From NCBI GenBank assembly GCA_963837945.1, contig CAWIQD010000024.1:11469-75468 (forward strand): a stretch of 64,000 nucleotides of DNA, written 5' to 3'. This DNA is from an uncultured Acidobacteriota bacterium. GTDB taxonomy: Bacteria > Acidobacteriota > Thermoanaerobaculia > Multivoradales > DATKCC01. The notes below the pieces were generated by a model. The model made no database searches. It was not told where the DNA came from and was given only the letters and a program-made list of their open reading frames with translations. How positions within the stretch are numbered: position 1 is the stretch's first letter; every line of letters begins with the position of its first letter. Positions 1 to 64,000 of this stretch are shown piece after piece. Both the position numbers and the translations under genes were made by a program.

Positions 1-23
1 GCCAAGGACTTGAGAGGGGTGGA

Positions 24-2621
24 GTGGAAATCGGCGAGGGACCCTTCGGGGGATTGCGACACGGAGCCGTCGGTCGTCGCATCACTGCCTACCTTCGTGG
101 AAATCGGCGAGGGACCCTTCGGGGGATTGCGACATGCATTGCAGTCGCATCAGCGTAGATCTGCTTCGCGTGGAAATCGGCGAGGGACCCTTCGGGGGAT
201 TGCGACACTTCAACTGCTGGCCGTTTGCACGCTTGGCCTCCGTCGGTGGAAATCGGCGAGGGACCCTTCGGGGGATTGCGACATGCGCGTACCATTAGTC
301 CTGGCGTCGGCGAGCTGCTCGGTGTGGAAATCGGCGAGGGACCCTTCGGGGGATTGCGACCGATCGAGCACCAGGTCGGCCGAGCTCCGCCAGGTCTGCT
401 CGGTGGAAATCGGCGAGGGACCCTTCGGGGGATTGCGACACGTTCAGCGCTCGGTCGTCGAACGCCCTCCGTGATCGTGGAAATCGGCGAGGGACCCTTC
501 GGGGGATTGCGACATCGTTCCGCCAGCGTCGCTGTGACCTGCTGCTCCGTGGAAATCGGCGAGGGACCCTTCGGGGGATTGCGACAGAGACGCGTGCATC
601 CGGCGAGCATCCGCCGCCTCGCGTGGAAATCGGCGAGGGACCCTTCGGGGGATTGCGACACAGCACGCGTCGGACTCTGCGCCCGCACGGCTGCGGTGGA
701 AATCGGCGAGGGACCCTTCGGGGGATTGCGACATCGGTGTACTGTCTGGCATCGATGCGTTACCTCCTGTCAGTGGAAATCGGCGAGGGACCCTTCGGGG
801 GATTGCGACACGACTTGCGGCCGACGGTGATCGCGACCAGTACCATCGAAGTGGAAATCGGCGAGGGACCCTTCGGGGGATTGCGACGCTCTAGAGCCGC
901 CGTGAACATCCGGCGGCTTCGGCCGCGTGGAAATCGGCGAGGGACCCTTCGGGGGATTGCGACATCTGACGTACTTTCGCGGCTATCGACGCACCTCATG
1001 GTGGAAATCGGCGAGGGACCCTTCGGGGGATTGCGACAGCTGCCCGTCGAGTCCGATGATGTCATGATCGAGCACCGTGGAAATCGGCGAGGGACCCTTC
1101 GGGGGATTGCGACTTCAGCAACGACCGCCGGCAGTTGTTCGGTCCTCATGTGGAAATCGGCGAGGGACCCTTCGGGGGATTGCGACATTTGACGAAGTCC
1201 AGACCTGTTTTATTCGCACCTCCGGCTCCAGTGGAAATCGGCGAGGGACCCTTCGGGGGATTGCGACATGCTTCGACGACGGCTTCGTGACAACCTCCTT
1301 CCTTGGTGGAAATCGGCGAGGGACCCTTCGGGGGATTGCGACGCTGCAGGTACTGAGTCGACGATGCATCGCATCCAGCGGTGGAAATCGGCGAGGGACC
1401 CTTCGGGGGATTGCGACATTCCGAAGTTCGCCGGGAACGCGGCAGCCGATCGCGTGGAAATCGGCGAGGGACCCTTCGGGGGATTGCGACATTTCGTGAC
1501 GCTGATCTCCGTCCGGAATGCATGATCTGAGTGGAAATCGGCGAGGGACCCTTCGGGGGATTGCGACTCGCAATTCCTCTGACGCTAGAACATCGCGAGG
1601 ATCGGCGTGGAAATCGGCGAGGGACCCTTCGGGGGATTGCGACGGCCGACGACGCACCATGATGCACTCGACCGGTGTCCTGTGGAAATCGGCGAGGGAC
1701 CCTTCGGGGGATTGCGACATTGCAGTCATGAAGATCATCGGCGACCTCCGTGTTGACTGTGGAAATCGGCGAGGGACCCTTCGGGGGATTGCGACCACAG
1801 AAATTGTCGTCGGGAACACCCACCGGATTGACGTGGAAATCGGCGAGGGACCCTTCGGGGGATTGCGACATGATGACGAGGATCGGGTGATAGCACCACC
1901 ATCATGACGTGGAAATCGGCGAGGGACCCTTCGGGGGATTGCGACATGAAACATCCTTCTTTCCCCCGACTGCCATGATTAGAGTGGAAATCGGCGAGGG
2001 ACCCTTCGGGGGATTGCGACATTGGGGCGACAATGGACTCGTCCATGTCGAAGTCAGAGGTGGAAATCGGCGAGGGACCCTTCGGGGGATTGCGACATCC
2101 GCTTGGTCCTGGCATGTTGCGTTGCTCCCTTCGTGGAAATCGGCGAGGGACCCTTCGGGGGATTGCGACATGTTGGTGCGGTCCATCGGAGTCTCCTTTA
2201 TCTGCCGTGGAAATCGGCGAGGGACCCTTCGGGGGATTGCGACATATACCCCCGCACGGAGTCAGTAACGTTGACCCCGTTAGTGGAAATCGGCGAGGGA
2301 CCCTTCGGGGGATTGCGACATCCGACGGTACCGAGATGAAGCCGGACATGGACGTCTCTGTGGAAATCGGCGAGGGACCCTTCGGGGGATTGCGACACTC
2401 GCGTACTGCCTTCGGGGTCCCCGATGGCGTACTGGTGGAAATCGGCGAGGGACCCTTCGGGGGATTGCGACACTGCGCGGAGAAGCTACTGCATAGCTTC
2501 CCTCCTTAGTCTGTGGAAATCGGCGAGGGACCCTTCGGGGGATTGCGACATCCCAGTCCACGCTGGGCACGCGACCGTCCGAGTGGGTGCAGATCGGCGA
2601 GGCACGTCCGCCGGACTTCGT
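24..2621 (+). CRISPR. CRISPR array 1: 34 copies of the 37-nt repeat GTGGAAATCGGCGAGGGACCCTTCGGGGGATTGCGAC with 33 spacers of 35-44 nt, followed by a degenerate terminal repeat at ~2584-2621
   Basis: I counted repeat ends directly at 60, 133, 206, ... 2549, giving a period of ~73-81 nt. The distal repeat GTGGGTGCAGATCGGCGAGGCACGTCC... is degenerate, which places the leader upstream at the window start. The leader-repeat junction CAAGGACTTGAGAGGGGTGGAG is also found in front of array 2. Confidence 0.95.
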
Positions 2622-2827
2622 TGCTCGTAGACAGGTGAGCCCGAGAGGTGGCGGACGGCGGGGCCCGGCCTCTGGCCTCGTGGCCTGGGTCGGGTCAGGT
2701 CAGGCCAGGTGCTGTCCTGACGGGGTGTTGGCAGATCGGCGGCTCTCGGGCGGCGGGGCAGAACCGGGCCGAGGCGCCGCTCCGGCGGCGGCTGGTCGCT
2801 CTCGAGACGGGTGAGCGCCCAAAGCGG

Positions 2828-3058
2828 CTACTCGCCGCCGCGCTTCCGGAGCTCTCGTCTCGCCGCCCGGATCAGGCGATCCCGCGACCACCCGGAGACG
2901 CTCAGGTCGGAGCGCTCCGCCGCTCGGCGCAGGAGCTCCAGGTCCGACTCCCTCATCCGCAGTCGAATCGCCGCCTCGAACCGCTCGGTGGGCCTCTTCT
3001 TGGGGCGAGCCATGGCCGGACTGTAGGCCGATACGATCAGCCCGTCAACCCTTGACAA
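2828..3058 (-). CDS. Small ribbon-helix-helix (RHH, CopG/MobC-like) DNA-binding protein; the alternative start at 3013 gives 61 aa
   Basis: The sequence ARPKKRPTERFEAAIRLRMRESDLELLRRAAERSDLSVSGWSRDRLIRAARREL shows the typical RHH beta-strand plus two helices pattern. Confidence 0.45.
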   Translation of the reverse strand: MSRVDGLIVSAYSPAMARPKKRPTERFEAAIRLRMRESDLELLRRAAERSDLSVSGWSRDRLIRAARRELRKRGGE

Positions 3059-4140
3059 AGGCTTGTTTTTCGGCCTACAATAACCAGATGGTCGATGACC
3101 TGATTCGGGGTGATGGCGCGGGGCGGGAAGGCGGCTCCGGGAGGACCTGTCCCGCGTGCGAGACCCCGGTGATCAAGTACGGCAAGACGGCCGCCGGGCG
3201 CCAGCGGTACTGGTGTCGGAGTTGCCGCAGCACCACGTCGGACGCCGCTCCTCGATCGCCGATCCATCCCATGCGGATTCCGCTCGAGCGCGCGGTGCTG
3301 TGCCTGCGGCTCCTGGTCGAGGGCAGCAGCATCCGGGCGGCCGAGCGGATCACCGGCACCCACCGGGACACGATCGGTCGGCTGCTGCTCCTGGCCGGGG
3401 GGCGGTGCGAGAGGCTCCTCGCCGAGCTGGTGACGGACGTCGAGGTCCACGACGTCGAGACCTCCGAGCTCTGGGCCTTCGTGGGGATGAAGGAGACGAC
3501 CCGGGAGCGGCTGGGCTTGGGCGACCCGCGGGTGGGCGACGCCTACGCGTTTCTCGCCATGGAGCGAGATTCGAAGCTGATCCTCGCCTGGCACCTGGGC
3601 CGGCGCACGGCCGAGCACACGGACGCGTTCGCCGAGAAGCTCGGCCGCGCGACCGCCGGCCGTTTCCAGCTCACGACCAGTGGGCTCGCGGCCTATCGCG
3701 AGGCCGTGAGCTTCCACTTGGGCGAACGCACGGACTACGCGACGCTGGTCAAGGAGGTCGGACCGGGGAAGGGCTCGGACGAGGGCCGCCGGCTGCCTCC
3801 GCGGATCGTGGGCGTGAAGAAGAACCGCGTCCATGGCGATCCGGATCCGGCGCGGGTTTGCACGTCTCACGCCGAGCGCGGAGCGCTGACGTTCCGGATG
3901 CAGTCGCGGCGCTTCACGCGGCGGACGAACGCCTTCTCGAAGTCTTGGAGGCACCACCGTGCGGCCCTGGCGCTCCAGCTCGCTCACTACAACCTCTGCT
4001 GGATGCACGCCTCCATCCGCATGACGCCGGCCATGAAGGCCGGGGTCGTCGGGAGGCCCTGGAAGCTTGAGGAGCTCCTGGCCGACGGGGGATCAGGGCC
4101 CGCGAGCGGGCTCTGATTTCGCCTCGTCGATTCCCGCGAG
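3030..4140 (+). mobile_element. IS1-family insertion sequence (boundaries approximate; imperfect terminal motif ATCAG(AG)CCCG near 3035 and 4120)
   Basis: A single fused InsAB-like transposase ORF. Weak terminal inverted similarity. No clear target-site duplication seen. Confidence 0.45.
3052..4116 (+). CDS. IS1-family transposase (fused InsA zinc-finger/HTH + InsB DDE domain)
   Basis: The N-terminal CPACETPVIKYGKTAAGRQRYWCRSCRST matches the IS1 InsA zinc ribbon (CPSC...NGKSTAGHQRYLCSHCR). The motif ELWAFVGMKE and the C-terminal RRTNAFSKS...HYNLCWMH match InsB motifs. Confidence 0.75.
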   Translation: MTKACFSAYNNQMVDDLIRGDGAGREGGSGRTCPACETPVIKYGKTAAGRQRYWCRSCRSTTSDAAPRSPIHPMRIPLERAVLCLRLLVEGSSIRAAERITGTHRDTIGRLLLLAGGRCERLLAELVTDVEVHDVETSELWAFVGMKETTRERLGLGDPRVGDAYAFLAMERDSKLILAWHLGRRTAEHTDAFAEKLGRATAGRFQLTTSGLAAYREAVSFHLGERTDYATLVKEVGPGKGSDEGRRLPPRIVGVKKNRVHGDPDPARVCTSHAERGALTFRMQSRRFTRRTNAFSKSWRHHRAALALQLAHYNLCWMHASIRMTPAMKAGVVGRPWKLEELLADGGSGPASGL

Positions 4141-4503
4141 CTCGCGGCACATTTTCCGGGCGAGCTCGTGGAGCTCCTGGGCGTAGCGAGCCGCGAAGGC
4201 GCGCAGCCGCGGGCTCGGGCTCCAGTGACCTCGCTGGTCACGCGGCTCGGCGAGCTCTCGGAGGTCTTCGACGCACGCCATCACGTCGGCGACGACCGCC
4301 TCGGTCCACGCGGCGTGCTCATCGCGGCTCGGATCGGGGCCGGTCTGCCAGGTATCCCAGCGCACGTAGTCGGCGAGGATCTTGCCGACCTGCTCGACGG
4401 CCCGCCGGTCGCTCGGGTCCTCGAAGCGCCAGAGGAGAGCCTGACGCATGGCGGTCGGCAGAGGCGGATAGGGCTCGCCCTCGTCATCGACGACCCGGAC
4501 CAT
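4093..4503 (-). CDS. Hypothetical protein (hypB), translationally coupled downstream of radC
   Basis: The start MVRVVDDEGEPY overlaps the radC stop (ATGA). No recognisable domain. Confidence 0.4.
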   Translation of the reverse strand: MVRVVDDEGEPYPPLPTAMRQALLWRFEDPSDRRAVEQVGKILADYVRWDTWQTGPDPSRDEHAAWTEAVVADVMACVEDLRELAEPRDQRGHWSPSPRLRAFAARYAQELHELARKMCRELAGIDEAKSEPARGP

Positions 4504-5225
4504 CACAACAGGCGCCTGTCCCGGAAGGAGGCCCAGCGCTGGGCGCCGCCGAGGATGATGTGGTCCGCGAGCCGGACTCCCACGGCCTCGCACGCCTCCG
4601 CCAGGCGCCGGGTGAAGCGGATGTCTTCTATGGTCGGGGACGGATCGCCCGACGGGTGCGTGTGGAAGACGACCACGCTCTCCGCCGCGCGGTCGAGGGC
4701 GAGAGCGATGATCTGGCGCGGCTCGACCGAGGCTCTCGTCAGCGTGCCGCGGAACAGCTCCGCCATGCCCACGAGCCGCCGCCGGGTGTCGAGGAAGAGG
4801 GCGCCCATCACCTCCTGGTCTCGGAGGACGTAGCGCAGCGCCAAGTAGCGGGCCACCTCGTCTGGCCGCCCCATGGGCTCTCGCTCGGGGACCTCGGCCC
4901 GGGCGAGGCGCCGGGCGAGCTCGAGCGCGGCGAGGACCGAGGCGGCCTTCACCTCGCCCAGGCCGCGGCGCTGGAGGGCCTCGGGGCGGATGCCCACCAG
5001 GCCGGGGAGCCCGGAGGTCTCCTCGAGGATCTCGCGGGCGAGCTCCAGGGAGCAGACGTCGCGCGAGCCGTGGCCCAGGACGAGGGCGAGCACTTCGGGG
5101 TCGGAAAGGGCTTCGCCACCGCTCCGAAGCAGGCGCTGGCGCGGGCGCTCGTCGGGGGGCATCTCCCGGATGAGGCTCGGGAGACCGCTTCTGGAGGGTC
5201 GGGCCCTGGGACGCCGGCGGGCCAT
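4503..5225 (-). CDS. radC: RadC-family JAB/MPN domain protein (UPF0758)
   Basis: Contains the JAMM motif HTHPSGDPSPTIEDIRFTRRL and the conserved RadC N-terminal helix-hairpin region (EVLALVLG). The true start is the internal Met at 5225; the 363-aa track ORF has a spurious N-terminal extension. Confidence 0.85.
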   Translation of the reverse strand: MARRRPRARPSRSGLPSLIREMPPDERPRQRLLRSGGEALSDPEVLALVLGHGSRDVCSLELAREILEETSGLPGLVGIRPEALQRRGLGEVKAASVLAALELARRLARAEVPEREPMGRPDEVARYLALRYVLRDQEVMGALFLDTRRRLVGMAELFRGTLTRASVEPRQIIALALDRAAESVVVFHTHPSGDPSPTIEDIRFTRRLAEACEAVGVRLADHIILGGAQRWASFRDRRLL

Positions 5226-5587
5226 CAGCCGTCCTCCCGGCCGTCGGCCCACTCGGCCCAGTCGGCGAAAGCCGCGGCGAAGTGGCGCTCCAGCTCTTCG
5301 GGCGTCCAGGCGAGGGCCCGGTCGGCGCCGGCGAAGGCGCTGTCCGAGCCCGGCGAGTCCGCCGAGTCCTCGGCGCCGTGGCCCACGACCCAGCAGCGGG
5401 TCGCCTCGGCCGCGAAGAGAATCCGGAAGCGCTCGCGGTCGCCGCCCTCGAGGCCCGTCTCGGCGGGCGGGAGGCAAGAGAGAGTCTCGGCCGCGAGGTG
5501 CAGAAGGCCGAGACCGATGGAGAGGGTGACCCGAAGCTCGTCGTTCGTCGGGTCGGCGGGCGCGATACGATCCCTCAAGCTGCTCAT
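5225..5587 (-). CDS. Hypothetical acidic protein (hypA), first gene of the hypA-radC-hypB operon
   Basis: GAGGAG ribosome-binding site 8 nt upstream of the ATG. Its stop overlaps the radC start (ATGA). No domain recognised. Confidence 0.35.
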   Translation of the reverse strand: MSSLRDRIAPADPTNDELRVTLSIGLGLLHLAAETLSCLPPAETGLEGGDRERFRILFAAEATRCWVVGHGAEDSADSPGSDSAFAGADRALAWTPEELERHFAAAFADWAEWADGREDG

Positions 5588-5982
5588 GAGGCACGCTCCT
5601 CGTGAGTGGTCAGGCCCGGCGGGTCGCTAGCGGCTTCCCGCCGGGCCGCTCCGTGGTTTCCGGGCTCGCATGGCCCCGGCTGTTCGGCCCAACCTACCCC
5701 GCCGTCAAGGCCCAGAGGTAGCCAACACGCCTTTGGGACAGCACTCCTCGTCGCAAGTAGTTGCTCGAAGGGTACGTCTTGCGCTAACCTCCGGGGAGGC
5801 CGAAAACGTGGGGAGGTTAGCGCAGACCCCGGAAAGCGTCGAAGCTCTTTGAAATCAGAGGGTTACCGAGATTCGTCCGGTTCTGGCCTCGCCGGTCTTG
5901 CCCCTCGCCGAGGCCCAGTCTGGGGAGGTTAGCGGAAATGGCCTTCCAACTCACTGAGCCACAAGGACTTGGGAGGGGTGGA
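5588..5982 (+). promoter_or_regulatory. Leader of CRISPR array 2; contains a hairpin GCGCTAACCTCC-N19-GGAGGTTAGCGC (~5781-5823) and a third copy of GGGGAGGTTAGCG at ~5931
   Basis: Non-coding region between the divergent hypA start and the first repeat. Its last 23 nt (CAAGGACTTGGGAGGGGTGGAG) are shared with the array 1 junction. Confidence 0.6.
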
Positions 5983-8900
5983 GTGGAAACCGGCGAGGAA
6001 CCTTTCGAGGGATTGCGACACGAGGCTGCCGAAGATGAGGGTGACTAAGCTCATGAGTGGAAACCGGCGAGGAACCTTTCGAGGGATTGCGACATTCTAC
6101 CGACTCTTTTCAGAGTCTAGGATTTCGCTGTGGAAACCGGCGAGGAACCTTTCGAGGGATTGCGACTGCTCGGAGACGGGATTCATGCACTCTTGCCCTC
6201 CGTGGAAACCGGCGAGGAACCTTTCGAGGGATTGCGACCATTGCGCGACTCCGGCCGCCGCTGTCAGGCTTTCGTGGAAACCGGCGAGGAACCTTTCGAG
6301 GGATTGCGACTACGTCCCTGGCCATCCCTCTCGGCGAACCTGTGGAAACCGGCGAGGAACCTTTCGAGGGATTGCGACCAGTGAGCGTCGACGTCATCCT
6401 TTCTCCGTGGAAACGCAGGTTTCGAGGTGGAAACCGGCGAGGAACCTTTCGAGGGATTGCGACATGTAGCGTGCCGACGATCGAGCTCAGTGCATAGCTC
6501 GGGTGGAAACCGGCGAGGAACCTTTCGAGGGATTGCGACATTGAACTGCGACTCGTCCGCACGAGTCATCTTCCGCTGTGGAAACCGGCGAGGAACCTTT
6601 CGAGGGATTGCGACATGTCTGGGCGTGACGGTCAATCTCCGACTCCTCCTCCGTGGAAACCGGCGAGGAACCTTTCGAGGGATTGCGACCATTGCTCGAT
6701 GCCGGCGTCGCTTTCCGAATTCGAGTGGAAACCGGCGAGGAACCTTTCGAGGGATTGCGACTGTACGACGCCGCGGCCGTTGGTCTCGGCGATCCGGGTG
6801 GAAACCGGCGAGGAACCTTTCGAGGGATTGCGACACTGAAACGTGTCGTCGAGGAATCGGCTATCCTCGCCTGGGTGGAAACCGGCGAGGAACCTTTCGA
6901 GGGATTGCGACATCTTCAGGACACGTCGCGTTCGTGAAGTCGTCGGCTCCTTGTGGAAACCGGCGAGGAACCTTTCGAGGGATTGCGACATGTCCGGAGT
7001 CGGTTCGAGGTCGGCATCGTCACCCTGCGTGGAAACCGGCGAGGAACCTTTCGAGGGATTGCGACATGTCGACTCCTGACCGGCTGACGGGCTGCGATAT
7101 CCTGGGTGGAAACCGGCGAGGAACCTTTCGAGGGATTGCGACGTGATGCACGTCGATCCGATGCAGTCACTGCCGTCTCCGGGGTGGAAACCGGCGAGGA
7201 ACCTTTCGAGGGATTGCGACATCGTCCGACAGGTCGCAGGGCGACTCGTTAGGTGGAAACCGGCGAGGAACCTTTCGAGGGATTGCGACATGTCGATTCC
7301 TGACTCGCTCCGGATGTCGTATGTCCTGTGGAAACCGGCGAGGAACCTTTCGAGGGATTGCGACATGAGAGTCTCCGCGCAGGATGCCGTCTCGTCGAGT
7401 GGAAACCGGCGAGGAACCTTTCGAGGGATTGCGACACTCGAACTCGTCGTCACAGGCCACTGGCGCGTGCTGTGGAAACCGGCGAGGAACCTTTCGAGGG
7501 ATTGCGACATCTCGACGGAACTTGCGCGATCCCGTCGATGCAGTGGAAACCGGCGAGGAACCTTTCGAGGGATTGCGACATCTCAGACGCTGCGTCGCTG
7601 GCATCGCTCGCTGCGTGGAAACCGGCGAGGAACCTTTCGAGGGATTGCGACATCTCGTGGCTTGCATGTCTTCCAATCCTGCTCGACGTGGAAACCGGCG
7701 AGGAACCTTTCGAGGGATTGCGACACTGGATGATCGCTTGTGTTCGTTGATCCTCGTCGAGGTGGAAACCGGCGAGGAACCTTTCGAGGGATTGCGACTT
7801 CAGCGAGGCTTCGCATGACTTAGCATCCTCCGGGTGGAAACCGGCGAGGAACCTTTCGAGGGATTGCGACATTTGCGGCTCCTGCCGAGAGCTCGTTACC
7901 CGAAGTGGAAACCGGCGAGGAACCTTTCGAGGGATTGCGACACTTGACGTGGTCAGGCCGCGAGTCGCCTACTGCGTGGAAACCGGCGAGGAACCTTTCG
8001 AGGGATTGCGACATCTCTGGCACCGCTCGGCGACGGCAGCTCCGTTCATGCGATACCTTGTGGAAACCGGCGAGGAACCTTTCGAGGGATTGCGACCCGA
8101 TGACTGCCAGAGTCTTCCAGAACATCTGCGTTCCGTGGAAACCGGCGAGGAACCTTTCGAGGGATTGCGACATGTCGTCCTGCGCCTGCGTCGGCTTAGT
8201 CGCAGTGTGGAAACCGGCGAGGAACCTTTCGAGGGATTGCGACATTCCGGGCAGTACGCTTTTCTCAGCCTCAACCTTGGGTGGAAACCGGCGAGGAACC
8301 TTTCGAGGGATTGCGACATCGCTCGAGTCGATTCATCTTGGCCTCCTTAAGTGGAAACCGGCGAGGAACCTTTCGAGGGATTGCGACATTCTACGATCCC
8401 GGCTCACTCTTACACGCCCTCCTGTGGAAACCGGCGAGGAACCTTTCGAGGGATTGCGACACGGTCGAGGTCTCGTCGGTGACATGGCCAGTTCTCCACG
8501 TGGAAACCGGCGAGGAACCTTTCGAGGGATTGCGACATACAGGAACTCCCTGTCGACGAGCATGGAGGTCCGAGTGGAAACCGGCGAGGAACCTTTCGAG
8601 GGATTGCGACATCCGAAGGACTGCCCTCGGCCGCGTCGTCGCTGTCTAAGTGGAAACCGGCGAGGAACCTTTCGAGGGATTGCGACACTTGCTGCTGCAC
8701 CCATGGTGCCGCAGCAGACCAGTCGGTGGAAACCGGCGAGGAACCTTTCGAGGGATTGCGACAGCTCTTCCGGGACGCATCCCGAGAAATTCCAACCGAT
8801 CGTGGAAACCGGCGAGGAACCTTTCGAGGGATTGCGACCTTACCTGGCGAAGCGGAGGCCATGCTCTGCGGTCGGGTGGAAACCGGCGAGGAACCTTTCG

Positions 8901-9584
8901 AGGGATTGCGACATTTTTTTCTGCCTCGAGAAGACAAGCGGCTTGCTGTGTGGAAACCGGCGAGGAACCTTTCGAGGGATTGCGACCGTTGTCTCCAACC
9001 GCTCTCCTCCACTCCGTCCACTGAGTGGAAACCGGCGAGGAACCTTTCGAGGGATTGCGACCCATTTCAAGAGAGACCAGTTGACACTGACCCCTCCCGT
9101 GGAAACCGGCGAGGAACCTTTCGAGGGATTGCGACACAATCGTGCGACGGAGAGATCGAAGTGGAGGACTTTCGCCGTGGAAACCGGCGAGGAACCTTTC
9201 GAGGGATTGCGACAGAGACTTGCAGGAATTGGATCATACCATCCTCCTTTTGGGTGGAAACCGGCGAGGAACCTTTCGAGGGATTGCGACTGGTCAGGGC
9301 CTAGGTAGCGGCCGTCGCCGTCGAAGTGGAAACCGGCGAGGAACCTTTCGAGGGATTGCGACAGCTCAACGATGAGTAGTTTCACGACGTCCTCCCGCGG
9401 TGGAAACCGGCGAGGAACCTTTCGAGGGATTGCGACATTGTGCCATCCGGGTGTAGTCCACGCCGTCGCCGGCGCTGGAAACCGGCGAGGAACCTTTCGA
9501 GGGATTGCGACGAGCGCTGGGCGAGCGGTCGATGGTTCCACGTCGAGGTGGAAACCGGCGAGGAACCTTTCGAGGGATTGCGAG
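5983..9584 (+). CRISPR. CRISPR array 2: 49 copies of the 37-nt repeat GTGGAAACCGGCGAGGAACCTTTCGAGGGATTGCGAC with spacers of ~31-43 nt; one 20-nt partial repeat at ~6407-6426; the penultimate repeat has G1->C and the last repeat ends GCGAG
   Basis: Direct counting of repeat ends (6019, 6093, ... 9511, 9584). The repeat differs from the array 1 repeat at 4 of 37 positions (8, 17, 21, 26). The same leader-repeat junction motif precedes it. Confidence 0.95.
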
Positions 9585-9746
9585 CGGTGAGGGTGAGCGC
9601 CGCGGCGCTCGCAGTGGTGATGACTGGCCGAGGCCCAGGAAGAGAAGGCGAGCGGAGCGGCGGTCCGACGCGCGTGGTTCGTTCAGCGTCGGAGCGGTTT
9701 TCGGGCGTTCTGGCGAGGCACAGCCGGATTCGAGGATGGAGCGCGG

Positions 9747-9913
9747 TGATTCCGCCGGCCTGGCGTGTACACCTCGTCTACGCCATTCTCGCCCTCGCCA
9801 GATACCTCCGCACCCTCGCGGCCCGCCGGGACTTCATTGCGGAGGCCCTGGACGACGAGACGCTGGTCCTCTTCGGCCGCACCCAGATGCGTCGCCTGGC
9901 GGGGGCCGGCTGA
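9747..9913 (+). pseudogene. Remnant / short paralog of the 3' end of the 10530..11105 gene (C-terminal peptide ...EALDDETLVLFGRTQMRRLAGAG)
   Basis: About 35 aa and ~130 nt, including the post-stop region, are homologous to the 3' end of the gene at 10530-11105. It lies immediately after the array 2 terminal repeat. Confidence 0.3.
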
Positions 9914-10041
9914 GCCCCTGCTCCCCGACCGGCCGGAACGGCTGATCCCGCCCCGGCCTTCACCATCTTCCCCGCATCGGGCGGGGAGGCGAGTCCATCT
10001 CCGCTCTGCTCGATCGGGCTCGTCCTGAAAGCTCTGGGACC

Positions 10042-10257
10042 TCACCTCGTCGCGTCGATGGAATCCAGGAGCCGTAAGGCTTCGGCCCGGTCCCCCTTCG
10101 CGGCGCGTGCCCGGAACCGCGTCTCGGCATCGAACTCGGCCAGGGCCTGGGTCGAGAGCTCTTCGACGAGGCGGTTCAGGCTGATCTTTCGACGGCGGGC
10201 GAGGTCTCGCAGTCGCTCGTGGGTGTCGTCGGGCAGTCGGATGGTCATCGTTCCCAT
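10042..10257 (-). CDS. RHH-type antitoxin-like protein (CopG/Arc family); no cognate toxin identified
   Basis: MTIRLPDDTHERLRDLARRRKISLNRLVEELSTQALAEFDAE is a classic RHH antitoxin N-terminus. The internal start is at MGTMTIRL. Confidence 0.55.
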   Translation of the reverse strand: MGTMTIRLPDDTHERLRDLARRRKISLNRLVEELSTQALAEFDAETRFRARAAKGDRAEALRLLDSIDATR

Positions 10258-10363
10258 GCGTCCATCTCCTGGAGAAGTGCCTCGGGCTCGAGTACGCGGA
10301 GGTCGGGAAACCGCAGCTCGGTCGCTCGGAAGTCGCGGGCGGCGAGTCCGGCGCCTCTCGGGT

Positions 10364-10392
10364 TTGACTTTCCGCCGCGTCTCCGCTAGGCT
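10364..10392 (+). promoter_or_regulatory. Candidate sigma70-like promoter TTGACT-N17-TAGGCT upstream of the 10530 gene
   Basis: Near-consensus -35 and a plausible -10 with 17-nt spacing, ~140 nt upstream of an ATG that has an AAAGGAGAAA ribosome-binding site. Confidence 0.3.
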
Positions 10393-10529
10393 CGTTCCAA
10401 CGAAGCCGCTTCCCGGCCCCGTCCTCCGCGGAGGCGCGAGGTCACGGGTCACCGGGAGCGAAACGAAAGCGGCCCGGGCGAGCTCGAACCTCACCCGGGC
10501 CTGACCCGCGAAAGGAGAAAGCACCTCCA

Positions 10530-11105
10530 ATGCGAGCCGAGACAGAGAGTAGCAGGACTTCGTCCCCCGCCCGTCGTTCTTCCAGCTTCACCGCGCCGGC
10601 CAACGCCTTCTCGGCCGCGTTCCTCGACGCCGCCCGGCGCCGGCGGGACGCGGCCGAGCCGGAGGACGCCCCGCGCGCTCCGGCGCTCGCCGCCGGCGCG
10701 CTCGCCGCCGGGCCCTTCGAGGTCGAGGCGGTGCCGGCCGGCTCGGGGCGGCTCTGGGCGGTGGTCCGCCGGGGCGAGCGGGTGGCCGAAGGGCACCCGG
10801 CCGTGGCGGTCTTCCTGGAGCGGACGGCCGCCCTCCTGGCGGCGGCGGTGCTGCCGGCGGAGGCGTCGCCCAATCACCTCCAGGTCGGGGAGAAGGCGAA
10901 GCGCCTGGGCCTGCCGGTGCACGACGGCCGGCGCCACCTGGGGCACCTCGCCCGGCCCCACGAGCACTTCGCGCGGGACCTCCACGCCGCCCGGACGCTC
11001 GCGGCCCGCCCGGACTCGCTGGTGCTCCTGGCCGAGGCGCTCGACTACGAGACCCTGGTCCTCTTCGGCCGGGCGCTCATGCGCCGGCTGGAGCGGGCCG
11101 GCTGA
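10530..11105 (+). CDS. Hypothetical protein (191 aa) with a conserved C-terminal motif ALDYETLVLFGRALMRRLERAG
   Basis: Strong ribosome-binding site AAAGGAGAAA. A paralogous remnant lies at 9747-9913. Confidence 0.5.
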   Translation: MRAETESSRTSSPARRSSSFTAPANAFSAAFLDAARRRRDAAEPEDAPRAPALAAGALAAGPFEVEAVPAGSGRLWAVVRRGERVAEGHPAVAVFLERTAALLAAAVLPAEASPNHLQVGEKAKRLGLPVHDGRRHLGHLARPHEHFARDLHAARTLAARPDSLVLLAEALDYETLVLFGRALMRRLERAG

Positions 11106-11207
11106 GGCGCCGGGCGCTCGGCCACCGGCCGGGGCGGGCGCGACCCCGCCCCGGCCGGGTTCTTCCGGTCGTCGGCGCGAGGATACGTCGCTGGGGCCAC
11201 CCGCTCT

Positions 11208-11762
11208 TTACGGCAGCAGATCGGCGACGGCGACCGGTCCCCGGAGGGCCGCCGAGGAGAGCTGCTCGCCGTGGGCCGCGACCCGGTGCTCGGTGAAGCC
11301 GTCGCCTTCGGGCGCTCTGAAGACCTCCAGGCGACCCTCCGCCACGTTCACCAGCCAGACCTCCGGAATGCCGTGTCGCGCGTAGAGCGGGAGCTTGCGG
11401 TGGCGGTCGAAGGCGAGGCTCGAGTCCGCGACCTCCACCACGAGGGCGGCGGTCGCCGGGTGGGCCCCGAGGTAGTCCCGGGGGCGACCTGCGACGACCG
11501 CCACGTCGGGCTCCGGCTCGGAGTCCTGCCCGAGCGCCAGAGGGAGCTGGACCCGGAGACAGTACCCCTCGGCCAGCGCCGCGTCGAGGGCCTCGTAGAC
11601 CAGCTGGATCGTGCCGGCGTGCCGCGCGTTCTGCGGTGTCATCTCCAGGATCTCCCCCTCGATCAACTCGAGCCGCTCGTCTTCCTGGAAGACGCCCTGC
11701 TCGATCAAGCGGTCGTACTCCTCGCGGGTCCACTTGCGGGGCTGGTTGACGGCGACGCTCAC
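11208..11762 (-). CDS. Uma2-family (DUF820) PD-(D/E)XK putative endonuclease
   Basis: RKWTREEYDRLIEQGVF...ERLELIEGEILEMTPQNARHA is the canonical Uma2 N-terminus. Confidence 0.8.
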   Translation of the reverse strand: MSVAVNQPRKWTREEYDRLIEQGVFQEDERLELIEGEILEMTPQNARHAGTIQLVYEALDAALAEGYCLRVQLPLALGQDSEPEPDVAVVAGRPRDYLGAHPATAALVVEVADSSLAFDRHRKLPLYARHGIPEVWLVNVAEGRLEVFRAPEGDGFTEHRVAAHGEQLSSAALRGPVAVADLLP

Positions 11763-11897
11763 AGCTCGGTCTCCTCGGTTGATCAGTATAGCGGCGAGCG
11801 TGTTGCCCTACGGAGGGATCCCTCGACTCGCTGCGCTCGCTCGGGATGACAAGGGGGGGGCGGCGCTCGCTCGGGATGACGGCGAGGGAGCTCGCCG

Positions 11898-14800
11898 TCA
11901 GAACGGGTTGCCGACGGCCAGGTAGAAGTGGAAGCGGGTGGTGGCGCCGGGGTCGGGGTCGAGCTGGTAGCCGAAGCCGGCGCGCACGGGGCCGATCGGC
12001 GAGACGTAGCGCACGGCGACTCCGACGCCGGTCTTGACGTCGCGCGGGTCGACGTCGCGCCAGTCGGGCCAGACGTTGCCCGCGTCCACCCACAGCACGC
12101 CGCCGACCGGCCCCCAGACCGGGAAGCGGTAGTCGAGGTTCGCGAGCAGCAGGCCGTTGCCGCCGCGGCCGCGGCCGTCGGCGAAGAGGGTCGTGCCCGG
12201 GATGCCGAGCTCGTCCTTGCCGTAGGCCCGGTGGCTGAAGTCGCCGCCGGCGAAGAAGCGCTCGTCGATCGGGATCTTCAGGTTCGGCGGCTCGGGGGGC
12301 TGCGGCGCGCCCGAGGGCGTGGTGGTGTTGTTCTTGGTCGCGTCGACGAGCGGCGCGATGGCGCCGAAGCGGATGCTCCCCGCCAGGTGCCCGAAGCCGA
12401 GCGGCAGGTAGCGGGTGTGCTGGAGGAAGGTCTTGAGGAAGTTCGCGTCGGTCAGCCCCGGGATCGGGAACGCCCACTGGAAGCGGGCGCTGGCGCTCCA
12501 GCCGCGGGTCGGGTCGATCGGGTCGTTGCGCCGGTCGACCAGGATGTTGGGGACGACCGAGGAGATGTGGATGTCCTGGTCGCGCCGCTCGATGATCTGG
12601 GTCGGGTCGGTGATCTGCTGGGAGGCGGCGACGGTCAGGGTGGAGTTGATGATCCGGTAGTCGAAGGCGAGGCCGTAGCGCCAGACGTCCTCCTGCTTGA
12701 CCGCCTCGGCCTGGGTGACGATCCGGTCGACGTCGTAGCTCGGCAGCTCCTCCTGCTGGAAGGCCACGTTGTAGACCAGCGGGATGTGCCAGCGGGTCAG
12801 GTCCGGCTGGTCGAGGGCGACCCGGGCGAGGCGCTCCTTCTGGCCGTAGCGCAGGTCGGTCTGGAGGGTGAAGGCGCGGCCGAAGAGGTTGCCCTGGCGG
12901 TAGCCGACGAGCCCGGCGAAGCCGGTGTCCGTGTCGTAGCCGAGGCCGTAGCTCACCCGCCGCGTGCGCCCCTCCTGGACCCGGATCACGACGTCGCGCT
13001 CCTGCTCGGAGAGGTCGGACGGCCCGAGCTCCACCTGGGCGCGCGAGAAGATCCCGAGGCCGTAGAGGTCGCGCTCCGCCTCGAGGAGCCGCGTCGGGCT
13101 GACCGGCTCGCCGGGGTCGAGGTCCACCGCGTGCTCGATCACGTCGTCGTCGGTCTTGACGTTGCCCCGGACGATCACCCGGTCGACCCGGGTCTGCGGC
13201 CCCTCGATCACCTGGATCGTCAGGTCGACCAGGCTGTGGTCGGCGTTCCAGGTCTCGGTCGAGGAGACCTGGGTCGAGAGGTATCCCTTCTCCTCGTAGC
13301 GCCCGCGGATCTGGCGCAGGCTGTCCTCGAGCAGGAGCGGATGGAACGGCCCGCCGGCGTGGAGCGGCAGGTCCTTGCGCAGGTCGTCCTCCGAGAGCGC
13401 CTCGACGCCCTGGAAGGAGAGGTCGACCAGCTGGCGGCGCATCCCCTCCTCGATCGGCACCCTGAGCGTCAGGTTGCGGCCGTCGGCCTGGACGTCCGGC
13501 GGGCCGACCTTGTAGCTGGCGTACCCCTGGAGGGCGTAGAAGGAGCGCACGTTTTCGAGGTCGTCCTGGAGCACCGCGTCGACCAGCTTGCCGCTGCCCA
13601 GGGTGAGGAGTCGCTTGGGCTTGGTCTCCATGAGCTCGGCGAGCTTGCCGTCGCTCACCTGCCGGTTGCCGTCGAAGCGGATCTCCTGGAGGGTGTAGAC
13701 CGGGCCGGGCTCGACCCGGAAGGTGAGCCGGAGCGCGCCGTCCGCCGTCGTCTCGTCCCAGGTGACCGCGACCTTCCAGTGCCCCTTCTCCTGGTAGTAG
13801 CGCTTGACCCGGTCGGCCGCCTGGAGCACCAGCGCCTCGTCGTAGCCGTCCTCGCCGAGGAACGGCAGCAGGTCGTTTTTCTCGAGCTCCTTGCGCGCGA
13901 CGCCCACGATCTCCACCGTCACCAGCGGGCCGAGGGTCACCGGGTAGGCGAGGTCGACCCGGTGGCCCTCGCGGTCCTGGGTCTCCTTGGCCTCGCCGAC
14001 CTGCGCCTTGCGGTACTTCTGCTTGACCAGCCAGGCCTGGAGGCGCTCGGCGTCGTCGTCGACGGTGTCGCGGAGGTAGGGCTCGCCGGGGCGGGCGCGG
14101 AGCTGCTCGACGAGGGTCGCGGGCCGGAACGAGCCCAGCTCGCCCTCGAAGCTCACCGTGCCGATCGTCGAGCGCGCTCCGGCCGCGACCTCGAAGGTCA
14201 CCACCGAGCGCTTGGTCTCGTCGTTCGTGTCGACGGCGAGGTGGACCCGGGCGGAGAAGTAGCCGCGCTTCTCGAACAGGTCCTGGAGGCGGTAGACGCT
14301 CCTGAGCAGCCGGCTCTCGATCAACGGCTGGCCGGCGGCGACCAGCAGCTCGCTCTCGAGGTCGTGGCGGTCGAGCTTGCCGGTCTCGCCCACGACCGAG
14401 ACCTCGTCGACCTGCACCGCGGCCCAGACCGCCACCACCACGACCACCTGCTCGGCCGCCGGGTCGGAATCGACCGGCACGGCGGGCGGCGCGAGCCGCT
14501 CGCCCGGCTCGGCGGGACGGGTGTAGAGCTCCACCTCGTAGGCCGCGCCGGTCGCCTGGAGGTTGCGCAGGGTCCGGCGCACCCCGCGGTCGGTGAGCCG
14601 CGTGCCCGGCTCGATCGCGATCAGCTGGCGCAGCTCGCCGGCCGGCCCGAGCGGGGCGTCGCTTCGCACCTCGATGCGGGCGACGACCGGCCCGCGGCCG
14701 GCGACCGGCCCGGGCAGCGCCGGCGGCGCCTCGTCCCCCGCCACGACCACGTCGGGCGGCTCGACGGTCTCGACCGGCGGCTCGCGGGGCGGGATCGCCG

Positions 14801-15011
14801 GGCCCTCGACCGTCGTCGCGTCCTCGGGAGAGAGGACCGGGGCCGGCTCGGGCGCCGGCGGCGGCGCCTGGTCCTGGGTCGGATCGGGGGCCTGAGCCCG
14901 GGCCTGATCCTGGTCCTGGCCCCGGGCCGGGGCGCCCGCCAGCAGCAGCGCGGCGAGGAGCCCGGGAGCCGAGCTCCGGAGCAGGAGCCGGAGTGCGCCG
15001 CGCGCCGTCAT
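11898..15011 (-). CDS. tamA: Omp85-family outer membrane protein TamA/BamA-like, with a POTRA region, a long Pro/Ala/Gln-rich N-terminal linker and a C-terminal beta-barrel ending VGNPF
   Basis: POTRA-like repeats and the surface-antigen barrel motifs (RVSYGLGYDTDTG...GFGYQLDP). The start ATG overlaps the tamB stop (ATGA). Confidence 0.75.
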   Translation of the reverse strand: MTARGALRLLLRSSAPGLLAALLLAGAPARGQDQDQARAQAPDPTQDQAPPPAPEPAPVLSPEDATTVEGPAIPPREPPVETVEPPDVVVAGDEAPPALPGPVAGRGPVVARIEVRSDAPLGPAGELRQLIAIEPGTRLTDRGVRRTLRNLQATGAAYEVELYTRPAEPGERLAPPAVPVDSDPAAEQVVVVVAVWAAVQVDEVSVVGETGKLDRHDLESELLVAAGQPLIESRLLRSVYRLQDLFEKRGYFSARVHLAVDTNDETKRSVVTFEVAAGARSTIGTVSFEGELGSFRPATLVEQLRARPGEPYLRDTVDDDAERLQAWLVKQKYRKAQVGEAKETQDREGHRVDLAYPVTLGPLVTVEIVGVARKELEKNDLLPFLGEDGYDEALVLQAADRVKRYYQEKGHWKVAVTWDETTADGALRLTFRVEPGPVYTLQEIRFDGNRQVSDGKLAELMETKPKRLLTLGSGKLVDAVLQDDLENVRSFYALQGYASYKVGPPDVQADGRNLTLRVPIEEGMRRQLVDLSFQGVEALSEDDLRKDLPLHAGGPFHPLLLEDSLRQIRGRYEEKGYLSTQVSSTETWNADHSLVDLTIQVIEGPQTRVDRVIVRGNVKTDDDVIEHAVDLDPGEPVSPTRLLEAERDLYGLGIFSRAQVELGPSDLSEQERDVVIRVQEGRTRRVSYGLGYDTDTGFAGLVGYRQGNLFGRAFTLQTDLRYGQKERLARVALDQPDLTRWHIPLVYNVAFQQEELPSYDVDRIVTQAEAVKQEDVWRYGLAFDYRIINSTLTVAASQQITDPTQIIERRDQDIHISSVVPNILVDRRNDPIDPTRGWSASARFQWAFPIPGLTDANFLKTFLQHTRYLPLGFGHLAGSIRFGAIAPLVDATKNNTTTPSGAPQPPEPPNLKIPIDERFFAGGDFSHRAYGKDELGIPGTTLFADGRGRGGNGLLLANLDYRFPVWGPVGGVLWVDAGNVWPDWRDVDPRDVKTGVGVAVRYVSPIGPVRAGFGYQLDPDPGATTRFHFYLAVGNPF

Positions 15012-18000
15012 CAGAACCTCTTGTCCCAGCGGGCGTCGATCCGGTAGGTGTCCTGGGCGGTGGCGGTGAAGACCAGGGTCAGGTGGCGGTCGATCTGCCA
15101 CTCCACCTGGAGGAAGCTCTGCTGCTGGGTCGAGGGCTGCTCGGTGTAGGTGACGAAGACGCTCTTCGAGAGCCGCTTGCCGACGGTCACGCCGACGCCG
15201 GAGATCGAGCCGCCGGTGGTGGTGCCGACCGGGCTGATGCGGAACTTGTCGAAGCCGAACAGGTTGTTGACCCGCTCGGAGACGACCGAGGCCGCCTGGC
15301 CGGCGAGGAAGGTCTCCGCGCTGAACCCCTCGGGGCTGCTCGCCGAGGCCGGCAGGCTCCCGGTGGCCGGCAGGTTGCCGGTGTCGCCGAGCGGCTGGCC
15401 GGTGGTCAGCAGGCCGACGATGTCGAGGTCGGCGAGCGGGGGGTTGGACGAGACCTTGGCCTGGAGGGTGTCGAGCTTGCCCGAGAGGTTCAGCGTGATG
15501 TCGTACTCGCGCACCGTGGTGGTGGCCACGAGGTCGATGATCGGGTCGATCTGCGCCGGGTTGGCGAAGGTGATCCGGGCGCGCTCGACCTCGAACTCGT
15601 CGTCGGCGTAGACCAGGGTGCCGCCGCGCTCGAACTCGACCGTGCCGAAGAGCACCGGCCGCGCGATGGTGCCGCGGACGGTGAGGTCCGCGGCGCCCTT
15701 GAGGTCGGCCAGGTTGTTGCGCACCCGCACGTCGCCCTGCGGCGCCTCGACGCTGATCGCGAGCTGGGTGCTGGTCTCGATCTCGTTGGTCGCCGCCACC
15801 TGCAGGCGCTCGGCCCGGAGCGCCCGGCGCATCAGCTGGAGCAGGCCGATCTCGACGTCCTTGACGTAGAAGGCCCGGTCGAGCTGCACCACCCCGCGCA
15901 CCAGCCGTCCGTCCGGCGTCGAGAGCAGCGAGAGGGCGGCGTCGGCCTGGAACCAGAAGCCCTCCGGGTAGCGCAGGCTGACGTTCTCGGCCGAGGCCTG
16001 GAGCCGGTAGTCGGGCCCGTGCTCGCCGTAGAGGCCGACCCGGCCCGAGGCCTGCACGCTGCCGCCGCCCACCCGCGCCTCGAGGTGGTCGAGGACGAGC
16101 TGTCTCGGATAGAAGAGCACCACCGCGCTCAGGTCCTCGAGCGACTGCGGAAAGCCCTCGAAGACCAGGCTCGCGTCGCGCAGCTCCCCCTCGCCGTTGA
16201 GCGCCGGCTCGGCGAGGGTGCCGCGGACCGTCGCCAGCACGTCGATGGTGCCGGTCAGGCCGGCCTGGGGCAAGAACAGCTCGGCCCAGTCGGTCGAGAC
16301 GCTCCCCTGGAGACGGAGGTCGAGTGGCAGCTCCCCCTCGAGCCCGACGCTGCCGTGCACGAAGAGCTCGCTCTCGGTGCCCTGCTCCTTCAAGTAGAGC
16401 GAGTCGACCGCCAGGGCCGTCCCGGTGTAGCGCACCACCACCGGCTCGGCGTTGACCAGCGAGCGGCCTTCGTAGTGGAGGTTCAGGCTCGCCAGCTCGA
16501 GACGCACCAGGAGCTTCTCGGGGTCGCCGAGGTCGCCGGCCACCTTCAGCTCGCCGTCGAGATCGCCGTGGAAGTCGGCGGGCACGGCCGGCACCAGGGC
16601 CCGGACCGCGTCGCCCAGGTGCCGGCTCGCCAGGTGGAAGGCCAGGTCCGCGCGCTCGGTGGTCAGCGCCCCGCCGCCGTCGATCGACAGGACGTCCGGG
16701 ACGCCGCCGCCGGCGGTCAGCCGCTCGCCGTCCCAGGAGAGCTCGAGCCGGGCGACCCCGTCCTCCCCCACCGGGTGCCCGGCCAGGGTGAGGCCCTCGC
16801 TGGTCACCGTCGCGTCGGCCCGCGGGCGCTCGAGCGTGCCGCCGATCGACCCTTCGAGCGCCAGGCGGCCCTCGACCTCGCCGGGCAGGGCGGAGGCGAA
16901 GGGCTCCTTGTCGAGGTCGATCGAGGGCGCCCCGACCCGGAAGTCGAGGGCGCCGCTCGCGAAGTCGAGGGTGCCCTCGCCGCGGACCTCGCCGGCGCCG
17001 GTGTGGACCACCGCCCGCTGCACCTCGAGGTGGTCGGCGTCGAACGAGAGGTCGGCGATCAAGCAGGTCGGTCTCGAGGCCCGCGAGGGTGGCCGGCTCG
17101 ATCTCCAGGTCCGCGGTGCCGGCGGGGGCGTCGAGGGAGCCTCCCAGGGTCAGCCGGCCGGAGATCGGCCCGGAGATCGGCAGCTCGACGGGGAGCCACG
17201 CCGCCAAGCGCTCGTCGCTCGGCCAGGCGGCCGCGTCCACCGTCAGCTCGAAGGGGACGATGCCCACGCCCTCCTCGAAGGGCACCGAGCCGGCGACCAT
17301 CAGGGCGCCGCCCTGGTGCGAGGCCTCGAGCAGCAGGTGGCGCAGGCCGTCGGTGCTCACCCGGGCCGAGCCGTCGACCGTCTCGGCGACGAGGCCGGGG
17401 CTCTCGACGTCGGCGAGCTTGAACGACACGTCGGTGATCACCACGCCGGGCCGGATGGTGAGCGTGCCCTGCGCCTCGCCGTGGCCCGCGGTGGGCAGCC
17501 AGGCGGGCCGCGCCTCCGCCGGGTCCACCGGCACCAGGTTCGCGAGCTGCCCGACGTCGCGGGTCGAGAGCTCGTAGCGGTAGTCGCCGCTGCCGGCGGA
17601 GATGTCGAACGAGCCCTCGGCGTGGATCACCTGGGAGCCGGACGCCGAGACCAGCCGCAGCGCCCGCGTGCGCACGACGCCGCGGTCGATCTCGAGCGGC
17701 ACCTGGCCGGCGAGCGCCAGGCCCGGCCCGACGACGTCCTGGCGCACCGAGCGGACCTCCAGGTCGGCCCAGCCGCTCCCCGCCTCCGGGTCGTCGGTCG
17801 TCAAGCGGTAGCTCACCTCGCCGCTCACCCGCCCGTGGAGGCCCTCGAGCGGCAGGTCCTGGTCGGCGATCAGCTGCGGCAGGCCGAGGTCCGAGACCTG
17901 GAGGTCGACCTGGAGAGCCGTCGGCTCGGCCCCGAAGTCGCCGGTCACCAGCCCGGAGAAGGAGCCCCCCGCGTACGCCGCGTAGGCGATCTCGTAGCGC

Positions 18001-19073
18001 ATGCCGTCCGGGACGACGCGCAGCTTGCCCGAGACGTCGGAGAGCACCCGGCGGTCCTGGACCAGGCGGCGCGACGAGAGCCCGCCCTCGACCGCCCAGC
18101 CCTCGGGCCGCCAGAGCAGGCTGCCGTCGAAGCGGAAGGGGCCGGAGACCGGCGGCTCCTCGGCGTCGAGATACCCGAGGTCGGCGGCGAGCGCGACCTG
18201 GCCCTCCGCCGAGAGCTCGAGGTCCAGGCGCCGCGTCTCCTCCGGCACGAGGAGCGTGCCGTGGGCGGTGAGCCGGAGGTCCGGCCCGGTCAGCCGGGAC
18301 TCGACGATCTCGACCCGCTCGGGTCCGACCCGCACCTTGCCCGAGAAGGCCGCCACGTAGTGCTTCCCCGGCGGCAGCGTCACCTCCACCTCCTGGGCGG
18401 TGGCGAGCCCTTCGAGCTCGTTGCCGCCCTGGCCGCCGGTGCCGACGAGGCGGGCGAAGACCGCCTGGGCCCGGAGGTCGAACGGCAGCTCGAGCGTGTC
18501 GAGGTGGAAGCGCCCCTGCTCGGCGACCACGGCGCCGATCCGCACCTGCACCCGCCCGCCGCCGCCCTGGCCGGTGCCGAAACGGGGCAGGTTGTTCGAG
18601 CCGTCCTCGCGCACCTCGAGGTAGACCTCGGGGCGCTCGACGAAGACCTGGGTGATCTCGATCCGCGGCCGGTTCCAGCTCTCCCAGCCCTCGATCCGGG
18701 CGTGCAGGGTGAGCTGGGGGACGCGGGCCACGGGCGGCGCTCCGGGCCGGTCGCCCGGGATCACCACGTCGTCGAGCTCGATCGAGATCGGGTAGAGGGT
18801 CCAGTGGACGGCGCCCACCGAGAGGTCGCGCCCGAAGTAGCTCGAGAGGCGGGCCACGAGGAGGCCGCGGGCCCTCTCGCGCGCGCCTGGGCTCTGGAGC
18901 CAGACGTAGGCGCCGGCCACCACCAGGACCAGGAGGACCAGCAGGTAGACGACGCTGCGCAGCAGGCAGCCGCGGGCGCACCCGGTCCTCTGCCGGCGCG
19001 GGCCCTCGTCGCCGAGGCGCTCCGGGGCCTCCTCCCCGCCCGTGCCGGGCCGGGTGAGCTCCTCGTCGCTCAT
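15011..19073 (-). CDS. tamB: TamB/AsmA-like translocation and assembly module protein (DUF490 C-terminus ...IDARWDKRF); an apparent 1-nt frameshift near 17060 splits it into 19073-17057 and 17062-15011
   Basis: The N-terminal 672 aa in one frame and the C-terminal 683 aa in the adjacent frame are both clearly TamB-like. The junction ...LAGLETDLL/IADLSFD sits at a short A/T run. Confidence 0.7.
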
Positions 19074-20068
19074 CCGCTCGAGCCCGGCGCGGGATCCGGT
19101 CCGGGGTCCCTCTCCGGGTCGGAGTCCAGGTCCCTATCCAGATCGGGATCCAGGTCGGAGTTGGCGCCCGGCGCCCGGTCGTCGTCCGGGGACCGGAAGT
19201 GCGGATCCCCCGACAGCCCGCCCCAGCGCAGCTTGCCCCGGAGGCTGTCGAAGAAGGTGCGCGACGTCGTCTTGACGAGCTGGACGTGGCGAGCCGAGCG
19301 CGCGACCGAGATCCGGTCCCGGTAGCCCATGGTCGTCCCCTCCTGGCCGTCGAGGGTCAGGTAGACCTCCTCGCGGGGCGTCTCGAGGACGATCTCGATC
19401 TGCTCGTCGTCGGGCACCACGACCGGCCGCTGGGAGAGGGTGTGGGGGCAGATCGGGGTGATCACGGCGACCGGCAGCAGGGGGTAGATGATCGGCCCGC
19501 CCGCCGACAGGTTGTAGGCGGTCGAGCCCGTCGGGGTGGAGATGATCAGGCCGTCGGCCCGGTAGCGGGCGACCGAGAGGCGGTCGACCGAGACGTCGAG
19601 CTCGATGATCCGGGCGAGCGCGCTCTTGGCGATCACCGCGTCGTTGAGCACCTGGAACCGGGCCGAGCCGCCGCCGGAGCGCCGGAGCTCGACGTCGAAC
19701 AGGCCGCGCTTCTCGATCCGGTAGTCCCCGGCGAGCACCTTCACGAGGTTGGGGTAGAGCTCGCCGCGCCCGACCTCGGTCAGGAAGCCCAGGTGCCCCA
19801 GGTTGACGCCCAGGATCGGCGCCTCCTGCTTCAGGCTGCGGGCGACCGAGAGCATGGTGCCGTCGCCGCCCAGGACCACCACCAGGTCGTAGGCGCCGGC
19901 GGGATCGAAGGTCTCGACGCCGGCGGGCGCGCCGGAGCGCAGCGCGGCGCCGTCGAGCGCCGCCTCGAGCCCCCGCGCCACCAGCCAGACGGCGAGCTCG
20001 TGGGCGGTGTGGACCGCCTCCCGGCTGGTCGCCTTCGGGACCACCCCGATGCGCCGGAAGGGGCTCAT
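19070..20068 (-). CDS. nadK: NAD(+) kinase
   Basis: Contains GGDGTML, NLGHLGFL and TPTGSTAYNLSAGGPI motifs. The true start is the internal Met (MSPFRRIGVV) at 20068. Its stop overlaps the tamB start. Confidence 0.85.
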   Translation of the reverse strand: MSPFRRIGVVPKATSREAVHTAHELAVWLVARGLEAALDGAALRSGAPAGVETFDPAGAYDLVVVLGGDGTMLSVARSLKQEAPILGVNLGHLGFLTEVGRGELYPNLVKVLAGDYRIEKRGLFDVELRRSGGGSARFQVLNDAVIAKSALARIIELDVSVDRLSVARYRADGLIISTPTGSTAYNLSAGGPIIYPLLPVAVITPICPHTLSQRPVVVPDDEQIEIVLETPREEVYLTLDGQEGTTMGYRDRISVARSARHVQLVKTTSRTFFDSLRGKLRWGGLSGDPHFRSPDDDRAPGANSDLDPDLDRDLDSDPERDPGPDPAPGSSG

Positions 20069-20799
20069 GGCGCCGGCCACCGGAAGAGGGCGAAGGCCTC
20101 GCGGTTGCCGCCCGCGCCCGGCACCTCCGAGTCGACGGTGGCTTCGACCTCGAGGCCGAGACCGGCCAGGGCCTCCACCGTCGTCTCGATCGCCCGGCGC
20201 CGGACCTCGGGGTCGCGCACGATGCCCCCCTTGCCGACCTGGCCGCGGCCGGCCTCGAACTGCGGCTTGACCAGGGTGAGCAGGCGGCCGCCGGGCCGGG
20301 CGAGGTGCGGCAGGAGCGCCGGCACGACCTTGGCGAGAGAGATGAACGAGACGTCGACGGTGACCAGATCCGCGGGCTCGGGCAGCGCGTCCGGCGCGAG
20401 ATAGCGAACGTTCGTCCGTTCCATGACCACCACCCGCGAATCGTTGCGCAACCGGTAGTCGAGCTGCCCGTAGCCGACGTCGACGGCGTACACGCGGACG
20501 GCGCCGCGCGCGAGCAGGCAGTCGGTGAACCCCCCGGTCGAGGCGCCGACGTCCATGCACACCCGCCCGCGCGCGTCGACACCCAGGGCGTCGAGCGCCG
20601 CCGCCAGCTTCCTGCCGGCGCGCGAGACGTAGGGCTCGGACCGCTCGAGGACCTCGAGGCGGGAGCCCTCGTCGACTCGCGTGCCGGGTTTGTCGACCCG
20701 CCGTCCCTCCACTTGCACCGTCCCTGCCATCACCGCCCGGCGCGCCCGCTCGCGACTGGCGAAGAGACCGCGCTGGACGAGGAGCTGATCGAGTCGCAC
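20065..20799 (-). CDS. tlyA: TlyA-family rRNA (cytidine-2'-O)-methyltransferase / hemolysin A
   Basis: S4 domain followed by the FtsJ-like MTase motif DVGASTGGFTDCLL. Confidence 0.8.
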   Translation of the reverse strand: MRLDQLLVQRGLFASRERARRAVMAGTVQVEGRRVDKPGTRVDEGSRLEVLERSEPYVSRAGRKLAAALDALGVDARGRVCMDVGASTGGFTDCLLARGAVRVYAVDVGYGQLDYRLRNDSRVVVMERTNVRYLAPDALPEPADLVTVDVSFISLAKVVPALLPHLARPGGRLLTLVKPQFEAGRGQVGKGGIVRDPEVRRRAIETTVEALAGLGLEVEATVDSEVPGAGGNREAFALFRWPAP

Positions 20800-20817
20800 C
20801 GCTGGCAGAGTCCGGCC

Positions 20818-21084
20818 CTACCCCGCCGGGCCCGGGCGGCCGATCACGGTACCGGGGAGAGCCTCGTCGACGAGCATGATCGGGATGTCGGAGACGATCG
20901 GGTAGACGAGCCCCGAGTCGGGAGAGTAGAGGCCCTGCTCGACCTCCGGCTCCTCGTCCCGGAAGTGCTCCCGGAACTTCTCCACCAGGGCCTTGCGCGT
21001 CTCCTCGGGAAGATCGACGAGCTCCAGCTCGCCCTTGGTCTGGGGGCAGACGAGGATTTCGAGCAGCTCGGGGTCGACGGCCAT
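20818..21084 (-). CDS. Trm112-family protein (DUF343)
   Basis: [16 protein letters not shown] is the Trm112/YcaR hallmark. Confidence 0.7.
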
Positions 21085-21142
21085 TTTCGGGTCTCCTGAC
21101 GGCGAATCAGCGTAGCACAGGGCCTGCGGTCGTGGAGAGGGG

Positions 21143-21688
21143 CTACGGAGACGCCCGGCGCCACGTCCAGAGCAGCGCCAGGGTCTCCTCGCCCGGGTTG
21201 TGGCCGTAGAGGCCGGCGTTCGACAGGTGGTAGAGGATCAGGCCCAGGTCCTGCGCGGCGCCGAGGCGCAGGTCGAGCTCGAGGCCCGAGCGGAACTCGA
21301 CCGCGCCGCCCAGGTCCTTGCCGTCCCCCTGGTGGTACAGGCCCCCCCCCGATTGGGGAACCAGCCGCCAGCGCTCGCCGAGCGGCAGCTCGAGGCGGAA
21401 CCCGGCGTAGCCGAAGGCGCCGTGCTGGTCGGTGGCCATCGCACCCAGGGCCGGCCCGAGGCGCCAGGCGAAGGGCGCGGAGCCCTGCCAGAAGGGCCGG
21501 AAGCGGAGCTCGAGGCCGAGCTCGTCGGTGGCGTCGGTCTCGCCGGCGTCGAACCGCCCGGCCCAGACCCCGACCTCGGTGAGCGCGGGCCCGGCGGGCT
21601 CGGCCCGCGCGCCGGACGGTGCGAAGAGGCCGAGGGCGCCGGCGGCGAGCAGGGCGAGCACGGCGAGCTTGGACGGGACGGAGCGCAT
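21143..21688 (-). CDS. Lipid A 3-O-deacylase PagL-like outer membrane protein
   Basis: Signal peptide followed by a small beta-barrel with a YHLSNAG...HNPG catalytic-like motif. Confidence 0.5.
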
Positions 21689-21725
21689 CTGGGTTCACCC
21701 CCTGACGATCGGTGGAGCGAGGATT

Positions 21726-23426
21726 CTACTCGGGCTCGGGCCGCGACGGCCGGGCCCCGGCGAGGGGGTCGGGCGTCGCCGCCAGCCCGGAGCGCCCCCA
21801 GACCGCGAGGAGCTTGCCCCGGAAGGAGACGACCATCTCCGCCGCGCCGAGGTGCCCTCCCGCGTTCGAGCGGTAGTGGACGATCACCGCCCCGTCCGGG
21901 TGCGCCGCGATCCAGGCGGGCACGCCGGCGGCGGCGAGCTCGGCGAAGGGCCGCTCGATCCGGCCCAGGAAGTGGAGCTCTCCCCGGTACTCGCCGACGT
22001 GCGCGATCGGCCGGCCGCGCACCTGCGCCTGGCCGACGTACTCGGCGACCGGGCGCAGGTCGTAGGACCGGGTCATCGCGGGCGCGAGCGCCAGGTGGAG
22101 GCCGGCGATCAGGACCGCGGTCGAGACGGCGAGGAGCCGGTGGGCGCGCGCCGCCCCGCGGACCAGGAGGAGCGCGACCCAGCCGCTCGCCGCCAGGAGC
22201 GCGAGACCGCTCCCCGGCGAGACCGCGGCGGCCCAGCCGGGCAGGCCCGGACGCCCCGCCAGGACGGGGGCCGCGAGCAGGGCGCCGCCCGCGATCGCGG
22301 GCAGGAGCAGCGGCAGCGCGAGGTCCCGCGGACGCACCCGCGCCTCGTCCGCGAGCAGCCGGGCGGCGAGGAGCGCGGCGGGCGGCAGGAGCGGCAGCAG
22401 GTACTGGGGCTGCTTGCCGCTGACCAGCGAGAAGAGGACGAACGAGGGCACGGTCGCGGCGGCGACGAAGCGCACCCCGCCCTCGGCCACGAGACCGCGG
22501 GCCCGCCGCGCCGCCCGCCAGAGCGGCGGCCAGAGGGCGAAGGGATAGAGGATCACCGGCAGGAGCGGCAGGTACCACCACCAGCCCCGGCGGTGCGCGA
22601 AGGAGCTCGCCAGGCGGCCGGAGGTCTGGCCCACGAAGATCGCGTGGGCGTAGGCGGGGCCGCCGGCGAAGGCCGCGGGCAGGGCCCAGGCGCCGGCGAT
22701 CGCGGCGCCCAGGGCGGTCGCGCCGAGGAGCGCGCCGTACCACCGAGCGGGCCGGGGCGGGGGCGCTCCGCGCTGCGCCGCGACGGCGCGCGCCCACCAG
22801 GGGCCGGCGAGCGCCGGCGGCAGCACGTGGAGCAGGATGACCGGCCCCTTGGCGAGCACTCCCAGGCCGATCGCCAGGCCGACCAGCCACCACGAGCCCC
22901 GAACGCCGCGGGCGGCGCGCACCAGGGCGAGCTCGGCGAGCAGGGCGCAGGCGGCGAGCAGCGGGTCGAAGAGCAGCAGGGTGCCGATCGCGGCCCACAG
23001 GACGAAGCCGACGAGGATCGTCGCCGCGCGGCCGGCGAGGTCGCGGCGCCCGGGCCAGAGCTCGCGGGCCAGGGCCGCGGTCAGCATCAGGCCGGCCGCG
23101 CCCGAGAGCGCCGGCACCAGGCGGGCCCACCACTCCGCGACGCCGAAGACCGCCCAGCCCGCCTGGATCAACCAGAAGAGGAGCGGCGGCTTGTCGCTGT
23201 AGGACAGGCCGTTCAGGTGGGGAACCAGGAAGCTCCCGGTGTGCCACATCTCCCAGGCGACCGACAGGTAGCGCGTCTCGTCGACCGGGGCGGCGGGACG
23301 GGTAGCGAGCGCGACCGCCGTGACGACGCCCCACAGGACGAGGGGCAGCCGGAGGGCCGCGAGGAGGCCCTGGCTCCCGGGCTCGAGGGTCCCGGGCTCT
23401 GAGATCGGGGTGTCGGGCGAGGTCAT
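21726..23426 (-). CDS. ArnT/PMT-like glycosyltransferase family 39/83 (polytopic membrane protein)
   Basis: ETRYLSVAWEMW...LNGLSYSDKPPL is the ArnT/PMT signature. Confidence 0.7.
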   Translation of the reverse strand: MTSPDTPISEPGTLEPGSQGLLAALRLPLVLWGVVTAVALATRPAAPVDETRYLSVAWEMWHTGSFLVPHLNGLSYSDKPPLLFWLIQAGWAVFGVAEWWARLVPALSGAAGLMLTAALARELWPGRRDLAGRAATILVGFVLWAAIGTLLLFDPLLAACALLAELALVRAARGVRGSWWLVGLAIGLGVLAKGPVILLHVLPPALAGPWWARAVAAQRGAPPPRPARWYGALLGATALGAAIAGAWALPAAFAGGPAYAHAIFVGQTSGRLASSFAHRRGWWWYLPLLPVILYPFALWPPLWRAARRARGLVAEGGVRFVAAATVPSFVLFSLVSGKQPQYLLPLLPPAALLAARLLADEARVRPRDLALPLLLPAIAGGALLAAPVLAGRPGLPGWAAAVSPGSGLALLAASGWVALLLVRGAARAHRLLAVSTAVLIAGLHLALAPAMTRSYDLRPVAEYVGQAQVRGRPIAHVGEYRGELHFLGRIERPFAELAAAGVPAWIAAHPDGAVIVHYRSNAGGHLGAAEMVVSFRGKLLAVWGRSGLAATPDPLAGARPSRPEPE

Positions 23427-23581
23427 GCCGGGCGGCGGCGATCCGCAGGGGTGGGTGGGCGACGGCCACGCGCTGCCGTCAGATCGGGCATAATCGCACG
23501 TCCCCCGACCCGACCGCCACTTGCGCCGGGCGCGGGCCGCGAGCCGGGTGGGCGGGGGCGCCCTGCGAGAGGACCACGTCC

Positions 23582-24382
23582 GTGAGCGAGCCCGAGGTCT
23601 CCATCGTCGTCCCGGCCTACAACGAGGCGGAGAGCCTGCCGGTGCTCGCCCGGGAGATCCGCGAGGCCTTGGGCGGCGCCGGGATCGCGTACGAGGTCCT
23701 CTTCGTCGACGACGGCTCGACCGACTCGACCCCCGAGGTGCTCGCCCGCCTGGCGGCCGAGGACCGGGCGATCCGGGTGCTGCGCCAGCGCCCGAACCGA
23801 GGCCAGTCGGCGGCGCTCGCGGGCGGCTGGCGGCTGGCGCGCGCGCCGGTCGTGGTGACCCTCGACGCCGATCTCCAGAACGACCCGGCGGACATCCCGC
23901 GCCTGCTCCAGGCCCTCGCCGGCTTCGACGTGGTCTCCGGCGTGCGCGTGAAGCGCCAGGACAACTGGCTGCGGCGCCTCTCCTCGCGGATCGCCAACGG
24001 CGTGCGCAACCGCTTGACCGGCGAGTCGGTCACCGACGTCGGCTGCACGCTCCGGGCCTGCCGGACGGAGCTCCTGCGCGAGCTGCCGATGTTCACCGGC
24101 ATGCACCGCTTCCTGCCCACCCTCCTCAAGCTCGCGGGCGCGCGCATCACGGAGGTCCCGGTCGGCCACCGGCCGCGGCGCTTCGGCACGACCAAGTACG
24201 GCATCCACAACCGCCTCTGGCGCGGCCTCGTCGACCTCGCGGCGGTGCGCTGGATGCAGAAGCGCTGGATCGACACGGGGCGGGTCGAAGAGGTGACGCC
24301 GCCCCCCGGCGAGCCGCGGGGAGTCACTCCGCTCCCGGCAGGACCTCGAAGCCGGCGATCCGGAAGTGGTGGTCGAAGGTGA
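23582..24382 (+). CDS. GT2-family polyprenol-phosphate glycosyltransferase (ArnC / DPM1-like)
   Basis: VSIVVPAYNEAESL...VLFVDDGSTDST...TLDADLQNDP motifs. Confidence 0.8.
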   Translation: MSEPEVSIVVPAYNEAESLPVLAREIREALGGAGIAYEVLFVDDGSTDSTPEVLARLAAEDRAIRVLRQRPNRGQSAALAGGWRLARAPVVVTLDADLQNDPADIPRLLQALAGFDVVSGVRVKRQDNWLRRLSSRIANGVRNRLTGESVTDVGCTLRACRTELLRELPMFTGMHRFLPTLLKLAGARITEVPVGHRPRRFGTTKYGIHNRLWRGLVDLAAVRWMQKRWIDTGRVEEVTPPPGEPRGVTPLPAGPRSRRSGSGGRR

Positions 24383-24734
24383 AGGCTCGGCGGAGCTTGC
24401 GCCGCTCCATGAGGACGAACGAGACGCAGTCGGTGAAGCTCACGTCCTGGTCGTGGTAGGTCTCGAAGGAGGCGAGGGCGGCGAGCTCTGCCTCGGCGTC
24501 GGGGCGAATCAGCTCGAGGGCGCGCGACGTATACAGCCGGCGAACGACATCTGCCGCGAAGTGGTGGCCGGCCCGGCGCCCGATGAGCGTCACGGCCTCG
24601 TCGATCACGAAATTGCTCGTCACGCAGCGCTCCCCCGAGCGGCCGATCTCCGCCCAGAAGCCGGAAGCGGCGGCGTGGTGCTGGTCCTTCGCCAGGTGCC
24701 GGCCCAGGAAGGCGCCGGTGTCGACGAAGATCAA
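24324..24734 (-). CDS. vapC: PIN-domain toxin VapC
   Basis: MIFVDTGAF start and the conserved acidic residues. The TTG start overlaps the vapB stop. Confidence 0.75.
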   Translation of the reverse strand: MIFVDTGAFLGRHLAKDQHHAAASGFWAEIGRSGERCVTSNFVIDEAVTLIGRRAGHHFAADVVRRLYTSRALELIRPDAEAELAALASFETYHDQDVSFTDCVSFVLMERRKLRRAFTFDHHFRIAGFEVLPGAE

Positions 24735-24967
24735 CCCCGCTCCCCGTAGAGATAACGGTCGTGCTCTCGAGAGAGGTCTGGAGGTACCGGGCCTTCGAAG
24801 ACCGGAACCTCCGCGAACAGAGGATCGTCCTGCCAGTCCCGCCGCGCATCCAGCCTCCGCTCCAGGGTCTCGCGGATGAGCTCGGCGAGCGAGATTCCCA
24901 GCCTACTCGCGATCTCCTGAGCCCGGAGCTTCAGGTCCTCCGGCAGCATGATGGTGGTTCTCGTCAT
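24731..24967 (-). CDS. vapB: VapB-type antitoxin (RHH/CopG-like)
   Basis: Small protein immediately upstream of vapC with translational coupling. MLPEDLKLRAQEIASRLGISLAELIRETL is RHH-like. Confidence 0.65.
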   Translation of the reverse strand: MTRTTIMLPEDLKLRAQEIASRLGISLAELIRETLERRLDARRDWQDDPLFAEVPVFEGPVPPDLSREHDRYLYGERG

Positions 24968-24977
24968 CGGTCGTGCT

Positions 24978-25258
24978 CCTAGTGGTCTGATTCACAAATC
25001 CCTTGTCTTTCGTTGCGGTGCCGCGCGGCCGGATACCAGGCGCCGCGACGCAGGCGATGCCGAGCCATCGTCGAGGAGCGGCAACGCCGTAGGCGGCCGC
25101 GCGCCGCCGCAACCCGAAGGGCGCAGGGGGATTGCGGGCGTCTCCTGCGTTGCTCGTCGTCGACGATGCTACGGCATCGCCTCCTCCTCTCGCCTTGGAT
25201 CCACTCCGCAAGACCCCTGCGCGAAAGATAAGGGATTCGTGAATCAGACCACTAGTGG
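24978..25258. mobile_element. 281-bp palindromic MITE-like element with 34-35 bp near-perfect terminal inverted repeats (CCTAGTGGTCTGATTCACAAATCCCTTGTCTTTCG ... CGAAAGATAAGGGATTCGTGAATCAGACCACTAGTGG)
   Basis: The arms are rich in A/T relative to the genome. The interior is itself an imperfect palindrome. It starts ~11 bp upstream of the vapB start codon. Confidence 0.55.
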
Positions 25259-25322
25259 TCGACCGCCATAATATCACCGCCATAACCAAGCTGGCGGCCC
25301 GAAATAGGGCTGGCTCGGGGCC

Positions 25323-25871
25323 CTACTCGAACTCTTTGACCGGCGGCGCCTGGTCGCGGCCGACGCGGCCGGTTTCGATCTCGGCCTGGAAGTAGTTCTC
25401 GCCCCGGATGGGCGCGCCGGCGAAGCGGCGGAGCATGGCGATCTGGCCGACGTGCGAGAGGGCGTCGGCGATGGGTCCGCGGAAGATCTTCTCCGCCGGC
25501 AGGCAGCCCTCGTCGGCGGCGGCCAGCGCCTGGTCGAGGCGCTCGAGGGCGGCGAAGAAGCGCTCGACCTCCTCGTCCCAGGAGAGCGGCTCGGCGCCGG
25601 TCCAGCGGTACTCCCCCCGGCTCATCCGGAACGCCCAGTCGAGGAGGTCGCCCACGTGGGCCAGGATCTCGACCGGCGTGCGGGTCGTCTCGCCGGCCCG
25701 GAAGGCGGCGAAGGTGGCGGGCGCGCCGCGGAGCGCCTTGCCGCCGCGGTAGGCGAGGGTGGCGACGGTGTGACGGAGCAGCTCGATCTTGGGGTCGGGC
25801 CGATCGCGTGGGGCGCGGGAGGTGGGCTCGCTCATGCCCCGATCATCTCCCGGCCCGCGCCGCTCGCTCAA
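25323..25871 (-). CDS. DinB/YfiT-like superfamily protein (probable start at MSEPTS ~25835)
   Basis: IELLRHTVATLAYRG...ILAHVGDLLDWAF resembles DinB_2 four-helix metal-binding proteins. Weak. Confidence 0.35.
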   Translation of the reverse strand: MSERRGPGDDRGMSEPTSRAPRDRPDPKIELLRHTVATLAYRGGKALRGAPATFAAFRAGETTRTPVEILAHVGDLLDWAFRMSRGEYRWTGAEPLSWDEEVERFFAALERLDQALAAADEGCLPAEKIFRGPIADALSHVGQIAMLRRFAGAPIRGENYFQAEIETGRVGRDQAPPVKEFE

Positions 25872-26359
25872 TCGCTCGGGCGGAGCCCGGCGTCATACTG
25901 CGACGAAGTGTCGGGCCACCCTCCCGGGCATTCGTTCGAGGCCCTGGTCGGCGTTCCGGGTGCGCTTGCAGACGCGACTGAAGTCCGAGACGCTGATGGC
26001 TTGCGCCTCGAGAAGGTCGAGCCAGAGGTCGAACGGGTGCGCGACCCTCCCGCGGCCGAGCCCGCCAGGGCCGTGAGGGCTGCTCGTCGGTCGGACGTCA
26101 CGAAGATTGCGTCGTGGCCATGCACCAGGGCCCAGGCAATGGCTTCGTGCTCTGCGAGGTTCGTGGTCTGCCTTTCCTCACCGTGCAGATCGAACAACAC
26201 TTCCTCGGCAGGGTCTCCGCTGCCCACGAGAACCCCGAAGACTTCGATTTCCGTGGCCGAGGAGACCAATAACCGTCCGCTCGGGTACGCACTCAGGTCC
26301 TCGGATAGCTTGAGGTCGGAAAGGACGTCAAGGGGACCATCGTCGATGATCCAGCGCAC
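25868..26359 (-). CDS. PIN-like domain protein with a Ser/Thr-rich C-terminal tail
   Basis: ...AEHEAIAWALVHGHDAIFVTSDRRA resembles the C-terminal half of PIN nucleases. The N-terminal IIDDGPL is acidic. Confidence 0.35.
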   Translation of the reverse strand: MRWIIDDGPLDVLSDLKLSEDLSAYPSGRLLVSSATEIEVFGVLVGSGDPAEEVLFDLHGEERQTTNLAEHEAIAWALVHGHDAIFVTSDRRAALTALAGSAAGGSRTRSTSGSTFSRRKPSASRTSVASASAPGTPTRASNECPGGWPDTSSQYDAGLRPSD

Positions 26360-26363
26360 CTTC

Positions 26364-27476
26364 TCAAGCCCAGGTCACGATGTCGCGACCGCGGCCCGCC
26401 GAGATCACGCCGGTCGTCGCCGCCTCCGACGCGAGAGCCGCGATCACGCCTTGCGCGATCGGGGAGACCTCGCCCGCCGGCGGAAAGACCTCTGCCTCCC
26501 GTTCGAGCTGCCGGGCACTCGAGCTCTGGCCGGGTGTCCTTTCGAACGCCGCGCTCCAGTCGTGATCTTCGCTTTGGGTCGCGCGATCGAGCGCCTCGGC
26601 TGTCACTGGCTTGATGAGACCGCAGTTCTTGGCGTGCCAGATCGCTCCACGAATGGAGAAGCCCCATCGCCGTGCGAGCTCCTCGACTTTGCGCTCCGGC
26701 TCTCGGATCCGACGACCGTCCCCGGCTCGGAACCAGTGCTGGACCTCGTCCCGGGGCGCCAGAAACGCCGGCGCGAAGGCCCGAGCCCGCTGTTCCGTCG
26801 CCGTGTGAAAGTTCCCGGTGCCCTCGGCCCAGGATAGCTGGGTGGTGAGATCGCGATCCCCCGAGTCATGAAGCAGGTGACACAGCTCGTGCGCGAGAAG
26901 AGCCCGGCGGCTCAGAACGGACCGAGACCTGGGGGAACGATCATTGAGCAAGATGACCGGGAGAGCTTCCCGTTCCCAAAGGCTCGCGGCATCCAAGCTC
27001 GCGGAGGAGAGCTCGGCTCGCGCAACGTGGACTCCGGCCTCCGTCAACAGCCGTTCGAGCTCCAGGATGGGGCCGGGCCGCGGAAACAGCGACCACCGGG
27101 CCGTTTGGCCCATCTGATAGCCCTGCTTCCAGGGTTCGACTCGCTCCCCAACCGGTCTCGGATCGCGTAGATCGGCGAGCCGGATCGGGCGGCCGACCTG
27201 ACTCGCCAGGAACCCGCCGATCCGGCTCAGCTCTGCGGCCAGGGACAGCGTGCGCAGGTCGTCCGACGTCAGCGCGACGCCCGCCGCGGCACGGAACCGT
27301 GCGACGCTCCGCCGGGGACTGCGATCTGCTCCGCTGGCCAGGGTGCCACTGTCAACGGCCAGCCCTCGGCAGATCGCCTCGAGCTTCCGACGGATGGATT
27401 GGCGATCCGGCCTCGATGTCCTGGAGGCGATCGGCCGTGACACCCGACCACTGGGCGACTCGCTCGATCGAGGCAC
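26364..27476 (-). CDS. ImmA/IrrE-family (M78) zinc metallopeptidase; probably the C-terminal part of an HTH-ImmA fusion interrupted by a frameshift
   Basis: HEXXH motif LAHELCHLLHD together with DUF955-like context. Confidence 0.6.
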   Translation of the reverse strand: MPRSSESPSGRVSRPIASRTSRPDRQSIRRKLEAICRGLAVDSGTLASGADRSPRRSVARFRAAAGVALTSDDLRTLSLAAELSRIGGFLASQVGRPIRLADLRDPRPVGERVEPWKQGYQMGQTARWSLFPRPGPILELERLLTEAGVHVARAELSSASLDAASLWEREALPVILLNDRSPRSRSVLSRRALLAHELCHLLHDSGDRDLTTQLSWAEGTGNFHTATEQRARAFAPAFLAPRDEVQHWFRAGDGRRIREPERKVEELARRWGFSIRGAIWHAKNCGLIKPVTAEALDRATQSEDHDWSAAFERTPGQSSSARQLEREAEVFPPAGEVSPIAQGVIAALASEAATTGVISAGRGRDIVTWA

Positions 27477-27591
27477 CGAAGTCTTCCCGCCGGTGGCGCA
27501 AGCGATCCGCCAAGGAGTCGATTCGGCTCTGGAGCTGAACAGTCATCCGGGTCGTCCTGCTGGAGGTGGCCAGCGGGCGAAGGCCACCCAA
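27352..27591 (-). CDS. XRE-family helix-turn-helix domain (probable N-terminus of the ImmA/IrrE protein in another frame)
   Basis: FGASIERVAQWSGVTADRLQDIEAG is an HTH_XRE motif. The ORF overlaps the ImmA frame by ~125 nt. Confidence 0.45.
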   Translation of the reverse strand: MGGLRPLATSSRTTRMTVQLQSRIDSLADRLRHRREDFGASIERVAQWSGVTADRLQDIEAGSPIHPSEARGDLPRAGR

Positions 27592-27639
27592 TGAGTCTAA
27601 CAGCTCGTGGTGAAATGTGCCGTCACCAACCCTCTCCTC

Positions 27640-28317
27640 CTACCCCGACGCCGTCTCGGCAATCAGCCCGTCCGGGCCCCGTCGGTGAGGCTCAGTGGGC
27701 GGCACCTCCTTGAAACGGCCCGCGCCGCTCGCGGGCTGAAGGGCCGCCCGCTCCACCGCCCGCGCGCGGGCGACGCTCTCGGCGATCACCTTGGCGTAGT
27801 AGCGGGGCATCGAGGCCTGGACCGCGGGGGCGATCGCGGCCGGGTCGGCGGTGGCTCCGGGCGCCAGGCCGTCGAAGGCGGCGATCCGGCCGTCCTCGAG
27901 CAGCGGGCGCACCCAGGTCAGGGGCTCGCTCGCCACGTCGGTGACCGTCGCGGCGCGGATCGCTCCGGCCGGGTCGAAGGCGACGCCGACGCCCAGCGGG
28001 CCGTGCTCGGACGCGGTCCAGAGGAACACGACCGAGCCCACCAGTGCGCCGCCCGCGTCGCGGCCGACGTAGAGCTGGAGCTCGTCGGAGTTCGGGCTCC
28101 AGCCGGTCGCCTCGCGGACCCGCCGGGCGACGTCCGCCGTCAAGTCCTTGGCGAAGAGATTGGTCGCGCCGGGGAGGACTTGCTGGACGAAGGCGCTCTT
28201 CTTGACCAGCTGCACGTTGGGAGTGATGTGGGCGAAAGCGGGCGCGGCCAGGAGGCTCGCGGCGGCGGCCAGGACCGGGAGGATCGACCGGCCGGCGAAG
28301 AAACCGGTGTTACGCAT
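27640..28317 (-). CDS. Secreted FMN-binding-domain-like protein
   Basis: Signal peptide. GAIRAATVTDV resembles the FMN_bind flavinylation region. Weak. Confidence 0.3.
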   Translation of the reverse strand: MRNTGFFAGRSILPVLAAAASLLAAPAFAHITPNVQLVKKSAFVQQVLPGATNLFAKDLTADVARRVREATGWSPNSDELQLYVGRDAGGALVGSVVFLWTASEHGPLGVGVAFDPAGAIRAATVTDVASEPLTWVRPLLEDGRIAAFDGLAPGATADPAAIAPAVQASMPRYYAKVIAESVARARAVERAALQPASGAGRFKEVPPTEPHRRGPDGLIAETASG

Positions 28318-28909
28318 GGGAGGGCTCCTTGGGGGATCGCTGAAACCAGCACTGCGTCAGGGTGAGAACGAGGACGACGAGGTAGACCAGGCCCATCGCC
28401 AGGCCGCCGGCGACCGCGAGCGTCGCCCAGGCGACGCCCCACGCGGGCGCGAGGTGGGCGCCCCAGAGGCCGACGAAGTCCGCCGCCGGCGCCGCGAAGG
28501 CGAGGAGGACCAGAGCCGAGCGCACCCGCGAGCCGAGCTCGAGCCCCATCGCGATCGCCGCCAGGGCGAGGGCGCAGAGGGCGTAGGCCGGCACGTGGAC
28601 GTGGGTGTCCTGGACCAGGAGCTCGCGCTCGACGTGGTGCTCCCCGCGGTCGAGGTCGGCGAGCGAGATCGGGTGCTCGCCGGCCGGCCCGGCCGCGGCC
28701 GTGCCGGACACCTGAGCGCCCCGGGGGGCGAGCTGCCGCGCGACGCCGGCCGGCGTGAACGAGGAGAAGTCCTTCACCTGCCAGGCGCCGAAGAGGTCCG
28801 CGGCGCCCAGCAGCAGGAGGAACAGGGTGACGGCGAGCCGCAGCTCGAACGGCCCGCGCGGTAGACCGCCCAGCGCGAGGGCGGCGGCGGCTCTCGGCCT
28901 CTCCGGCAT
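28310..28909 (-). CDS. Membrane protein (4 predicted TM helices, His-rich loop GEHHVE..HVHVPAY); start at MPERPRAAA
   Basis: Hydrophobic segments. Start/stop overlap with the upstream barrel gene. Confidence 0.3.
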   Translation of the reverse strand: MPERPRAAAALALGGLPRGPFELRLAVTLFLLLLGAADLFGAWQVKDFSSFTPAGVARQLAPRGAQVSGTAAAGPAGEHPISLADLDRGEHHVERELLVQDTHVHVPAYALCALALAAIAMGLELGSRVRSALVLLAFAAPAADFVGLWGAHLAPAWGVAWATLAVAGGLAMGLVYLVVLVLTLTQCWFQRSPKEPSHA

Positions 28910-30098
28910 CAGAAGAGGAACACCGTCTGGAGGGTGGCGGAGAGGAAGTCGCTCCGGCCGACGCCCGCCTCCCCGGAGCGGAAGACGTCCCGGTCCGAGC
29001 GGTCGTAGCGCAGGTCGAGGCGCACCTGGAGCTCGGGGATCTTGAGCGAGCTGTGGGCGAGGTAGCGGAAGACGCCGTAGAAGCCGCCGCCCACCAGGTA
29101 CTGCGGCGAGACGGTGAGCGAGCGCAGCGTCTGCGCCGTGCCGGTGCGGGCGCCGTCCTGGTCGTCGAGATAATCGGCCCGCACCGTGCCGGCCCAGGGG
29201 CCGCCGAAGCGGTGGTGGACGAAGAGGGTCTGGGCGAGCCAGCGGGCCGTTCCGCCGTCCTCGGCGAGACCCTGCTCGCGGCCGGCGACCGACTCGCCGC
29301 CCCAGACCCAGCTCCGGACCGGCTGGAACAGAAGGGTCCCGACGACGGTCGTGCGGTCGTGACGGGTGTCGTCGGGCTGCTCGGGGCCGTCGATCACGCC
29401 GAGGCCGACGTGGGCGGCGAGCGACGGGCTCCAGAGGCCGTAGAGGGCGAAGGTCTTGGCGTGGTTGTCGTCGCTGTCGAGGTCCCAGCCGTTGGCGACG
29501 ATCGCCCACCCCTCGAGCTCGGGCGAGAAGGCCTGGTGGAGCTGGAGACCGGTGAACTTCACGGGCCGCGCGAAGCCGAAGGTGAAGGACTCGGTCGCCT
29601 GGAGGTTCAAAGGCGCGTCGTCGCGCTCGATGGCGAGCGGCGAGTCGAGCTTGCCGAAGGAGACGTCGAGCCCCGAGACGGCGGCGGGCCGCCAGGTGAG
29701 GATCAGGTTGTCGATCTCGGTCTCGGTGCCGCCCTCGTCGCCCGCCCGTCCTCCTCGAGGAAGGGCGACGGCGCCTCGCGGGCGGTGGTGAGCTGGCCGA
29801 AGACGGTGAAGCGGTCGGTGATCGCCTTGTAGGCGGCGAGCGCCAGGACGCCGGCGGCGAAGCTGTTGTCGTGGGTGTCGCGCTCGTAGGAGAGATCGGC
29901 GACGCCGAAGCCGTTCAGCTGGAGCCGGTGGCTCGAGTCCGAGCCGAAGCCTCCGGCGGCCCGGCCTTCGTCGATCGACTGGGCATTGATCGGGATCTCT
30001 CCCGAGTCCTGCTGGGCGCCGGCCGCGGCCGGCAGGGCGAGCGCGAAGAGAACGCAACCGCTCGCCAGCGCGGCACGGCGCCGGATAGGGTGATGCAT
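28909..30098 (-). CDS. Outer-membrane beta-barrel (porin-like) protein with a signal peptide; apparent frameshift near 29740
   Basis: N-terminus MHHPIRRRAALASGCVLFALALPAAAGA in one frame. The C-terminal barrel ending ...LQTVFLF is in the adjacent frame. The junction lies at a GGGCGGGCG run. Confidence 0.35.
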
Positions 30099-30171
30099 GG
30101 CAACCTCCCGGGTTGTCGTCGGAGCGTGGGACGCTCCGAGCTGTCGAAGATCTGTGCGACGAAACGGGAGG

Positions 30172-30516
30172 TCAGGCGCGCGGCGGCGGGACCGCCGGCT
30201 CTCGGCAGGGGGCCGGTCCGGCGACCAGACGAAGGGGAGTCACCGGCTCCGCCACCACCGGTGCGGCGGTCCAGGCGAGGCTCGGGAGGACCGCCGGGGG
30301 CGCCGCCACCGATCCCAAGGGGAGCTGGGGCGGCGGGCAGTCGCTCAGGTGCGGAGCGCCCATGGCGCGCGCCCGGGCGCAGCGCAGGGCGCAGGCGGTG
30401 TCCATGCCGCCCATCCGGCAGCACGGCGCGAGGCGGAAGGTCGCGGGGGCGACGGCCACGCTCGCCAGGACGGGAAGCAGCAGGCTCGCGACGAGGAGGA
30501 GGGAAGCGAACCGCAT
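30172..30516 (-). CDS. Possible small secreted Cys-rich protein (114 aa)
   Basis: Convincing signal peptide MRFASLLLVASLLLPVLASVAVA followed by a CC...C..C pattern. Weak ribosome-binding site. Could be spurious in this high-GC background. Confidence 0.2.
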   Translation of the reverse strand: MRFASLLLVASLLLPVLASVAVAPATFRLAPCCRMGGMDTACALRCARARAMGAPHLSDCPPPQLPLGSVAAPPAVLPSLAWTAAPVVAEPVTPLRLVAGPAPCREPAVPPPRA

Positions 30517-30603
30517 CGGTCGAAGGATATCAGGGGCCGCCGGGAGGGTCCCGCGGCCACCCGATGAGTCCCGGCGGGCCCGGGAGCGGTTCAGGGCCCG
30601 TCC

Positions 30604-31407
30604 TCACTCCCCCGGGTCGGGGACGAGGAGGCGCTCGACCGAGCGGGCGTGGCCGGTCGACTCGTCGACGTCGACCACGGCGGCGGCCAGGCGGACGTCG
30701 TGCTTGGCCACCTGGAAGGGCGCCGGGGTGCCGGTCAAGAAGCGGTGGAGCACCTTGTCCGGGCGCATGCCGATGATCGACTCGTACGGGCCGGTCATGC
30801 CGACGTCGGTGACCAGGGCGGTGCCGCCGGGCAGCACGCGCTCGTCGGCGGTGGGCACGTGGGTATGGGTGCCGAAGACCGCCGAGACCCGGCCGTCGAG
30901 GTAGAAGGCGATCGCCTGCTTCTCGCTGGTCGCCTCGGCGTGGAAGTCGACGATCACGACACGCGGGGCCGGCTGGCGCGCGGCGAGGTCCGCGAGGATC
31001 CGGTCGGCGGTGCGGAAGGGGTCGTCGAGCGGGTCCATGAACACCCGCCCCTGGAGGTTGATGACGGCCACCGGCACGCCGGCCGGGGTCTCGCCGACGT
31101 GGACGCCGACGCCGGGGTTGCCCGCCGGGTAGTTCGCGGGGCGCAGCAGGGCGCGGCCCGAGCGGCGCGCGAGCAGGTCGCCGACCTCCTTCTTGTCCCA
31201 GATGTGGTTGCCCGAGCTGTAGCAGTCGATCGGTAGCTCCTCGAGCTCGGCGAGCACGCCGGCGGTGACCCCGAAGCCGCCGGCGGCGTTCTCGACGTTG
31301 ACGATCACGTAGTCCGCGCGGTGGCGATCGATCAGGCCGTCGAGCAGGCGGGCGAGGACGCGCCGGCCCGGCTTGCCGATGACGTCGCCGACGAAGAGGA
31401 CGTTCAT
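30604..31407 (-). CDS. ymdB: YmdB-like 2',3'-cyclic-nucleotide metallophosphoesterase (TIGR00282 family)
   Basis: MNVLFVGDVIGKPGR...NVENAAGGFG...GNHIWDKKE. Confidence 0.8.
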   Translation of the reverse strand: MNVLFVGDVIGKPGRRVLARLLDGLIDRHRADYVIVNVENAAGGFGVTAGVLAELEELPIDCYSSGNHIWDKKEVGDLLARRSGRALLRPANYPAGNPGVGVHVGETPAGVPVAVINLQGRVFMDPLDDPFRTADRILADLAARQPAPRVVIVDFHAEATSEKQAIAFYLDGRVSAVFGTHTHVPTADERVLPGGTALVTDVGMTGPYESIIGMRPDKVLHRFLTGTPAPFQVAKHDVRLAAAVVDVDESTGHARSVERLLVPDPGE

Positions 31408-31715
31408 CGGAGGGGTTTCCTCCGCCTCAGGCTGTCAGAGCTGTCGCGCTGCAACCTGGGCTGCACCCGCCTCGCGCAGAGGCGCAGAGGCGCAGAGGCG
31501 CGGTTCCGTCGGGAAGGTCATGGACGAGTCGATGGATACCATGCGGGATCCGAGGTGCACCGAAGATCAGGAGCAGGCATGTGTCGCTTCACCTCGTGGC
31601 CTCGTGTCGTGTGCTCGATTGCGATGACCGTTCCTCCTCTGCATCTCTGCGTCTCCGCGCCTCTGCGCGAGCAGCTCGTCGCTCGAGCCGTGCAAGATGT
31701 GCGGCACGGAAAGGG

Positions 31716-33278
31716 CTACCTCGCATACTCGATCGACCGGGTCTCGCGGATCACGTTGACCTTGATCTGGCCCGGGTAGGTGAGCTCGGACTCGATCTTC
31801 TTCGCCACGTCCTTCGACAGCATGATCGCCTCCTCGTCCGAGATCCGGCCGCTGTCGACGATGATCCGGATCTCCCGGCCGGCCTGGATCGCGAACGTCT
31901 TCTGCACGCCCTTGAAGCCGGCGGCGATCTCCTCGAGCTTCTCGAGCCGCTTGACGTAGGTCTCGAGCACCTCCCGGCGCGCCCCGGGGCGGGCGGCCGA
32001 CAGCGCGTCGGCGGCGGTGACCAGGATCGCCTCGACGGTCTCCGGGTCGTAGTCGCCGTGGTGGCAGGCCATCGCGTGGACCACCTCGTCGGTCTCGCCG
32101 TAGCGCCGGAGCAGGTCCATGCCGATCTCGAGGTGGGTGCCGTCGACCTCCCGGTCGACCGCCTTGCCGACGTCGTGGAACAGCCCGGCGCGGCGCGCGA
32201 CCTGGACGTTCGCCTTGAGCTCGCCCGCCATGATGCCGGCGAGGAAGGCGACCTCCTTCGAGTGGTGGAGCACGTTCTGCCCGTACGACGTCCGGAAGCG
32301 CAGGCGGCCCATGAGCTTGACCAGCTCGGGATGGACCTCGGGGATGTTGAGCTCGAGCATCGCCGACTCGCCCTCCTCGACGATCAGCTCCTCGAACTCC
32401 GCCTTGACCTTCTCCACCACCTCCTCGATCCGGGCCGGGTGGATCCGGCCGTCGGCGATCAGGCGCTCGAGCGCCACCCGCGCGATCTCGCGGCGGAAGG
32501 GGTCGAAGCCGGACAGGATGACCGCCTCGGGGGTGTCGTCGACGATCAGGTCGATGCCGGTGGCGGCCTCGAGCGCCCGGATGTTGCGCCCCTCGCGGCC
32601 GATGATGCGGCCCTTCATCTCGTCGGACGGCAGGACCACGACCGAGACGGTCGTCTCCGAGACGTAGTCCGAGGCGGAACGCTGCACCGCCATGCCGATG
32701 ATGCGCTGGGCGTGGCGCTGCGCCTGCTCGCGCGCCTCGTCCTCGATCCGCTTGACCGCGTGGGCGGCGTCCATCCGAGCCTCGTTCTCCATGACCCGGA
32801 TGAGCTCGTCCTTGGCCTGCTGGGCGGTGAGCCCCGCGATCTGCTCGAGCTTGCCCCGTTCCTCGGCGAGCAGCGAGTCGATCTCCTGCTGCCGGCGCGC
32901 CGAGAGGCGGTCGCGCTCCTGAACCTCGCGCTCGCGCGTCTGGGCCTCCCGCTCCCGCGTGTCGAGCTGGTCGAGCCGCTTGTCGAGGGTGTCTTCCTTC
33001 TGGGTGAGCCGGCGCTCGAGCGCCTCGAGCTCGTCGCGCCGCTTGCGCGACGCCCTCTCGAACTCGCTGCGCGCCTGGAGCAGCTTCTCCTTGGCGACGA
33101 TCTCCGCCTCGCGCAGCCTCGAGTCGCTCGAGCGCTCCGCCTCCTCGAGGATCTTCGCGGCCTGGCGGCGCGCACGAGCGTTCACGCGCTTCGCCTGCCG
33201 GCGGAGCACGAGCCACCAGAGCAACGGAATCGCGACCACCAGGGCGATCGCGATCCCCATCAGTACGGTGCTATCCAA
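31716..33278 (-). CDS. rny: Ribonuclease Y (N-terminal TM helix, KH domain, HD domain)
   Basis: Coiled-coil region, KH motif [15 protein letters not shown] and HD motif VLHHSKEVA...HDVGK. Start is TTG at 33278 or ATG at ~33260. Confidence 0.9.
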
Positions 33279-33279
33279 C

Positions 33280-33588
33280 GTGCCACCCCCTCGTCCTGCC
33301 GGGATGGGGGTGCGGGTGGTCCGGAGCTTCCTCCGTCACGTGGAGGGATAAATGAGCTGCATCCCCCGCGCAGCCGTGTGGACTGCCGCGCCTAGAACCT
33401 TAAGCGCCAAGTGGGTGTCCGCGCCACCGGCCATCAGCGTCCCCGTTCGAGCGGGGCTGGCACAGTCCGGCGGGTGAAGACTCCCTAGTTGTATATGTTG
33501 GTTCTACCATGGGTTGGCCCATCACGAACCACGCAGGGGATGCAAACTCTTCGACCTTCGTCATATCTCTAGGACGGCCACCGGTGGA
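33280..33588 (-). ncRNA. Candidate non-coding RNA region between zapA and rny (possibly 6S/SsrS-like by synteny)
   Basis: A ~310-nt intergenic region with locally reduced GC (...CTAGTTGTATATGTTGGTTCTACCATGG...). 6S RNA commonly lies immediately downstream of zapA. No structure verified. Confidence 0.2.
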
Positions 33589-33882
33589 TCAACCTCGAGC
33601 TGCCTCGGTCAATTCCCCGGCGAGCGCCGCCACCTTCTCCTGGATCTCGACCCGTTCCCCTTCCGACAAGCGCTTGGTCTGGAACAGTTCGTCCGCCAAG
33701 TTGAGAGCCGCCAGGATCGCGATCTTGGCCGTGTCCACCGTCGAGACCTTCTCGGAGATCTCACGCATCTTCCGATCGACGACGGCCGCCAGCTCCTGGA
33801 GGTACTCCTGATCGTCGCTCCCGCGTACAGGATAGACCGAGCCGAAGATCTCGATGTCCGTCGTCTGAGGCTCGTGCGCCAT
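33589..33882 (-). CDS. zapA: Cell division protein ZapA
   Basis: MAHEPQTTDIEIFGSVYPVRG...AKIAILAALNLADEL is the ZapA fold signature. Start is at the internal Met 33882. Confidence 0.75.
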   Translation of the reverse strand: MAHEPQTTDIEIFGSVYPVRGSDDQEYLQELAAVVDRKMREISEKVSTVDTAKIAILAALNLADELFQTKRLSEGERVEIQEKVAALAGELTEAARG

Positions 33883-34063
33883 ACGCCGAGAGTCCTTCCC
33901 CGCCCGCCAAGTGTCGAGCTGACAGGGACTTGTCCGATAGGCACTATAGCACAGGCGGGGGCTCCCCGAAGAGGCCTCCGGGCGAGGGCGGAGCGGGCTG
34001 TGGCGGCCGCGCGGCGCCCGGCGGCCCGGGACCGGAGAGGTCACCGGGCGCCTCCCGCCACGG

Positions 34064-36213
34064 CTACGACCCCGAGACGACGAAGGGGATCGAGGCTTTC
34101 GCCGACTGGCCCTGGATGCTCGCCACCAGGGTGTACTCGCCGGCCGCCAGGCCGTTCGGCTGGAGCTTCAGGACGAGCTGGGTCTCGTCCGCGGTCGCCG
34201 CCGGGGTCCGTCCGACGAAGGAGATCGTCGGTCCCTTCACCACCTGGCCGTCGGCGCCCCGGAACTCGGTCTCGAGCGGGATCGAGCCGTCGCCCAGGTT
34301 GTAGCCGACGAGGACGAACTGGGCCTCGCCGTTCGGGGTGACCACCGGCCTGGCGGCGGGCATGAAGGGTTTGCCGTCGACGACGAACGGGAAGGGGCGC
34401 TTGGCCCGCTCCTCGCTCCCCGCCGCCTCCTGGACCTTGAGCCACTTGTCGCTCGGCTCGGGGAAGAGCGGCATCGCGAGCATCGGCGCGCCGGCGCCGA
34501 ACTCGGGAACGGTCAGGGGCATCGAGCGGGTGCTCGTGCGTCCGGTCTGGGCGTCGCGCACCAGGACCCGGAGCTGGTACTGGCCGGCCGGCACGTCGAG
34601 GTCGCCGAAGAACTTGATGCCGCTTTCGGCGATCGCCGGCCGTACCTTGGTCAGGTCGAGGCCGATGTTCTGCGACAGGAAGTCCGCCACGGTCCCGTCC
34701 TGGGCGATGGCGTAGGCGTAGAGCTCCAGGAACAGCTTGTCGCCCTTGGTCTGGGCGAGCACCTTCGGGCCGTCGATCTCGACGATCACCGGCACGTAGC
34801 CGCGGCCGGCCTCGGCGTGGAAGGGGGCCGCCAGCACCGAGGTCTGGAGCGCGCCCGCGTGGTCGCCCGAGAGGATCTCGTCCGCCGCCTCGAAGCGCTT
34901 TTCGAGCGGGCTGCGCTGGTCGAACGGCTTGGGAGCGTAGAAGCCCGGCCGGTAGACCACGCGGGTGCCGCGCGGCGCGTGCTTGAGCTCGACGCGCAGC
35001 TTGTGGAAGTCGCCGTCGAGCTTCAAGTCTTCGGGCTGGAAGGAGAGCACGTAGGTGACCGAGGTGCGCTGGAGCATCTCGCCCATCGCCGCGCCCAGGT
35101 CGTTGAAGTTGCGGTACATCTCGCCGCCGGTCTGGTTGGCCATCATGAACAGGCTGTCCTGGCCGCTGGCCTGGCCTGGGCGTCGCGCCCGGCGCGCAGG
35201 CCGCCGATGTCCACCGCTTCGATCGTGCAGTCGGAGCGCCGGAACTCCTCGAGCATCTTCTCGACCGCGCTCAGGGTGCCGGTCGAGCCGTAGCGCTCCT
35301 CGGAGTCGACCCGCCAGGTCTCCCCGGCGTTGACCTGGGCCGCGATCTCCATCTGGCGCTTGGCGTCCTGGCTGCCGGTGACGACCGAGGCGTCGAACCC
35401 CTCGGAGAGGTAGACGACGTACTTGCGCCCCTCGGCCTCGTGGAGGACCTTCGCCAGGTCCTCGAACGCCGTGGTCAGGGCCGCGACCCGGCCCTGCGCC
35501 TCGCCCCGGTCGGCCCGGTTGAAGCCGATCGAGAGATCCTGGATGTTGGCGGCGAACTCGGCGTCCCCGGAGACTCCGCCCTTCCCCTGGATGCCGCCGC
35601 TCTGGGCCCCCGGGCCGCCGTGGGTGAGCTCGGGGTCGTAGACCAGGGCGAGCGGGTCGGCAGCGGCCTTGCGGTACTGCGGCAGGCCCAGGGTCTGGAT
35701 CGCCGCTTCGATCTGCTGGCGATCGCTGGTGAAGCCGAGGACGAGCTGGAGCGAGCGCTGGCTCGAGTAGGTGGCGACCGCCACCAGGTCCGACGGATGG
35801 AGGCGGGTGCTCACCAGGTGCTCGGCCGCCTCCCGCGCCTTGGTCACGGCCGTCGGGTCCGAGTAGGTGAAGTCGAAGAGCATCAGGAAGTGGCGCCGCG
35901 CCGAGAGCGGGACCTGGTCGAGCGGCAGGCTCTTGTCCGGTCCGTACTCCTTGAGGTCGACCATGTCGAAGCCGGTGATCTTCTGCTGCTTGCGCCCGTC
36001 GTAGAGCTCGAAGTCGCCGGCGGTCAGCCCGCGGACCGGCTCGCCGTCGTTGATCACCTGCACCGGCACCTCGACGGTGGTCACCTCGACGGTCTCACCG
36101 AACTGCTGGTCCTGCTTGGACTTGCCCCGGTCCTTCTGGGCGAGCAGCGGCGCCGACAGGACCGCTGCGACGACCAGGAAGAGGGCAAGGGACTGCTCGA
36201 GGCTGCGGGTCAT
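34064..36213 (-). CDS. VWA-domain protein (TIGR03436-like, 'VWFA-related acidobacterial domain'), split by a 1-nt frameshift at ~35143-35146 into 356-aa and 360-aa ORFs
   Basis: Collinear with the 741-aa paralog next door. The junction ...DAQARPA / QDSLFMMANQTGGE sits at a GCGG(G)CCAGG run. Confidence 0.55.
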
Positions 36214-36248
36214 GACGGCTCTCCGAATCTCGTTTTGGCGGACCGGTC

Positions 36249-38474
36249 TCAGTTGGGCACGCTGAAGGGGATCGAGCTTCGTCGCTCGAGGCCGCCGCCG
36301 GGCTGCTGAAGCGCGACGTTCAAAGTATACGTCCCGCCGGCCAGGTCGTTCACGCTGAAGCGGGCGACGAGCTTGTCGAGCCCGCCGATTCCGGTCACCG
36401 TCCGCTCGACGAGCTTGAGCTTGCCGCCCTCCACCGGCTGTCCGTTCGAGCCGACCACGGTCCCCGTCAGCTCGACGTCACCCTTGGCGAGGTTGTAGGC
36501 GACCAGGACCAGCTCGTTGTCCTCGCCCGGCTGGATCACCGGCTTGGCGGCGGGGATGTACGGCGACCCGTTGACGGTGAACGGGTAGACGACGCTCTCG
36601 TTGCTGGCGCCCTGCTGCTCGCGCACCAGGAACCAACGCCCCTGGGGCTCGGGGAAGAAGGGGGGCAAGAGCTCGGTCCCGGTGGTGCCGAAGTTCGGCA
36701 CCGTGACCGGCACGCTCTTGACCCCGGTGCGGCCGGTCTGGGTGTTGCGCACCAGGACGCGGACCAGGTAGCTGCCGGGGTCCAGGCTCAGATGGCCATA
36801 GTACTTGAGACCCGTCTCGCTCATCTGGCTGCGGCCCTGGTCCGTGAGATCGAGGCTCACGCGCTGCGAGAAGAAATCCTTCATCTCGCCCTTGTCGTTG
36901 CTCACGTAGGCGTAGAACTCGGCGCTCACGCCGGCGCCCTTGTTGCCGGCCATCAGCTTGCCGCCCGCGACCTCGATGATCACCGGCAGATAGGCGCGGG
37001 TGTCGGTGGCCCGGAACGGCGCGGTCAGCACGTTCACGTCGAGGTCCTCGCGAGGCGCCGCGCTGGCGATGGCGTCCGAGGCGAGGAGGCTCTTCTCCAG
37101 GGGATGGAGGTCCTGGTAGGGGCGCGGAGCGAAGTAGCCCGCGCGGTAGGCGAGCTGCGTGCCGCGGTGCTGATCGCCGTGGCGCAGCTTGACCACCAGC
37201 CGGTGGTAGGCGCCGTCGGGCTCGATGCCCTTGGGCCGGATCGACAGCAGGTAGGTCACCGTCGAGCGCTCGAGCACGTCCTCGAGCTCGGAGCCGAAGT
37301 CGTTGGAGTTCTCGAAGAGCTCGCCGCCGGTCTCGTTGGCCATGTAGAAGAGGGCGTCCTGGCCCACGGTGCGAGCGCGACGGTCCTCCGCCGACTCCGA
37401 GCCCAGGCCGCCGATGTCGACCGCCTGGATCGCGCTGCCCGACCGCTCGAAGGTCTGGAGCATGTCGTTGACCTGGCCCTGGAGCGCGGTGTTGCCGTAG
37501 ATGTCGTCGGTGTCCACGAACTGCGACTGCCCGGTGAGGAGGTTTTGCCGGTCCTCCTGCGCCTTCGGGTCGAACGGGTCGGGACCGCGCCCGAGCATCA
37601 GCCGGCCGTCGAACCCCTCCGAGAACAGGATCACGTTCTTGCGGCCTTCGACCGAGGAGAGGGCGTGGGCGACCTCCTCGAGCCCCGCCGCCCAGGAGCT
37701 CACCCGCCCGCGCTGGTAGCTCTTCTCCCACTTGCCGATCTCTCTGGCGATCACGTGGAGGTACGCCTGGACCTCCTGGTCTCCGAGGCCGGAGAACTTC
37801 CCCTGGTTGTTCTCGCCGCCGGAGAAAGCGGTGCTCGCGACCACCTTGTCCGGGTCGTCGATCATGAAGCGCAGCGGGTCGACCTGCCCCTTCCGGTCCA
37901 GGAGCTGGGGCGCGCCCAGGGTGTCGATCGCCCGTGCGAGCTGGGCCCGGTCGGGCGTGAAGGTGACGAGCAGCCGCGGTCCGAGGTCGATCGAGTAGGT
38001 GGCGACCGCCGCCAGGTCGGTCGGGTGAAGGTAGTCGAGCACGAAGTGCTCGGCGGCCCGTCGCGCCTGGACCACCGCCGCCGGGCTCGAGAAGGTGAGG
38101 TCGAAGAGCAGCAGGAAGTGGCGCCGGGCGGCGGCGGGGACCGCGGCCTCGATCGAGGACGGGCCGCGCAGCATGTCCGGCTCGAGCGCCGCGAGGTCGA
38201 CGACGTCGAAGCTGGTGACGTCCTGCTCACGAGACTGGTCGAACACCTGGAAGTCCTGCTGGGTCAGGCCACGGACCGGCTTGCCGTCGCGCGTGGTGAC
38301 GTTGACCGGGATCTGGACCTCGACGACGTCCGTGGAGCCTTCGAAGGAAGCCTCCTGCGCCCGCGCGGCGGAGACCGCGGGCCCCGCGAGGCCCGCGAGC
38401 AGCACGAGGATCCAACCGATCGGGGAAAGGGGGAGTCGCTTGCCGGACAGATTCATCGCCATGAGTGCCTCCAA
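36249..38474 (-). CDS. VWA-domain protein (TIGR03436-like), intact paralog
   Basis: Signal peptide, a von Willebrand A-like region and a C-terminal beta-rich domain. Tandem paralog of 34064..36213. Confidence 0.6.
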   Translation of the reverse strand: MEALMAMNLSGKRLPLSPIGWILVLLAGLAGPAVSAARAQEASFEGSTDVVEVQIPVNVTTRDGKPVRGLTQQDFQVFDQSREQDVTSFDVVDLAALEPDMLRGPSSIEAAVPAAARRHFLLLFDLTFSSPAAVVQARRAAEHFVLDYLHPTDLAAVATYSIDLGPRLLVTFTPDRAQLARAIDTLGAPQLLDRKGQVDPLRFMIDDPDKVVASTAFSGGENNQGKFSGLGDQEVQAYLHVIAREIGKWEKSYQRGRVSSWAAGLEEVAHALSSVEGRKNVILFSEGFDGRLMLGRGPDPFDPKAQEDRQNLLTGQSQFVDTDDIYGNTALQGQVNDMLQTFERSGSAIQAVDIGGLGSESAEDRRARTVGQDALFYMANETGGELFENSNDFGSELEDVLERSTVTYLLSIRPKGIEPDGAYHRLVVKLRHGDQHRGTQLAYRAGYFAPRPYQDLHPLEKSLLASDAIASAAPREDLDVNVLTAPFRATDTRAYLPVIIEVAGGKLMAGNKGAGVSAEFYAYVSNDKGEMKDFFSQRVSLDLTDQGRSQMSETGLKYYGHLSLDPGSYLVRVLVRNTQTGRTGVKSVPVTVPNFGTTGTELLPPFFPEPQGRWFLVREQQGASNESVVYPFTVNGSPYIPAAKPVIQPGEDNELVLVAYNLAKGDVELTGTVVGSNGQPVEGGKLKLVERTVTGIGGLDKLVARFSVNDLAGGTYTLNVALQQPGGGLERRSSIPFSVPN

Positions 38475-38551
38475 GCCAAGATGGGTACCGCCTGTTCACC
38501 TGCGAAGCTCGATCCTCCACGCCCCCGGCGAGCCGGGCCCACCGGCGGCGC

Positions 38552-39718
38552 TCATCGCCCCTGCCGCGGCGCGCCGAGGAGCAGCGCGGCGAGCTTCCTG
38601 GCTTCGGGGTCGGTGGCGTCCAGCTTCAGCGCCCTCTCGACGTAGTGGAGCGCCGTGTCCCGATCGCCCAGGGCCAGGTAGACCTTGGCGAGACCCACGT
38701 GCACCGCCGGCAGCTCGCTGTTGCGCTCGTACGCCTTACGCATATAGTCCAGCGCGCCCTTCGGATCGTTCTGCGCCAGCGCCTGCTCGCCCCGGTAGAT
38801 GTAGAGGAACGGGTTGGCCGCGTGCTCCTTCTCGAGGCGCGCCAGGAGCCGTTCGGCGTCGGCCCCGCGGCCGAGCGTCTGGTAGGCCCGGGCGCTGTTG
38901 GTCAGCAGGGCGACGCTCGACGGGTTCTCCTCGAGGCCGTGCTCGAAGTCGGCCAGCGCCTCCTCGACCTTGCCCTGGCGCAGCAGCACCACGCCGTGGT
39001 TGTTGATCGCCTTGTCGAAGTCGGGCGCCAGCCGGACCGCCATGCCGGTCAGATCGAGGGCCTCGTCGAGGTCGCCGCGCAGCAGCGCCTCGGCGCCCAG
39101 GTTGTTGAAGTAGTGGGCCGCGGCCTTCAAGTCGTCGATCGGGTTGAAGTCCCGGTAGGACTTGGCCTTGTAGGGCAGGAAGTCGAAGGTCTGGAGCTTG
39201 CCGTCGACCCGCATGCCGGCGACGATGTGACCGTGGCTCACCACCGTCCCCTCGTCGTAGTTCCAGCGCTGGTAGTCCCGGACCTCGACGTAGAACGGGT
39301 TGAGCCGGTAGCGGCGGGCGATGCCGACGAACAGGTTGACGAAGGAGAGGCAGTTGCCCTCCTTCGCCTCGAAGGTCTGGCGGGCGTCGCGCGTCGGCTC
39401 GATCGCGTAGCGCAGGCCGACCCAGCCGAAGATGAAATCGGTCACCTGCTCGGTCCGCCGGGGCTCGCTCGAGGCGGGGTGGACCCGGCCCTCGGTGGCG
39501 GCCAGGATCGAGTCGTCGATCTCGAAGGGCACCGGCAGGCGCGCGGCGTCCTCGGCACCGAGCCGTTCGGTGTACTCTTTTCGGAGGTACTGGACCGAGT
39601 TGAAGGCCCGGGGCGGCGGGAGCTGCGAGCAGCCTGCCGAGAGGGCCGCGAGAGCGAGCAGGGCGAGAGCGCGCCGTCGAGCCGGAGGGTTACGTCGAGT
39701 GGAGGTCCGGAACGCCAT
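38552..39718 (-). CDS. Lipoprotein with a transglutaminase-like domain and TPR repeats
   Basis: Lipobox LSAGCS. The NCLSFVNLFVGIARRY...HGHIVAG pattern is a TGase-like Cys-His core. C-terminal TPRs. Confidence 0.5.
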   Translation of the reverse strand: MAFRTSTRRNPPARRRALALLALAALSAGCSQLPPPRAFNSVQYLRKEYTERLGAEDAARLPVPFEIDDSILAATEGRVHPASSEPRRTEQVTDFIFGWVGLRYAIEPTRDARQTFEAKEGNCLSFVNLFVGIARRYRLNPFYVEVRDYQRWNYDEGTVVSHGHIVAGMRVDGKLQTFDFLPYKAKSYRDFNPIDDLKAAAHYFNNLGAEALLRGDLDEALDLTGMAVRLAPDFDKAINNHGVVLLRQGKVEEALADFEHGLEENPSSVALLTNSARAYQTLGRGADAERLLARLEKEHAANPFLYIYRGEQALAQNDPKGALDYMRKAYERNSELPAVHVGLAKVYLALGDRDTALHYVERALKLDATDPEARKLAALLLGAPRQGR

Positions 39719-40161
39719 CTGGTGAATTGAAGAGTCTACCAGCTCCGGGGGCCTGCAGGAACCTCGCCAGGCGCCCGCCGGCGGCGGACGATCGCCCGGA
39801 CGCCCTGGGGACGGGAGCTGAGACGATTCCGAAGGCCGTCGGCCACGAGGCCGAATCCAAGAGCTTGGATTTCCGGCCTCAAATTTTTGGATTCCGGGCC
39901 GCCCCGCACGCCCCGGAAAGGCGACGCGGAGCGGCCTAACTGGCTCGTTTCGTTACGGTTACGAGGCTCTGTCGCACGAGCCGCCGGGGTGGCAAGTCGA
40001 TTGCTTGACCTGTGGCAGAGTGACCGCTAGACTCAACGCAACCTACACGCGAGACCCGATTTCCGGTCTCTGGCTGGACCGGGGGCAGGAGTGTATGCGG
40101 AACCGACTCGTCGGCCGTCGTGGCGGCGGGGAACTCATGAACCCTGTTAGGAGGAAGACAC

Positions 40162-43100
40162 ATGAGTCGATTTTCTGATTGGCGGCGTACCTTCGCCCTG
40201 GCAGTCGTGTTGCTGCTGGCGAGCGCGGGGATGGCTGCCGCCCAGCAACAGCAAGGCAACCTCTACGGGACGGTCAAGGACACCCAGGGAGCGGCGCTCC
40301 CCGGCGTGACCGTCGAGCTGACCGGGATCGGGGCGCCTTTGGTCCAGGTCACCAACGCTCAGGGACAGTTCCGGTTCCTGAACCTGGACCCGGGCGTGTA
40401 CCACCTGACGGCGAGCCTCGAGGGCTTCTCCACCGTCGAGTACAAAGAGGTGAGCATCGGGGTCGGCCGTAACACCACCCTCGAGATCACCCTTTCGCCG
40501 GCGGTCGAGGAGGTCATCACCGTCACCTCGGAGAGCCCGCTCCTCGACGAGCGCAAGGTCTCCCGCGGCACCACGGTCTCCCAGATCGAGCTGGAGAAGA
40601 TCCCGACCGCCCGCGACCCGTGGGCGATCGTCACGCAGACCCCGGGCGTCCTCTCCGACCGGATCAACGTCGGCGGTGACCAGTCCGGCCAGCAGGCCGT
40701 GTTCACGGCTCCCGGCGTCTCCGACAACGAGAACAGCTTCGCGGTCGACGGCGTCACGATCACCGACATGGCCGCCATCGGCTCCTCGCCGACCTACTAC
40801 GACTTCGACCAGTTCGAAGAGGTCCAGGTCTCCACCGGCGGCACCGACGTCGAGAAGGCCTCGGCGGGCGCCTCCCTCAACCTGGTCACCAAGCGCGGCT
40901 CGAACAACCCGCGCGGCTCGGCCCGGTTCCTGAAGACGGACCACCGCCGGCAGTTCGACCTGCTCGAGCAGGCGAACAGCGACATCTCCGGCGACCTCGA
41001 GAACGGCGACGGCAACGGCGGCTTCCACACCCAGACGCTCGCCGACACGCCGGGCAACGGCATCAACAACATCCTCGACCTCGGCTTCGAGGCCGGCGGA
41101 CCGATCCTCAAGGACAAGCTCTGGGTCTGGGGCTCCTACGGCAAGAACGACATCAAAGAGTTCAATGCCAGCGGCAACCCGGACAACACGGTGCTCGAGA
41201 ACTCGGCGATCAAGCTCAACGGCCAGCCGCTCGCGGCCAACTCGATCGTCGCCTCCTGGAACCGTGGCGACAAGATCAAGGACGGCCGCACCGCGCTGTC
41301 CAACCGGGCGCTCGATTCGTCGTGGAACCAGACCGGCCCGACCGAGATCTGGAAGATCGAGGACACGCACGTCTTCTCCTCGGACTTCTACCTCACCGGC
41401 CAGTACTCCTACGTCGACGGCGGCTTCGCCCTCCAGTCGAAGGGCGGGAGCTTCCCGGCCGGCCTCAGGACCACGGACGTCGGCCTCGCCGTCGACAACG
41501 GCGAGCCGATCTGGGACACTGACGGCCTCTGGCACAACGGCTTCTACAGCGGCGGCACGGACCGCAACGCCGACCAGTACCAGGTCGACGGCTCCTACTT
41601 CTTCAACACCGGCAACCTCAACCACGAGCTGAAGTTCGGCGTCTCCTACCGGAAGTTCGACGCGCTGTCCGCCTTCGGCTACCCGGGCGGCCGCAACGCC
41701 TCGGACATCACCTGCGAGGCCCTCAGCCTCTGCGGCGTGCTGACCCAGTTCGGCTACCCCGGCGACGACCTGGTGGTCGTCTACCGCGGTTCGACGGGCC
41801 CGCCGTCGACGCAGAAGTACACCGCGGCCTGGCTGCAGGACACGCTGACCACCGGCAACTGGACGATCAACGCCGGCTTGCGTTACGACAAGCAGACGGG
41901 CACGAACGCTGCGACGACCCTGCCTTCGAACCCGCTGTTCCCGGCTCTGCTGCCGGCGCTCAACTACGGCGGTGCCGACGCGCCGTTCGACTGGAACACG
42001 TTCTCCCCCCGCGTGGGCGTGACCTACGCCCTCGGGGCCGAGCGCAAGACCCTGCTCCGGGCCAGCTACTCCCGGTTCGCCGAGCAGCTCCAGACGGGCA
42101 ACATCACCCGCCTCAACCCCCTGGGCCCGGCGTACGCGACGCTCGCCTTCGCCGACGCCAACGGGAACAACCGCTACGACGTCGGAGAGGCTGCCAAGGT
42201 CTTCGACTTCACTGGCTTCGATCCCGCGAACCCGGGGAGCCTCGAGAACCCGAACATGACGGACTCGGACCTCAAGCCGGCGACGACGGACGAGATCCTG
42301 GCCGGGGTCGAGCACGCCTTCCTGCCGGAGTTCGTGGTCGGCCTGGACTTCACGTACCGCAAGACCAGCGACATCGCGGACGGCCGGCTGCTCATCACCG
42401 ACGCCAACGGCGTCACGCGGGCGGCGACCCGGGACGACTACGTGTTCTTCAAGACCGTCTCCAGCGGGGATGACCTCAACAATGACGGCTCTCCGGACGT
42501 GCCGTTCCTGCCCGACGGCACGCCGTGGTCGCGGGACTACTACCAGCTCGATAAGTCCGTCAGCCGGACCGGCGGCACTCTCCTGACCAACGGCGATTCA
42601 TCGGTGGATTACATGGGCGTGGCGTTGAGCCTGACCAAGCGCCTGTCGAACCGCTGGATGGCCCGCGGTTACTTCCAGTACGGTGACCAGAGCTGGAACA
42701 TCGGGTCCGAGACCCACCGCTTCGACAGCCCGAACGTCGATTCGGCGCTCCAGGACAAGGACGGCGAGACCTACATCGTCCAGTCCGCGGGCTCCGGCCC
42801 GTTCGGCGACGTGCTGATCCAGTCGAGCTGGTCGGCCAACGTCAACGGCCTCTACCAGGTGGCCCCGGATCGTCCGTGGGGCTTCAACATCGCCGGCAAC
42901 CTGTTCACCCGGGAGGGCTATGCGTTGCCGTACGACTTCCAGGTCAGCGTTCCGAACACCGGCAACGTCGACTCCGCGGTGGTCAATCACGTCGACTCCA
43001 TCCGGGCGCCCAACGTCTACTCGTTGGACCTGCGCCTCGAGAAGGACATGGCGTTCACCGACAACCTGAGCGGCATCCTGTCGCTCGACGCGTTCAACGT

Positions 43101-43221
43101 GACGAACCAGAACACGGTCCTGCAGCGCAACCGTAGTCTGGAGGCAACGCGTGCCAACTTCGTCACCCAGACGCTGGCGCCGCGTATCTATCGTCTCGGC
43201 TTCCGCCTGAACTGGCGCTGA
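40162..43221 (+). CDS. TonB-dependent receptor with an N-terminal carboxypeptidase-regulatory-like domain
   Basis: Signal peptide, CarbopepD_reg (GTVKDTQGAALPGVTVEL...) and plug/barrel motifs, C-terminal ...RIYRLGFRLNWR. Ribosome-binding site AGGAGGA. Confidence 0.75.
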   Translation: MSRFSDWRRTFALAVVLLLASAGMAAAQQQQGNLYGTVKDTQGAALPGVTVELTGIGAPLVQVTNAQGQFRFLNLDPGVYHLTASLEGFSTVEYKEVSIGVGRNTTLEITLSPAVEEVITVTSESPLLDERKVSRGTTVSQIELEKIPTARDPWAIVTQTPGVLSDRINVGGDQSGQQAVFTAPGVSDNENSFAVDGVTITDMAAIGSSPTYYDFDQFEEVQVSTGGTDVEKASAGASLNLVTKRGSNNPRGSARFLKTDHRRQFDLLEQANSDISGDLENGDGNGGFHTQTLADTPGNGINNILDLGFEAGGPILKDKLWVWGSYGKNDIKEFNASGNPDNTVLENSAIKLNGQPLAANSIVASWNRGDKIKDGRTALSNRALDSSWNQTGPTEIWKIEDTHVFSSDFYLTGQYSYVDGGFALQSKGGSFPAGLRTTDVGLAVDNGEPIWDTDGLWHNGFYSGGTDRNADQYQVDGSYFFNTGNLNHELKFGVSYRKFDALSAFGYPGGRNASDITCEALSLCGVLTQFGYPGDDLVVVYRGSTGPPSTQKYTAAWLQDTLTTGNWTINAGLRYDKQTGTNAATTLPSNPLFPALLPALNYGGADAPFDWNTFSPRVGVTYALGAERKTLLRASYSRFAEQLQTGNITRLNPLGPAYATLAFADANGNNRYDVGEAAKVFDFTGFDPANPGSLENPNMTDSDLKPATTDEILAGVEHAFLPEFVVGLDFTYRKTSDIADGRLLITDANGVTRAATRDDYVFFKTVSSGDDLNNDGSPDVPFLPDGTPWSRDYYQLDKSVSRTGGTLLTNGDSSVDYMGVALSLTKRLSNRWMARGYFQYGDQSWNIGSETHRFDSPNVDSALQDKDGETYIVQSAGSGPFGDVLIQSSWSANVNGLYQVAPDRPWGFNIAGNLFTREGYALPYDFQVSVPNTGNVDSAVVNHVDSIRAPNVYSLDLRLEKDMAFTDNLSGILSLDAFNVTNQNTVLQRNRSLEATRANFVTQTLAPRIYRLGFRLNWR

Positions 43222-43245
43222 GCCGGCGCGATCCAGTAGTCTCGA

Positions 43246-43281
43246 CCGCCGGGGGGGCAACCCCCCGGCGGTTTTGTTTTT
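43246..43281 (+). terminator. Rho-independent terminator: CCGCCGGGGGG-GCAA-CCCCCCGGCGG followed by TTTTGTTTTT
   Basis: Perfect 11-bp GC stem with a tetraloop and a U-run, 25 nt after the TonB receptor stop. Confidence 0.8.
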
Positions 43282-43408
43282 CGGCCCGCCCCAGAACCCG
43301 GCGGCCGGCATAAATCCTGCTCGCCGAAGGTTGCAAGCGGGGGAGCACTGGCCCGAAACGGGATGCGGCGCTCCCCGAATCGACGATTCCCCCGAGAAGG
43401 AGAGCACG

Positions 43409-44569
43409 ATGCAACCGAAGATTTGGAAGACGGCCCTGCCCGTCGCCGCCCTCCTCCTGCTGCTCGCGGCGCTGCCCGCCGCCGCGCAGGACTGGGCCGG
43501 GCACGGACGGGCGAGCGGTCGCGTGACCGACCAGGACGACAACCCGATCGCGGGCGCCAAGATCACGCTGCATCTCCCCGGCCGTCCCGATGCCGGCCCG
43601 CCGCCGGTCACCACCGACAAGAAGGGACGCTGGAGCCTTCTCGGCCTGACCGGGACAACCTGGACCGTCGTGATCCAGGCCGAGGGGTACAAGGACTCGG
43701 AGGGAAGCTTCGACGTCGACGAGTACGAGGTCACGCCGCCCCTGGTCGTCAAGCTCGAACGGAATCCCTTCGACTCCGTCCAGCAGGGCCAGGACCTGAT
43801 CGACCAGGGCAAGTACGACGAGGCCCGGGCGAAGTTCGAGAAGGCCCTGCCCGACATGGGCGACCACCAGAAGGCCCAGGTCCACGCCTTGATCGGCACG
43901 ACCTACTATCAGCAGAAGAGCTACGAACAGGCGCGCGCCGAGTACGAGAAGGCGCTTCCCGGGCTCGAAGACAAGGAGAAGACCGGGGTGCTGCTGCGCC
44001 TGGGCGACTCCTACGCGCAGCAGCACCAGGCCGCCAAGGCTCGCGAGGTCTACGAGCAGAGCCTGCCGGCTCTACCAGCCGATCAGCAGGCTCCGGTGCT
44101 GCTCGCGATCGCCCGCTCCTACGACCAGGAGGGCAACCGCGACCAGGCGGTCGCCACGGTCAAGAGAATCCTCGACGCCTCGCCGGACAACGTCCAGGCG
44201 CTGCAGCTCATCGCCGACCTCCTGAGCCGCGAGGGCAAGGAGGACGAGGCCCAGGCCTACCTCGACAAGATCCCCGCGACCGAGAAGCTGCCGCCCGACA
44301 TGCTCCTCAACCAGGGCATCCGGTTCTACAACGAAGCCAAGGGCGACGAGAAGAAGCTGGCCCAGGCGATGGACAACTTTCAGCGCGTGATCGAGCAGAA
44401 CCCGAACATGGGCGACGCCTACTACTACCGGGGCCTCGTCTACCTGAACCAGGGCAAGAACGACCTGGCCAAGGCCGACTTCCAGAAGCTCTTGGAGCTC
44501 GAGCCGAACAGCGAGCACGCCAAGGACGCCAAGGACTTCCTCAAGTACCTCCAGTCGCCCTCGCGATGA
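43409..44569 (+). CDS. Secreted CarboxypepD_reg-like domain + TPR repeat protein
   Basis: Ribosome-binding site GAAGGAGAG, signal peptide, then TPR repeats. Confidence 0.5.
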   Translation: MQPKIWKTALPVAALLLLLAALPAAAQDWAGHGRASGRVTDQDDNPIAGAKITLHLPGRPDAGPPPVTTDKKGRWSLLGLTGTTWTVVIQAEGYKDSEGSFDVDEYEVTPPLVVKLERNPFDSVQQGQDLIDQGKYDEARAKFEKALPDMGDHQKAQVHALIGTTYYQQKSYEQARAEYEKALPGLEDKEKTGVLLRLGDSYAQQHQAAKAREVYEQSLPALPADQQAPVLLAIARSYDQEGNRDQAVATVKRILDASPDNVQALQLIADLLSREGKEDEAQAYLDKIPATEKLPPDMLLNQGIRFYNEAKGDEKKLAQAMDNFQRVIEQNPNMGDAYYYRGLVYLNQGKNDLAKADFQKLLELEPNSEHAKDAKDFLKYLQSPSR

Positions 44570-46824
44570 TCCGGGCCGCTTCGCCAGGCGCCAGGAGCCT
44601 GCGCGGCAGAGGTCCAGGGCCGCGCAGGCTCCTGGTGCTCGGCCTTCTGGTGGCAGCGTGCGCCGGCGCCTGGGCTTGTGACGGCGCTCCGGCCGCGAGC
44701 GGGGAGAGCTCCGCCGGCCCCTCGGGGACCTCCGGGGCGGCGACCTCGACACCGGCGAGCTCGCAGCCGGCGCCCCCCGCGGCTCGCCGGGAGACGCCGG
44801 CTGCCGCCACGCAACCCGCCGAGCCGGTGGCGAACGTCCTCCTGATCACGATCGATACCCTGAGGGCCGACTCCCTCGGTTTCTCGAGCCATGGCCGGGT
44901 CAAGACGCCGACCATCGACCGGCTGGCCGCCACGGGGAGCGCCTTCGCCGACGCCCACGCCCAGAACGTCGTCACCCTGCCCTCCCACACGAACATCCTG
45001 ACCGGTCTCTACCCGTACCAGCACGGCGTGCGCGACAACCAGGGGTTCGTCTTGAGCGCGGACGTCCCGACCTTGGCCACCCGTCTCCACCAGGCCGGCT
45101 TCGCGACCGCCGCGGTCGTCGGCGCCTTCCCCCTCGATGGCCGCTTCGGTCTCGGCCGCGGCTTCGATCTCTACGACGACCAGTACGGCGAGGGCGCCGA
45201 GGAGGACCAGTTCCGCGAGCTCCAGCGGCCGGGCGACGAGGTGGTGGCGCGCGGCGAGGCCTGGTGGCAGGCGCACCGCGGCGCGCGACGATTTCTCTGG
45301 ATCCACCTCTACGACGCCCACACTCCCTACGATCCCCCCGAGCCGTACGCGTCGCGCTACGCCGACAACCCCTACCTCGGCGAGGTCGCCGCCATCGACC
45401 ATTACCTCACCCCGTTCCTGCAGCCGTTCCTGGAGGGCCGGGAGGAACCGACGCTGATCGTCTTCACCGGCGATCACGGCGAGGGCCTCGGGGACCACGG
45501 GGAGGAGAGCCACGGTCTCTTCGCCTACGAGCCTACACTCCACATTCCCCTCGTCCTCTGGGGACCGGGCATCGCCGCCGGCGCCTCCGACCGGCCGGCG
45601 CGGCACGTCGACATCGTCCCCACGGTCCTCGACGCCCTCGGCCTGCCGGAGCCCAAGGACCTCCCGGGGAGCTCGCTGCTTCGGCCGCCGCCCCCGGATC
45701 CGGCCCGAAACGCCTCCTACTTCGAGGCCCTCTCGGCCAACCTGAACCGGGGCTGGGCGCCCCTGCGGGGCGTCATCGCGGAAGGGTACAAGCTCGTCGT
45801 GCTGCCGATCCCGGAGCTCTACGACCTCCACAAGGATCCCGAGGAGACGCACAACCTCTTCGCGACCGACAGCCGGCACGCTCACGAGCTGGCCCGGCTG
45901 TTGCCGGCCGAGTCGGTCTGGCCGCCGCGCCAGGGACAGGTCTCGGACCAGGAGGCCGCGGCCCTTCAGAGCTTGGGCTACCTCTCGGGCAAGGTCCGGC
46001 GCAAGTCGACGTACACGGCGGCGGACGATCCCAAGAACCTGGTCGGGGTCGACCAGGACTTCCACCGCTTCATCGACCTGTTCCAGAAGCGCCAGTGGCA
46101 GGAGGCGACGGCCCTCATCCAGAAGATCGTGGCGGTCCAGCCCGACATGGGGATCGGCTACAACTACTACGCCCAGGTCCTCCTTTCCCAGGGCATGGAC
46201 CGGAAGGCGCTCGAGGTCCTGGCGCGGGCTCACGAGCGCGGGGTGGCGACCCAATCGGCGGAGCGCCAGTACGGGTTGCTCCTGGCGGAGCTCGGCCGGC
46301 CCGAAGAGGGGGTGGAGATCCTCCGGCCGCTGGCGGCTTCCGGGGATCCCGATACTCTGAACGCCCTGGGGGTGGCGCTCCTCGCCGCCGGCCACGGGGA
46401 CGAGGCGAAAGCCGCGTTCAACGACGTCTTCGCCCACGACCCGCGCAACCCCGGCGCCCACCAGAACCTCGCCTTCGCCGCCCTGAAGACCCAGGACTGG
46501 CCGACCGCCGAGAGCGAGGCACGCAAGGCCCTCGCCCTCAACGAGAACCTGCCCCGGTGCTGGAACTTCCTGGGCGTCGCCCTCTTCAACCTCGGCCGGG
46601 TCCACGACAGCCTCGACGCCTGGGACCGGGCGGCCACGCTCCAGCCGCGCAACCCGGACCTCTTGTTCAACCTGGGCCTGGTGGCCTCCCAGGCCGGCGA
46701 GACCGCGCGCGCCAGAAAGGCCCTCGAACAGTTCCTCGCCGTCGCTCCGCCCGAGCAATACGGCCCGGACCGGGCCAAGGTCCGGGCCCTCCTGCGCAAG
46801 CTCGGATCAGAACCCGGCTCGTGA
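44566..46824 (+). CDS. Sulfatase-like (PF00884, alkaline-phosphatase superfamily) hydrolase/transferase fused to a C-terminal TPR domain, paralog 1; Thr in place of the sulfatase Cys/Ser (TLPSH)
   Basis: LLITIDTLRADSLGF...NVVTLPSHTNILTG...FTGDHGEGLGDHGE motifs. Lipoprotein-like signal (VAACAG). Start overlaps the previous stop. Confidence 0.6.
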   Translation: MIRAASPGARSLRGRGPGPRRLLVLGLLVAACAGAWACDGAPAASGESSAGPSGTSGAATSTPASSQPAPPAARRETPAAATQPAEPVANVLLITIDTLRADSLGFSSHGRVKTPTIDRLAATGSAFADAHAQNVVTLPSHTNILTGLYPYQHGVRDNQGFVLSADVPTLATRLHQAGFATAAVVGAFPLDGRFGLGRGFDLYDDQYGEGAEEDQFRELQRPGDEVVARGEAWWQAHRGARRFLWIHLYDAHTPYDPPEPYASRYADNPYLGEVAAIDHYLTPFLQPFLEGREEPTLIVFTGDHGEGLGDHGEESHGLFAYEPTLHIPLVLWGPGIAAGASDRPARHVDIVPTVLDALGLPEPKDLPGSSLLRPPPPDPARNASYFEALSANLNRGWAPLRGVIAEGYKLVVLPIPELYDLHKDPEETHNLFATDSRHAHELARLLPAESVWPPRQGQVSDQEAAALQSLGYLSGKVRRKSTYTAADDPKNLVGVDQDFHRFIDLFQKRQWQEATALIQKIVAVQPDMGIGYNYYAQVLLSQGMDRKALEVLARAHERGVATQSAERQYGLLLAELGRPEEGVEILRPLAASGDPDTLNALGVALLAAGHGDEAKAAFNDVFAHDPRNPGAHQNLAFAALKTQDWPTAESEARKALALNENLPRCWNFLGVALFNLGRVHDSLDAWDRAATLQPRNPDLLFNLGLVASQAGETARARKALEQFLAVAPPEQYGPDRAKVRALLRKLGSEPGS

Positions 46825-49019
46825 CCCGCGTCGTTCGTTCTCGCCGCCTCGCCGGCCTCGCCCTGGCCGCGACCCTCGTCGCCCTGGCGGGGTGCCATCG
46901 GGGCGGGGCCGACAGCGGCGCCGCCGAGGCGCGGGTTCCCGACGGCACCCCGGTGATCTTGATCTCGGTCGACACCCTGCGCTCGGACCACCTGCCGATG
47001 TACGGCTACGAGAAGATCCAGACCCCGGCGCTCGACGCCCTGCGGGCGGACTCGATCCTGTTCCGCCACGCCTTCAGCCACGTACCGCTGACCCTGCCCT
47101 CGCACGCGTCGATGCTCACCGGGCTCCGGCCGGACCAGCACGGCCTGCGCGGCAACCTCGGCTACCACCTGGACGCGGCGAAGCATCCGTGGCTGCCCCG
47201 GATCCTCAAGCGGCACGGGTACCGGACGGGCGCCGCGGTCTCCGCCTTCGTGCTGCGCGGGCCCACCGGCATCTCCGCCGACTTCGACTTCTACGACGAC
47301 CACATCCGCCGGAGCAGCTGGAACCTCGCCAGCGCCCAGCGCCAGGGCGACGAGACCCTGGCGGCGGTCGAGCCTTGGGTCGCGTCGGTCCACGACCAGC
47401 CCTTCTTCCTCTTCTTCCACATCTACGAGCCCCACCGCCCCTGGGACCCGCCGGAGCCCTTCGCCTCGCGCTACCCGCTCGGCTACGACGCCGAGATCGC
47501 GTCGGCCGACGCCGTCGTCGGCCGGCTGCTCGACCAGCTCGAGCGCCTCGGCGTCTACGACCGGGCGATCATCTTCTTCGTCTCCGATCACGGCGAGGGC
47601 CTCGGAGAGCACGGCTACCAGGAGCACGGGCCGCTGCTCTACCGCGAGGCGCTCGAGGTGCCGATGCTCGTGAAGCTCCCCGGCGGCGCGCGCGGCGGAA
47701 CGACCCGCGACGCTCCGGCTCAGCTCACCGACCTGGTGCCGACCGTGCTCTCCCTGCTGGGCATCGCGGCGCCCGAGGGCCTCGCCGGCCGCTCGCTCCT
47801 GAGCGCGGACCAGGCCGCGGACGAGGCCCAGCGGCCGATCTTCGCCGAGACCCAGTTTCCCCGCATCCACTTCGGTTGGAGCGAGCTCACCTCGGTGATC
47901 GACTACCCGTATCACCTGATCCAGGGCCCCGACCCGGAGCTCTACGACCTCGAGAGCGACCCCGGGGAAACGCACAACGTCATCCGCCAGGAGCGCCGGA
48001 CCTACGCCAGGCTGCGCGACGACCTGAAGCAGTACGACGGCGCGTTCCAGCCACCGGACCAGACCGACGACCCCGCGGTGCGTGCTCAGCTCGCCGCCCT
48101 CGGCTACGTCGGCTCGGTGGGCAACCGGAGCTCCGAGTCCCTCGCCGACCCGAAGTCGAGACTCCAGGTTCTCCACGACCTCGGCAAGGGTCTGGACCTG
48201 TCCGAAGCCGGCGATTTCGAGCCGGCGGTCGAGCTCTACCGGCGGGTTCTCGAGCAGGAGCCTCAGCTCGTCGATGCCTGGGAGTACCTGGGCAACAGCC
48301 TCCTGCGCATGGGGCGGGCTGAGGAGGCGCTCGACGCCTTCGACCACCAGATCAAGCTCTCCGGCGGCTCGCCCTATGCGTCCTTCACGATGGCCCAGTG
48401 CCTGGTGCGGCTCGGGCGCTACGGCGAGGCGAAGAACCTCGCCCTCCTCGCCGCCGGGGAGTACCACCAGGCCTACGACCTGCTGGCCCAGATCGCGATC
48501 AAGCAGGGAGACTTCGCCGCCGCCGAGACCTACGTCGAGAAGGCGCTCGCCGACGACCCCGACCAGCCCGCCTTCCGGATCACCCACGCCGAGCTGCTCC
48601 TGCGCCAGGGCCACCCCGACCAGGCCCTGAAGGTCACGCAGGACGTGGACGCGGCGGTGCGTGGCGAGCACTTCGACTCCGAGCTCATCCACGGCCTCTA
48701 CTACATCCAGGGAGAGTCCTACGCCCAGCTCGGCCGGGGGGCCGAGGCGATCGCGGCACTGCGCCGGGAGATCGGGCTCTTCCCCCACGAGCTGGCCGCC
48801 TATACCCGGCTGGCGGTCGTCTACGCGCTCTCCGGCCAGGGAGGCCAGGTGGGCGACGTGCTGCACCGGCTGGTCGAGAGCAACGACAATCCCGCCGCCT
48901 ACGCCGAGGCGGCCCACACCCTCCAAGTGCTGGGTGACTCGGCCTCCGCCCGGAAGCTGCTGGAGGCCGCCCGACGCCGCTGGCCGGACGCTCCGGCTCT
49001 CCGGGAGAAGACGGGTTGA
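46821..49019 (+). CDS. Sulfatase-like hydrolase/transferase + TPR lipoprotein, paralog 2
   Basis: GTG start overlapping the previous stop. Lipobox LAGC. ILISVDTLRSDHL...HVPLTLPSHASMLTG...VSDHGEGLGEHG. Confidence 0.6.
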   Translation: MTRVVRSRRLAGLALAATLVALAGCHRGGADSGAAEARVPDGTPVILISVDTLRSDHLPMYGYEKIQTPALDALRADSILFRHAFSHVPLTLPSHASMLTGLRPDQHGLRGNLGYHLDAAKHPWLPRILKRHGYRTGAAVSAFVLRGPTGISADFDFYDDHIRRSSWNLASAQRQGDETLAAVEPWVASVHDQPFFLFFHIYEPHRPWDPPEPFASRYPLGYDAEIASADAVVGRLLDQLERLGVYDRAIIFFVSDHGEGLGEHGYQEHGPLLYREALEVPMLVKLPGGARGGTTRDAPAQLTDLVPTVLSLLGIAAPEGLAGRSLLSADQAADEAQRPIFAETQFPRIHFGWSELTSVIDYPYHLIQGPDPELYDLESDPGETHNVIRQERRTYARLRDDLKQYDGAFQPPDQTDDPAVRAQLAALGYVGSVGNRSSESLADPKSRLQVLHDLGKGLDLSEAGDFEPAVELYRRVLEQEPQLVDAWEYLGNSLLRMGRAEEALDAFDHQIKLSGGSPYASFTMAQCLVRLGRYGEAKNLALLAAGEYHQAYDLLAQIAIKQGDFAAAETYVEKALADDPDQPAFRITHAELLLRQGHPDQALKVTQDVDAAVRGEHFDSELIHGLYYIQGESYAQLGRGAEAIAALRREIGLFPHELAAYTRLAVVYALSGQGGQVGDVLHRLVESNDNPAAYAEAAHTLQVLGDSASARKLLEAARRRWPDAPALREKTG

Positions 49020-50896
49020 GACCGCGGGCGACCGTCCTCGCTCTCTTGCTCCTGACGGGTTCCGCCGTACAGGCCTCGCCCAATGGGACCGTTCCCGACC
49101 CTCCGGTAGCTCCTCCGGCGATCGCCCGAGCGCCTCGCGAGGCGTCCTCGGGGCTCGAGGCCCTCGAGCTCCGGCTCGCCGGGAACGCCGAGCTCCAGGC
49201 TCGCACCCTGGCACCCCTGGCCGCCGGGCTCCTGGCGCCCGACCCTGCGCGGCGCGAGGCCGCCGCGAGCGAGCTCACCGCCCTCGCCCGGGCGCGCGGC
49301 CTGCGCCTCACCCGGCGCGGCGGACCGTGGGGCGACGACGACCTCCAGAGCCTGGTCTCGCTGCTCCTGGTCGATCCCGTCCGCTTCCTCAGGGACGACG
49401 TCTTCCGGGCCCGCGTGACCTCGCTCCTGCCTCGCGCGCTGGCCCCGGAGACCGCTCCGGGCCTCGTCGCCCAGACCCTCGACCACCTCTACGCCGACGT
49501 GGGCGGCTTCAGCTTCGCCGACTCGGAAGCGATCGAGGTGGCCTGGGGCGCCGCGCCCCGTTCGAGCGCGTCCCGCGAGGCCCGCTTCGCGGCCGGCGAG
49601 CTCCGCTTCCCCGACGAGCTCGACGATCCGATCGCGGCCACGATCTTCTCGTTCCCCTCGAGCGTTTTCGCCCCCGAGGACGTTCGCCCCCTGCTCGCCG
49701 CGCTCCGAAGCCTCGACCCGCGCCGCACCCTGGTCGCCCTCGCCGACTCGCCCATGGCCCGGAGCCTCGCCGCGACGGCGCGCGAGCTCGACGTCCACCT
49801 CGTCGAGACCTACGGGCGCCCGTACTCCCCCTGGCCCCGCGATCCGTTCAGCACCGCGGTGCGCGGCGACGGCGGTCTCGCCCTGGTCTCGCGGCCGTAT
49901 CGGCAGAGGGGCCGGGAGGCGGACTCCGACATGGCGCGCGAGCTGGTCCAGTCCCTGCCCGCGAAGCTCGACGAGAGATGGGGCGAGCCGGTCTGGGAGG
50001 AAGCCCCGATCCCCTTCCACAACGGCCACGTCCTCATGGCCGGCGGCGCGGCCTGGATCTCGCTCCACTCCTTGGAGCTCCAGATCCTTCGCGGGCTCGA
50101 TCTCGAGCGGGTCCCGGTGGCGAGCTTCGCGAGCGCCGCGGGGATCGACCGGTACCTGGCGGCGGCCCGCCGGGCGATGGCCGAGATGGCGGACCTCTAC
50201 GGCAAGCCGGTTCACCTGGTCCACCCGTTGCCCGAGCGCGGCACGGCGGCCGAGCGCGCCGCCCTCATGAGGCGGATCGGCGGCGGCGCCGGCTTCGACC
50301 TCGACTCGTTCCTCACCTTCCTGCCCGGCGAGGGGGGCCGCCTCCACGCCCTGGTGGGCGACGTCGGCGCGGGGCGCCGCCTGCTCCAGGGGCTCGACGC
50401 CTCCGGCTGGCGGGCCCTCCGCGAAACCTATGGCCTGGCACCGGCCGGCACCGAGCTCGCCTCCCAGCTCCTCGCCTATCAGGCCGGTGCCCGCGCCGCC
50501 GGCCTCCAGGGCTTTCTCGACCTGATCGCGGAACACTTGACGAGCTCGGGCCTCGTGGTCGGCCGGCTCCCTCTCCTCCTGGTCCCGGTCGACCTGCTCG
50601 CCGGCTCGCGAGACCTCTCCTACCCCGACTTCGTCCTCGGCTGGAACAACGTCGTGGTCGAGGTGCACGACGGCAAGCCCGCGGCCGAGGGCTTCGCCTC
50701 GCTCCTGCCGAGCGGCGACCGACTCGCCCGCGAGACCTACGCCCGGGCGGGGACCGAGCTCGAGCTGCTGCCCCCGCTGGTGGCGAGCGTCGTCCACAAC
50801 GGAGGCTATCGCTGCGCCTCGAACCAGGTGCGGATTCCGCGCCGCCCGCAGCCGGCGGCGAGCCCGCCTCCCGGGAATTCCGATCCGGGACCCTGA
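49016..50896 (+). CDS. Secreted amidinotransferase-fold (agmatine deiminase / peptidyl-arginine deiminase-like) protein
   Basis: WPRDPF motif, FHNGHVLMAGG and the C-terminal GGYRCASNQ resemble the guanidino-group-modifying-enzyme catalytic Cys region. Tentative. Confidence 0.35.
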   Translation: MRPRATVLALLLLTGSAVQASPNGTVPDPPVAPPAIARAPREASSGLEALELRLAGNAELQARTLAPLAAGLLAPDPARREAAASELTALARARGLRLTRRGGPWGDDDLQSLVSLLLVDPVRFLRDDVFRARVTSLLPRALAPETAPGLVAQTLDHLYADVGGFSFADSEAIEVAWGAAPRSSASREARFAAGELRFPDELDDPIAATIFSFPSSVFAPEDVRPLLAALRSLDPRRTLVALADSPMARSLAATARELDVHLVETYGRPYSPWPRDPFSTAVRGDGGLALVSRPYRQRGREADSDMARELVQSLPAKLDERWGEPVWEEAPIPFHNGHVLMAGGAAWISLHSLELQILRGLDLERVPVASFASAAGIDRYLAAARRAMAEMADLYGKPVHLVHPLPERGTAAERAALMRRIGGGAGFDLDSFLTFLPGEGGRLHALVGDVGAGRRLLQGLDASGWRALRETYGLAPAGTELASQLLAYQAGARAAGLQGFLDLIAEHLTSSGLVVGRLPLLLVPVDLLAGSRDLSYPDFVLGWNNVVVEVHDGKPAAEGFASLLPSGDRLARETYARAGTELELLPPLVASVVHNGGYRCASNQVRIPRRPQPAASPPPGNSDPGP

Positions 50897-50914
50897 GACT
50901 GCTAAGATCCGCTC

Positions 50915-51853
50915 GTGCGGGAAGCCATCGTGAACGATCAGGCGGTCCTCGAGGAAGGTCCGCGGGGGGGCGCCGCGCCGCGCGAGCTCGCCCCTCGGGT
51001 GGTCTCCTCCCCGGGCCTGCTGCGGCGCCTGATCCTGCGGGAGAGCCCCCGCAAGGTGAAGGTCAACGCCGCCCTGCGCTTCTACCACGAGGTGCTGGGG
51101 CTCGATCACTTGCACTACGGGCTGTGGAACGGCGAGCCCCGCAACCTCGAAGGGCTCAAGGCCGCCCAGCACCGCTTCTCGTGCCACCTGCGCGAGTGGA
51201 TCCCCGACGACGTGCGGAGCATCCTCGACGTGGGCTGCGGCACCGGATCGACCTCGTTGCTCCTCAAGGAGGCCGGCTTCCGGGTGGAAGGCCTGTCGCC
51301 CGACCCGTACCACCGCGACATCTTCGCCCGGCGGGTGGCGGAGCCGTTCCACCTGCGCCGGTTCCAGGAGTTCGAGCCTCCGCGGATCTACGACCTGGTG
51401 CTCATGAGCGAGTCGGCGCAGTACATCTGGCTCGATCGGATCTTCCCCGCGGTGCGGCGCTCGGGTGCGCCCGGCGGCTACCTGCTGGTGGCCGACTACT
51501 TCACCGTCAACGGCTGTCACGGAGCCCTCGCCAAGAGCGGTCACCCCCTCGACGCCTTCCTCGAGCGGGCCGAGGACTGCGGCCTCCTGCTCGAACGCAG
51601 CGAGGACGTCACCGAGGCGGTGGCGCCCACTCTCGCCCTGGCCCGGAGCTGGCTCGAGGCCTACGTCGAGCCCTGCCTGAGCATGGCCTCGGACTCCCTC
51701 GCCTCCCGTCACCCGCACGTGGCCCGGCTCGGCAGATGGCTCTTCCGGAGCCGGATCGCGAAGATGTTCGAGCTCAAGAGGCTCGTCGACTGCGAGGAGT
51801 TCCGGCGTAACAAGCGCTACTTTTTCTTGCTGTTCCGTCTGCCCCGCCGCTAA
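50915..51853 (+). CDS. Class I SAM-dependent methyltransferase
   Basis: ILDVGCGTGSTSLLL motif I; LVLMSESAQYI post-I. Confidence 0.7.
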   Translation: MREAIVNDQAVLEEGPRGGAAPRELAPRVVSSPGLLRRLILRESPRKVKVNAALRFYHEVLGLDHLHYGLWNGEPRNLEGLKAAQHRFSCHLREWIPDDVRSILDVGCGTGSTSLLLKEAGFRVEGLSPDPYHRDIFARRVAEPFHLRRFQEFEPPRIYDLVLMSESAQYIWLDRIFPAVRRSGAPGGYLLVADYFTVNGCHGALAKSGHPLDAFLERAEDCGLLLERSEDVTEAVAPTLALARSWLEAYVEPCLSMASDSLASRHPHVARLGRWLFRSRIAKMFELKRLVDCEEFRRNKRYFFLLFRLPRR

Positions 51854-51910
51854 GAGCTCAGGAACGGCGCCTCCCCGATCCAACACCTACGCTCCCGAGA
51901 TTCAGCCGTC

Positions 51911-53600
51911 ATGAGCCGATCGACGTACGCCGCCTCGCTCTTCCTCGCCGCCCTCCTGGCCATGACGGGCCTCTCCCGGGCGCAGCAGCCGCCGGCGCAA
52001 CCGTCTCCGGCTCCCGCTCCGACTGCCGCGAACGGCTCCGCGCGGGACCCGAAGGCGATCCTCGACCAGGCCGTCGCCGAGGTCGCGGCGGGCCACCTGA
52101 AGGAGGCCGTGGCACTCCTCGAGCCCCTTCGCGACCGGCCCGACACCCCGGTATCGGTGCTCGCCACCTTGGGCGCGCTCTACCTCCAGGTCAACCGGGC
52201 CGGCGACGCCTTCACGATCCTCGAGCCCATGGCCAAGGAGAAGAACGCCAACGCCGGGGTGCTCTACAACGCCGGCAAGGCCGCGGCGTTCGTCGGCAAG
52301 ATCCTCGAAGCCGAATCCTTCTACGAGCGCTCGGTCGCTCTCGAGCCGAACACGCCCGCCTCTCGGGAAGCTCGGTCTGCTCCGCGGTCAGGAGAACCGG
52401 TTCCGCCAGGCCCTCGTGCTTCTGCTGCCCTGGGCCCGGAGCCACCCGGACGACACCGAGGCGCGCCTGGCCGCGGCCTTCGCGGCGATCCGCCTCGAGC
52501 GGCCGCGAGACGCCGAGGAGCTCCTCTCGGGCCTGCCGCAGACCGATTCGCGCGTCCGCCTCGCCCAGGGCAACCTCCTGCTGCTCGAGAACGATGCCGA
52601 CGGAGCGATCACCGCTCTCCGGCCGCTGGTCGAGGGCTCGGAGGCCCAGGGGTCGAACGCTCTCGCGGACGACGCTCGCCGTCTCCTGGCCGATGCCTAC
52701 CTCGGGGCCGGCAAGCCCGAGGACGCCGTCGCCACGTTGAAAGGCCACCTGGGAGGACCTCCGTCCCACCTGACGATGGCGCGCGCCCAGTACCAGGCGG
52801 GCGATCACGAGGGGGCGATCGAGACGCTCACCCCGTTCGCCGAGCTGATCCTCCAGCACTCTCCCGACGAAGCCGACCCCCGGTGGCCGATGGCGGCCGA
52901 GGCCGCTCTGGACTACGGCCGCTGGCTGCTGGCCGCCGGCCGGGCCGGGGCCGCCGTGCCCTACTTCCGCGTGGTCACCCAGGTACGGCCCGGCGACCAG
53001 GACGCCTGGCAGGGCCTCGGGCAGGCGCTCACGGCGACCGGGGAGCGCGACGCCGGACAGAAGGCGCTCGCGAAGTCCCAGGAGCTCGCGAAGCAGGGGG
53101 GCGACGCCTCCCGGCAGGTCCCCGAGCGGGTCGCGGACCCCACCGGCGCCGAGGTCGAGCGGGCGCGCGAGCTGCTCGGCGAGGGCAAGGCCCGGGACGC
53201 GCTGCAGCTCCTCCACTCGGAGATCGTCCTCGCGCCCAGGGACGTCCGGCCCCGCCTGCTGGCCTCGAGAACCCTGCTGCTGCTGGGGCGCGCCCAAGAG
53301 GCTCTCCAGGCGGCCCAGCAGGCACTCGACCTGGAGCCGGCCAATCCGGACGCCCTCTACCAGCGGGGCACCGTCGAGATGTCCCTGAAGGACCTGGACG
53401 CCGCCGAGGCCGACCTGCGGCAAGCCCTGAAGCTCGCGCCCGACCACCTGCCGGCGATGGACGACCTGGCGGTGCTGCTCATGGTCGAGGGCAAGCGGGA
53501 CGAGGCCCGGGAGCTGCTCCGGAAGGTCCTGGAGATCCGGCCCGACGACTCCCAGGCCAAGGCGAACCTGGCCAAGCTCGAAGCGAAGAACCCGTCGTAG
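51911..53600 (+). CDS. Secreted TPR-repeat protein; apparent frameshift near 52350-52380 (ORFs 51911.. and 52416..53600)
   Basis: Both halves are TPR-like in adjacent frames. The first frame has no stop until 53617. Confidence 0.5.
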
Positions 53601-55202
53601 GTGAAGGCCCTCGGTAGAGCACGATCCGCCGGATCGCCCGGCACCCTCGAGGCGCGCAGGCCCGTGGCCCCGATCACCACGGCGGCCGCCCTGGCCGCCG
53701 CCGGCGCCTTCGCGCTGCTGCGTCTCGCCCTCGCTCCGACCTTCGAGCTCCTGCCCCAGAGCGCCTACTACTTCACGGCCTACGCCGAGCACCTGGCACT
53801 CTCCTACTACGACCATCCGCCGATGGTCGGCTGGCTGCTCCGCGCGGGAGCCGAGCTCTTCGGGCGGACGACCTTCGGCGTCCACCTCACCCTCTGGCTC
53901 GCGACGCTCGGAACCCAGCTCGCTTTTCTCTGGGTCGCCCGCCGGGTGCTGGGGCCGGCCAAGGGTGCCTTCGCCCTGGCGCTCCTCGCCTCGACCACGA
54001 TGGTCGCCCTGCTCTCCTTCGTCGCCGTCCCGGACGTTCCGCTCCTGCTCTTCTGGACCCTCGCCGTCGGAGCCCTCGACCGGGCTCTCGTCGGGGCGGC
54101 CCCGGGGGAGGACGCGGTCGGGCCGGCGCCGGGGCGACCCGGCGCCTGGCTCGCCGCCGGCCTCGCCATGGGCCTCGCGCTGCTCGCGAAGTACACGGCC
54201 CTCTATCTCCAGGGCGGCCTCGTCCTCTTCCTCCTGGTCTCGCGCCCGCACCGGCGCCTGCTGCGCACCCCCTGGCCCTACGCCTCGCTGGCGCTCGCCC
54301 ATGTCGTCTGCCTGCCGGTGTATCTCTGGAACGCGCGCCACGGCTTCGCGTCGTTCCTCTTCCAGTCGGCCGGGCGGGCGGAGGAGATCCGCTTCGATCC
54401 GGGCGACCTGCTGGGATTCCTGGCGGGCCAGGCGGCGGTCCTGCTGCCAGTGCTCTTCGTCGCCTTCCTGGTGAGCGCCTGGCGCGGCACGCGGAGGCTC
54501 GCGCCGGGCGGCGGCGCGGCGCGGGAGCCCAGAACCCTCCTGCTGCTCTGCCTCTCTCTTCCCCTCCTCGCCACCTGTGTCGTCCTCGCGCCTTTCGCCT
54601 GGGTCAAGATGAACTGGGCGATGCCGGCCTACGTCGCCGGCGTGCTCCTGGCGGCCCCGGCGATGGGGCGGCGGGCCTGGCGCTGGCAGCTCGGGACGGC
54701 GGTCGTCGTCCACCTGCTGCTCGCCGTCGAGCTGGTCGCCTACCCGGTGCTGCCGACGAACGAGGAGGCGTGGTTCGGCTGGGACGAGCTCGCGGCCCGA
54801 GTGGAGGCGCAGGCGGCGGGCCATCCCGGCGCCTTCGTCTTCGCCGGCGACAACTACCGCACGACGGCGGAGCTGCGCTTCTACGGTCCGCGCCACGGCC
54901 TGACCCGCGCCTACGGCATGGACGTGATCGGCTGGAACGCCCTGGGCTACGAGTACGTGGGGGAGGACCTCGGGGACCTGGCCGGACGCGACGCCCTCTT
55001 CCTGCGCTCCGAGCCCCTCTCCGGCCCGAGCGCCGAGACGCAGCGCTACCTGGCCCAGGCCCGGCGCTACTTCGCGGCCGTCCGGGAGGTCGAGCCGATC
55101 GCGATCCGCCGGCACGGCCGGGTCGTCCGGCGCTTCCGCGTGTTCTTCTGCGCCGGGTACCGCGGTCCGGACGCACCGCGACCGGGAGGGGGCGTCCATT
55201 GA
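53601..55202 (+). CDS. GT39/GT83-like membrane glycosyltransferase (ArnT/PMT family)
   Basis: YYDHPPMVGWL and multiple TM helices. Confidence 0.65.
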   Translation: MKALGRARSAGSPGTLEARRPVAPITTAAALAAAGAFALLRLALAPTFELLPQSAYYFTAYAEHLALSYYDHPPMVGWLLRAGAELFGRTTFGVHLTLWLATLGTQLAFLWVARRVLGPAKGAFALALLASTTMVALLSFVAVPDVPLLLFWTLAVGALDRALVGAAPGEDAVGPAPGRPGAWLAAGLAMGLALLAKYTALYLQGGLVLFLLVSRPHRRLLRTPWPYASLALAHVVCLPVYLWNARHGFASFLFQSAGRAEEIRFDPGDLLGFLAGQAAVLLPVLFVAFLVSAWRGTRRLAPGGGAAREPRTLLLLCLSLPLLATCVVLAPFAWVKMNWAMPAYVAGVLLAAPAMGRRAWRWQLGTAVVVHLLLAVELVAYPVLPTNEEAWFGWDELAARVEAQAAGHPGAFVFAGDNYRTTAELRFYGPRHGLTRAYGMDVIGWNALGYEYVGEDLGDLAGRDALFLRSEPLSGPSAETQRYLAQARRYFAAVREVEPIAIRRHGRVVRRFRVFFCAGYRGPDAPRPGGGVH

Positions 55203-55219
55203 TACCATCCCGAGCCGTG

Positions 55220-57238
55220 ATGCGCGCCGGCCGTCGTCTCCTCGCTCGCACCTTTCCCGCCTCGCTCCTGCTCGTCGCCGCCCTCGCCGCACTCGGGTGC
55301 GGCGGCCGGCGGGACCCCCTGGAGGCGGTACCCGAGGGGCGGCCGGTCGTCCTCGTCTCCATCGACACCTTGCGCTCCGACCATCTGCCGGCGTACGGCT
55401 ACGATCGGGTGGAGACCCCGGCGATCGATGCGCTCCGCGCCGACGGCATCCTCTACGAGCGGGCCTACAGCGAGGTGCCCCTCACCCTGCCCTCCCACGC
55501 TTCGATCCTCACCGGCCTCCTGCCGCCCGCCCACGGCGTGCGCGACAACGCCGGCTATCGCCTGAGCGAAGCGGTGGGGCCGACGCTCGCCCAGCGCCTC
55601 CACGACGCCGGCTACGCGACGGGCGCCGCGGTGTCGTCCTACGTGCTGCGTCACGAGACCGGCCTCGCTCGAGGGTTCGACCTCTACGACGACCACGTCG
55701 CGCCGGGGCACGAGAAGACGATCGGTGAGATCCAGCGGCCCGGGCCCGAGACGCTCCAGGCGGTGCTGCCCTGGCTGCGCTCGGCGGTCCACCGCCCGTT
55801 CTTCCTCTTCTTCCACATCTACGAGCCCCACACGCCGCGCGACCCGCCGGAGCGCTTCGCCGCCCGCTACGGCAAGACCTACGACGGCGAGGTGGCGGCG
55901 GCCGACGCGGTGGTCGGGCAGCTCGTCGACGAGCTCAAGGTCCTCGACCTCTACGACCGCTCGACGATCGTCCTGCTGGCGGATCACGGCGAGGGCCTGG
56001 GCGACCACGGCGAGGACGAGCACGGCGTGCTCCTCTACCGCGAGAGCCTGCAGGTGCCGCTGATCGTCAAGCTCCCCGGCTCGGCCGGCGCCGGGGCCTC
56101 GGTGGCCACGCCCGCCGAGCTCGTCGACGTGGCGCCGACGATCCTCGCTCTCGCCGGCGCCGAGGTGCCCGCCTCGCTCCCCGGCACCTCGCTCCTCGCG
56201 CTCGCCGAGGCGGCGCGGCGCTCGGCGGGCGACGGCGACCGAGCCGAGCCCCGGGCGCTCTACTCCGAGTCGTTCCACGCCCGGCTGCGCTTCGGCTGGA
56301 GCGGCCTGACCTCGGTCATCCGGGGCCGCTACCAGTACATCGAGGGGAGCGACCGGGAGCTCTACGACCTGGCCGCCGACCCGGGCGAGACGAAGAACGT
56401 GCTGCGCTCCGAGCGCCAGGTCTACGCCTCCCTGCGCGACGCCCTCCACGGCTTCGATTCCGAGCTCCAGCAGCCGTTCGAAGAGGACGCGGAGACACGT
56501 TCTGCCCTCGCCGCGCTCGGCTACCTGGGCGGCGTCGCCTCCGGCCCGGGCGAGGGACCGCGTGCCGACCCCAAGACCATGCTCCCGGCCCTCGACGGGC
56601 TGCGCACCGGGGTCGAGATGGTCTCGCGCGGCGACAACGAGCGCGCCGTGCCGTTGCTCCGCGAGGCGACCCGCCAGATTCCCCGCTCGATCGACGCCTG
56701 GCAGTTCCTGGGGCTGGCCCTCGACCGCCTGGGGCACGAAGAGGAGGCCCTGGCCGACTACCGGCGGGCGTTCGATCTCTCGAACGGCTCGCCGCTCCTC
56801 GCCAAGCCGCTCGCCCGGGTGTCGCTCCAGCTCGGGCACCTGGACGACGCGGTCCAGTTCCTGCGCCTGGCCGTCGACCAGGAGCCGGACGACATGGCGC
56901 TGCGCCTCCTCGAGGCCCGGACGCTCCTCGTCTCGGGCCACCCGCAGGACGCCCTCGAGGCCGCCGGCAAGGCGGTCGAGATGGCGCCCGGGTCGGCCGA
57001 CGCCCGCTACCTGCGCGGAGCCGCGGAGGTGGCTGCGGGCAAGCTCGCCGACGCGGAGCGCGACCTGCGCCAGGCGCTGGAGCTCGCTCCCGACCATCCG
57101 GCGGCGCTCAACGACCTGGCGGTGCTCCTGCTGGAGCAGGGCCGGCGCGACGAGGCCCGGAGCCTCCTCGAGCACCTGGTCCGGATCCAGCCGGGCAACC
57201 AGGCCGCGCGCCGGGACCTGGCCTATCTCGAGCGCTAG
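55220..57238 (+). CDS. Sulfatase-like hydrolase/transferase + TPR lipoprotein, paralog 3
   Basis: Lipobox LGCGG. VVLVSIDTLRSDHLPAYGY...EVPLTLPSHASILTG...LADHGEGLGDHGE. Confidence 0.6.
   Translation: MRAGRRLLARTFPASLLLVAALAALGCGGRRDPLEAVPEGRPVVLVSIDTLRSDHLPAYGYDRVETPAIDALRADGILYERAYSEVPLTLPSHASILTGLLPPAHGVRDNAGYRLSEAVGPTLAQRLHDAGYATGAAVSSYVLRHETGLARGFDLYDDHVAPGHEKTIGEIQRPGPETLQAVLPWLRSAVHRPFFLFFHIYEPHTPRDPPERFAARYGKTYDGEVAAADAVVGQLVDELKVLDLYDRSTIVLLADHGEGLGDHGEDEHGVLLYRESLQVPLIVKLPGSAGAGASVATPAELVDVAPTILALAGAEVPASLPGTSLLALAEAARRSAGDGDRAEPRALYSESFHARLRFGWSGLTSVIRGRYQYIEGSDRELYDLAADPGETKNVLRSERQVYASLRDALHGFDSELQQPFEEDAETRSALAALGYLGGVASGPGEGPRADPKTMLPALDGLRTGVEMVSRGDNERAVPLLREATRQIPRSIDAWQFLGLALDRLGHEEEALADYRRAFDLSNGSPLLAKPLARVSLQLGHLDDAVQFLRLAVDQEPDDMALRLLEARTLLVSGHPQDALEAAGKAVEMAPGSADARYLRGAAEVAAGKLADAERDLRQALELAPDHPAALNDLAVLLLEQGRRDEARSLLEHLVRIQPGNQAARRDLAYLER
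57002..57232 (+). repeat. Direct repeat copy A (231 bp, the 3' end of paralog 3)
   Basis: ~97% identical to 57770-58001. Confidence 0.85.
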
Positions 57239-57350
57239 AAGCCGACGAGGCCCAGCTCGTCCAGACTATCCTCGCATCCCCAAAGGCAAGCGTCGGTCCT
57301 CGTAGTTTCGCAGGGTAGCGTCCAAGGCGCTCAGGAAGCGCTGCTGCCCG

Positions 57351-57707
57351 TCAGTTGCACCCGATATCCACGTATTGGGTTTCGTTGTCCCCGAAGTAAT
57401 CTCCGTGCCTGATGTTTCCGCGAGAGGCAACCAGAAAGATTTTGTGGTGTCCTGCGGGCAACTGCTTGGAGGTCGTCTCGCCCCCGGAGAAGCCGTTGGC
57501 ACCATCGTCGAATGTCCAGGCGTAGGTTTCGACCTCACCAGTCGTACAGCTGGCGTCGAGAGCGCAGTACCCGCCGCACGTGCATGCCACATCGAAGCAG
57601 GCCGTGATGCCTCCACTTGCTTCTGCCGGCGACGGCGCGCTGGCTGACAGCACCAGAATCGAAAGGGAGGACAAGAGAACGAGAAGAACTGAGCGCTTCA
57701 TTGGCAT
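57351..57707 (-). CDS. Small secreted Cys-rich protein (118 aa) encoded in a low-GC insert
   Basis: Signal peptide MPMKRSVLLVLLSSLSILVLSASA. The mature part has 7 Cys (CFDVACTCGGYCALDASC...DIGC). Local GC ~55% versus ~70% elsewhere. Confidence 0.4.
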   Translation of the reverse strand: MPMKRSVLLVLLSSLSILVLSASAPSPAEASGGITACFDVACTCGGYCALDASCTTGEVETYAWTFDDGANGFSGGETTSKQLPAGHHKIFLVASRGNIRHGDYFGDNETQYVDIGCN

Positions 57708-57769
57708 TGTCTCCTAATGTAGTTAACTATGTCTTTCATTATACACGCACTCATGGGGGAAAAGTCAAG

Positions 57770-58001
57770 GCCCGCTACCTGCGCGGAGCCGCGGAGGTGG
57801 GTGCGGGCAAGCTCGCCGACGCGGAGCGCGACCTGCGCCAGGCGCTGGAGCTCGCTCCCAACCATCCGGCGGCGCTCAACGACCTGGCGGTGCTCCTGCT
57901 CGAGCAGGGCCGGCGCGACGAGGCCCGGAGCCTCCTCGAGCACCTGGTCCGGATCCAGCCGGGCAACCAGGCCGCCCGCCGGGACCTGGCCTATCTCGAG
58001 G
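57770..58001 (+). repeat. Direct repeat copy B (duplicated 3' end of the paralog 3 gene, not attached to a full gene)
   Basis: Encodes ...YLRGAAEVGAGKLADAERDLRQALELAPNHPAALNDLAVLLLEQGRRDEARSLLEHLVRIQPGNQAARRDLAYLEGH. Confidence 0.85.
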
Positions 58002-58028
58002 GCCACTGAGGCTGCGCACCGGGCCGGC

Positions 58029-59901
58029 CTACTTCGCCCGGTCCACCGGCGACTCCTCCCAGGGGCTCCGCACCGGCTTGCCCTGCTCGTAGAGCGTGAG
58101 CCACCGGTGGTTGCGCGCGATCACCTCGGGGCGCCCGCGCGGCTCGATCTCTCCGAGCACGCGACGCTGCCAGGCGACGGCTTCGGCGAATCGGCCCGCC
58201 TCGGCGTACGCCATCGCCACCGTCTCGGCGCGCTCCTCGTTCGGCTCGCGACGGAAGGCGTCCTCGGCGAGCCGCACCGCCTCGGCTCCGTCGCGGGCCG
58301 CCGGGTCGGGGGCGGTCGCCAGCAGCCGGCCGAGCAGATGGGAGAGGACCAGGTTGCCGGGCAGGGCGACGAGATCGCTCTCGAGCGCCTTGCGGGCGTC
58401 GACGTACTCGCCGCCCAGGATCAGGGCCATCGCCCGCCCGAAGCGGGTGTCGGCGTCCTCCGGCGCCAGCTCCACGACCCGGGAGAAGCTCCTGGGCCGC
58501 CGCGCGAAAGCGGCCCAGGCGGCCCAGGAGCTTCGCGAGCTCGAGGTGCGCGGCCCGGGAGTCGGGCAGGAGCTCGGTGGCCCGCCGGAAGTGCGCGGCC
58601 GCGCCCTGGGAGTCGCCCGTCTGATCGAGGGCGCGGGCGAGATCGAGCTCGGCCTTCCCGGTGAGCTCGACCTCGTCCGGCCGGAGCTGGCCGAGAAGCG
58701 CCTCGAGCTCCTGGGCGGCGCGCGGGAGCTCGGCCGCGCGAAGCAGAGCCTCGGCCCACCGCAAGTGGGCGGCGTGGTCGAGCGGATCGATCTCGACCGT
58801 CTTGCCGTAGTGCTCGGCCGCCTCCTGCCACCGGCCCTCCTCCGCCAGGGCGCTCGCCAGGTTGTACTGGGCGTTGCGGTAGGCGGGGTCGAGCTCGATC
58901 GCCTTCTCGAACCGCTCGACGGCCTCGTCCCTCCGGCCGGCCTGGATCAGTGCGGAGCCCAGGTTGTACTGGTTCACGGCGTCGTCCGGAGCGACCTCGA
59001 CCGCCTTGCGGTACTCGCGGAGGGCAATGTCCAGGAGCCCCTTTTGGAGCGCGTTGTTGCCCCGTTTCGCGTGGATCGCGGCCCCCTTGAGAAGGCCGCT
59101 GAGCTGATCCATACGGGGGTCGGAGAAGCGCGCGTCATGGCCGTGGGCGAGAGCCAGGTGCTCTTTCGCGCGGGCCAGATCGCCGGTGTCGCGGTACGCC
59201 ACGCCGAGCTGGTACTGGATGGCGTCGGCCGACGGCTGGAGCTCGAGCGCCCTCTCGAAGAGCGTGATCGCGTCCCCCGGCTGCTTCCGCCGCACGGCGA
59301 CCGTGCCGAGACCCTGGAGAGCCGCCGCCGATTTCGGCTGGAGCTCCAAGGCCGCCCGGTAGCTCTGCTCGGCTCCGTCGAGCTCGCCCCGCGCGAGCTG
59401 TACCTGGCCGAGGCGGATCAGGGTCGCCACGTCGGGCCCCAGGTCGCGCGCCCGGGCGAAGCTCGCTTCGGCCTCCTCCATGCGGCCTTGGCGCCGGTAG
59501 AGGAAGCCCAGGTAGTACGGCCACGAGGGGTCAGCGGGGGCCAGCCTCTCGGCGTCGGCGAGCGCCGGCTCGGCGGCGTCCGCCAGGTCGTAGAGCAGGT
59601 ACAGGCTCCCCATCCGCCCGTAGGCGGCCGCCAGCTCGGCGTCGGAAGCGTTCCCCGTAGCGACCCGTTCCGCGAGATCCTGGCGCTCGATCCGGAGCTG
59701 CTCCTGGTCCTCCGGCTCGAGGTTGCCGATCGGCGGCGCGGGCACCGGCTCGAGGCCCGGCCGCGGCGGGGCCAGCGGGGTGGCGGCCTCGCCGGCGGCA
59801 ACGCGCGGAGCCTCCGGGGCCTGGTCGCCGGCCACCGCCCGGGCCGCGGAGAGGGCGAAGACGAGGAACGGGACGAAGGCCGCGGCGCAAAGAGCCCTCA
59901 T
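58029..59901 (-). CDS. Secreted TPR-repeat protein; apparent frameshift near 58480-58520
   Basis: MRALCAAAFVPFLVFALSAARA signal. TPRs continue in the adjacent frame (58029..58475). Start overlaps the FG-GAP gene stop (ATGA). Confidence 0.5.
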
Positions 59902-61674
59902 GGCGCCGGCGCCCCGCCGCCCTCGTAGAGCGTCGCGTAGCGCCCGGCCTCGAGCCGCGTCCATTGCTCGCTCCGCCCGTCGGGCCAGTCCACCCGCAAC
60001 CCGGTGACGTCGGCGGCTCCACCCGCCTTGGGGCCCAGGCCGAAGAGCACCCGCGGATCGTTCGAGGAGCCGTAGCTGCCGCAGGTCCTCGCCTCGCGGT
60101 AGAGCGTGGGCGCGCCCTTCCGGTAGAGGACGGCGCGCGCGCCCAGCATGTCGCGCACGCCACCCCCGCCGCCGGCCGCTCCGACCAGGCGCAGGCCGAG
60201 CCAGGGCTCGTCCTGGGCGACCTGGTCGACGAGGAGGCGCGCGGGGCCGGCGCTGTTGGCGACCAGGAGGTCCGAGTCGCCATCCTCGTCCACGTCGCCC
60301 ATGGCGACGCCGCGGCTCACCTCCGAAAGCCGGAAGACCTTGCCGGCCTCGTCCGTGACCTCCTCGAAGCGGCCGCCACCCAGGTTGTGGTAGAGGCTGT
60401 TGGTCTGGTGGAGGGCGTAGGCGTCGCCGGCGCGCACCTCGTCCCAGAGGAGCGTCACCGCCCCGTTGGCGACGAAGAGGTCCTGGAGGCCGTCGCCGTC
60501 GTAGTCGACGAGCGCGGTGCCGAAGCCGGTGAAGCGCCAGGAGGGCGTGCCCAGACCGGTCTGCTGCGAGCGATCCTCGAAGATGGCGTGCCCGTCGTTC
60601 AGGTAGACCGTGTTGGTCTCGTGCGCGAGGTGGGTCATGAACAGGTCTTCGGTGCCGTTGCCGTCGAGGTCCCCGGTCACCACCCCCATGCTCGCCTCGG
60701 GCTGGCCCATGGCGTTGACCGAGCAACCGCCCAGCAGCGCGCCGTTCTGGAAGGTGCCGTCGTGCTGGTTGAGCCAGAGCTGGTTGGGCAGGCCGTCGTT
60801 GGCCACGTAGAGGTCCACCCAGCCGTCGCCGTCGAAGTCCGCCGCCGTGGCGCCGAGCGCCGGGCCGAACTCCGACGCGATCCCGGAGCTCGCGGTCACG
60901 TCCTCGAAGGTGCCGTCGCCCCGATTGTGAAACAGACGGTCGGGCTCCGGCTCGAAGGCCGATGGGCCACAGTAGTCGCGGGCGCCCGCGGGCGTGCTGC
61001 ACGGCTTGTCGGTGGCGGCGCGGAAGTCCACGTAGTTGCCCACGAAGAGGTCCAGCCGGCCGTCGCGGTCGTAGTCGAAGAAGACCGCCGGCACGCTCCA
61101 GCGGGGGTCGTCCGTACCGCTCCTCGCGGTCGCGTCCTCGAACGTGCCGTCGCCCCGGTTGTGGAGCATCTGGTTCGAGCCGCCGTAGTTGGTGACGTAG
61201 AGGTCCACCCAGCCGTCGCCGTCATAGTCGCCGGCGGCGACCCCCATGCCGTAGCCGGTGCCCAGGGCGCCGCTCCGGGAGGTGACGTCGGTGAAGTGGA
61301 CGACCTGGGTGCCGTCGGGCGCGAGCGTAGGTGTCGTTGCGGTACAGGCGGTCGCTCAGGGGCACCGGGTACTTCGGGGGGAACGTGGCGTCGGCCACCG
61401 TCTTGCCCTTGCCGAGCATCGTGCCCTGGACCATGTAGACGTCGAGGTCGCCGTCGCCGTCGTAGTCGACCAGCGCCGCCCCCTGGCCCATCATCTCGGC
61501 GAAGTCGAGCTCGCCGGACATGCCGTTGAAGTGCACGAAGTCGAGCCCCGTCTCGGCCGCCCGGTCGACGAACAGGTCGCCCGGCGGGGAGGGCGCGGCG
61601 GCCCCGAGCAGCGCGGCGGTGAGCGGCGCGAGCAGGAGCCGGCGAAGCGGCCGGAAGACGGGGGCGCGGCGCAT
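59898..61674 (-). CDS. FG-GAP repeat / ASPIC-UnbV (CRTAC1-like) secreted protein; apparent frameshift near 61300-61330
   Basis: Repeated DYDGDGWVDLYV, DYDRDGRLDLFV and DFDGDGWVDLYV motifs. The N-terminal signal peptide part is in the adjacent frame (61222..61674). Confidence 0.6.
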
Positions 61675-61677
61675 CGA

Positions 61678-63792
61678 CTACGACCCGATGCCGCCCAGAA
61701 TGCGTTGCGCCTCGCCGCGCTCGGCGGCGTAGCCCGCCTCGGGCGCCGCCGCCAGGAAACGGCCCAGGGCCTTGCGCGCGGTGCCCGCGTCGCCGATCCT
61801 GGCCGCGACCGAGCCCAGGTTGAACAGGACGTCGAGGTTGTCCGGATCGAGGGTCGCGGCGCGCTTCCAGGCCTCGACCGCGGTCTTCGGATCGCCGAGG
61901 TTGAAGTAGGCGATCGCCAGGTTGTTCCAGGCGTTGGGCCGGCGGCCCTCGAGGGCCAGGGCGCGGCGGGCGGCGTCGCGCGCTTCGGCGTAGCGCCGGC
62001 GCTGGATCGCCACGAAGGAGAGGGTCTCGAGCGGCCGCGGGTCCCGGGGCCGGGCGCCGGCCGCCTTCTCGAGGACGGAGGTCGCCTCGTCGTAGCGCCC
62101 GAGCGCGGCGTACGCCAGGGCGAGGGCGTTCTCGGTGTCGGCGTCGGAGGCGTCCGGGTCCACCGTCTCGAGCAGCTTCACCGCTTCGGCCGGGCGCCCG
62201 GCCCGCACCAGGCTCAAGCCGAGCTGCTGGCGCAACGCGGCGTTGGCGGCGCCGGCCCGGTCGGCCGCTTCGAGGAGCGCCAGGGCTCCGGCGTTGTCGT
62301 CGCGCTGGAGGAGGATCCGCGTGAGGTACTCGTAGGCCACCGTCATCGTCGGGCGGGCCGCCACGATCTCGCGGCCCAGCCGCACCGCCTCATCGTACCT
62401 CCCCGCGGTGTAGAGCTGCACCATCGAGTTGAGCTTGCGGTCGAGCTCGATCAGGTTCTTGGGGTCGTCCTCCGGGCCGTAGGCGGCCTTGCCGGGGGCC
62501 GAGCCGCCGAGGTAGCCCAGGCTCCGGAGCTCGGCCGCCTCCTCCGGCGCGACCGTGCCCGCGGCCGGCGGCCAGACCGACTCGCGGGGGAGCGTCGCGG
62601 CCAGCTCGTGGGCCTCGCGCGGGCGGTCCTGGAAGAGGTTCCGGGTCTCCCCGGGGTCGGCCGCCAGGTCGTAGAGCTCCGGGATCGGCAGCTCGATCAG
62701 CTTGACGTGGCGCCGGATCACGCCGCGCAGCGGCGCGGCGCCGAACTCGAGGTTGGGCGAGAGCGATTCGAAGTAGGCCGTGCGCGAGGAGTCGGCGGGG
62801 CCGACCAGCGAGCGGCCCGGCAGATCGGCGGGCGGGGCGACGCCCAGCAGAGCGAGCGCGGTGGGCATCAGGTCGACGTGCTGGGCGAGGCGGCCGTCGC
62901 TTCCCGGCTCGACGCCCGGGCCCCAGAGGACCATCGGCACCCTCAGGGTCGGCTCGTAGGCGAAGAAGCTGTGGGTCGCCTCGCCGTGCTCGCCCAGGGC
63001 CTCGCCGTGATCGGCGGTGAACACGATCAGGGTGGGCGCCTCCCGGCCCGCCAGGAAGCCGTCGAGGAGCGGCGCCAGGTAGGAGTCGACCGCCGCCACC
63101 TCCCCGAGGTAGGGCTGGCCCCCGGCGAAGCGCGCGGGCGGAGCGTACGGGGCGTGCGGATCGAAGAGATGGAGCCAGAGGAAGCGCCGGCGGCCCCGGT
63201 TCTCCCGCCACCAGCGGCTGCCGCGCTCCACCACCTCGCTGCCCGGCCGCTCGGGGTAGGTGAACAGATGCTCGCCCTGGCCTTCCCTGCCGCCGCCGAA
63301 GTCGTCGTCGTAGACGTCGAAGCCGCGGTCGAGGCCGTAGCGCGAGTCGAGGGCGAAGGAGCCGACGACGGCGGCGGTGGCGTAGCCGGCGGCGTGCAGC
63401 ACCGTCGCCAGCGTCGGGACGTCCGGGCCGAGCTTGAAGCCGCCGTTGTTCCTCACGCCGTGCTGGTAGGGATAGAGGCCGGTCAGGATGTTGGTGTGGG
63501 AGGGCAGAGTGACCACGTTCTGGGCGTGGGCGTCGGTGAAGACGCGGCCGGCGGCGGCCAGCCGGTCGAGGGCCGGGGTCGCGACCTCGGTGTTGCCGGC
63601 GAAACCGAGGGCATCGGAGCGCAGGGTGTCGACGGTGATCAGGAGGAGGTTCTCGGGCGGGCCCGCCGGGGCGGCAGCGGGGGACGAGGCGGCCGGGGCC
63701 GGGTCGGCGCTCCCGCCCCCCTCGCGGTCCGCCGGCCGGTCCGTGCAGCCCGCCAGGACGAGCAGGGCGGCGAGCGCCGCCCACGCCCTCAC
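61678..63792 (-). CDS. Sulfatase-like hydrolase/transferase + TPR lipoprotein, paralog 4
   Basis: The GTG start overlaps the upstream stop (GTGA), giving MRAWAALAALLVLAGC (lipobox). LLLITVDTLRSDALGF...NVVTLPSHTNILTG...FTADHGEALGEHGE. Confidence 0.6.
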   Translation of the reverse strand: MRAWAALAALLVLAGCTDRPADREGGGSADPAPAASSPAAAPAGPPENLLLITVDTLRSDALGFAGNTEVATPALDRLAAAGRVFTDAHAQNVVTLPSHTNILTGLYPYQHGVRNNGGFKLGPDVPTLATVLHAAGYATAAVVGSFALDSRYGLDRGFDVYDDDFGGGREGQGEHLFTYPERPGSEVVERGSRWWRENRGRRRFLWLHLFDPHAPYAPPARFAGGQPYLGEVAAVDSYLAPLLDGFLAGREAPTLIVFTADHGEALGEHGEATHSFFAYEPTLRVPMVLWGPGVEPGSDGRLAQHVDLMPTALALLGVAPPADLPGRSLVGPADSSRTAYFESLSPNLEFGAAPLRGVIRRHVKLIELPIPELYDLAADPGETRNLFQDRPREAHELAATLPRESVWPPAAGTVAPEEAAELRSLGYLGGSAPGKAAYGPEDDPKNLIELDRKLNSMVQLYTAGRYDEAVRLGREIVAARPTMTVAYEYLTRILLQRDDNAGALALLEAADRAGAANAALRQQLGLSLVRAGRPAEAVKLLETVDPDASDADTENALALAYAALGRYDEATSVLEKAAGARPRDPRPLETLSFVAIQRRRYAEARDAARRALALEGRRPNAWNNLAIAYFNLGDPKTAVEAWKRAATLDPDNLDVLFNLGSVAARIGDAGTARKALGRFLAAAPEAGYAAERGEAQRILGGIGS

Positions 63793-64000
63793 GAGCCTCC
63801 CCCGTCGAGGGCGTCGAGGGCCCGGCGGAACCACTCGCTGCCGAGCTCGACGTAGTGGCTGGCGCCCGGGATCTGGACGTAGGTCACGTGCTCGAAGCCT
63901 TCCTTCTCCATCGCCCGGTAGGTCGCGCCGGTCTGCAGGCGGTTGAAGTCGACCTCGCCGGTCACCAGGACGAAACGGCTCGCGCGGCGCAGCCGGTCGA
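63789..64000 (-). CDS. 3' end of a gene extending beyond the window (possible alpha/beta-hydrolase-like C-terminus)
   Basis: ...FVLVTGEVDFNRLQTGATYRAMEKEGFEHVTYVQIPGASHYVELGSEWFRRALDALDGGGS stop. Confidence 0.3.
   Translation of the reverse strand, partial: DRLRRASRFVLVTGEVDFNRLQTGATYRAMEKEGFEHVTYVQIPGASHYVELGSEWFRRALDALDGGGS

What the first reader, a model, noticed from the sequence alone, without database searches (positions are those of the whole stretch)
24..9584. Two large same-orientation CRISPR arrays (33 + ~49 spacers) with sibling repeat variants and no recognisable cas gene within 64 kb
Both arrays read on the + strand, and each is preceded by the same 23-nt leader-repeat junction. 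The repeats differ consistently at 4 of 37 positions, so these are two diverged sister arrays, not one array split by the IS. None of the ORFs in the window resembles Cas1, Cas2, Cas6, Cas10, Cas3, Cas7 or similar. The cas operon is therefore either upstream of the window's left edge, serving array 1 directly, or absent (orphan arrays). Array 2 is then separated from any cas locus by array 1, an IS1 element and a radC operon.
Basis: seen in the sequence. Interest (0 to 1): 0.6.

Follow-up and report, generated by a model that had tools for sequence, protein, structure and literature searches.

The report
Two type III-B CRISPR arrays, no cas
These are two real CRISPR arrays of an uncultured soil Acidobacteriota bacterium whose relatives place the same repeats beside a type III-B (Cmr) immune operon; that operon lies outside this window, so the finding is ordinary, though many array 2 spacers look unreliable or oddly diverged.

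Summary
Array 1 (24-2549) has 34 identical 37-nt repeats and 33 spacers. Array 2 (5983-9584) has 49 repeats and 48 spacers. The two repeats differ at positions 8, 17, 21 and 26. Both arrays read on the + strand. Pfam scans of the called genes and PADLOC scans of all 164 ORFs of at least 100 aa found no cas gene. The only Cas-like hits are the HD domain of RNase Y.

Relatives identify the system. A closely related MAG has cmr1, cas10/cmr2, cmr3-6, TIR-SAVED and CHAT-SAVED directly upstream of radC and the array 2 orthologue. Another contig has the same operon upstream of an r1-type array with the same leader. So these are type III-B arrays.

In the window, array 1, an RHH gene and an IS1-like gene sit where that MAG has the operon. 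The breakpoint lies inside a gene that is intact only here, so the MAG looks like a deletion derivative.

The inter-array block looks like a mobile-element remnant rather than a recent IS1 insertion. Whether this genome still has the operon cannot be settled.

Array 2 spacers 1-37 are collinear with the MAG's spacers but only 61-97% identical. The differences are indel-rich. This is probably assembly blending, and less probably real divergence.

The parts
1..23 (+). Last 23 nt of the leader of array 1 (r1-type leader end ...AAGGACTTGAGAGGGGTGGA). The rest is cut off by the window edge.
   Evidence: It is 20/23 identical to the array 2 junction. Its last 20 nt are identical to the leader end of the r1 array in L008.
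24..2549 (+). CRISPR array 1: 34 identical 37-nt repeats (variant r1) and 33 spacers of 35-44 nt.
2828..3058 (-). Small ribbon-helix-helix protein, weakly NikA/MobC-like. Part of the mobile-element remnant between the arrays.
   Evidence: Frame plot. Pfam NikA-like at E 0.0038, below the cut-off. It is conserved next to the transposase gene and radC in L004.
3052..4116 (+). IS1-like transposase gene (354 aa; InsA-type zinc ribbon plus a distant DDE domain).
   Evidence: NF033558 scores 66.5 bits against a cut-off of 100, and both Pfam hits are below gathering scores. No flanking inverted repeats were found.
4093..4506 (-). Gene X (137 aa, no family). It is intact here and truncated at window position 4344 in the relative MAG.
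4503..5225 (-). RadC-like JAB protein (240 aa).
   Evidence: Pfam RadC at E 1e-33 and UPF0758_N at E 8e-19. The exact sequence is shared with the relative MAG.
5225..5587 (-). Gene Y (120 aa, no family). It is the partner of radC. The Y-radC pair also occurs in plasmid or ICE-like contexts without arrays.
5761..5982 (+). Conserved part of the leader of array 2. The intergenic region is 5588-5982.
   Evidence: 85% identical to the leader of the r1 array in L008. No sigma-70 consensus was found.
5983..9584 (+). CRISPR array 2: 49 repeats (variant r2) and 48 spacers of 31-48 nt.
6407..6426 (+). Partial, degenerate repeat (GTGGAAACGCAGGTTTCGAG) at the end of 'spacer 6', directly abutting the next full repeat. 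It marks the junction between the block of spacers 1-6 and the block of spacers 7-37.
9475..9584 (+). The two terminal repeats, each with one substitution (trailer end). The C37G variant of the last repeat is shared with the relative MAG.

Best explanation
Both features are genuine CRISPR arrays of one type III-B (Cmr) system. Each array has its own leader on the left and is read on the + strand.

The following steps are inferred, not shown. The precursor transcript is cut in each repeat to leave the 8-nt 5' tag AUUGCGAC. The crRNAs load into a Cmr1-6/Cas10 complex. On pairing with a complementary transcript, that complex cleaves the RNA through Cmr4, and its Cas10 cyclase (GGDD motif, no HD domain) makes cyclic oligoadenylate. 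The signal switches on TIR-SAVED, CHAT-SAVED and, in one relative, a CARF-HEPN-mCpol effector.

The effector operon is not in this window. The ancestral order was most likely cmr operon, leader, array 1 (r1), mobile-element remnant (RHH, IS1-like transposase, X, RadC, Y), leader, array 2 (r2). The closest relative lost the stretch from just after TIR-SAVED to the middle of gene X. In this genome the arrays are therefore served by cas genes beyond the left edge or elsewhere, or they have recently become orphans.
For: Shown:
- The arrays, their orientation and the repeat variants.
- The degenerate repeats lie only at the right end.
- A conserved 222-nt leader lies on the left.
- In relatives, arrays with exactly these repeats are co-oriented with and downstream of cmr genes. 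L007/L001 has Cmr1, Cas10/Cmr2, Cmr3 (Pfam E 4.5e-51), Cmr4 (TIGR02580 E 1e-46), Cmr5, Cmr6 (TIGR01898 E 5e-43), SAVED_TIR (E 4.7e-66) and CHAT+SAVED, followed by radC, Y, the leader and an r2 array.
- L008 has an intact cmr1-6, with a 574-aa Cmr2 carrying GGDD, followed by SAVED, CARF_HEPN_mCpol, the leader and an r1 array.
- Outside the arrays, window 4344-5982 is 99.2% identical to L007 and 9585-11897 is 97-100% identical. Identity stops abruptly at 4344, inside gene X.
- X keeps coding-type GC3 through the part that is missing in L007.

Inferred: the deletion scenario, Cas6 processing and the cOA signalling steps. The last rests on established knowledge of type III-B systems with TIR-SAVED and SAVED-CHAT effectors (PMC9704534; 10.1101/2022.05.04.490601; 10.1101/2023.06.23.546230).
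Against: - No cas gene is in the window.
- The source contig is 91,873 nt. None of the 120 best Cmr3 homologues lies on a contig of that length, and the 90% cluster of the relative's Cmr3 holds one sequence only. A closely related cmr operon is therefore not recorded for this assembly.
- No cas6, cas1 or cas2 was found in the roughly 5 kb upstream of the cmr operon or in the flanks downstream of it in the relatives. Processing and adaptation therefore remain unexplained.
- cas10 of the closest relative carries a frameshift.
- No spacer target was found.
Confidence: 0.7

Rival explanations
1. Orphan arrays. This strain has lost the cmr operon, for example through the rearrangement that placed the RHH and IS1-like block here. 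The arrays persist without any effector.
For: No cas gene lies in 64 kb. No Cmr3 at least 78% identical to the relative's is recorded other than the relative's own, although proteins of the source contig are in the same database. The region between operon and leader differs in every genome examined.
Against: All 83 repeats are intact, with 81 identical to their consensus, which would not be expected after long neglect. MAGs are incomplete, and the contig probably begins at the array. Relatives with the same repeats keep the operon.
Confidence: 0.3
2. One ancestral array was split in two by insertion of the mobile-element block at 2550-5982.
For: Both arrays have the same orientation and related repeats. 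Mobile-element-type genes lie between them.
Against: The four repeat differences are fixed in every copy on each side. Array 2 has a full leader homologous to that of an r1 array elsewhere, and array 1 has its own leader end. r1-only and r2-only arrays exist in other genomes. Only one spacer pair is similar between the two arrays.
Confidence: 0.04
3. The collinear but diverged spacers of array 2 are an assembly artefact. Reads from co-existing array variants in a long-read metagenome were piled up on the identical repeats, and the polished consensus of spacers 1-37 is a blend.
For: - Array 2 spacers 1-5 match L007 spacers 1-5, and spacers 7-37 match L007 spacers 1-32, in order, at 61-97% identity. 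The flanks are 99-100% identical and every repeat is perfect.
- k-mer sharing peaks only on offsets 0, +5 and +6.
- The differences are indel-rich. Close spacer pairs show 45 substitutions against 29 indel events. The flanks show 416 substitutions against 5.
- Spacer length has sd 3.48 in this block against 1.15 in the relative (Levene p 4e-4). The unshared spacers 38-48 have sd 1.74.
- In close pairs the differences cluster at the spacer ends.
- There is a weak second register at +3.
Against: The flanks show no sign of poor consensus. Only two spacers look chimeric. The +3 signal is weak and offset -3 is similarly raised. The raw reads are not available, so the artefact is not shown directly.
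Confidence: 0.5
4. The spacer divergence is real. Array 2 is an old, vertically inherited array with little or no new acquisition. Its spacers drifted while the repeats stayed under selection, and it was later reshaped by recombination between diverged array alleles. On this view spacers 1-6 are a second, closer copy of the block that starts at spacer 7.
For: The two genomes are mosaic. The adjacent TamA-like gene is 85-93% identical, with 81% identity at third codon positions, so neutral DNA could be about 25-30% diverged. Transversions outnumber transitions both in the spacers and in real gene divergence. A partial repeat marks the block junction. No adaptation genes lie near the operon in relatives.
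Against: Only the window's copy has abnormal spacer lengths. The indel-to-substitution ratio is far above that of the flanks. Spacers 1-5 are about 12% diverged next to a leader that is 99% identical. The trailer-end spacers are unrelated, although the terminal repeat variant and the trailer are shared.
Confidence: 0.3

Closest known systems
Type III-B (Cmr) CRISPR-Cas loci with cOA-activated TIR-SAVED and SAVED-CHAT effectors (review PMC9704534; TIR-SAVED 10.1101/2022.05.04.490601; type III-B proteolytic cascade 10.1101/2023.06.23.546230; survey PMC11229360)
   Same: Relatives with the same repeats carry cmr1-6 with a GGDD Cas10, a TIR-SAVED protein and a CHAT+SAVED protein. The repeat ends in an ATTGNNAC-type 8-nt handle.
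   Different: None of these genes is in the window. No cas6, cas1 or cas2 was seen next to the operon in the relatives. The handle is AUUGCGAC, whereas the commoner form recalled from memory is AUUGAAAC/G.
Isolated or distant CRISPR arrays, and arrays shared between systems (PMC7145637; Marinomonas type III-B using type I-F arrays, PMC5576922)
   Same: Large arrays without an adjacent cas operon. Two arrays with related repeats are presumably served by one effector.
   Different: Here the absence may simply reflect the window or contig edge. A co-resident second system is not known.
Mycobacterium tuberculosis DR locus (type III-A array that changes mainly by spacer loss and IS6110 insertion; from my own knowledge, not checked here)
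   Same: A type III array with little sign of new acquisition and a transposase gene in the locus.
   Different: M. tuberculosis spacers stay identical between strains. Here the shared spacers differ by 3-39%, which may be an artefact.

Membership tests
CRISPR array | Many near-identical direct repeats of 23-50 nt at regular spacing, separated by unique spacers of similar length | tested here: met
   34 and 49 repeats of 37 nt, with spacers of 31-48 nt. No duplicated spacer was found within or between the arrays.
CRISPR array | Conserved leader on one side and degenerate terminal repeat on the other | tested here: met
   The array 2 leader 5761-5982 is 85% identical to the leader of an r1 array in L008. 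The last two repeats are mutated. Only 23 nt of the array 1 leader are visible.
Type III-B (Cmr) CRISPR-Cas locus | cas10/cmr2 plus cmr1, cmr3, cmr4, cmr5 and cmr6 next to the array | tested here: not met
   These genes are absent from the window. The feature is met in the relatives L007 and L008, which carry identical repeats. The arrays are therefore assigned to type III-B by association only.
Type III-B (Cmr) CRISPR-Cas locus | crRNAs with an 8-nt 5' tag from the repeat 3' end, made by Cas6 | not testable with these tools
   The repeat ends in ATTGCGAC. No cas6 was found in the window or in the flanks of the relatives. No RNA data are available.
Type III-B (Cmr) CRISPR-Cas locus | Spacers complementary to transcripts of mobile elements | tested here: inconclusive
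   No target was found in phage records, IMG/VR or the window. The reverse complement of 27 of 81 spacers carries a Shine-Dalgarno-plus-start motif, against 8 in the spacer sense and a mean of 10.7 in shuffles. In-frame stops are not depleted.
Orphan CRISPR array | No cas genes anywhere in the genome | not testable with these tools
   Only 64 kb of a 91,873-nt contig of a MAG is visible.
IS1 family insertion sequence | Transposase reaching the family's curated score | tested here: not met
   NF033558 scores 66.5 against a cut-off of 100. Pfam DDE_Tnp_IS1 scores 19.1 against 24.1, and Zn_ribbon_InsA scores 23.9 against 26.1.
IS1 family insertion sequence | Terminal inverted repeats flanking the transposase gene | tested here: not met
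   No convincing flanking pair was found in 2540-4700. The best flanking pair (20 nt, 85%) lies inside neighbouring genes.
RadC-like JAB protein | RadC JAB domain with the UPF0758 N-terminal domain | tested here: met
   Pfam PF04002 at E 1e-33 and PF20582 at E 8e-19.

The most novel reading that the evidence does not exclude
Array 2 is a long-lived, vertically inherited type III array. Its 30-odd spacers have kept their order while diverging 3-39% between lineages, and every repeat has stayed identical. This would mean selection on crRNA production without ongoing adaptation. The spacers might be co-evolving with a resident element, or the array might have a regulatory role aimed at the starts of genes.
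Probability: 0.15. Interest if true: 0.65.

Novelty: new member of a known kind. Interest (0 to 1): 0.3.

Why it matters
It adds a type III-B locus with TIR-SAVED and CHAT-SAVED effectors from uncultured Acidobacteriota (Thermoanaerobaculia-like) to the known range. It also shows how one locus differs between close relatives: both arrays here, array 2 directly behind the operon in one relative, and an r1 array behind the operon in another.

The practical lesson concerns spacers from long-read metagenome assemblies. Array 2 spacers 1-37 may be blended consensus sequences and should not be used for host-virus matching without checking the reads. If the divergence were real instead, it would be an unusual case of a CRISPR array evolving like an ordinary inherited locus.

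Tried and rejected
1. Fetching the DNA left of the window. Exact-protein look-ups for window proteins returned nothing.
2. Scanning metagenomes for the repeat gave only two short contigs. One has an IS3 element 50 nt upstream of an r1 array.
3. Spacer targets. There were no credible hits in 50,697 phage records, no exact matches of three conserved spacer cores in IMG/VR, and no self-targets in the window or the loci.
4. Purine skew of the spacers as evidence for antisense targeting. Dropped, because host sense strands are themselves 48% purine.
5. A leader-like sequence after either array. The similarity is not above shuffles.
6. 'Spacers target translation starts'. The orientation-specific motif excess is real. 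In-frame stops after the putative starts are not depleted, so this is only suggestive.
7. The repeat hairpin. The predicted stems are no more stable than in shuffles. In the alternative CCC-UUCG-GGG hairpin the changes at positions 21 and 26 would be compensatory, but that hairpin is not the predicted optimum.
8. No Rfam CRISPR-DR family matches the repeat.
9. Y-radC as a CRISPR-linked module. Rejected, because the pair occurs without arrays in mobile-element contexts.
Full report
**Observation**

An exact parse shows array 1 at 24-2549. It has 34 identical copies of a 37-nt repeat (r1) and 33 spacers. Array 2 lies at 5983-9584, with 49 copies of a sister repeat (r2) and 48 spacers. r1 and r2 differ at positions 8, 17, 21 and 26 in every copy. 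Only the last two repeats of array 2 carry a mutation, so the trailer is on the right and the leader on the left. No other copy occurs in the window.

The visible 23 nt before array 1 match the junction before array 2 at 20 of 23 positions.

**Is a cas gene hidden in the window?**

The window is 70.6% G+C, so I called genes with a codon model. I scanned the called genes with Pfam. I also scanned all 164 ORFs of at least 100 aa outside the arrays with PADLOC.

Downstream of array 2 the genes are housekeeping or envelope genes:
- HicB-like, Uma2, TamA/TamB, NAD kinase and TlyA
- PagL, glycosyltransferases and PIN
- RNase Y, 6S RNA, ZapA and YmdB
- four sulfatase-TPR paralogues

The weak Cas10/Cas3 hits are the HD domain of RNase Y. 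A PADLOC 'PrimPol' hit from two ORFs could not be mapped. Nine candidate genes tested singly gave nothing. The remaining long genes have clear non-cas Pfam identities.

**What lies between the arrays**

The block holds five genes:
- a small RHH protein (2828-3058, -)
- an IS1-like transposase (3052-4116, +), below all curated cut-offs and without flanking inverted repeats
- gene X (4093-4506, -)
- RadC (4503-5225, -)
- gene Y (5225-5587, -)

The Y-RadC pair occurs elsewhere beside NikA/MobC and RHH genes with no array. In a Thermoanaerobaculia MAG the RHH gene, the transposase gene and radC are neighbours at 81-84% identity. The block therefore looks like a remnant of a mobilisable element, not a fresh IS1 insertion.

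**Relatives identify the system**

A genome scan with the repeat found an Acidobacteriota MAG (MFD01721.bin.1.239). Its locus (L001/L003/L007) reads as follows:
- CHAT+SAVED
- cmr1
- cas10/cmr2, with one frameshift
- cmr3-6
- TIR-SAVED
- a truncated X, then radC, Y, the leader and an r2 array

A second contig (L008) has an intact cmr1-6, with a 574-aa Cmr2 that carries GGDD and no HD domain. These are followed by SAVED, CARF-HEPN-mCpol, a weak Csx3-like ORF, a solitary degenerate r2-like repeat, a toxin-antitoxin pair, a leader 85% identical to the window's, and an r1 array.

Both repeat variants thus belong to a type III-B system with cyclic-oligoadenylate effectors. This kind is described in PMC9704534, 10.1101/2022.05.04.490601 and 10.1101/2023.06.23.546230. 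No cas6, cas1 or cas2 lies near these operons.

**History of the locus**

Outside the arrays the window is 99.2% identical to L007 over 4344-5982 and 97-100% identical over 9585-11897. Identity falls to 85-93% in the TamA-like gene. It stops sharply at 4344, inside X.

X is intact, with coding-type GC3, in the window. In L007 it is truncated. The simplest reading is that L007 lost the stretch from just after TIR-SAVED to mid-X. That stretch in the ancestor held the leader, array 1, the RHH gene and the transposase gene. This favours an operon upstream of array 1.

Against this, the source contig is 91,873 nt and no close Cmr3 is recorded on it. The relative's Cmr3 cluster also has a single member.

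The contig may begin at the window's first base. In that case L008-like sequence could be its collapsed upstream neighbour. This is inference.

**Spacers**

- They are 59% G+C, against 70.6% for the window.
- They start with A in 60 of 81 cases.
- The reverse complement carries a Shine-Dalgarno-plus-start motif in 27 of 81, against 8 in the spacer sense and a mean of 10.7 in shuffles. Open reading frames after those starts are not favoured.
- No targets were found.

**An unexpected pattern**

Array 2 spacers 1-5 match L007 spacers 1-5. Spacers 7-37 match L007 spacers 1-32, in order, at only 61-97% identity. Of 43 spacer pairs scoring above the 99.9% null quantile, 35 lie on offsets 0, 5 or 6. 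'Spacer 6' ends in a partial repeat. The trailer-end spacers are unrelated.

The differences are indel-rich. Close pairs show 45 substitutions against 29 indel events, whereas the flanks show 416 against 5. In close pairs the differences cluster at the spacer ends. They go with abnormal spacer lengths only in the window's copy: sd 3.48 against 1.15, p 4e-4.

I judge consensus blending of co-existing array variants in a long-read metagenome assembly the likelier cause (about 0.5). Real drift plus recombination of an old array is possible (about 0.3). Only the raw reads can decide.

**Verdict**

This is an ordinary pair of type III-B arrays seen without their operon. It is a new member of a known kind, with a caution about the fidelity of the array 2 spacers.

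Noticed in passing
window 6020-8725 (array 2 spacers 1-37) versus L007 16815-19151: The spacers are collinear with those of a relative whose flanks are 99-100% identical, yet they are only 61-97% identical to them. The differences include many 1-2-nt indels. Array 2 spacers 7-11 also resemble spacers 1-5.
   Followed up: partly
window arrays, all 81 spacers: The spacers start with A in 60 of 81 cases, usually followed by a pyrimidine, and have pyrimidine-rich 3' ends. The reverse complement often starts with a Shine-Dalgarno-like motif followed by a start codon. The excess is specific to that orientation.
   Followed up: partly
window 33359-33542 (-): A 6S RNA gene (Rfam RF00013, 79.3 bits) lies between the RNase Y and ZapA genes.
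   Followed up: no
window 11898-19073 (-): One 2391-aa ORF spans a TamB-like N-terminus and a TamA/BamA-like C-terminus. The TamB C-terminal domain scores in another frame (15014-17062). This could be a frameshift or an accident of high G+C.
   Followed up: no
window 32119-64000: PADLOC 'PrimPol' (CRISPR-associated primase-polymerase model) was hit by two ORFs at E 4.3e-8. Pfam shows no primase domain in the called genes.
   Followed up: partly
window 44827-63834: Four paralogous sulfatase-TPR proteins lie among PMT-type glycosyltransferases, TPR proteins and FG-GAP proteins.
   Followed up: no
window 9746-9913 and 10530-11105; repeats 9813-9914 / 11005-11106: A 55-aa ORF just after array 2 repeats the 3' end of the 191-aa ORF about 1.2 kb further on, at 75% identity over 102 nt. 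Both copies are also present in the relatives.
   Followed up: no
window 26367-27476 (-) and 11208-11762 (-): An M78-peptidase protein matches the PADLOC RmrA and CapP models. The Uma2 nuclease matches candidate defence family PDC-S03. HicB-like and PIN genes lie nearby.
   Followed up: no
L007 8291-10004: cas10/cmr2 of the closest relative is split by a frameshift near 9339-9358, whereas the L008 orthologue is intact. This is either a pseudogene or an assembly error.
   Followed up: partly
L008 10376-10412: A solitary degenerate r2-type repeat lies between the cmr operon and the r1 array. It suggests that a lost r2 array once stood there.
   Followed up: no
L005 756-2293: An IS3-family element sits 50 nt upstream of an r1 array in a metagenome contig. 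It has replaced the usual leader.
   Followed up: no

What the first reader, a model, noticed from the sequence alone, without database searches (positions are those of the whole stretch)
24..9584. Covariation between the two repeat variants preserves a CCN-UUCG-NGG hairpin directly upstream of a Thermus-like AUUGCGAC handle
Repeat 1 has ...ACC-C-TTCG-G-GGGATTGCGAC and repeat 2 has ...ACC-T-TTCG-A-GGGATTGCGAC. Positions 21 and 26 change together (C:G to U:A). This keeps a 3-bp stem closing a UUCG tetraloop, followed by G plus the 8-nt ATTGCGAC. The 3' 11 nt (GGGATTGCGAC) are identical to the end of the Thermus thermophilus type III repeat, whose Cas6 leaves the 5' handle AUUGCGAC. This predicts Cas6-type processing and a type III-like or Cas6-dependent type I effector, even though no cas genes are visible.
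Basis: partly seen in the sequence, partly recalled or inferred. Interest (0 to 1): 0.55.

Follow-up and report, generated by a model that had tools for sequence, protein, structure and literature searches.

The report
Type III CRISPR arrays with Thermus-like repeats
This is an ordinary Cas6/type III-B design, but the spacers evolve in a way I could not explain.

Summary
Window 24-2549 holds 34 identical 37-nt repeats and 5983-9584 holds 49 (47 identical). The two variants differ at four positions (8, 17, 21, 26), not two.

Positions 21 and 26 switch C:G to U:A inside a CCN-UUCG-NGG hairpin, followed by G and then AUUGCGAC. Ten repeat types found next to homologous Cas6 genes all keep this hairpin. 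Pair 21:26 is C:G or U:A and never mismatched. RNAfold's competing hairpin is not conserved.

The last 11 nt equal the Thermus thermophilus type III repeat. The window has no cas gene. In a MAG with a collinear array, Cmr4-5-6 and a SAVED protein lie next to that array. In other relatives a Cas6 abuts the array, and its predicted fold is closest to the T. thermophilus Cas6 enzymes. The verdict is a new member of a known kind.

Three side findings are less ordinary:
- About 30% of spacers are antisense to ribosome-binding-site plus start-codon regions, in a fixed geometry.
- 74% of spacers begin with A.
- The array is collinear with the relative's, and the flanks are 98-100% identical, yet paired spacers are only 65-97% identical. 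This is unexplained.

The parts
1..23 (+). Last 23 nt of the leader of array 1; the rest lies off the window
   Evidence: GCCAAGGACTTGAGAGGGGTGGA matches the end of the array 2 leader (5960-5982, CACAAGGACTTGGGAGGGGTGGA) at 21 of 23 positions. This fixes + as the transcribed strand.
24..2549 (+). CRISPR array 1: 34 identical 37-nt repeats (variant 1, C21:G26) and 33 spacers of 35-44 nt
42..51 (+). Example of the repeat hairpin in the first repeat: C19 C20 C21 / UUCG / G26 G27 G28
   Evidence: Covariation and conservation across 9-10 repeat types. Hairpin energy is -4.5 kcal/mol.
53..60 (+). Example of the predicted 8-nt crRNA 5' tag ATTGCGAC; predicted Cas6 cut between 52 and 53
   Evidence: Identical to the end of the T. 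thermophilus type III repeat. The cut site is inferred by analogy and not measured.
2550..2625 (+). Trailing spacer and decayed terminal repeat of array 1
   Evidence: GGTGCAGATCGGCGAGGCAC... resembles repeat positions 1-20.
5630..5982 (+). Leader of array 2
   Evidence: 353 of 353 nt identical to the MAG leader. No sigma-70 consensus promoter found.
5983..9584 (+). CRISPR array 2: 49 repeats (variant 2, U21:A26; the last two each carry one change) and 48 spacers of 31-48 nt
6407..6426 (+). Truncated repeat (GTGGAAACGCAGGTTTCGAG) inside 'spacer 6'. It sits at the junction between spacers 1-5 and their diverged paralogues, spacers 7 and 9-11. It is probably a recombination scar.

Best explanation
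These are two CRISPR arrays of a Cas6-processed type III-B (Cmr) system in an Acidobacteriota/Thermoanaerobaculia-like genome. Both are transcribed on the + strand from homologous leaders.

In the pre-crRNA each repeat forms a minimal hairpin: 3 bp (C19:G28, C20:G27, C/U21:G/A26) closing a UUCG loop. One unpaired G and the 8-nt tag AUUGCGAC follow.

A Cas6 of the T. thermophilus structural type would bind this hairpin and cut 8 nt before the spacer. That gives crRNAs with a 5'-AUUGCGAC tag, which load into a Cmr complex and pair with transcripts. A SAVED-domain protein is the likely downstream effector.

The C:G to U:A switch between the two arrays is a true compensatory change under selection for that hairpin.

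Shown: the arrays, their orientation, hairpin conservation and covariation, the cas context in relatives, and the antisense bias of the spacers. Inferred: the cleavage site, loading into Cmr, and the presence of the cas genes in this genome, probably just upstream of window position 1.
For: Arrays and orientation:
- Leader similarity and terminal repeat decay fix the orientation.

Hairpin:
- It is 100% paired in nine repeat types. Pair 21:26 is C:G in 6 and U:A in 3.
- RNAalifold predicts only this hairpin.
- The rival hairpin 12-16/21-25 is only 58% paired across the family.
- More distant repeats keep a 3-4 bp stem abutting the tag, with other pair types: CCGC/GCGG in L047, ACCC/GGGU in L059, CCCC/GGGG in L055, L067 and T. 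thermophilus.
- On a Cas6 tree the U:A repeats form a clade inside C:G repeats, and variant 1 (C:G) is nested within that clade. This implies two double changes.

cas genes in relatives:
- Cmr3-6 and SAVED lie next to the collinear array in the MAG.
- Cas6 abuts variant-1 arrays.
- Cas10/Cmr3/RAMP/Cas1 lie next to a variant array.
- The Cas6 model matches T. thermophilus Cas6 best.
- The last 11 nt equal the T. thermophilus repeat.

Spacers: an antisense start-codon-plus-SD pattern occurs in 24 of 81 spacers, against 7 on the opposite strand. Shuffles give a mean of 8.3 and a maximum of 16.
Against: - No cas gene lies in the 64-kb window, and its source contig could not be fetched. Presence of Cas6/Cmr in this genome is therefore unproven.
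- An IS1-like transposase sits where the relative has SAVED/Cmr.
- Folding one repeat alone gives no signal. The z-scores are about 0, and the minimum-energy fold of both window variants uses another hairpin.
- The U:A hairpin is worth only -1.6 kcal/mol, no better than the single-mutant U.G version.
- Only one of the three pairs varies among the close relatives.
- No Rfam CRISPR-DR family matches.
- The Cas6 family has no sequence-level PDB relative.
- No protospacer was found.
Confidence: 0.85

Rival explanations
1. The arrays are orphan or fossil arrays in this genome. The cas genes have been lost or disrupted, and the arrays persist without function.
For: - No cas gene lies in 64 kb.
- An IS1-like transposase and mobile-element genes (RHH, RadC) sit between the arrays, where the relative has SAVED/Cmr.
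- No leader-end spacer has been gained since the split from the MAG array: spacers 1-5 pair up.
- The terminal repeats are decayed.
Against: - 81 of 83 repeats are perfect, and the 353-nt leader is 100% conserved against the MAG.
- The window begins only 23 nt upstream of array 1, so the cas genes may simply lie off the window.
- Spacer end motifs and antisense bias are retained in both genomes.
Confidence: 0.15
2. The repeats serve a Cas6-dependent type I effector (I-B-like) rather than, or as well as, type III.
For: In T. thermophilus, Cas6 enzymes cross-process repeats, and type I-B and type III systems interact (PMC12102369).
Against: - Every relative with readable context shows only type III genes near the arrays: Cmr3-6, Cas10, RAMP fusions, SAVED, CorA.
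- No Cas3, Cas8 or Cas5/7 of type I was seen.
- Spacers show a strong transcript-antisense bias, which DNA-targeting type I does not need.
Confidence: 0.07
3. The 21/26 co-change is coincidence. The repeat is unstructured or folds into the 12-16/21-25 hairpin that RNAfold prefers.
For: The minimum-energy fold of both window variants uses 12-16/21-25, and C21U is also tolerated there as a G.U pair. Shuffle z-scores are about 0.
Against: - That hairpin is paired in only 58% of cells across nine related repeats and shows no double change.
- The 19-21/26-28 hairpin is paired in 100% of cells, never mismatched at 21:26, and is the only RNAalifold pair set.
- Distant family members keep a stem at the same place with different sequences.
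Confidence: 0.03

Closest known systems
Thermus thermophilus HB8/HB27 type III-A/III-B arrays (repeat type 1, GTTGCAAGGGATTGAGCCCCGTAAGGGGATTGCGAC), processed by Cas6 TTHA0078 and TTHB231
   Same: - The last 11 nt, GGGATTGCGAC, are identical.
- A G:C stem-loop lies just before an 8-nt tag.
- Repeats are 36-37 nt and spacers 31-48 nt.
- The Cas6 of this family has these two enzymes as its best structural matches.
- The effector genes are type III-B.
   Different: - The stem here is 3 bp plus an A.G juxtaposition instead of 4 C:G pairs.
- The loop is UUCG instead of GUAA.
- The 5' half of the repeat differs.
- The Cas6 is about 323 aa with an extra PF27225 N-terminal region. It shares only 14-20% identity and has no sequence-level PDB hit.
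- The host is a mesophilic-soil Acidobacteriota lineage with 70.6% GC.
Type III-B (Cmr) systems with SAVED-domain ancillary effectors
   Same: In the relative with the collinear array, Cmr3, Cmr4, Cmr5 and Cmr6 are followed by a 413-aa SAVED-domain protein.
   Different: The N-terminal ~150 aa of the SAVED protein matched no family, so its output activity is unknown. None of these genes is in the window itself.
Transcription-dependent spacer hotspots of Streptococcus thermophilus type III-A (PMC13575424 and its reference 34)
   Same: Spacers are antisense to transcripts and enriched near the 5' ends of genes. That paper reports hotspots about 10-50 bp downstream of start codons.
   Different: - Here the spacer spans the ribosome-binding site and start codon itself.
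- The geometry is fixed: the anti-SD sits in the last ~10 nt and the start codon at spacer positions 14-24.
- There is also a 5' A/AT preference, whereas that paper reports no PAM or end motif.
Static type III-A direct-repeat locus of Mycobacterium tuberculosis (from my own knowledge, not checked here)
   Same: It is a long type III array inherited vertically, without new leader-end spacers, that changes mainly by deletion or duplication of units.
   Different: In M. tuberculosis shared spacers are essentially identical between strains. Here shared spacers differ by 3-35% while repeats and flanks are essentially identical.

Membership tests
CRISPR array | Regularly spaced identical direct repeats separated by unique spacers of similar length | tested here: met
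   There are 34 and 49 repeats of 37 nt and 81 spacers of 31-48 nt.
CRISPR array | Leader on one side and decay of the distal repeat(s) | tested here: met
   The leader ends are homologous (1-23 vs 5960-5982). The last two repeats of array 2 are mutated, and a decayed remnant follows array 1.
Cas6-processed class 1 repeat (type I/III) | Short stem-loop immediately 5' of an 8-nt tag ending the repeat (AUUGNNAC-like) | tested here: met
   The hairpin 19-21/26-28 is conserved and covaries. The tag is ATTGCGAC. Relatives carry ATTGAGAC, ATTGAAAG, ACTGAAAG and ACTGCAAG.
Cas6-processed class 1 repeat (type I/III) | A cas6 gene in the same genome or locus | tested here: inconclusive
   There is none in the window by tblastn or Pfam. 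Cas6 (PF10040) abuts arrays with the same repeat in L002 and L085, and lies about 17-18 kb from the collinear array in the MAG contig.
Cas6-processed class 1 repeat (type I/III) | crRNA 5' ends 8 nt upstream of each spacer | not testable with these tools
   This needs small-RNA sequencing or in vitro cleavage.
Type III-B (Cmr) system | Cas10/Cmr2 with Cmr3-Cmr6 RAMP genes next to the array | tested here: inconclusive
   These genes are absent from the window. Cmr3-6 flank the collinear array in the MAG. Cas10/Cmr3/RAMP flank the L086 array.
Type III-B (Cmr) system | Spacers complementary to transcripts (strand bias) | tested here: met
   Anti-SD 5-mers occur 82 times against 13 SD 5-mers on the crRNA strand. 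The antisense start+SD pattern occurs in 24 spacers against 7 (sign test p = 0.003). The targets themselves were not found.
T. thermophilus repeat type 1 family | Repeat 3' end GGGATTGCGAC | tested here: met
   PMC12102369 Table 1 compared.
T. thermophilus repeat type 1 family | CCCC-GUAA-GGGG stem-loop and GTTGCAAG 5' end | tested here: not met
   Here the stem-loop is ACCC-UUCG-GGGG (3 bp plus A.G) and the 5' end is GTGGAAAT. It is related but not the same repeat.
Rfam CRISPR-DR families | Match to a curated CRISPR direct-repeat covariance model | tested here: not met
   There is no CRISPR-DR hit at the gathering threshold on the whole window, nor at E <= 10 on positions 1-420.

The most novel reading that the evidence does not exclude
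The arrays are not passive records. Spacers may be captured from a defined footprint around translation starts, from about -18 to +22, roughly the size and position I recall for a ribosome-protected initiation region, with a 5'-AT(N)TC end motif. Existing spacers may also be replaced or renewed in place, without disturbing array order, repeats or flanks.

Candidate mechanisms are homology-directed integration next to the old spacer followed by loss of the old unit, or array-localised error-prone synthesis with repeats restored by gene conversion.

Either would explain why two genomes share a collinear array with perfect repeats and 98-100% identical flanks while paired spacers are only 65-97% identical, with shifted ends.
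Probability: 0.12. Interest if true: 0.85.

Novelty: new member of a known kind. Interest (0 to 1): 0.38.

Why it matters
The repeat finding itself mainly adds a clean natural example. A single loop-closing base pair of a minimal Cas6 hairpin is kept by compensatory change, apparently twice, in an uncultured Acidobacteriota lineage. The Cas6 there is structurally nearest to the well-studied Thermus enzymes. This gives a ready-made mutant series for Cas6 specificity studies.

The spacer content matters more if it holds up. There is a strong, position-specific preference for antisense ribosome-binding-site/start-codon targets. There is also array collinearity with heavy spacer divergence between nearly identical flanks. 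The first bears on the open question of how RNA-targeting type III systems choose useful spacers. The second bears on how long-lived arrays evolve.

Tried and rejected
**Fetching the window's own contig to see upstream of array 1**
- Exact-protein look-ups with the RHH protein, RadC, the IS1-like transposase, an array ORF (P0035) and orf120 (P0037) all failed.
- The source is a 91,873-nt NCBI/ENA contig that is not indexed.

**Protospacer hunting**
- Spacers against the rest of the window and all fetched loci gave only an 18-nt and a 16-nt chance-level match.
- Both arrays against 50,697 phage genomes gave nothing.
- Seven IMG/VR scans with conserved spacer cores, one of them written with degenerate codons, gave nothing.
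- An eighth scan, for the repeat itself on viral contigs, also gave nothing.

**Host versus foreign origin of spacers**
- GC content does not help. Spacers are 59% GC and host translation-start windows 63%.

**Spacer differences as coding-type divergence of targets**
- Hand inspection of the few alignable coding parts showed no third-position excess.
- Several indels break the reading frame.

**Assembly or polishing error as the cause of spacer divergence**
- I judged this unlikely, because 81 of 83 repeats and both flanks are perfect in the same stretch. It is not excluded.

**Looking for a third array version**
- orf120/RadC relatives in other contigs (L087, L088) have no array. They lie in mobile-element contexts.

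**Other checks that gave nothing**
- The sigma-70 promoter scan of the leader found nothing.
- Sequence search of PDB with the Cas6 profile found nothing. Only the fold search worked.
Full report
**What is there**

The first 9.6 kb of the window hold two CRISPR arrays on the + strand.
- Array 1 (24-2549) has 34 identical copies of GTGGAAATCGGCGAGGGACCCTTCGGGGGATTGCGAC. One more spacer and a decayed repeat follow, to about 2625.
- Array 2 (5983-9584) has 49 copies of GTGGAAACCGGCGAGGAACCTTTCGAGGGATTGCGAC. Only the last two are altered, by one base each.
- The 23 nt before array 1 match the end of the 353-nt leader of array 2 at 21 of 23 positions. With the terminal decay, this fixes the orientation.
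- The two variants differ at positions 8, 17, 21 and 26.

Between the arrays lie four genes:
- a small RHH gene;
- an IS1-like transposase (weak Pfam hits, below the gathering thresholds);
- a RadC gene;
- a 120-aa ORF.

The rest of the window is housekeeping and envelope genes plus a 6S RNA. There is no cas gene.

**Is the hairpin real?**

Folding either repeat alone is uninformative.
- Energies equal those of shuffles (z = 0.13 and 0.28).
- The minimum-energy fold uses a different hairpin, 12-16 with 21-25, in which C21U is tolerated as a G.U pair.

I therefore collected related repeats without conditioning on the hairpin.
- A genome scan for the repeat with positions 17-28 left free found only two MAGs. 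One is an Acidobacteriota MAG (CAVUJU01, variant 2). The other is a Thermoanaerobaculia MAG (CAZIIB01, variant 1).
- In the latter a 323-aa PF10040 Cas6 starts right after the array.
- Its 34 homologues were aligned and used to fetch 74 metagenome loci and several longer contigs.
- Arrays next to these Cas6 genes gave about 17 distinct repeats.

Results for the nine ungapped 37-nt types:
Pair 21:26 is C:G in six and U:A in three, and never mismatched.
- A tenth type, from L086, also has U:A.
- RNAalifold predicts exactly this hairpin and nothing else.
- RNAfold's alternative hairpin is paired in only 58% of cells.

Results for more distant repeats:
- They keep a 3-4 bp stem abutting the tag, but with other sequences: CCGC/GCGG, ACCC/GGGU and CCCC/GGGG.
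- The loop of one U:A repeat is UACG, still of the UNCG class.

On a neighbour-joining tree of the Cas6 proteins, the U:A repeats form a clade nested in C:G repeats. Variant 1 (C:G) is nested inside that clade. The simplest history has two double substitutions. This step assumes that repeats track their Cas6.

Thermodynamically the hairpin is small. It is worth -4.5 kcal/mol with C:G and -1.6 with U:A, and the single mutant U.G scores the same as U:A. What is selected is more likely Cas6 recognition than stability. That last point is inference.

**What system it belongs to**

The MAG contig_14864 is syntenic with the window from 4344 to about 21,700. In window orientation the order is:
- Cmr4, Cmr5, Cmr6, then a SAVED-domain protein;
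- RadC, orf120, the leader, then the array;
- orf191, Uma2, then Omp85 and TamB.

Cmr3 lies further upstream of Cmr4. Other observations fit the same picture.
- The MAG's Cas6 (P0003) lies about 17-18 kb away, beside a caspase-like protein, a CHAT protein and a sigma/anti-sigma pair.
- L086 has a Cmr1/Cas10 fusion, Cmr3, a fused RAMP protein and Cas1 next to a variant array.
- L080 has Cas6, an array, CorA and large RAMP fusions.
- The Cas6 profile has no sequence-level PDB hit.
- Its AlphaFold model (pLDDT 86.8) matches T. thermophilus Cas6 TTHB231 and TTHA0078 first, and other Cas6 enzymes after them.
- The T. thermophilus type III repeat ends with the same 11 nt (PMC12102369 Table 1).

Whether this genome still has the genes is open, because the window starts 23 nt before array 1. 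No Rfam CRISPR-DR model matches. I file this as a new member of a known kind.

End biases:
- Sixty of 81 spacers start with A and 40 with AT.
- There is a weaker T at position 4, so many spacers start ATGTC or ATCTC.
- With the repeat end GAC, ATGTC makes the palindrome GACATGTC. This is read directly from the sequence.
- A first-base A is also seen in several related arrays (L016-18, L028, L031) but not in others (L025, L040, L059).

Antisense bias:
- The 3' ends are pyrimidine-rich. Position -4 is C or T in 83% of spacers.
- Anti-Shine-Dalgarno 5-mers occur 82 times, 56 of them within 10 nt of the 3' end. SD-like 5-mers occur 13 times on the same strand.
- Twenty-four of 81 spacers read CAT/CAC, then 3-10 nt, then an anti-SD core. 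The reverse complements give 7 (p = 0.003), and shuffles give a mean of 8.3 and a maximum of 16.
- The start codon usually sits at spacer positions 14-24.

About 30% of crRNAs would therefore cover the ribosome-binding site and start codon of a target mRNA, from roughly -18 to +22.

A recent paper reports transcription-dependent type III-A hotspots 10-50 bp downstream of start codons (PMC13575424). A 5'-of-gene bias therefore has precedent. The fixed geometry and end motif are not described there. No target was found, so flanking motifs and the nature of the targets remain unknown.

**An unexplained pattern**

Window array 2 and the MAG array are collinear.
- Twenty-five spacer pairs align in order (1-5 with 1-5, 12-37 with 6-32).
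- Other positions are unrecognisable, and the trailer-end spacers are unrelated.

The paired spacers are nonetheless diverged.
- They are only 65-97% identical: 88% counting substitutions, 80% counting gaps.
- They carry 108 substitutions in an almost uniform spectrum (30 transitions, 78 transversions).
- They carry many 1-3 nt indels.
- The first two tenths and the last tenth of the spacer are the most variable parts.

Everything around the spacers is nearly identical.
- Repeats are identical: 47 of 49 in the window and 38 of 40 in the MAG.
- The leader is 353/353 identical.
- RadC is 98.5%, orf120 99.4%, the 456 nt after the array 99.3%, orf191 98.6% and Uma2 100% identical.
- Beyond about 13 kb, housekeeping genes are only 80-91% identical.

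The arrays therefore sit in a recently shared island of about 8.5 kb. Its RadC/orf120 module occurs elsewhere in a mobile-element context.

Diverged copies also occur within the window.
- Spacers 7, 9, 10 and 11 of array 2 are diverged copies of spacers 1, 3, 4 and 5. A truncated repeat (6407-6426) sits at the junction.
- Array 1 spacer 14, array 2 spacer 16 and MAG spacer 10 are three versions of one site.
- Nearby diverged duplicates also occur in array 2 (spacers 15 and 18) and in L086 (spacers 13 and 14).
- In other loci of the family, arrays show only identical or one-base-different duplicates.

Explanations I considered:
- **Two recombination tracts ending exactly in the terminal repeats.** This is possible but contrived.
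- **Exchange of array cassettes between lineages through the repeats.** This moves the problem elsewhere without solving it.
- **In-place renewal of spacers from diverged targets.** This fits the shifted ends and the perfect repeats, but no such mechanism is known.
- **Local error-prone synthesis, with repeats restored by gene conversion.** This fits the spectrum and the indels.
- **Assembly artefact.** This is unlikely given perfect repeats and flanks in the same stretch, but the window source, the MAG and L086 may all come from one long-read project.

The differences do not look like selection-filtered coding divergence. I leave this open and list the tests that would decide it.

**Verdict**

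It is ordinary in kind: a Cas6/type III-B array family with Thermus-like repeats. The score is raised modestly for the spacer geometry and the unexplained mode of array divergence.

Noticed in passing
window 61-9547 (all 81 spacers): 74% of spacers begin with A and 49% with AT, with a weaker T at position 4 (many start ATGTC or ATCTC). Together with the repeat end GAC, ATGTC forms the palindrome GACATGTC. Several related arrays (L016-18, L028, L031) share the first-base A, and others do not.
   Followed up: partly
window 61-9547 (spacers), e.g. 733-772, 2170-2206, 2472-2512, 8318-8350, 9214-9253: About 30% of spacers are antisense to a Shine-Dalgarno sequence plus start codon. The anti-SD lies within the last ~10 nt and the start codon at spacer positions 14-24. 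Position -4 is a pyrimidine in 83% of spacers. Counts are 24 against 7 on the other strand. No targets were found.
   Followed up: partly
window 5983-9584 vs L083 (MAG CAVUJU01 contig_14864), also L001 and L003: The two arrays are collinear. Repeats are perfect and flanks 98-100% identical, including a 353/353 leader. The 25 paired spacers are nevertheless only 65-97% identical, with a uniform substitution spectrum, many small indels and shifted ends. Trailer-end spacers are unrelated.
   Followed up: partly
window 6020-6797, scar at 6407-6426: Spacers 7, 9, 10 and 11 of array 2 are diverged paralogues of spacers 1, 3, 4 and 5. A truncated repeat sits at the junction. The MAG has only one copy of the block.
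   Followed up: partly
window 4344-13000 vs 13000-21700: Identity to the MAG changes sharply. It is 96-100% around the arrays and 80-91% in the adjacent housekeeping genes (Omp85, TamB, NAD kinase, FtsJ, PagL). This points to a recently exchanged island of about 8.5 kb. Its orf120-RadC module also occurs in a MobC/NikA mobile-element context (L088).
   Followed up: partly
window 2829-4116: A small RHH gene (2829-3013, minus strand) and an IS1-like transposase (3088-4116) lie after array 1. The transposase gave only weak InsA zinc-ribbon and DDE_Tnp_IS1 hits, below the Pfam thresholds. They occupy the position where the MAG has SAVED/Cmr genes.
   Followed up: partly
window 33359-33542 (- strand): A 6S/SsrS RNA gene (Rfam RF00013, 79.3 bits) lies just upstream of the RNase Y gene (31716-33335).
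   Followed up: no
window 11898-19073 (- strand): The 2391-aa ORF listed mechanically here is probably spurious. The MAG annotation and Pfam place an Omp85/POTRA gene and a TamB gene on this strand, read at least partly in another frame.
   Followed up: partly
window 45264-49019, 54770-57238, 61678-63999: There are three paralogous sulfatase-TPR fusion proteins. Further TPR, PMT_2 glycosyltransferase and FG-GAP/ASPIC genes lie nearby, making a cluster of envelope or polysaccharide-related genes.
   Followed up: no
L086 9868-11314: In this related array the repeats are polymorphic at positions 8, 10, 12 and 17 only. The hairpin and tag (18-37) are invariant. This shows where constraint lies in the repeat.
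   Followed up: no
L079 and L080 (relatives): Unusual accessory genes lie near the family's Cas6. In the MAG they are a caspase-like Peptidase_C14 protein, a TPR-CHAT protein and a sigma70/anti-sigma pair. In L080 they are CorA and three large RAMP-fusion proteins.
   Followed up: no

What the first reader, a model, noticed from the sequence alone, without database searches (positions are those of the whole stretch)
61..9547. Strong 5' A / AT bias at the first positions of spacers in both arrays
Counting the dinucleotide immediately following GCGAC across 82 spacers, about 74% begin with A and about 50% with AT. Five array-2 spacers begin ATGTC. In a ~70% GC genome, A is expected at roughly 15% and AT at roughly 2%. 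The possible explanations are:
- the functional repeat is really 38 nt (...GCGACA)
- a PAM-derived nucleotide is co-integrated during adaptation, as with the last G of the E. coli I-E repeat
- a spacer-side sequence preference of the integrase
Basis: seen in the sequence. Interest (0 to 1): 0.6.

Follow-up and report, generated by a model that had tools for sequence, protein, structure and literature searches.

The report
A–pyrimidine start of CRISPR spacers
Spacers in two CRISPR arrays of an RNA-targeting (type III-B) immune system almost always begin with A followed by T or C; this looks like a signature of how spacers are captured, and could not be tied to viral targets because none were found.

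Summary
Of 82 spacers, 61 (74%) start with A and 41 (50%) with AT (p about 1e-30). Position 2 after A is T 40, C 15, G 5, never A.

It is not a 38th repeat base. All 83 repeat copies are identical, and the A is absent from a quarter of spacers. The arrays read on the + strand and belong to a Thermoanaerobaculia type III-B (Cmr) family; the window holds no cas genes.

The same bias recurs in independent arrays with this repeat in other contigs (27/44 and 7/16). It is absent from Cmr relatives that share the 8-nt tag ATTGCGAC but have a different repeat body (3/18). This points to spacer capture or integration rather than the effector.

A sister genome carries RT–Cas1–Cas2 next to an array with a homologous leader. 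That array has a different end bias (T–pyrimidine).

No protospacer was found, so "PAM-derived" and "integrase preference" cannot be separated.

Two further results:
- About a quarter of spacers are antisense copies of ribosome-binding site plus start codon.
- Colinear spacers differ 13% between genomes whose flanks differ 0–2%.

The parts
1..23 (+). Last 23 nt of the array-1 leader. The window starts just upstream of the first repeat.
   Evidence: GCCAAGGACTTGAGAGGGGTGGA matches the last bases of the array-2 leader and of the L016 leader.
24..2549 (+). CRISPR array 1: 34 identical 37-nt repeats (variant r1) and 33 spacers of 35-44 nt.
   Evidence: A first in 26/33 and AT in 17/33.
2550..2625 (+). 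Last spacer of array 1 (2550-2582, begins AT), followed by a degenerate terminal repeat (from 2583).
   Evidence: Sequence read. GTGGGTGCAGATCGGCGAGGCACGTCC... is a decayed repeat copy.
5588..5982 (+). Leader of array 2.
   Evidence: 383/383 identical to the sister MAG. Shares blocks at fixed distances with the leader of the array next to RT-Cas1-Cas2 (L026).
5983..9584 (+). CRISPR array 2: 49 repeats (variant r2, 4 differences from r1) and 48 spacers of 31-48 nt. The last two repeats each carry one change.
   Evidence: A first in 34/48 and AT in 23/48. Trailer units 38-48 are shared with L023.
4503..5587 (-). RadC-like gene (4503-5225) and a 120-aa ORF (5225-5587). They are conserved neighbours of the array-2 leader and are context, not part of the motif.
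   Evidence: NCBIfam RadC hit. 100% and 98% amino-acid identity to the MAG. Same order in L013 and L023.

Best explanation
Both arrays are genuine CRISPR arrays transcribed on the + strand. They belong to a Thermoanaerobaculia type III-B (Cmr) system whose crRNAs carry the 8-nt tag AUUGCGAC.

The A at spacer position 1, followed by a pyrimidine, is a spacer-end motif. I think it is written when spacers are cut and joined to the leader-distal (spacer-side) end of the repeat. In the complementary strand, whose 3'-OH is joined there, prespacers ending in purine-T (or purine-U) would be preferred.

The enzyme acts in trans, because these arrays have no adaptation genes beside them. The best candidate is an RT-Cas1-Cas2 module of the kind found in the sister genome, next to an array with a homologous leader.

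Shown:
- The bias is real.
- It sits at one spacer end only.
- It recurs in independent arrays of this repeat family.
- It is absent from the related Cmr arrays with the same tag.
- An RT-Cas1-Cas2 with a matching leader type exists in the sister genome.

Inferred:
- The bias arises at adaptation.
- That class of module loads these arrays.
- The A-Y is copied from the target rather than added.
For: - One-ended bias: position 1 A 74% and position 2 pyrimidine 79%, but no bias at the last two spacer positions.
- Recurrence in arrays with the same repeat and unrelated spacers: L023 units 1-44 have A in 27/44 (p 3e-11); L016 has A in 7/16 and AT in 5/16 (p 2e-4). Pooled over 151 independent spacers: A 97, AT 61, AC 28, AG 8, AA 0.
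- Not imposed by the tag or effector: two Cmr loci with 65-67% identical Cmr4 and the same ATTGCGAC tag, but a different repeat body, give A in 3/9 and 0/9.
- Independent of the ribosome-binding-site bias: L016 has no such signal (0/16) yet keeps the AT bias. Spacers that look like translation initiation regions start with A as often as the rest (14/21).
- Non-A spacers look like shifted versions. 44 of 54 start with a pyrimidine. In 5 of 6 homologous pairs where one member lacks A, the other is 1-3 nt longer at the 5' end and starts with A (W5/M5, W37/M32, W36/M31, W3/M3, L10/M6).
- No cas1, cas2 or cas6 lies within 10 kb of these arrays in four contigs.
- The sister MAG carries RT-Cas1-Cas2 240 kb away, next to an array whose repeat shares the last 11 nt and whose leader aligns block by block with the r1/r2 leaders. 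That array also has a 5'-end bias.
- Precedent: the last repeat base is PAM-derived in types I-E and I-C, and type III arrays without their own cas1-cas2 usually carry imported PAMs (PMC8482600).
Against: - No protospacer was found, so it is not shown that the A-Y is templated or what flanks it.
- The array next to the RT-Cas1-Cas2 has a different end bias (T first in 15/29, T-pyrimidine in 13/29) and longer spacers (41 nt). One enzyme with one fixed preference cannot explain both arrays.
- The window itself shows no adaptation genes, and its genome could not be searched.
- Published type III-A and RT-Cas1 adaptation studies report no end motif (PMC8860593, PMC13575424, PMC10828431).
- Natural arrays are filtered by selection, so a bias seen in them need not arise at capture.
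- The relatives without the bias contribute only 18 spacers.
Confidence: 0.5

Rival explanations
1. The motif is what remains of a PAM read by a type I-like Cas4-Cas1-Cas2 module acting in trans. The full motif would be something like TTC|AY, with the C coinciding with the last repeat base and the next bases kept inside the spacer.
For: The repeat ends in GAC. Vink et al. report that -3 G and -2 A in a repeat go with T and T/C in the PAM, that the -1 C of I-C repeats matches TTC PAMs, and that 95% of type III repeat clusters without their own cas1-cas2 carry a PAM (PMC8482600). Five of the nine spacers with A at position 2 start with CA, as a 1-nt slip would give.
Against: No type I gene or Cas4 was seen in any related locus. 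The only adaptation module found in the sister genome is RT-Cas1-Cas2. PAMs normally lie outside the spacer. No protospacer is available.
Confidence: 0.15
2. Selection after capture: the Cmr complex or crRNA metabolism works better when the guide starts with A-U or A-C. Only such spacers would be retained.
For: In Thermus Cmr, pairing of guide nucleotides 1-5 is what switches on Cas10 signalling (PMC8376896), so the first guide bases do matter functionally.
Against: Cmr relatives with the same tag show no A bias (3/18). In homologous spacer pairs the A is conserved no better than other positions (17 of 25 pairs, against 79% overall identity). No base-specific contact at guide position 1 is known to me (from memory).
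Confidence: 0.12
3. Start-codon anchoring: the last repeat base C plus AT or AC spells CAT or CAC, the complement of ATG or GTG. Spacers would tend to end exactly at a start codon of the target mRNA.
For: The T:C:G ratio at position 2 (61:28:8 pooled) resembles ATG:GTG:other start usage (my own knowledge). Nine spacers (for example A2_15, 18, 19, 26, 30, 35, 40) have an anti-Shine-Dalgarno 4-mer at the right spacing. There is a small cluster of such motifs 6-10 nt from the 5' end.
Against: Nine observed against 6.2 +/- 2.3 in shuffles, which is not significant. Spacers with a clear internal start codon also begin with A (14/21). L016 keeps the AT bias with no ribosome-binding-site signal.
Confidence: 0.1
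4. The A (or AT) is added without a template during integration or gap repair, for example by a polymerase or reverse transcriptase.
For: The bias is confined to the first one or two bases at one junction.
Against: Homologous spacers that start at the same homologous position share longer 5' strings (ATC in A1_10, 13 and 28; ATGTCGA in A2_15 and 18). Where a homologue is shorter, the missing bases differ from case to case. Position 4 is also biased (T 33/81).
Confidence: 0.05
5. The functional repeat is 38 nt, ending in ...GCGACA.
For: A is the commonest base after the repeat.
Against: There are 0 changes in 83 x 37 repeat bases, against 26% non-A at the next position. The figure is 39-56% non-A in other arrays of the family. 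Both terminal units show the same behaviour.
Confidence: 0.02

Closest known systems
Type I-E AAG PAM, whose G becomes the last repeat base, and type I-C TTC, whose C matches the last repeat base
   Same: A nucleotide signature of protospacer selection is visible at the repeat-spacer junction on the PAM-proximal (crRNA 5') side and at one spacer end only (PMC8482600).
   Different: There the retained base is counted as part of the repeat and is invariant. Here the signature lies inside the spacer, is 64-74% penetrant, extends to position 2 (pyrimidine), and occurs in arrays serving a type III-B system.
Type III arrays loaded in trans by another system's adaptation module
   Same: The arrays lie next to Cmr genes (in relatives) without their own cas1-cas2 and show a capture-related sequence signature (PMC8482600).
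   Different: The known cases borrow type I modules and show flanking PAMs. Here the only module found in the sister genome is RT-Cas1-Cas2 of a second type III locus, and the flanks are unknown.
RT-Cas1-Cas2 adaptation (Fusicatenibacter saccharivorans, Marinomonas mediterranea, Vibrio vulnificus)
   Same: F. saccharivorans spacers are about 39 bp, A+T-rich, come mostly from near start and stop codons, and favour the antisense orientation (PMC10828431). The window's spacers are about 37.5 nt, have 61% G+C in a 70.6% G+C window, are enriched for start-codon regions, and are antisense for those.
   Different: Those studies report no PAM-like or end motif. The RT here is a separate gene, not a fusion. 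Its link to these arrays is inferred from leader homology only.
Type III-A adaptation hotspots just downstream of early phage promoters (Streptococcus thermophilus)
   Same: Non-random type III spacer choice at transcript 5' regions, with translation lowering uptake. Natural spacers are strongly strand-biased (PMC13575424).
   Different: No sequence motif was found within 8 nt of protospacers there (PMC8860593). That system is III-A with its own Cas1-Cas2.
Thermus thermophilus Cmr (type III-B)
   Same: The seed lies towards the 3' part of the guide (nucleotides about 19-29), and the Cas10-activating region is guide nucleotides 1-5 (PMC8376896). The identical 8-nt tag AUUGCGAC is from memory and was not checked.
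   Different: No first-base preference or ribosome-binding-site targeting is described for it.

Membership tests
CRISPR array (class 1) | Identical direct repeats of 24-40 nt separated by unique spacers of similar length | tested here: met
   34 and 49 copies of a 37-nt repeat; 81 unique spacers of 31-48 nt.
CRISPR array (class 1) | A conserved leader on one side, decayed repeat(s) on the other, and older units shared between strains at the trailer end | tested here: met
   Leader ends match each other. Terminal repeats are mutated or degenerate. Window units 38-48 equal L023 units 45-55, while the leader-end units differ. One exception: against the MAG, the leader-end units are the shared ones.
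Type III-B (Cmr) CRISPR-Cas locus | cmr1-cmr6 with cas10 adjacent to the array | tested here: inconclusive
   Not in the window: no cas gene in 64 kb. Present next to the same arrays in relatives: Cmr1, Cas10, Cmr3-6 and SAVED in L013 and L016.
Type III-B (Cmr) CRISPR-Cas locus | Repeat ends in an 8-nt crRNA tag of the ATTGAAAG/ATTGCGAC kind, and crRNAs are complementary to transcripts | tested here: met
   The repeat ends in ATTGCGAC. Anti-Shine-Dalgarno plus start-codon patterns occur in 21 spacers on the crRNA strand and 6 on the other. Processing itself is not testable here.
PAM-derived junction nucleotide (as in I-E and I-C) | The junction bases are present in the protospacer or its flank in register | not testable with these tools
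   No protospacer was found: 8 viral-contig scans, phage BLAST, plasmid BLAST, and all held loci.
PAM-derived junction nucleotide (as in I-E and I-C) | A PAM-reading adaptation module (Cas4, or Cas1 with a PAM pocket) is present in the genome | tested here: inconclusive
   None was seen in about 200 kb of related loci.
RT-assisted (RNA) spacer acquisition | A reverse transcriptase fused to or adjacent to cas1-cas2 | tested here: inconclusive
   RVT_1-Cas1-Cas2 is present in the sister MAG (L026) and in L025. None is in the window or beside r1/r2 arrays.
RT-assisted (RNA) spacer acquisition | Spacers derive from RNA (for example exon junctions, or only transcribed strands before selection) | not testable with these tools
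   This needs acquisition assays or mapped protospacers.
38-nt repeat | Position 38 is as invariant as the other repeat positions | tested here: not met
   A in 74% against 100% identity at the other 37 positions.

The most novel reading that the evidence does not exclude
The spacers are copies of ribosome-binding-site RNA. Under this reading, an RT-linked Cas1-Cas2 captures roughly 37-nt mRNA pieces centred on the start codon, on average from about 17 nt upstream to +21. From my own knowledge, that is about the stretch an initiating ribosome protects; I did not check this against the literature. The module would join the RNA's 3' end (...purine-U) to the spacer-side end of the repeat. That single step would fix the antisense orientation and leave A-pyrimidine as the first spacer bases. 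The guide's 3' seed would then pair with the Shine-Dalgarno sequence.
Probability: 0.12. Interest if true: 0.85.

Novelty: new variant of a known kind. Interest (0 to 1): 0.55.

Why it matters
Type III systems are usually described as capturing spacers without any sequence motif. How they end up with guides that match transcripts is an open question.

Here a natural type III-B array family shows three things together:
- a strong one-ended motif inside the spacer;
- enrichment for ribosome-binding site plus start codon in the antisense orientation;
- an RT–Cas1–Cas2 with a matching leader in the sister genome.

If the motif marks the end that is joined at the spacer side, it gives a handle on how orientation and substrate (RNA or DNA) are chosen. 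That could be tested directly with the cloned module.

Practically, a known first-base rule would help define repeat boundaries and array orientation in metagenomes. It would also help in searching for protospacers.

Tried and rejected
- **Protospacer searches.** All negative. I ran all 81 spacers against INPHARED phages and both arrays against PLSDB plasmids. I ran eight exact or wobble-degenerate patterns against IMG/VR. I also ran all 240 spacers against every locus held and the masked window.
- **Repeat scans.** Scans of genome and metagenome collections gave only two MAGs and two tiny contigs.
- **Source contig.** Exact-protein look-ups did not find the window's own contig.
- **IS1-like gene at 3052-4116.** It carries a precomputed 'Cas1 (weak)' label in L023. 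Pfam and NCBIfam give InsA zinc ribbon and IS1 transposase, not Cas1.
- **Terminal start-codon idea.** Not significant.
- **Codon-period test on differences between homologous spacers.** No signal (p 0.6).
- **Anti-Shine-Dalgarno bases in homologous pairs.** They are not better conserved than other positions.
- **In-frame stops after putative starts.** Not depleted: 4/33 against 3 and 3 in the other frames. This fits about one third of these calls being false positives.
- **Host-codon strand classifier.** Uninformative on spacers (43 sense, 38 antisense), because the targets are about 60% G+C.
- **Repeat folding.** No better than shuffles. No Rfam family matched.
- **Cas6 search.** It did not place a Cas6 on the MAG's main contig among the top 120 hits.
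Full report
**Observation**

Array 1 is 34 perfect copies of GTGGAAATCGGCGAGGGACCCTTCGGGGGATTGCGAC (24-2549). It is followed by one more spacer (2550-2582) and a decayed repeat. Array 2 is 49 copies of GTGGAAACCGGCGAGGAACCTTTCGAGGGATTGCGAC (5983-9584), and only its last two copies carry one change each.

For the 81 spacers between full repeats, position 1 is A 60, C 9, G 5, T 7. Position 2 is T 44, C 20, G 11, A 6. After an A the next base is T 40, C 15, G 5, A 0. Position 4 is T in 33. ATGTC occurs five times, all in array 2.

Spacer interiors are A 0.16 and T 0.22, giving binomial p of 3e-30 (A) and 1e-35 (AT). The last two spacer positions are unbiased.

**Orientation and system**

Window bases 1-23 match the last bases of the array-2 leader and of a leader in another contig. 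Array 1 is therefore complete, and its leader lies just off the window. Three features fix the + strand as the transcribed one:
- the leader position;
- the terminal decayed or mutated repeats;
- the ATTGCGAC repeat end.

The window has no cas genes. Between the arrays lie an IS1-like gene (3052-4116) and a RadC-like gene (4503-5225, minus strand). The rest is housekeeping: BamA, TamB, NAD kinase, RNase Y, YmdB, TonB-type receptor, and sulfatase-TPR paralogues.

A scan of one genome per species with the repeat core found two MAGs, an uncultured Acidobacteriota and a Thermoanaerobaculia. In the first (contig_14864, loci L001, L003, L013) the array-2 homologue follows RadC. It is preceded by ECF sigma and anti-sigma genes, CHAT-SAVED, Cmr1, Cas10, Cmr3-6 and a SAVED protein. 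A third contig (L016; Cmr4 83% identical) has Cmr1-6, SAVED and mCpol, then an array with the array-1 repeat.

This is a type III-B family. No cas1, cas2 or cas6 lies within 10 kb of these arrays in four contigs.

**Is the A part of the repeat?**

No. The repeat has no change in 83 copies, while the next base is non-A in 26% of cases. Other arrays with the same repeat have A in 44-61%. Homologous spacers carry different sequence after the A.

**Does the bias follow the effector or the array family?**

Independent arrays with the same repeat show it:
- L023 (contig_19565, 55 repeats): units 1-44, which share only a few diverged homologues with the window's spacers, have A in 27/44, AT 13, AC 12 (p 3e-11).
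- L016: 16 spacers unrelated to the window's have A in 7, AT in 5 (p 2e-4).
- Two small metagenome contigs: 4 of 5 start with A.
- Pooled over 151 independent spacers: A 97, AT 61, AC 28, AG 8, AA 0.

Two more distant Cmr loci have Cmr4 65-67% identical and repeats ending in the same GGGATTGCGAC but with a different body. They show A in 3/9 and 0/9.

The bias therefore tracks the repeat/leader family, and hence whatever loads it, rather than the tag or the Cmr complex. The caveat is that the comparison rests on 18 spacers.

**Non-A spacers**

These look like shifted versions of A-starting spacers. 44 of 54 begin with a pyrimidine, which is the normal position-2 base. In five of six homologous pairs where one member lacks the A, the other is 1-3 nt longer at the 5' end and starts with A. 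This also argues that the A-Y is copied sequence rather than an added base.

**Candidate machinery**

A Cas6 of the family found in L017 sits in L025 next to a small array with the same tag and next to RVT_1-Cas1-Cas2. Searching with that Cas1 found a 67% identical Cas1 on the sister MAG's main contig.

That locus (L026), 240 kb from the Cmr locus, holds a second type III gene set. It is followed by RT (9036-10019), Cas1, Cas2 and a 31-repeat array (GTCGGAATTGCCCTGATCAGCACGGAGGGATTGCGAC). Its leader aligns with the r1/r2 leaders in blocks at conserved distances: AGCTCTTTGA[A/C]ATCAG near -140, AGGTTA..CGGAAA, and AAGGACTT near -20. An integrase of this kind is thus a plausible loader of the window's arrays.

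However, its own 29 spacers average 41 nt and start with T in 15 (p 1e-4), and with T-pyrimidine in 13 (p 1e-6). A 5'-end bias is therefore not unique to the window's arrays, but its identity differs. Either different enzymes are involved or the junction preference depends on the repeat.

**Literature**

- S. thermophilus type III-A acquires spacers with no motif within 8 nt (PMC8860593). It favours DNA just downstream of early promoters, and translation lowers uptake (PMC13575424).
- Type III repeat clusters lacking cas1-cas2 carry imported PAMs in 95% of cases. The last repeat base is PAM-derived in I-E and probably in I-C (PMC8482600).
- F. saccharivorans RT-Cas1-Cas2 gives spacers of about 39 bp that are A+T-rich, lie near start and stop codons, and are antisense-biased, with no PAM (PMC10828431).
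- I found no report of a spacer-internal A-pyrimidine start in the four literature searches made.

**Second finding: ribosome-binding sites**

Read as antisense, 21 of 81 window spacers contain GGAG, GAGG or AGGA followed 4-10 nt later by ATG or GTG. Shuffles give 5.5 +/- 2.2, and the opposite strand gives 6. The same enrichment holds in L023 (9/44 against 2.8) and the MAG (8/39 against 2.3), but not in L016 or L026.

Anti-Shine-Dalgarno 4-mers number 151 on the crRNA strand and 54 on the other. They pile up at 70-90% of spacer length (KS p 1e-11). The 33 pooled cases include 17 +/- 5.5 nt upstream of the start and reach +21 +/- 5.7.

In Thermus Cmr the target-binding seed is in the 3' part of the guide (PMC8376896). 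Here that part would pair with the Shine-Dalgarno stretch. Whether this reflects capture (promoter-proximal or RNA-derived) or selection for accessible targets is open. About a third of these calls are expected to be false positives.

**Third finding: array evolution**

Window array 2 and the MAG array are colinear. Units 1-5 match units 1-5, and window units 12-37 match MAG units 6-32. The paired spacers differ at 132 of 1023 aligned bases, plus 106 gap columns, and individual pairs range from 0 to 30%.

The flanks are nearly identical:
- leader: 0/383;
- trailer: 19/944;
- four-fold sites of RadC, orf120, orf191 and Uma2: 0-3.7%.

Divergence rises to 12-20% only inside bamA, beyond about 13.2 kb. 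The spacer substitution spectrum is flat (43 transitions, 89 transversions) and shows no codon period.

The window's trailer units 38-48 are absent from the MAG. They equal L023 units 45-55 with zero substitutions and six 1-nt indels. Several spacers also have diverged homologues within and between arrays: units 3-5 against 9-11 of array 2; A1_10, 13 and 28; A1_14, A1_18, A2_16 and MAG unit 10.

Three readings remain open:
- recombination mosaics of old array haplotypes;
- repeated capture from hotspot sites of related invaders;
- consensus errors in mixed-strain long-read assemblies.

**Verdict**

The 38-nt repeat idea is wrong. The bias most likely arises at adaptation. Separating a PAM remnant from an integrase or RNA-end preference needs protospacers or an acquisition assay.

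Noticed in passing
window 61-9547 (spacers); also L023 and L013 arrays: About a quarter of spacers are antisense copies of Shine-Dalgarno plus start codon (21/81 against 5.5 in shuffles). The anti-SD stretch lies 5-12 nt from the spacer 3' end, and the spacer 5' end lies at about +21 of the ORF.
   Followed up: yes
window 5983-9584 vs L013 15541-18475: The arrays are colinear, but homologous spacers differ 13% plus many indels. Meanwhile the repeats are identical, the leader is 0/383 different and the trailer 2%. The substitution spectrum is flat. The cause could be mosaic recombination, hotspot re-capture or an assembly artefact.
   Followed up: partly
window 8763-9584 vs L023 (minus strand) units 45-55: Eleven trailer units are shared with a second contig from the MAG's sample. 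There are no substitutions but six single-base indels, all in spacers. This suggests consensus errors in one assembly, or real indels.
   Followed up: partly
window 6167-6341 vs 6615-6797; A1 spacers 10, 13 and 28; A1_14, A1_18 and A2_16: Diverged homologous spacers occur within and between the two arrays. They include a three-unit block (units 3-5 resemble units 9-11 of array 2).
   Followed up: partly
window about 12200-13200 (inside bamA, 11898-15011, minus strand): Identity to the sister MAG drops from about 99% to 80-88% within the gene. This looks like a recombination breakpoint, and it implies that the CRISPR island (RadC to Uma2) was shared recently between diverged genomes.
   Followed up: partly
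window 3052-4116 (+): An IS1-like gene (InsA zinc ribbon, weak DDE_Tnp_IS1) sits between array 1 and RadC. The same neighbourhood is seen in L023 and L004, where a precomputed label calls it weak Cas1. That label is not supported.
   Followed up: partly
L026 9036-14494 (MAG contig_14864, 698-719 kb): A second type III locus with separate RT, Cas1 and Cas2 genes and a 31-repeat array. Its spacers start with T-pyrimidine (13/29) and average 41 nt. One unit holds a 646-nt insertion.
   Followed up: partly
L013 3647-5671 and 1979-3435; L019 1289-4926: A CHAT-SAVED protease next to an ECF sigma factor and zf-HC2 anti-sigma gene lies upstream of cmr1. From my own knowledge, this resembles known cOA-activated protease/sigma signalling modules.
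   Followed up: no
L013 7054-8767: The cas10/cmr2 gene call is broken in the MAG (a 206-aa palm2 fragment plus an antisense ORF). Relatives have 541-574-aa Cas10 proteins. This could be a frameshift or an assembly error.
   Followed up: no
window repeats, positions 8, 17, 21 and 26: The two repeat variants differ at four positions. C21/G26 against T21/A26 could be a compensatory pair in a CCC-UUCG-GGG hairpin, but the predicted folding is no better than shuffles.
   Followed up: partly
window 44827-49019, 55199-57238, 61678-63834: Four paralogous genes encode an N-terminal sulfatase domain fused to C-terminal TPR repeats. They are interspersed with glycosyl- and mannosyltransferase-like genes.
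   Followed up: no
L023 (minus strand) unit 8 and unit 27: Unit 8 carries a Shine-Dalgarno plus ATG in the sense orientation, an exception to the antisense rule. Unit 27 is a 291-nt insert in the array.
   Followed up: no

What the first reader, a model, noticed from the sequence alone, without database searches (positions are those of the whole stretch)
2586..5594. Mobile-element-like insert between the two arrays: RHH protein, IS1-family element, and a translationally coupled hypA-radC-hypB operon diverging from the array 2 leader
The IS1-type transposase has an InsA-like zinc finger and an InsB-like DDE domain in one ORF. The three minus-strand genes hypA (120 aa), radC (JAB/MPN) and hypB (136 aa) overlap by ATGA at both junctions. 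RadC-like JAB proteins with small unknown partners are typical cargo of integrative elements, prophage anti-restriction regions and CP4-44-like islands. Their placement between two CRISPR arrays raises two possibilities: an element inserted at or between arrays, or accessory genes associated with the CRISPR locus.
Basis: partly seen in the sequence, partly recalled or inferred. Interest (0 to 1): 0.5.

Follow-up and report, generated by a model that had tools for sequence, protein, structure and literature searches.

The report
Disabled IS1-type transposon carrying RadC operon
The 3-kb stretch between the two CRISPR arrays is one old jumping-gene unit of the IS1 family that carries a three-gene RadC operon as cargo and whose transposase has lost its two catalytic aspartates yet is still kept by selection; it is a mobile-element relic, not a demonstrated CRISPR accessory.

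Summary
The whole block, window 2708-5745, is one unit bounded by 24-nt inverted repeats (GGTnnTGTCC...GTGTTGG). A Thermoanaerobaculia relative (L011) has the same repeat type around a 4.9-kb element with an 8-9-bp target duplication, an RHH gene, an intact-DDE IS1-like transposase and a hypB-like gene. So this is an IS1-family transporter IS: an RHH + transposase module plus a passenger operon hypA-radC-hypB.

It is not a recent insertion. The block is colinear at 82-85% nucleotide identity in other metagenome contigs and 99.5% in a close strain. All five genes are under purifying selection (dN/dS 0.1-0.3).

In this clade alone, both catalytic Asp of the transposase are Ser (S-S-E, against D-D-E in 101 of 120 homologues). 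The transposase is therefore probably dead but retained.

RadC is the full-length HhH+JAB form. hypA-radC also occurs in mobile-element or defence islands with no CRISPR nearby, so a CRISPR-accessory role is not supported. Array 2 still acquires spacers.

The gene junctions are TGATG (1-nt overlap), not ATGA. hypA and hypB are new small helical families of unknown fold.

Verdict: new variant of a known kind; moderate interest.

The parts
24..2549 (+). CRISPR array 1. 34 perfect repeats of GTGGAAATCGGCGAGGGACCCTTCGGGGGATTGCGAC. It may continue beyond the window start.
2587..2632 (+). Degenerate terminal repeat at the trailer end of array 1.
   Evidence: Sequence. It lies at the expected spacing after the last perfect repeat.
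2708..2732 (+). Left terminal inverted repeat (IR-L) of the element: GGTGCTGTCCTGACGGGGTGTTGGC.
   Evidence: The IR pair is. The pattern has only 2 matches in 64 kb, with 0.03 expected. The same arm is present in L001, L009 and L022, and the same type in L011 and L012. Homology between the window and L009/L022 starts at 2702-2705.
2828..3013 (-). RHH (ribbon-helix-helix) protein of 61 aa. Predicted repressor of the divergent promoter pair.
   Evidence: Weak RHH hits. 87-93% identical in L009 and L001. dN/dS about 0.11. A homologous RHH lies divergent from the transposase gene in L011.
3020..3081 (.). Back-to-back sigma70-like promoters. On the + strand: TTGACA-18-TACAAT. On the - strand: TTGACG-17-TACAGT. 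Their -10 boxes lie inside a 12-nt inverted repeat (3020-3031 / 3070-3081, 11 of 12 complementary), which is the predicted RHH operator.
   Evidence: these are the only 2 promoter-like sites in 3.5 kb, with 0.0 expected. Sequence. The same structure is conserved in L001, L009 and L022 (L009 I1).
3088..4116 (+). IS1-family single-ORF transposase homologue of 342 aa: Zn ribbon + HTH + DDE-fold core. Both catalytic Asp are replaced by Ser (S-S-E).
4093..4503 (-). hypB, 136 aa, acidic and helical. Member of a small unnamed family. Its 3' end overlaps the 3' end of the transposase gene by 24 nt.
4503..5225 (-). radC, 240 aa: an N-terminal UPF0758/HhH domain plus a RadC-type JAB domain, with the HxHx7(T)x2D motif intact.
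   Evidence: The motif was read from the translation.
5225..5587 (-). hypA, 120 aa, acidic (pI 4.4), helical bundle. Conserved upstream partner of radC.
5721..5745 (-). Right terminal inverted repeat (IR-R). It lies 133 nt upstream of the hypA start and 237 nt upstream of the first repeat of array 2.
5746..5982 (+). Leader of array 2. GC content is lower here.
   Evidence: The leader is identical in L008, where it adjoins an array that differs in all but its oldest spacers.
5983..9584 (+). CRISPR array 2. 49 repeats of GTGGAAACCGGCGAGGAACCTTTCGAGGGATTGCGAC. The last two repeats carry 1 mismatch each.

Best explanation
Window 2708-5745 (about 3.04 kb) is a single IS1-family 'transporter IS', that is, an IS derivative carrying passenger genes. 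It inserted between the trailer of CRISPR array 1 and the leader of array 2 in an ancestor of this Thermoanaerobaculia lineage and has been inherited with the locus since.

It has two modules.

(i) A transposition and regulation module. A small RHH protein and a Zn-ribbon/HTH/DDE-fold transposase homologue are transcribed divergently from back-to-back sigma70-like promoters. The -10 boxes of those promoters sit in a 12-nt inverted repeat. I infer that the RHH dimer binds there and represses both genes.

(ii) A passenger operon, hypA-radC-hypB, with 1-nt stop/start overlaps (TGATG) that suggest translational coupling and a stoichiometric complex.

In this clade the two catalytic aspartates of the transposase are serines. 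I infer that the protein can still bind the conserved terminal repeats through its Zn ribbon and HTH, but cannot cut or join DNA. The element would then be immobile on its own. The protein would be retained as a DNA-binding factor, most likely an InsA-like repressor or competitive inhibitor acting at the element's ends.

RadC (HhH DNA-binding domain plus Zn-dependent JAB hydrolase) with its two acidic helical partners most likely acts on DNA or a DNA-bound protein, as proposed for RadC domains of conjugative and integrative elements.

Shown: the anatomy, the inverted repeats, family membership of the relatives, conservation, purifying selection, and the D-to-S substitutions. Inferred: loss of catalysis, RHH operator binding, the retained role of the transposase, and the biochemical role of the RadC operon.
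For: Inverted repeats:
- Arms at 2709-2732 and 5721-5744, 24 nt, 83% complementary.
- The pattern has 2 matches in 64 kb against 0.03 expected.
- The same arms flank the block in L001. The left arm is present in L009 and L022, and homology to the window begins at that arm.

The L011 relative (54% identical transposase, DDE intact):
- Arms of the same type, matching at 21 of 24 positions, lie at 8664-8687 and 13533-13556.
- They are flanked by the direct repeat CGGGCCTCG.
- They enclose an RHH gene, the transposase gene and a hypB-family gene.
- L012 has the same arm type directly after the transposase stop codon.
- Nine arms aligned together share an invariant GGTnnTGTCC...TGTnG.

Age and conservation:
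- Colinear at 84.6% nucleotide identity over 2827-5778 in L001, and at 99.5% over 3412-6020 in L008.
- dS is 0.32-0.50 for all genes. dN/dS is 0.23-0.30 for the transposase (bootstrap upper bound <=0.42, with the former catalytic core most constrained), about 0.11 for RHH, and 0.22-0.30 for hypA, radC and hypB.

Catalytic residues:
- ETSELW aligns with xADELW, TTSGL with TTDGF, and ERGA with ERxN. The alignment is anchored on E. coli IS1 InsB.
- 101 of 120 homologues show D-D-E-N. Only the three proteins of this clade show S-S-E-A.

Promoters.

RadC: full-length and above the equivalog cut-off.

Passenger module in other contexts:
- hypA-radC next to NikA/MobC, AbiEi, ImmA, HicAB and PIN genes.
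- A hypB-like gene after radC in L007.

Literature: transporter IS concept (PMC9330008, PMC7986276). RadC as a predicted nucleic-acid-processing domain of conjugative elements (PMC3239186, PMC5512222). IS1 InsA/InsAB' bind the IS ends through their Zn-finger and HTH motifs (PMC12903888).
Against: - There is no target-site duplication around the window element. The flanks are TCAGGCCAG and TCCTCGTCG.
- No second copy lies in the 64 kb, and no empty site was found.
- IS1 transposase scores are below the curated cut-offs.
- The identity of the catalytic residues rests on homology and on my recollection of Ohta et al. 2002, which could not be read here.
- The element has different left flanks in L009/L022 (gene X') and in the window/L001 (array 1). 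This needs either movement after inactivation, by trans-mobilisation, or a rearrangement.
- In the 99.5%-identical strain L008 the first 108 codons of the transposase gene, the RHH gene and array 1 are replaced by a cas1 fragment. If that contig is not chimeric, the transposase/RHH module is dispensable.
- hypB is absent in L009.
- All evidence comes from a handful of metagenome contigs of one clade.
Confidence: 0.65

Rival explanations
1. CRISPR-linked accessory module. The RHH and the dead IS1-like protein (and/or hypA-RadC-hypB) have been co-opted by the type III CRISPR locus. The protein might bind the repeat in the array-2 leader and modulate array transcription or spacer integration. RadC might process nucleic acids for adaptation or interference.
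For: - Every instance of the S-S-E clade seen lies beside arrays with this repeat: window, L008, L001 and L009. L022 is like L009 but too short to show the array.
- IR-R lies inside the array-2 leader region.
- In L008 the block abuts type III genes, mCpol and a Csx3-like gene.
- The genes are under purifying selection.
- Array 2 is highly active.
Against: - All instances are orthologous loci of one narrow clade, so they represent one or two evolutionary events.
- hypA-radC loci L002-L007 and the active relative L011 have no CRISPR within about 10 kb.
- No PADLOC hit apart from weak generic JAB hits.
- No paper held all three terms RadC, type III CRISPR and accessory except one unrelated study, and none held RadC, JAB and anti-defense.
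- L008 lacks the RHH gene and the transposase N-terminus, yet its array kept growing.
Confidence: 0.1
2. An ordinary, still active IS1-family IS inserted recently next to an unrelated resident radC operon.
For: - Zn ribbon, HTH and DDE-fold are in one ORF.
- Homologues are annotated as IS1 family transposases.
- Strong promoters are present.
Against: - No inverted repeats flank the transposase gene alone. The inverted repeats enclose the operon.
- The 3' ends of the transposase gene and hypB overlap.
- The same position is occupied in relatives diverged by dS 0.4-0.5.
- Both catalytic Asp are lost.
- No other copy lies in the window.
Confidence: 0.08
3. hypA-radC-hypB is the host's core, housekeeping radC locus. 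The flanking repeats and the transposase are incidental neighbours.
For: - RadC passes the NCBIfam equivalog cut-off and has the canonical HhH+JAB architecture.
- Synteny is conserved in four relatives.
Against: - The hypA-radC pair, at 74-79% nucleotide identity, sits in several different island contexts, often frameshifted or truncated.
- L003 has hypA without radC.
- The operon lies inside the inverted repeats.
- hypA has only 8 homologues among 5.8 billion clusters, which is not a housekeeping distribution.
Confidence: 0.07

Closest known systems
IS1 family insertion sequences, single-ORF / ISMhu11-type members and 'transporter IS' (tIS) derivatives (ISfinder classification, recalled from memory; tIS concept in PMC9330008 and PMC7986276)
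   Same: - N-terminal InsA-type Zn ribbon and HTH, with an InsB-type core in one ORF.
- Terminal inverted repeats of about 24 nt whose tips fit GGnnnTG.
- An 8-9-bp target duplication in the intact relative L011.
- Passenger genes inside the inverted repeats.
   Different: - Both catalytic Asp are Ser in this clade.
- A divergently transcribed RHH gene with a symmetric operator replaces the insA/frameshift control of IS1.
- No target duplication is left around the window copy.
- The copy is fixed at one locus for dS of about 0.4-0.5.
- Scores are below the curated IS1 transposase cut-offs.
E. coli IS1 InsA repressor/inhibitor
   Same: InsA is a DNA-binding derivative of the transposase reading frame (Zn finger + HTH). 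It binds the IS ends and has no catalysis (PMC12903888). This is the role I propose for the S-S-E protein.
   Different: Here the full-length protein, with a constrained ex-catalytic core, is retained. No binding data exist for it.
RadC/YicR family (NCBIfam PRK00024; PDB 2QLC JAB domain)
   Same: UPF0758_N/HhH + RadC-JAB architecture. 201 bits against a cut-off of 180. Metal motif intact.
   Different: It is encoded as transposon cargo, flanked by two lineage-restricted acidic helical proteins with overlapping stop and start codons.
RadC-like JAB genes of CP4-44/CP4-6/CP4-57-type islands (yeeS, ykfG, yfjY) and RadC domains of conjugative-element polyvalent proteins (PMC5512222)
   Same: A RadC-type JAB domain carried by mobile elements together with small proteins of unknown function.
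   Different: - Those proteins are JAB-only or fused to ArdC, primase or helicase domains.
- Their partners (YeeT, CbeA/CbtA; recalled from memory) are unrelated to hypA and hypB.
- hypA and hypB gave no hit in Pfam, NCBIfam, PHROGs or PADLOC.
Domesticated prokaryotic transposases (e.g. TnpB-derived TldR regulators, Tn7-like CAST; recalled from memory)
   Same: A transposon-derived protein that has lost or repurposed catalysis and is kept by selection, here next to CRISPR arrays.
   Different: It belongs to a different transposase family (IS1 DDE). No guide-RNA link or functional link to CRISPR is shown.

Membership tests
IS1 family transposable element | InsA-type N-terminal zinc ribbon and HTH | tested here: met
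   NCBIfam NF050000 scores 41.3 bits against a cut-off of 28. Pfam Zn_ribbon_InsA scores 23.9 bits against 26.1. CxxC...CxxC is conserved in L001 and L009.
IS1 family transposable element | InsB-type transposase core scoring above curated thresholds | tested here: inconclusive
   NF033558 scores 66.5 bits against a cut-off of 100. PF03400 scores 19.1 bits against 24.1. However, 345 homologues were found, many named IS1 family transposase, and the motifs align to E. coli InsB.
IS1 family transposable element | Catalytic D-D-E triad | tested here: not met
   This clade has S-S-E. 101 of 120 homologues have D-D-E.
IS1 family transposable element | Terminal inverted repeats (tips GGnnnTG, per ISfinder, recalled from memory) | tested here: met
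   Arms at 2708-2732 and 5721-5745. The same arm type occurs in L001, L009, L022, L011 and L012. The right tip reads AGTGCTG.
IS1 family transposable element | 8-9-bp target-site duplication | tested here: not met
   There is none around the window copy (sequence). It is met in the relative L011, with CGGGCCTCG on both flanks.
IS1 family transposable element | Multiple copies / evidence of recent mobility | tested here: not met
   The window holds a single copy. The source genome is not available. The different left flank in L009/L022 is ambiguous.
RadC family (full-length) | UPF0758_N/HhH domain plus RadC JAB domain above the equivalog cut-off | tested here: met
   PF20582 E-value 1.2e-18. 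PF04002 E-value 4.1e-34. PRK00024 scores 201 bits against a cut-off of 180.
RadC family (full-length) | JAMM-type metal motif HxHx7Sx2D | tested here: met
   The sequence HTHPSGDPSPTIED is present, with Ser replaced by Thr. It was read from the translation.
CRISPR-associated accessory gene | Recurrent linkage to cas genes or arrays across independent lineages | tested here: not met
   Linkage is seen only in one orthologous locus group. hypA-radC loci L002-L007 and the L011 element have no arrays nearby.
Anti-phage defence system (PADLOC) | Match to a defence-system protein model | tested here: not met
   Only weak generic JAB hits, with E-values of 0.014 or higher.
Phage or prophage cargo | Relatives on viral contigs or viral protein families | tested here: not met
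   hypA has no relative in IMG/VR. PHROGs hits only RadC and, weakly, the transposase and the RHH protein. No BFVD fold match.

The most novel reading that the evidence does not exclude
A catalytically dead IS1-family transposase and its RHH partner have been exapted as sequence-specific DNA-binding proteins of a type III CRISPR locus. They would act at the transposon-end repeat embedded in the array-2 leader, for example to control array transcription or spacer acquisition, or to shield the arrays from invasion by active relatives. That would be a new class of transposase-derived CRISPR-associated regulator. An even less likely variant is that the S-S-E core retains an unorthodox catalytic activity.
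Probability: 0.1. Interest if true: 0.75.

Novelty: new variant of a known kind. Interest (0 to 1): 0.45.

Why it matters
This region turns into a well-delimited example of an IS1-family transporter IS. It shows a rare thing for bacterial DDE elements: a transposase that lost both catalytic aspartates yet stays under purifying selection, with its DNA-binding domains, its regulator and its terminal repeats intact.

That makes bacterial transposase domestication, or self-inhibition of an IS family, directly testable with a small construct.

It also defines two new small protein families (hypA, hypB) that travel with full-length RadC. That gives a handle on the still unknown biochemical role of RadC.

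For CRISPR annotation, it warns that genes conserved between arrays need not be accessory genes.

Tried and rejected
- **Exact-sequence look-ups.** Look-ups of hypA, hypB and RadC found nothing. My RadC query carried two extra N-terminal residues.
- **Source genome.** It is not in the species-representative genomes, so the region upstream of array 1 could not be seen.
- **Metagenome scan with the transposase.** It gave only one useful close locus, L022.
- **Viral contigs.** There is no hypA relative. The hypB alignment was too variable to scan with.
- **Family libraries.** Pfam, NCBIfam, PHROGs and PADLOC gave nothing for hypA or hypB.
- **Inverted repeats around the transposase gene alone.** None were found.
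- **Target-site duplication around the window element.** None was found.
- **Spacers.** None matches the element or any fetched locus.
- **Plasmid collection.** There is no hypA relative. Transposase relatives are only 29-41% identical.
- **Literature.**
  - A search for RadC with type III CRISPR and accessory returned only one unrelated paper, and one for RadC, JAB and anti-defense returned none.
  - The ISMhu11 search returned nothing.
  - Ohta et al. 2002 is not held.
- **RHH comparison.** I considered that the RHH next to the transposase gene might be the displaced hypA-linked RHH of other loci. The alignment shows they are different RHH subfamilies.

Full report
**1. What is in the sequence**

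The window is about 70% GC. It begins with two CRISPR arrays on the + strand.
- Array 1 has 34 perfect 37-nt repeats at 24-2549, followed by a degenerate repeat at 2587.
- Array 2 has 49 repeats at 5983-9584. Its last two repeats carry one mismatch each, so its leader is on the left.
- The two repeat sequences differ at four positions. Both end in ATTGCGAC.

Five ORFs lie between the arrays.
- An RHH protein at 2828-3013(-), 61 aa, with weak NikA/RelB RHH hits.
- An IS1-like single-ORF protein at 3088-4116(+), 342 aa. Its Zn ribbon is above the NCBIfam cut-off. Its IS1 transposase scores are below the cut-offs.
- hypB at 4093-4503(-), 136 aa.
- RadC at 4503-5225(-), 240 aa.
- hypA at 5225-5587(-), 120 aa.

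All five have GC3 of 0.85-0.92.

- The junctions read TGATG on the coding strand, a 1-nt stop/start overlap, not ATGA.
- RadC is the full-length UPF0758_N(HhH)+JAB protein. It passes the NCBIfam equivalog PRK00024 (201 bits against 180). Its metal motif HTHPSGDPSPTIED is intact.

Downstream of array 2 there are no cas genes. The genes there are Uma2, a giant AsmA/POTRA/Omp85 protein, NAD kinase, TlyA and PagL.

**2. The block is old and conserved, not a fresh insertion**

hypB has one close homologue among 5.8 billion clusters. Its 3.3-kb Logan contig, L001, carries the entire arrangement:
- leader-2-like sequence, then hypA, radC and hypB;
- the transposase gene, convergent with overlapping 3' ends;
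- the RHH gene, then an array-1 repeat at the contig edge.

L001 is colinear with window 2827-5778 at 84.6% nucleotide identity.

L008 is a close strain, 99.5% identical over 3412-6020. It has the same right-hand part and array 2.

L009/L010, a Thermoanaerobaculia MAG, and L022 carry the RHH gene and the transposase gene. L009 also carries radC (L022 ends inside the transposase gene). Both are about 82% identical to the window, and L009 lacks hypB.

Pairwise Nei-Gojobori estimates give dS of 0.32-0.50 for all genes. dN/dS values are:
- about 0.11 for RHH;
- 0.23-0.30 for the transposase (bootstrap upper bounds <=0.42);
- 0.22-0.30 for hypA, radC and hypB.

The genes have therefore co-diverged under purifying selection.

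**3. The block is one IR-bounded element**

A 24-nt imperfect inverted repeat lies at 2709-2732 and 5721-5744. Its pattern occurs only twice in the 64 kb, against 0.03 expected.

The same pair flanks the block in L001. The left arm is present in L009 and L022, and homology to the window starts exactly at that arm (2702-2705). The DNA to its left is different there: a gene X' whose window homologue lies at 10454-11167.

L011 is decisive. It is a Thermoanaerobaculia MAG whose transposase is 54% identical and has an intact DDE.
- Arms of the same type, GTCGTGTCCTAACTCA(C/G)TGT(T/G)GG, matching at 21 of 24 positions, lie at 8664-8687 and 13533-13556.
- They are flanked on both sides by CGGGCCTCG, an 8-9-bp target duplication as in IS1.
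- The 4.9-kb element holds a divergent RHH gene, the transposase gene and several small ORFs.
- One of those ORFs belongs to the hypB family (hhalign probability 91.8%, E 7.5e-7; hmmsearch E 1.2e-11).

L012 has the same arm type immediately after the transposase stop codon.

Nine arms aligned together share an invariant GGTnnTGTCC...TGTnG. The tips fit the GGnnnTG ends that ISfinder gives for IS1 (my recollection).

The window block 2708-5745 is therefore an IS1-family transporter IS, a concept described in PMC9330008 and PMC7986276. No inverted repeats bracket the transposase gene alone, and no target duplication survives here.

**4. The transposase is probably dead but kept**

I aligned the protein with 14 family members and with E. 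coli IS1 InsB. In that alignment:
- the first catalytic Asp (InsB EMDEQW, family xADELW) is Ser here (ETSELW);
- the second (InsB MTDGW, family TTDGF) is Ser here (TTSGL);
- the Glu is kept, but the adjacent ERxN Asn is Ala.

Among the 120 best homologues, 101 read D-D-E-N. Only the three proteins of this clade read S-S-E-A, and one reads D-S-E-N.

All three orthologues share S-S-E and still show dN/dS of 0.23-0.30. The former core is the most constrained part, at 0.16-0.25. So the protein has been maintained after the substitutions.

That these residues are the catalytic ones follows from the general DDE architecture and from Ohta et al. 2002, which I could not read here. PMC12903888 confirms that InsAB' has a catalytic DDE motif and that the Zn finger and HTH bind the IS ends.

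**5. Regulation**

The only sigma70-like promoter matches in 2500-6050 are a back-to-back pair in the 74-nt RHH/transposase intergenic region: TTGACA-18-TACAAT and TTGACG-17-TACAGT, against 0.0 expected.
- Both -10 boxes lie inside a 12-nt inverted repeat (3020-3031 / 3070-3081). This repeat is conserved in L001, L009 and L022.
- Both ATGs lie about 7 nt from their -10 box.
- I infer autoregulation by the RHH dimer.

**6. The passenger operon**

hypA has only eight homologues, all at least 58% identical. In every context seen, hypA is preceded by a divergent small RHH gene of another subfamily. In all but L003 it is followed by radC, which is often frameshifted or truncated.

These loci sit in islands with NikA/MobC, AbiEi, ImmA, HicAB, PIN, NACHT or TIR genes, or next to housekeeping genes.
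- In L007 a hypB-family ORF follows radC.
- None of these loci, nor L011, has a CRISPR array within about 10 kb.

hypA (pI 4.4) folds as a helical bundle in AF2 (pLDDT 78). hypB (pI 5.0) is also helical (pLDDT 66) and has about ten distant relatives in 1.84 billion representative proteins. Fold searches gave no specific match.

RadC-type JAB domains fused to HhH are predicted to process nucleic acids and are typical of conjugative elements (PMC3239186, PMC5512222).

**7. Relation to CRISPR**

In L008 the block abuts a divergent type III gene set: Cas10/Cmr2-like, RAMPs, a Csx3-like gene and mCpol, all below the curated cut-offs. In L008 the transposase gene is truncated at window position 3412 and fused to a 38-aa cas1 fragment. 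This is either a deletion variant or a chimeric contig.

Array 2 of L008 shares only four trailer-end spacers with the window's array 2, out of 53 and 48 spacers respectively. Both strains have therefore added more than 40 spacers since they split. The leader next to IR-R works.

All CRISPR-adjacent instances are orthologous loci of one clade. They count as one or two evolutionary events, which is too few to call the genes CRISPR accessories.

**8. Verdict**

The interpretation needs revising, as follows.
- The region is a fossilised IS1-family transporter IS, with an RHH regulator, a retained but probably inactive transposase, and a hypA-radC-hypB passenger operon.
- The mechanism I commit to has three parts:
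  - RHH-controlled expression of a DNA-binding, non-catalytic transposase derivative that acts at the conserved ends, as an InsA-like repressor or inhibitor;
  - a RadC complex that acts on DNA;
  - no demonstrated CRISPR role.
- Confidence is about 0.65.
- Novelty: a new variant of a known kind. Interest is moderate.

Noticed in passing
window 5983-9584 versus L008 12698-17010: Two strains are 99.5% identical in the adjacent element, yet share only 4 trailer-end spacers of array 2 (window spacer indices 41 and 44-46). More than 40 leader-proximal spacers differ in each, which points to very active spacer acquisition.
   Followed up: partly
L008 10001-10128 (junction corresponds to window 3411/3412): In the close strain, the 5' 108 codons of the transposase gene, the RHH gene and array 1 are replaced by a 38-aa cas1 fragment fused in frame. 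Next to it lie mCpol, a Csx3-like gene and divergent type III (Cas10/Cmr2, RAMP) genes. This is either a real deletion or a chimeric contig; I could not tell which.
   Followed up: partly
window 9808-9958 and 10454-11167; L009 274-1009; L022 133-863: Gene X (191 aa, no family) lies downstream of array 2. A partial copy of its 3' end sits directly after array 2. That partial copy is closer to X' of L009 (90%) than to the window's own X (77%). In L009 and L022, X' lies between the array and the element's left end. The locus has been rearranged in a way I could not reconstruct.
   Followed up: partly
L011 8664-13556: A complete 4.9-kb IS1-family transporter IS with 24-nt inverted repeats and an 8-9-bp target duplication. 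It holds an RHH gene, a DDE-intact transposase gene, two further RHH-like ORFs, a hypB-like ORF and two unknown ORFs, one of them apparently membrane-associated.
   Followed up: partly
L003 7364-7708 and 10001-10345: Two identical copies of hypA lie 2.6 kb apart. Each is followed by only a 19-aa remnant of radC. They sit in an island of small unknown ORFs next to IS4, SLFN/AlbA and TIR-NACHT genes.
   Followed up: no
window 33359-33542 (-): A 6S RNA (Rfam RF00013, 79 bits). It is the only Rfam match in the window. No tRNA genes were found in the 64 kb.
   Followed up: no
window 11898-19073 (-): A 2391-aa ORF that combines an AsmA/DUF748-like N-terminus, five POTRA repeats and a C-terminal Omp85 barrel. 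This looks like a TamB-like/BamA-like fusion.
   Followed up: no
window 11208-11807 (-): A Uma2-family putative restriction endonuclease lies directly downstream of gene X, near the end of the CRISPR region.
   Followed up: no
P0014 (JGI contig of 1608 bp, 63% identical to the window transposase): A family member with D-S-E-N: only the second catalytic Asp is replaced by Ser. It may be an independent or intermediate step towards inactivation. Its context could not be looked up.
   Followed up: no
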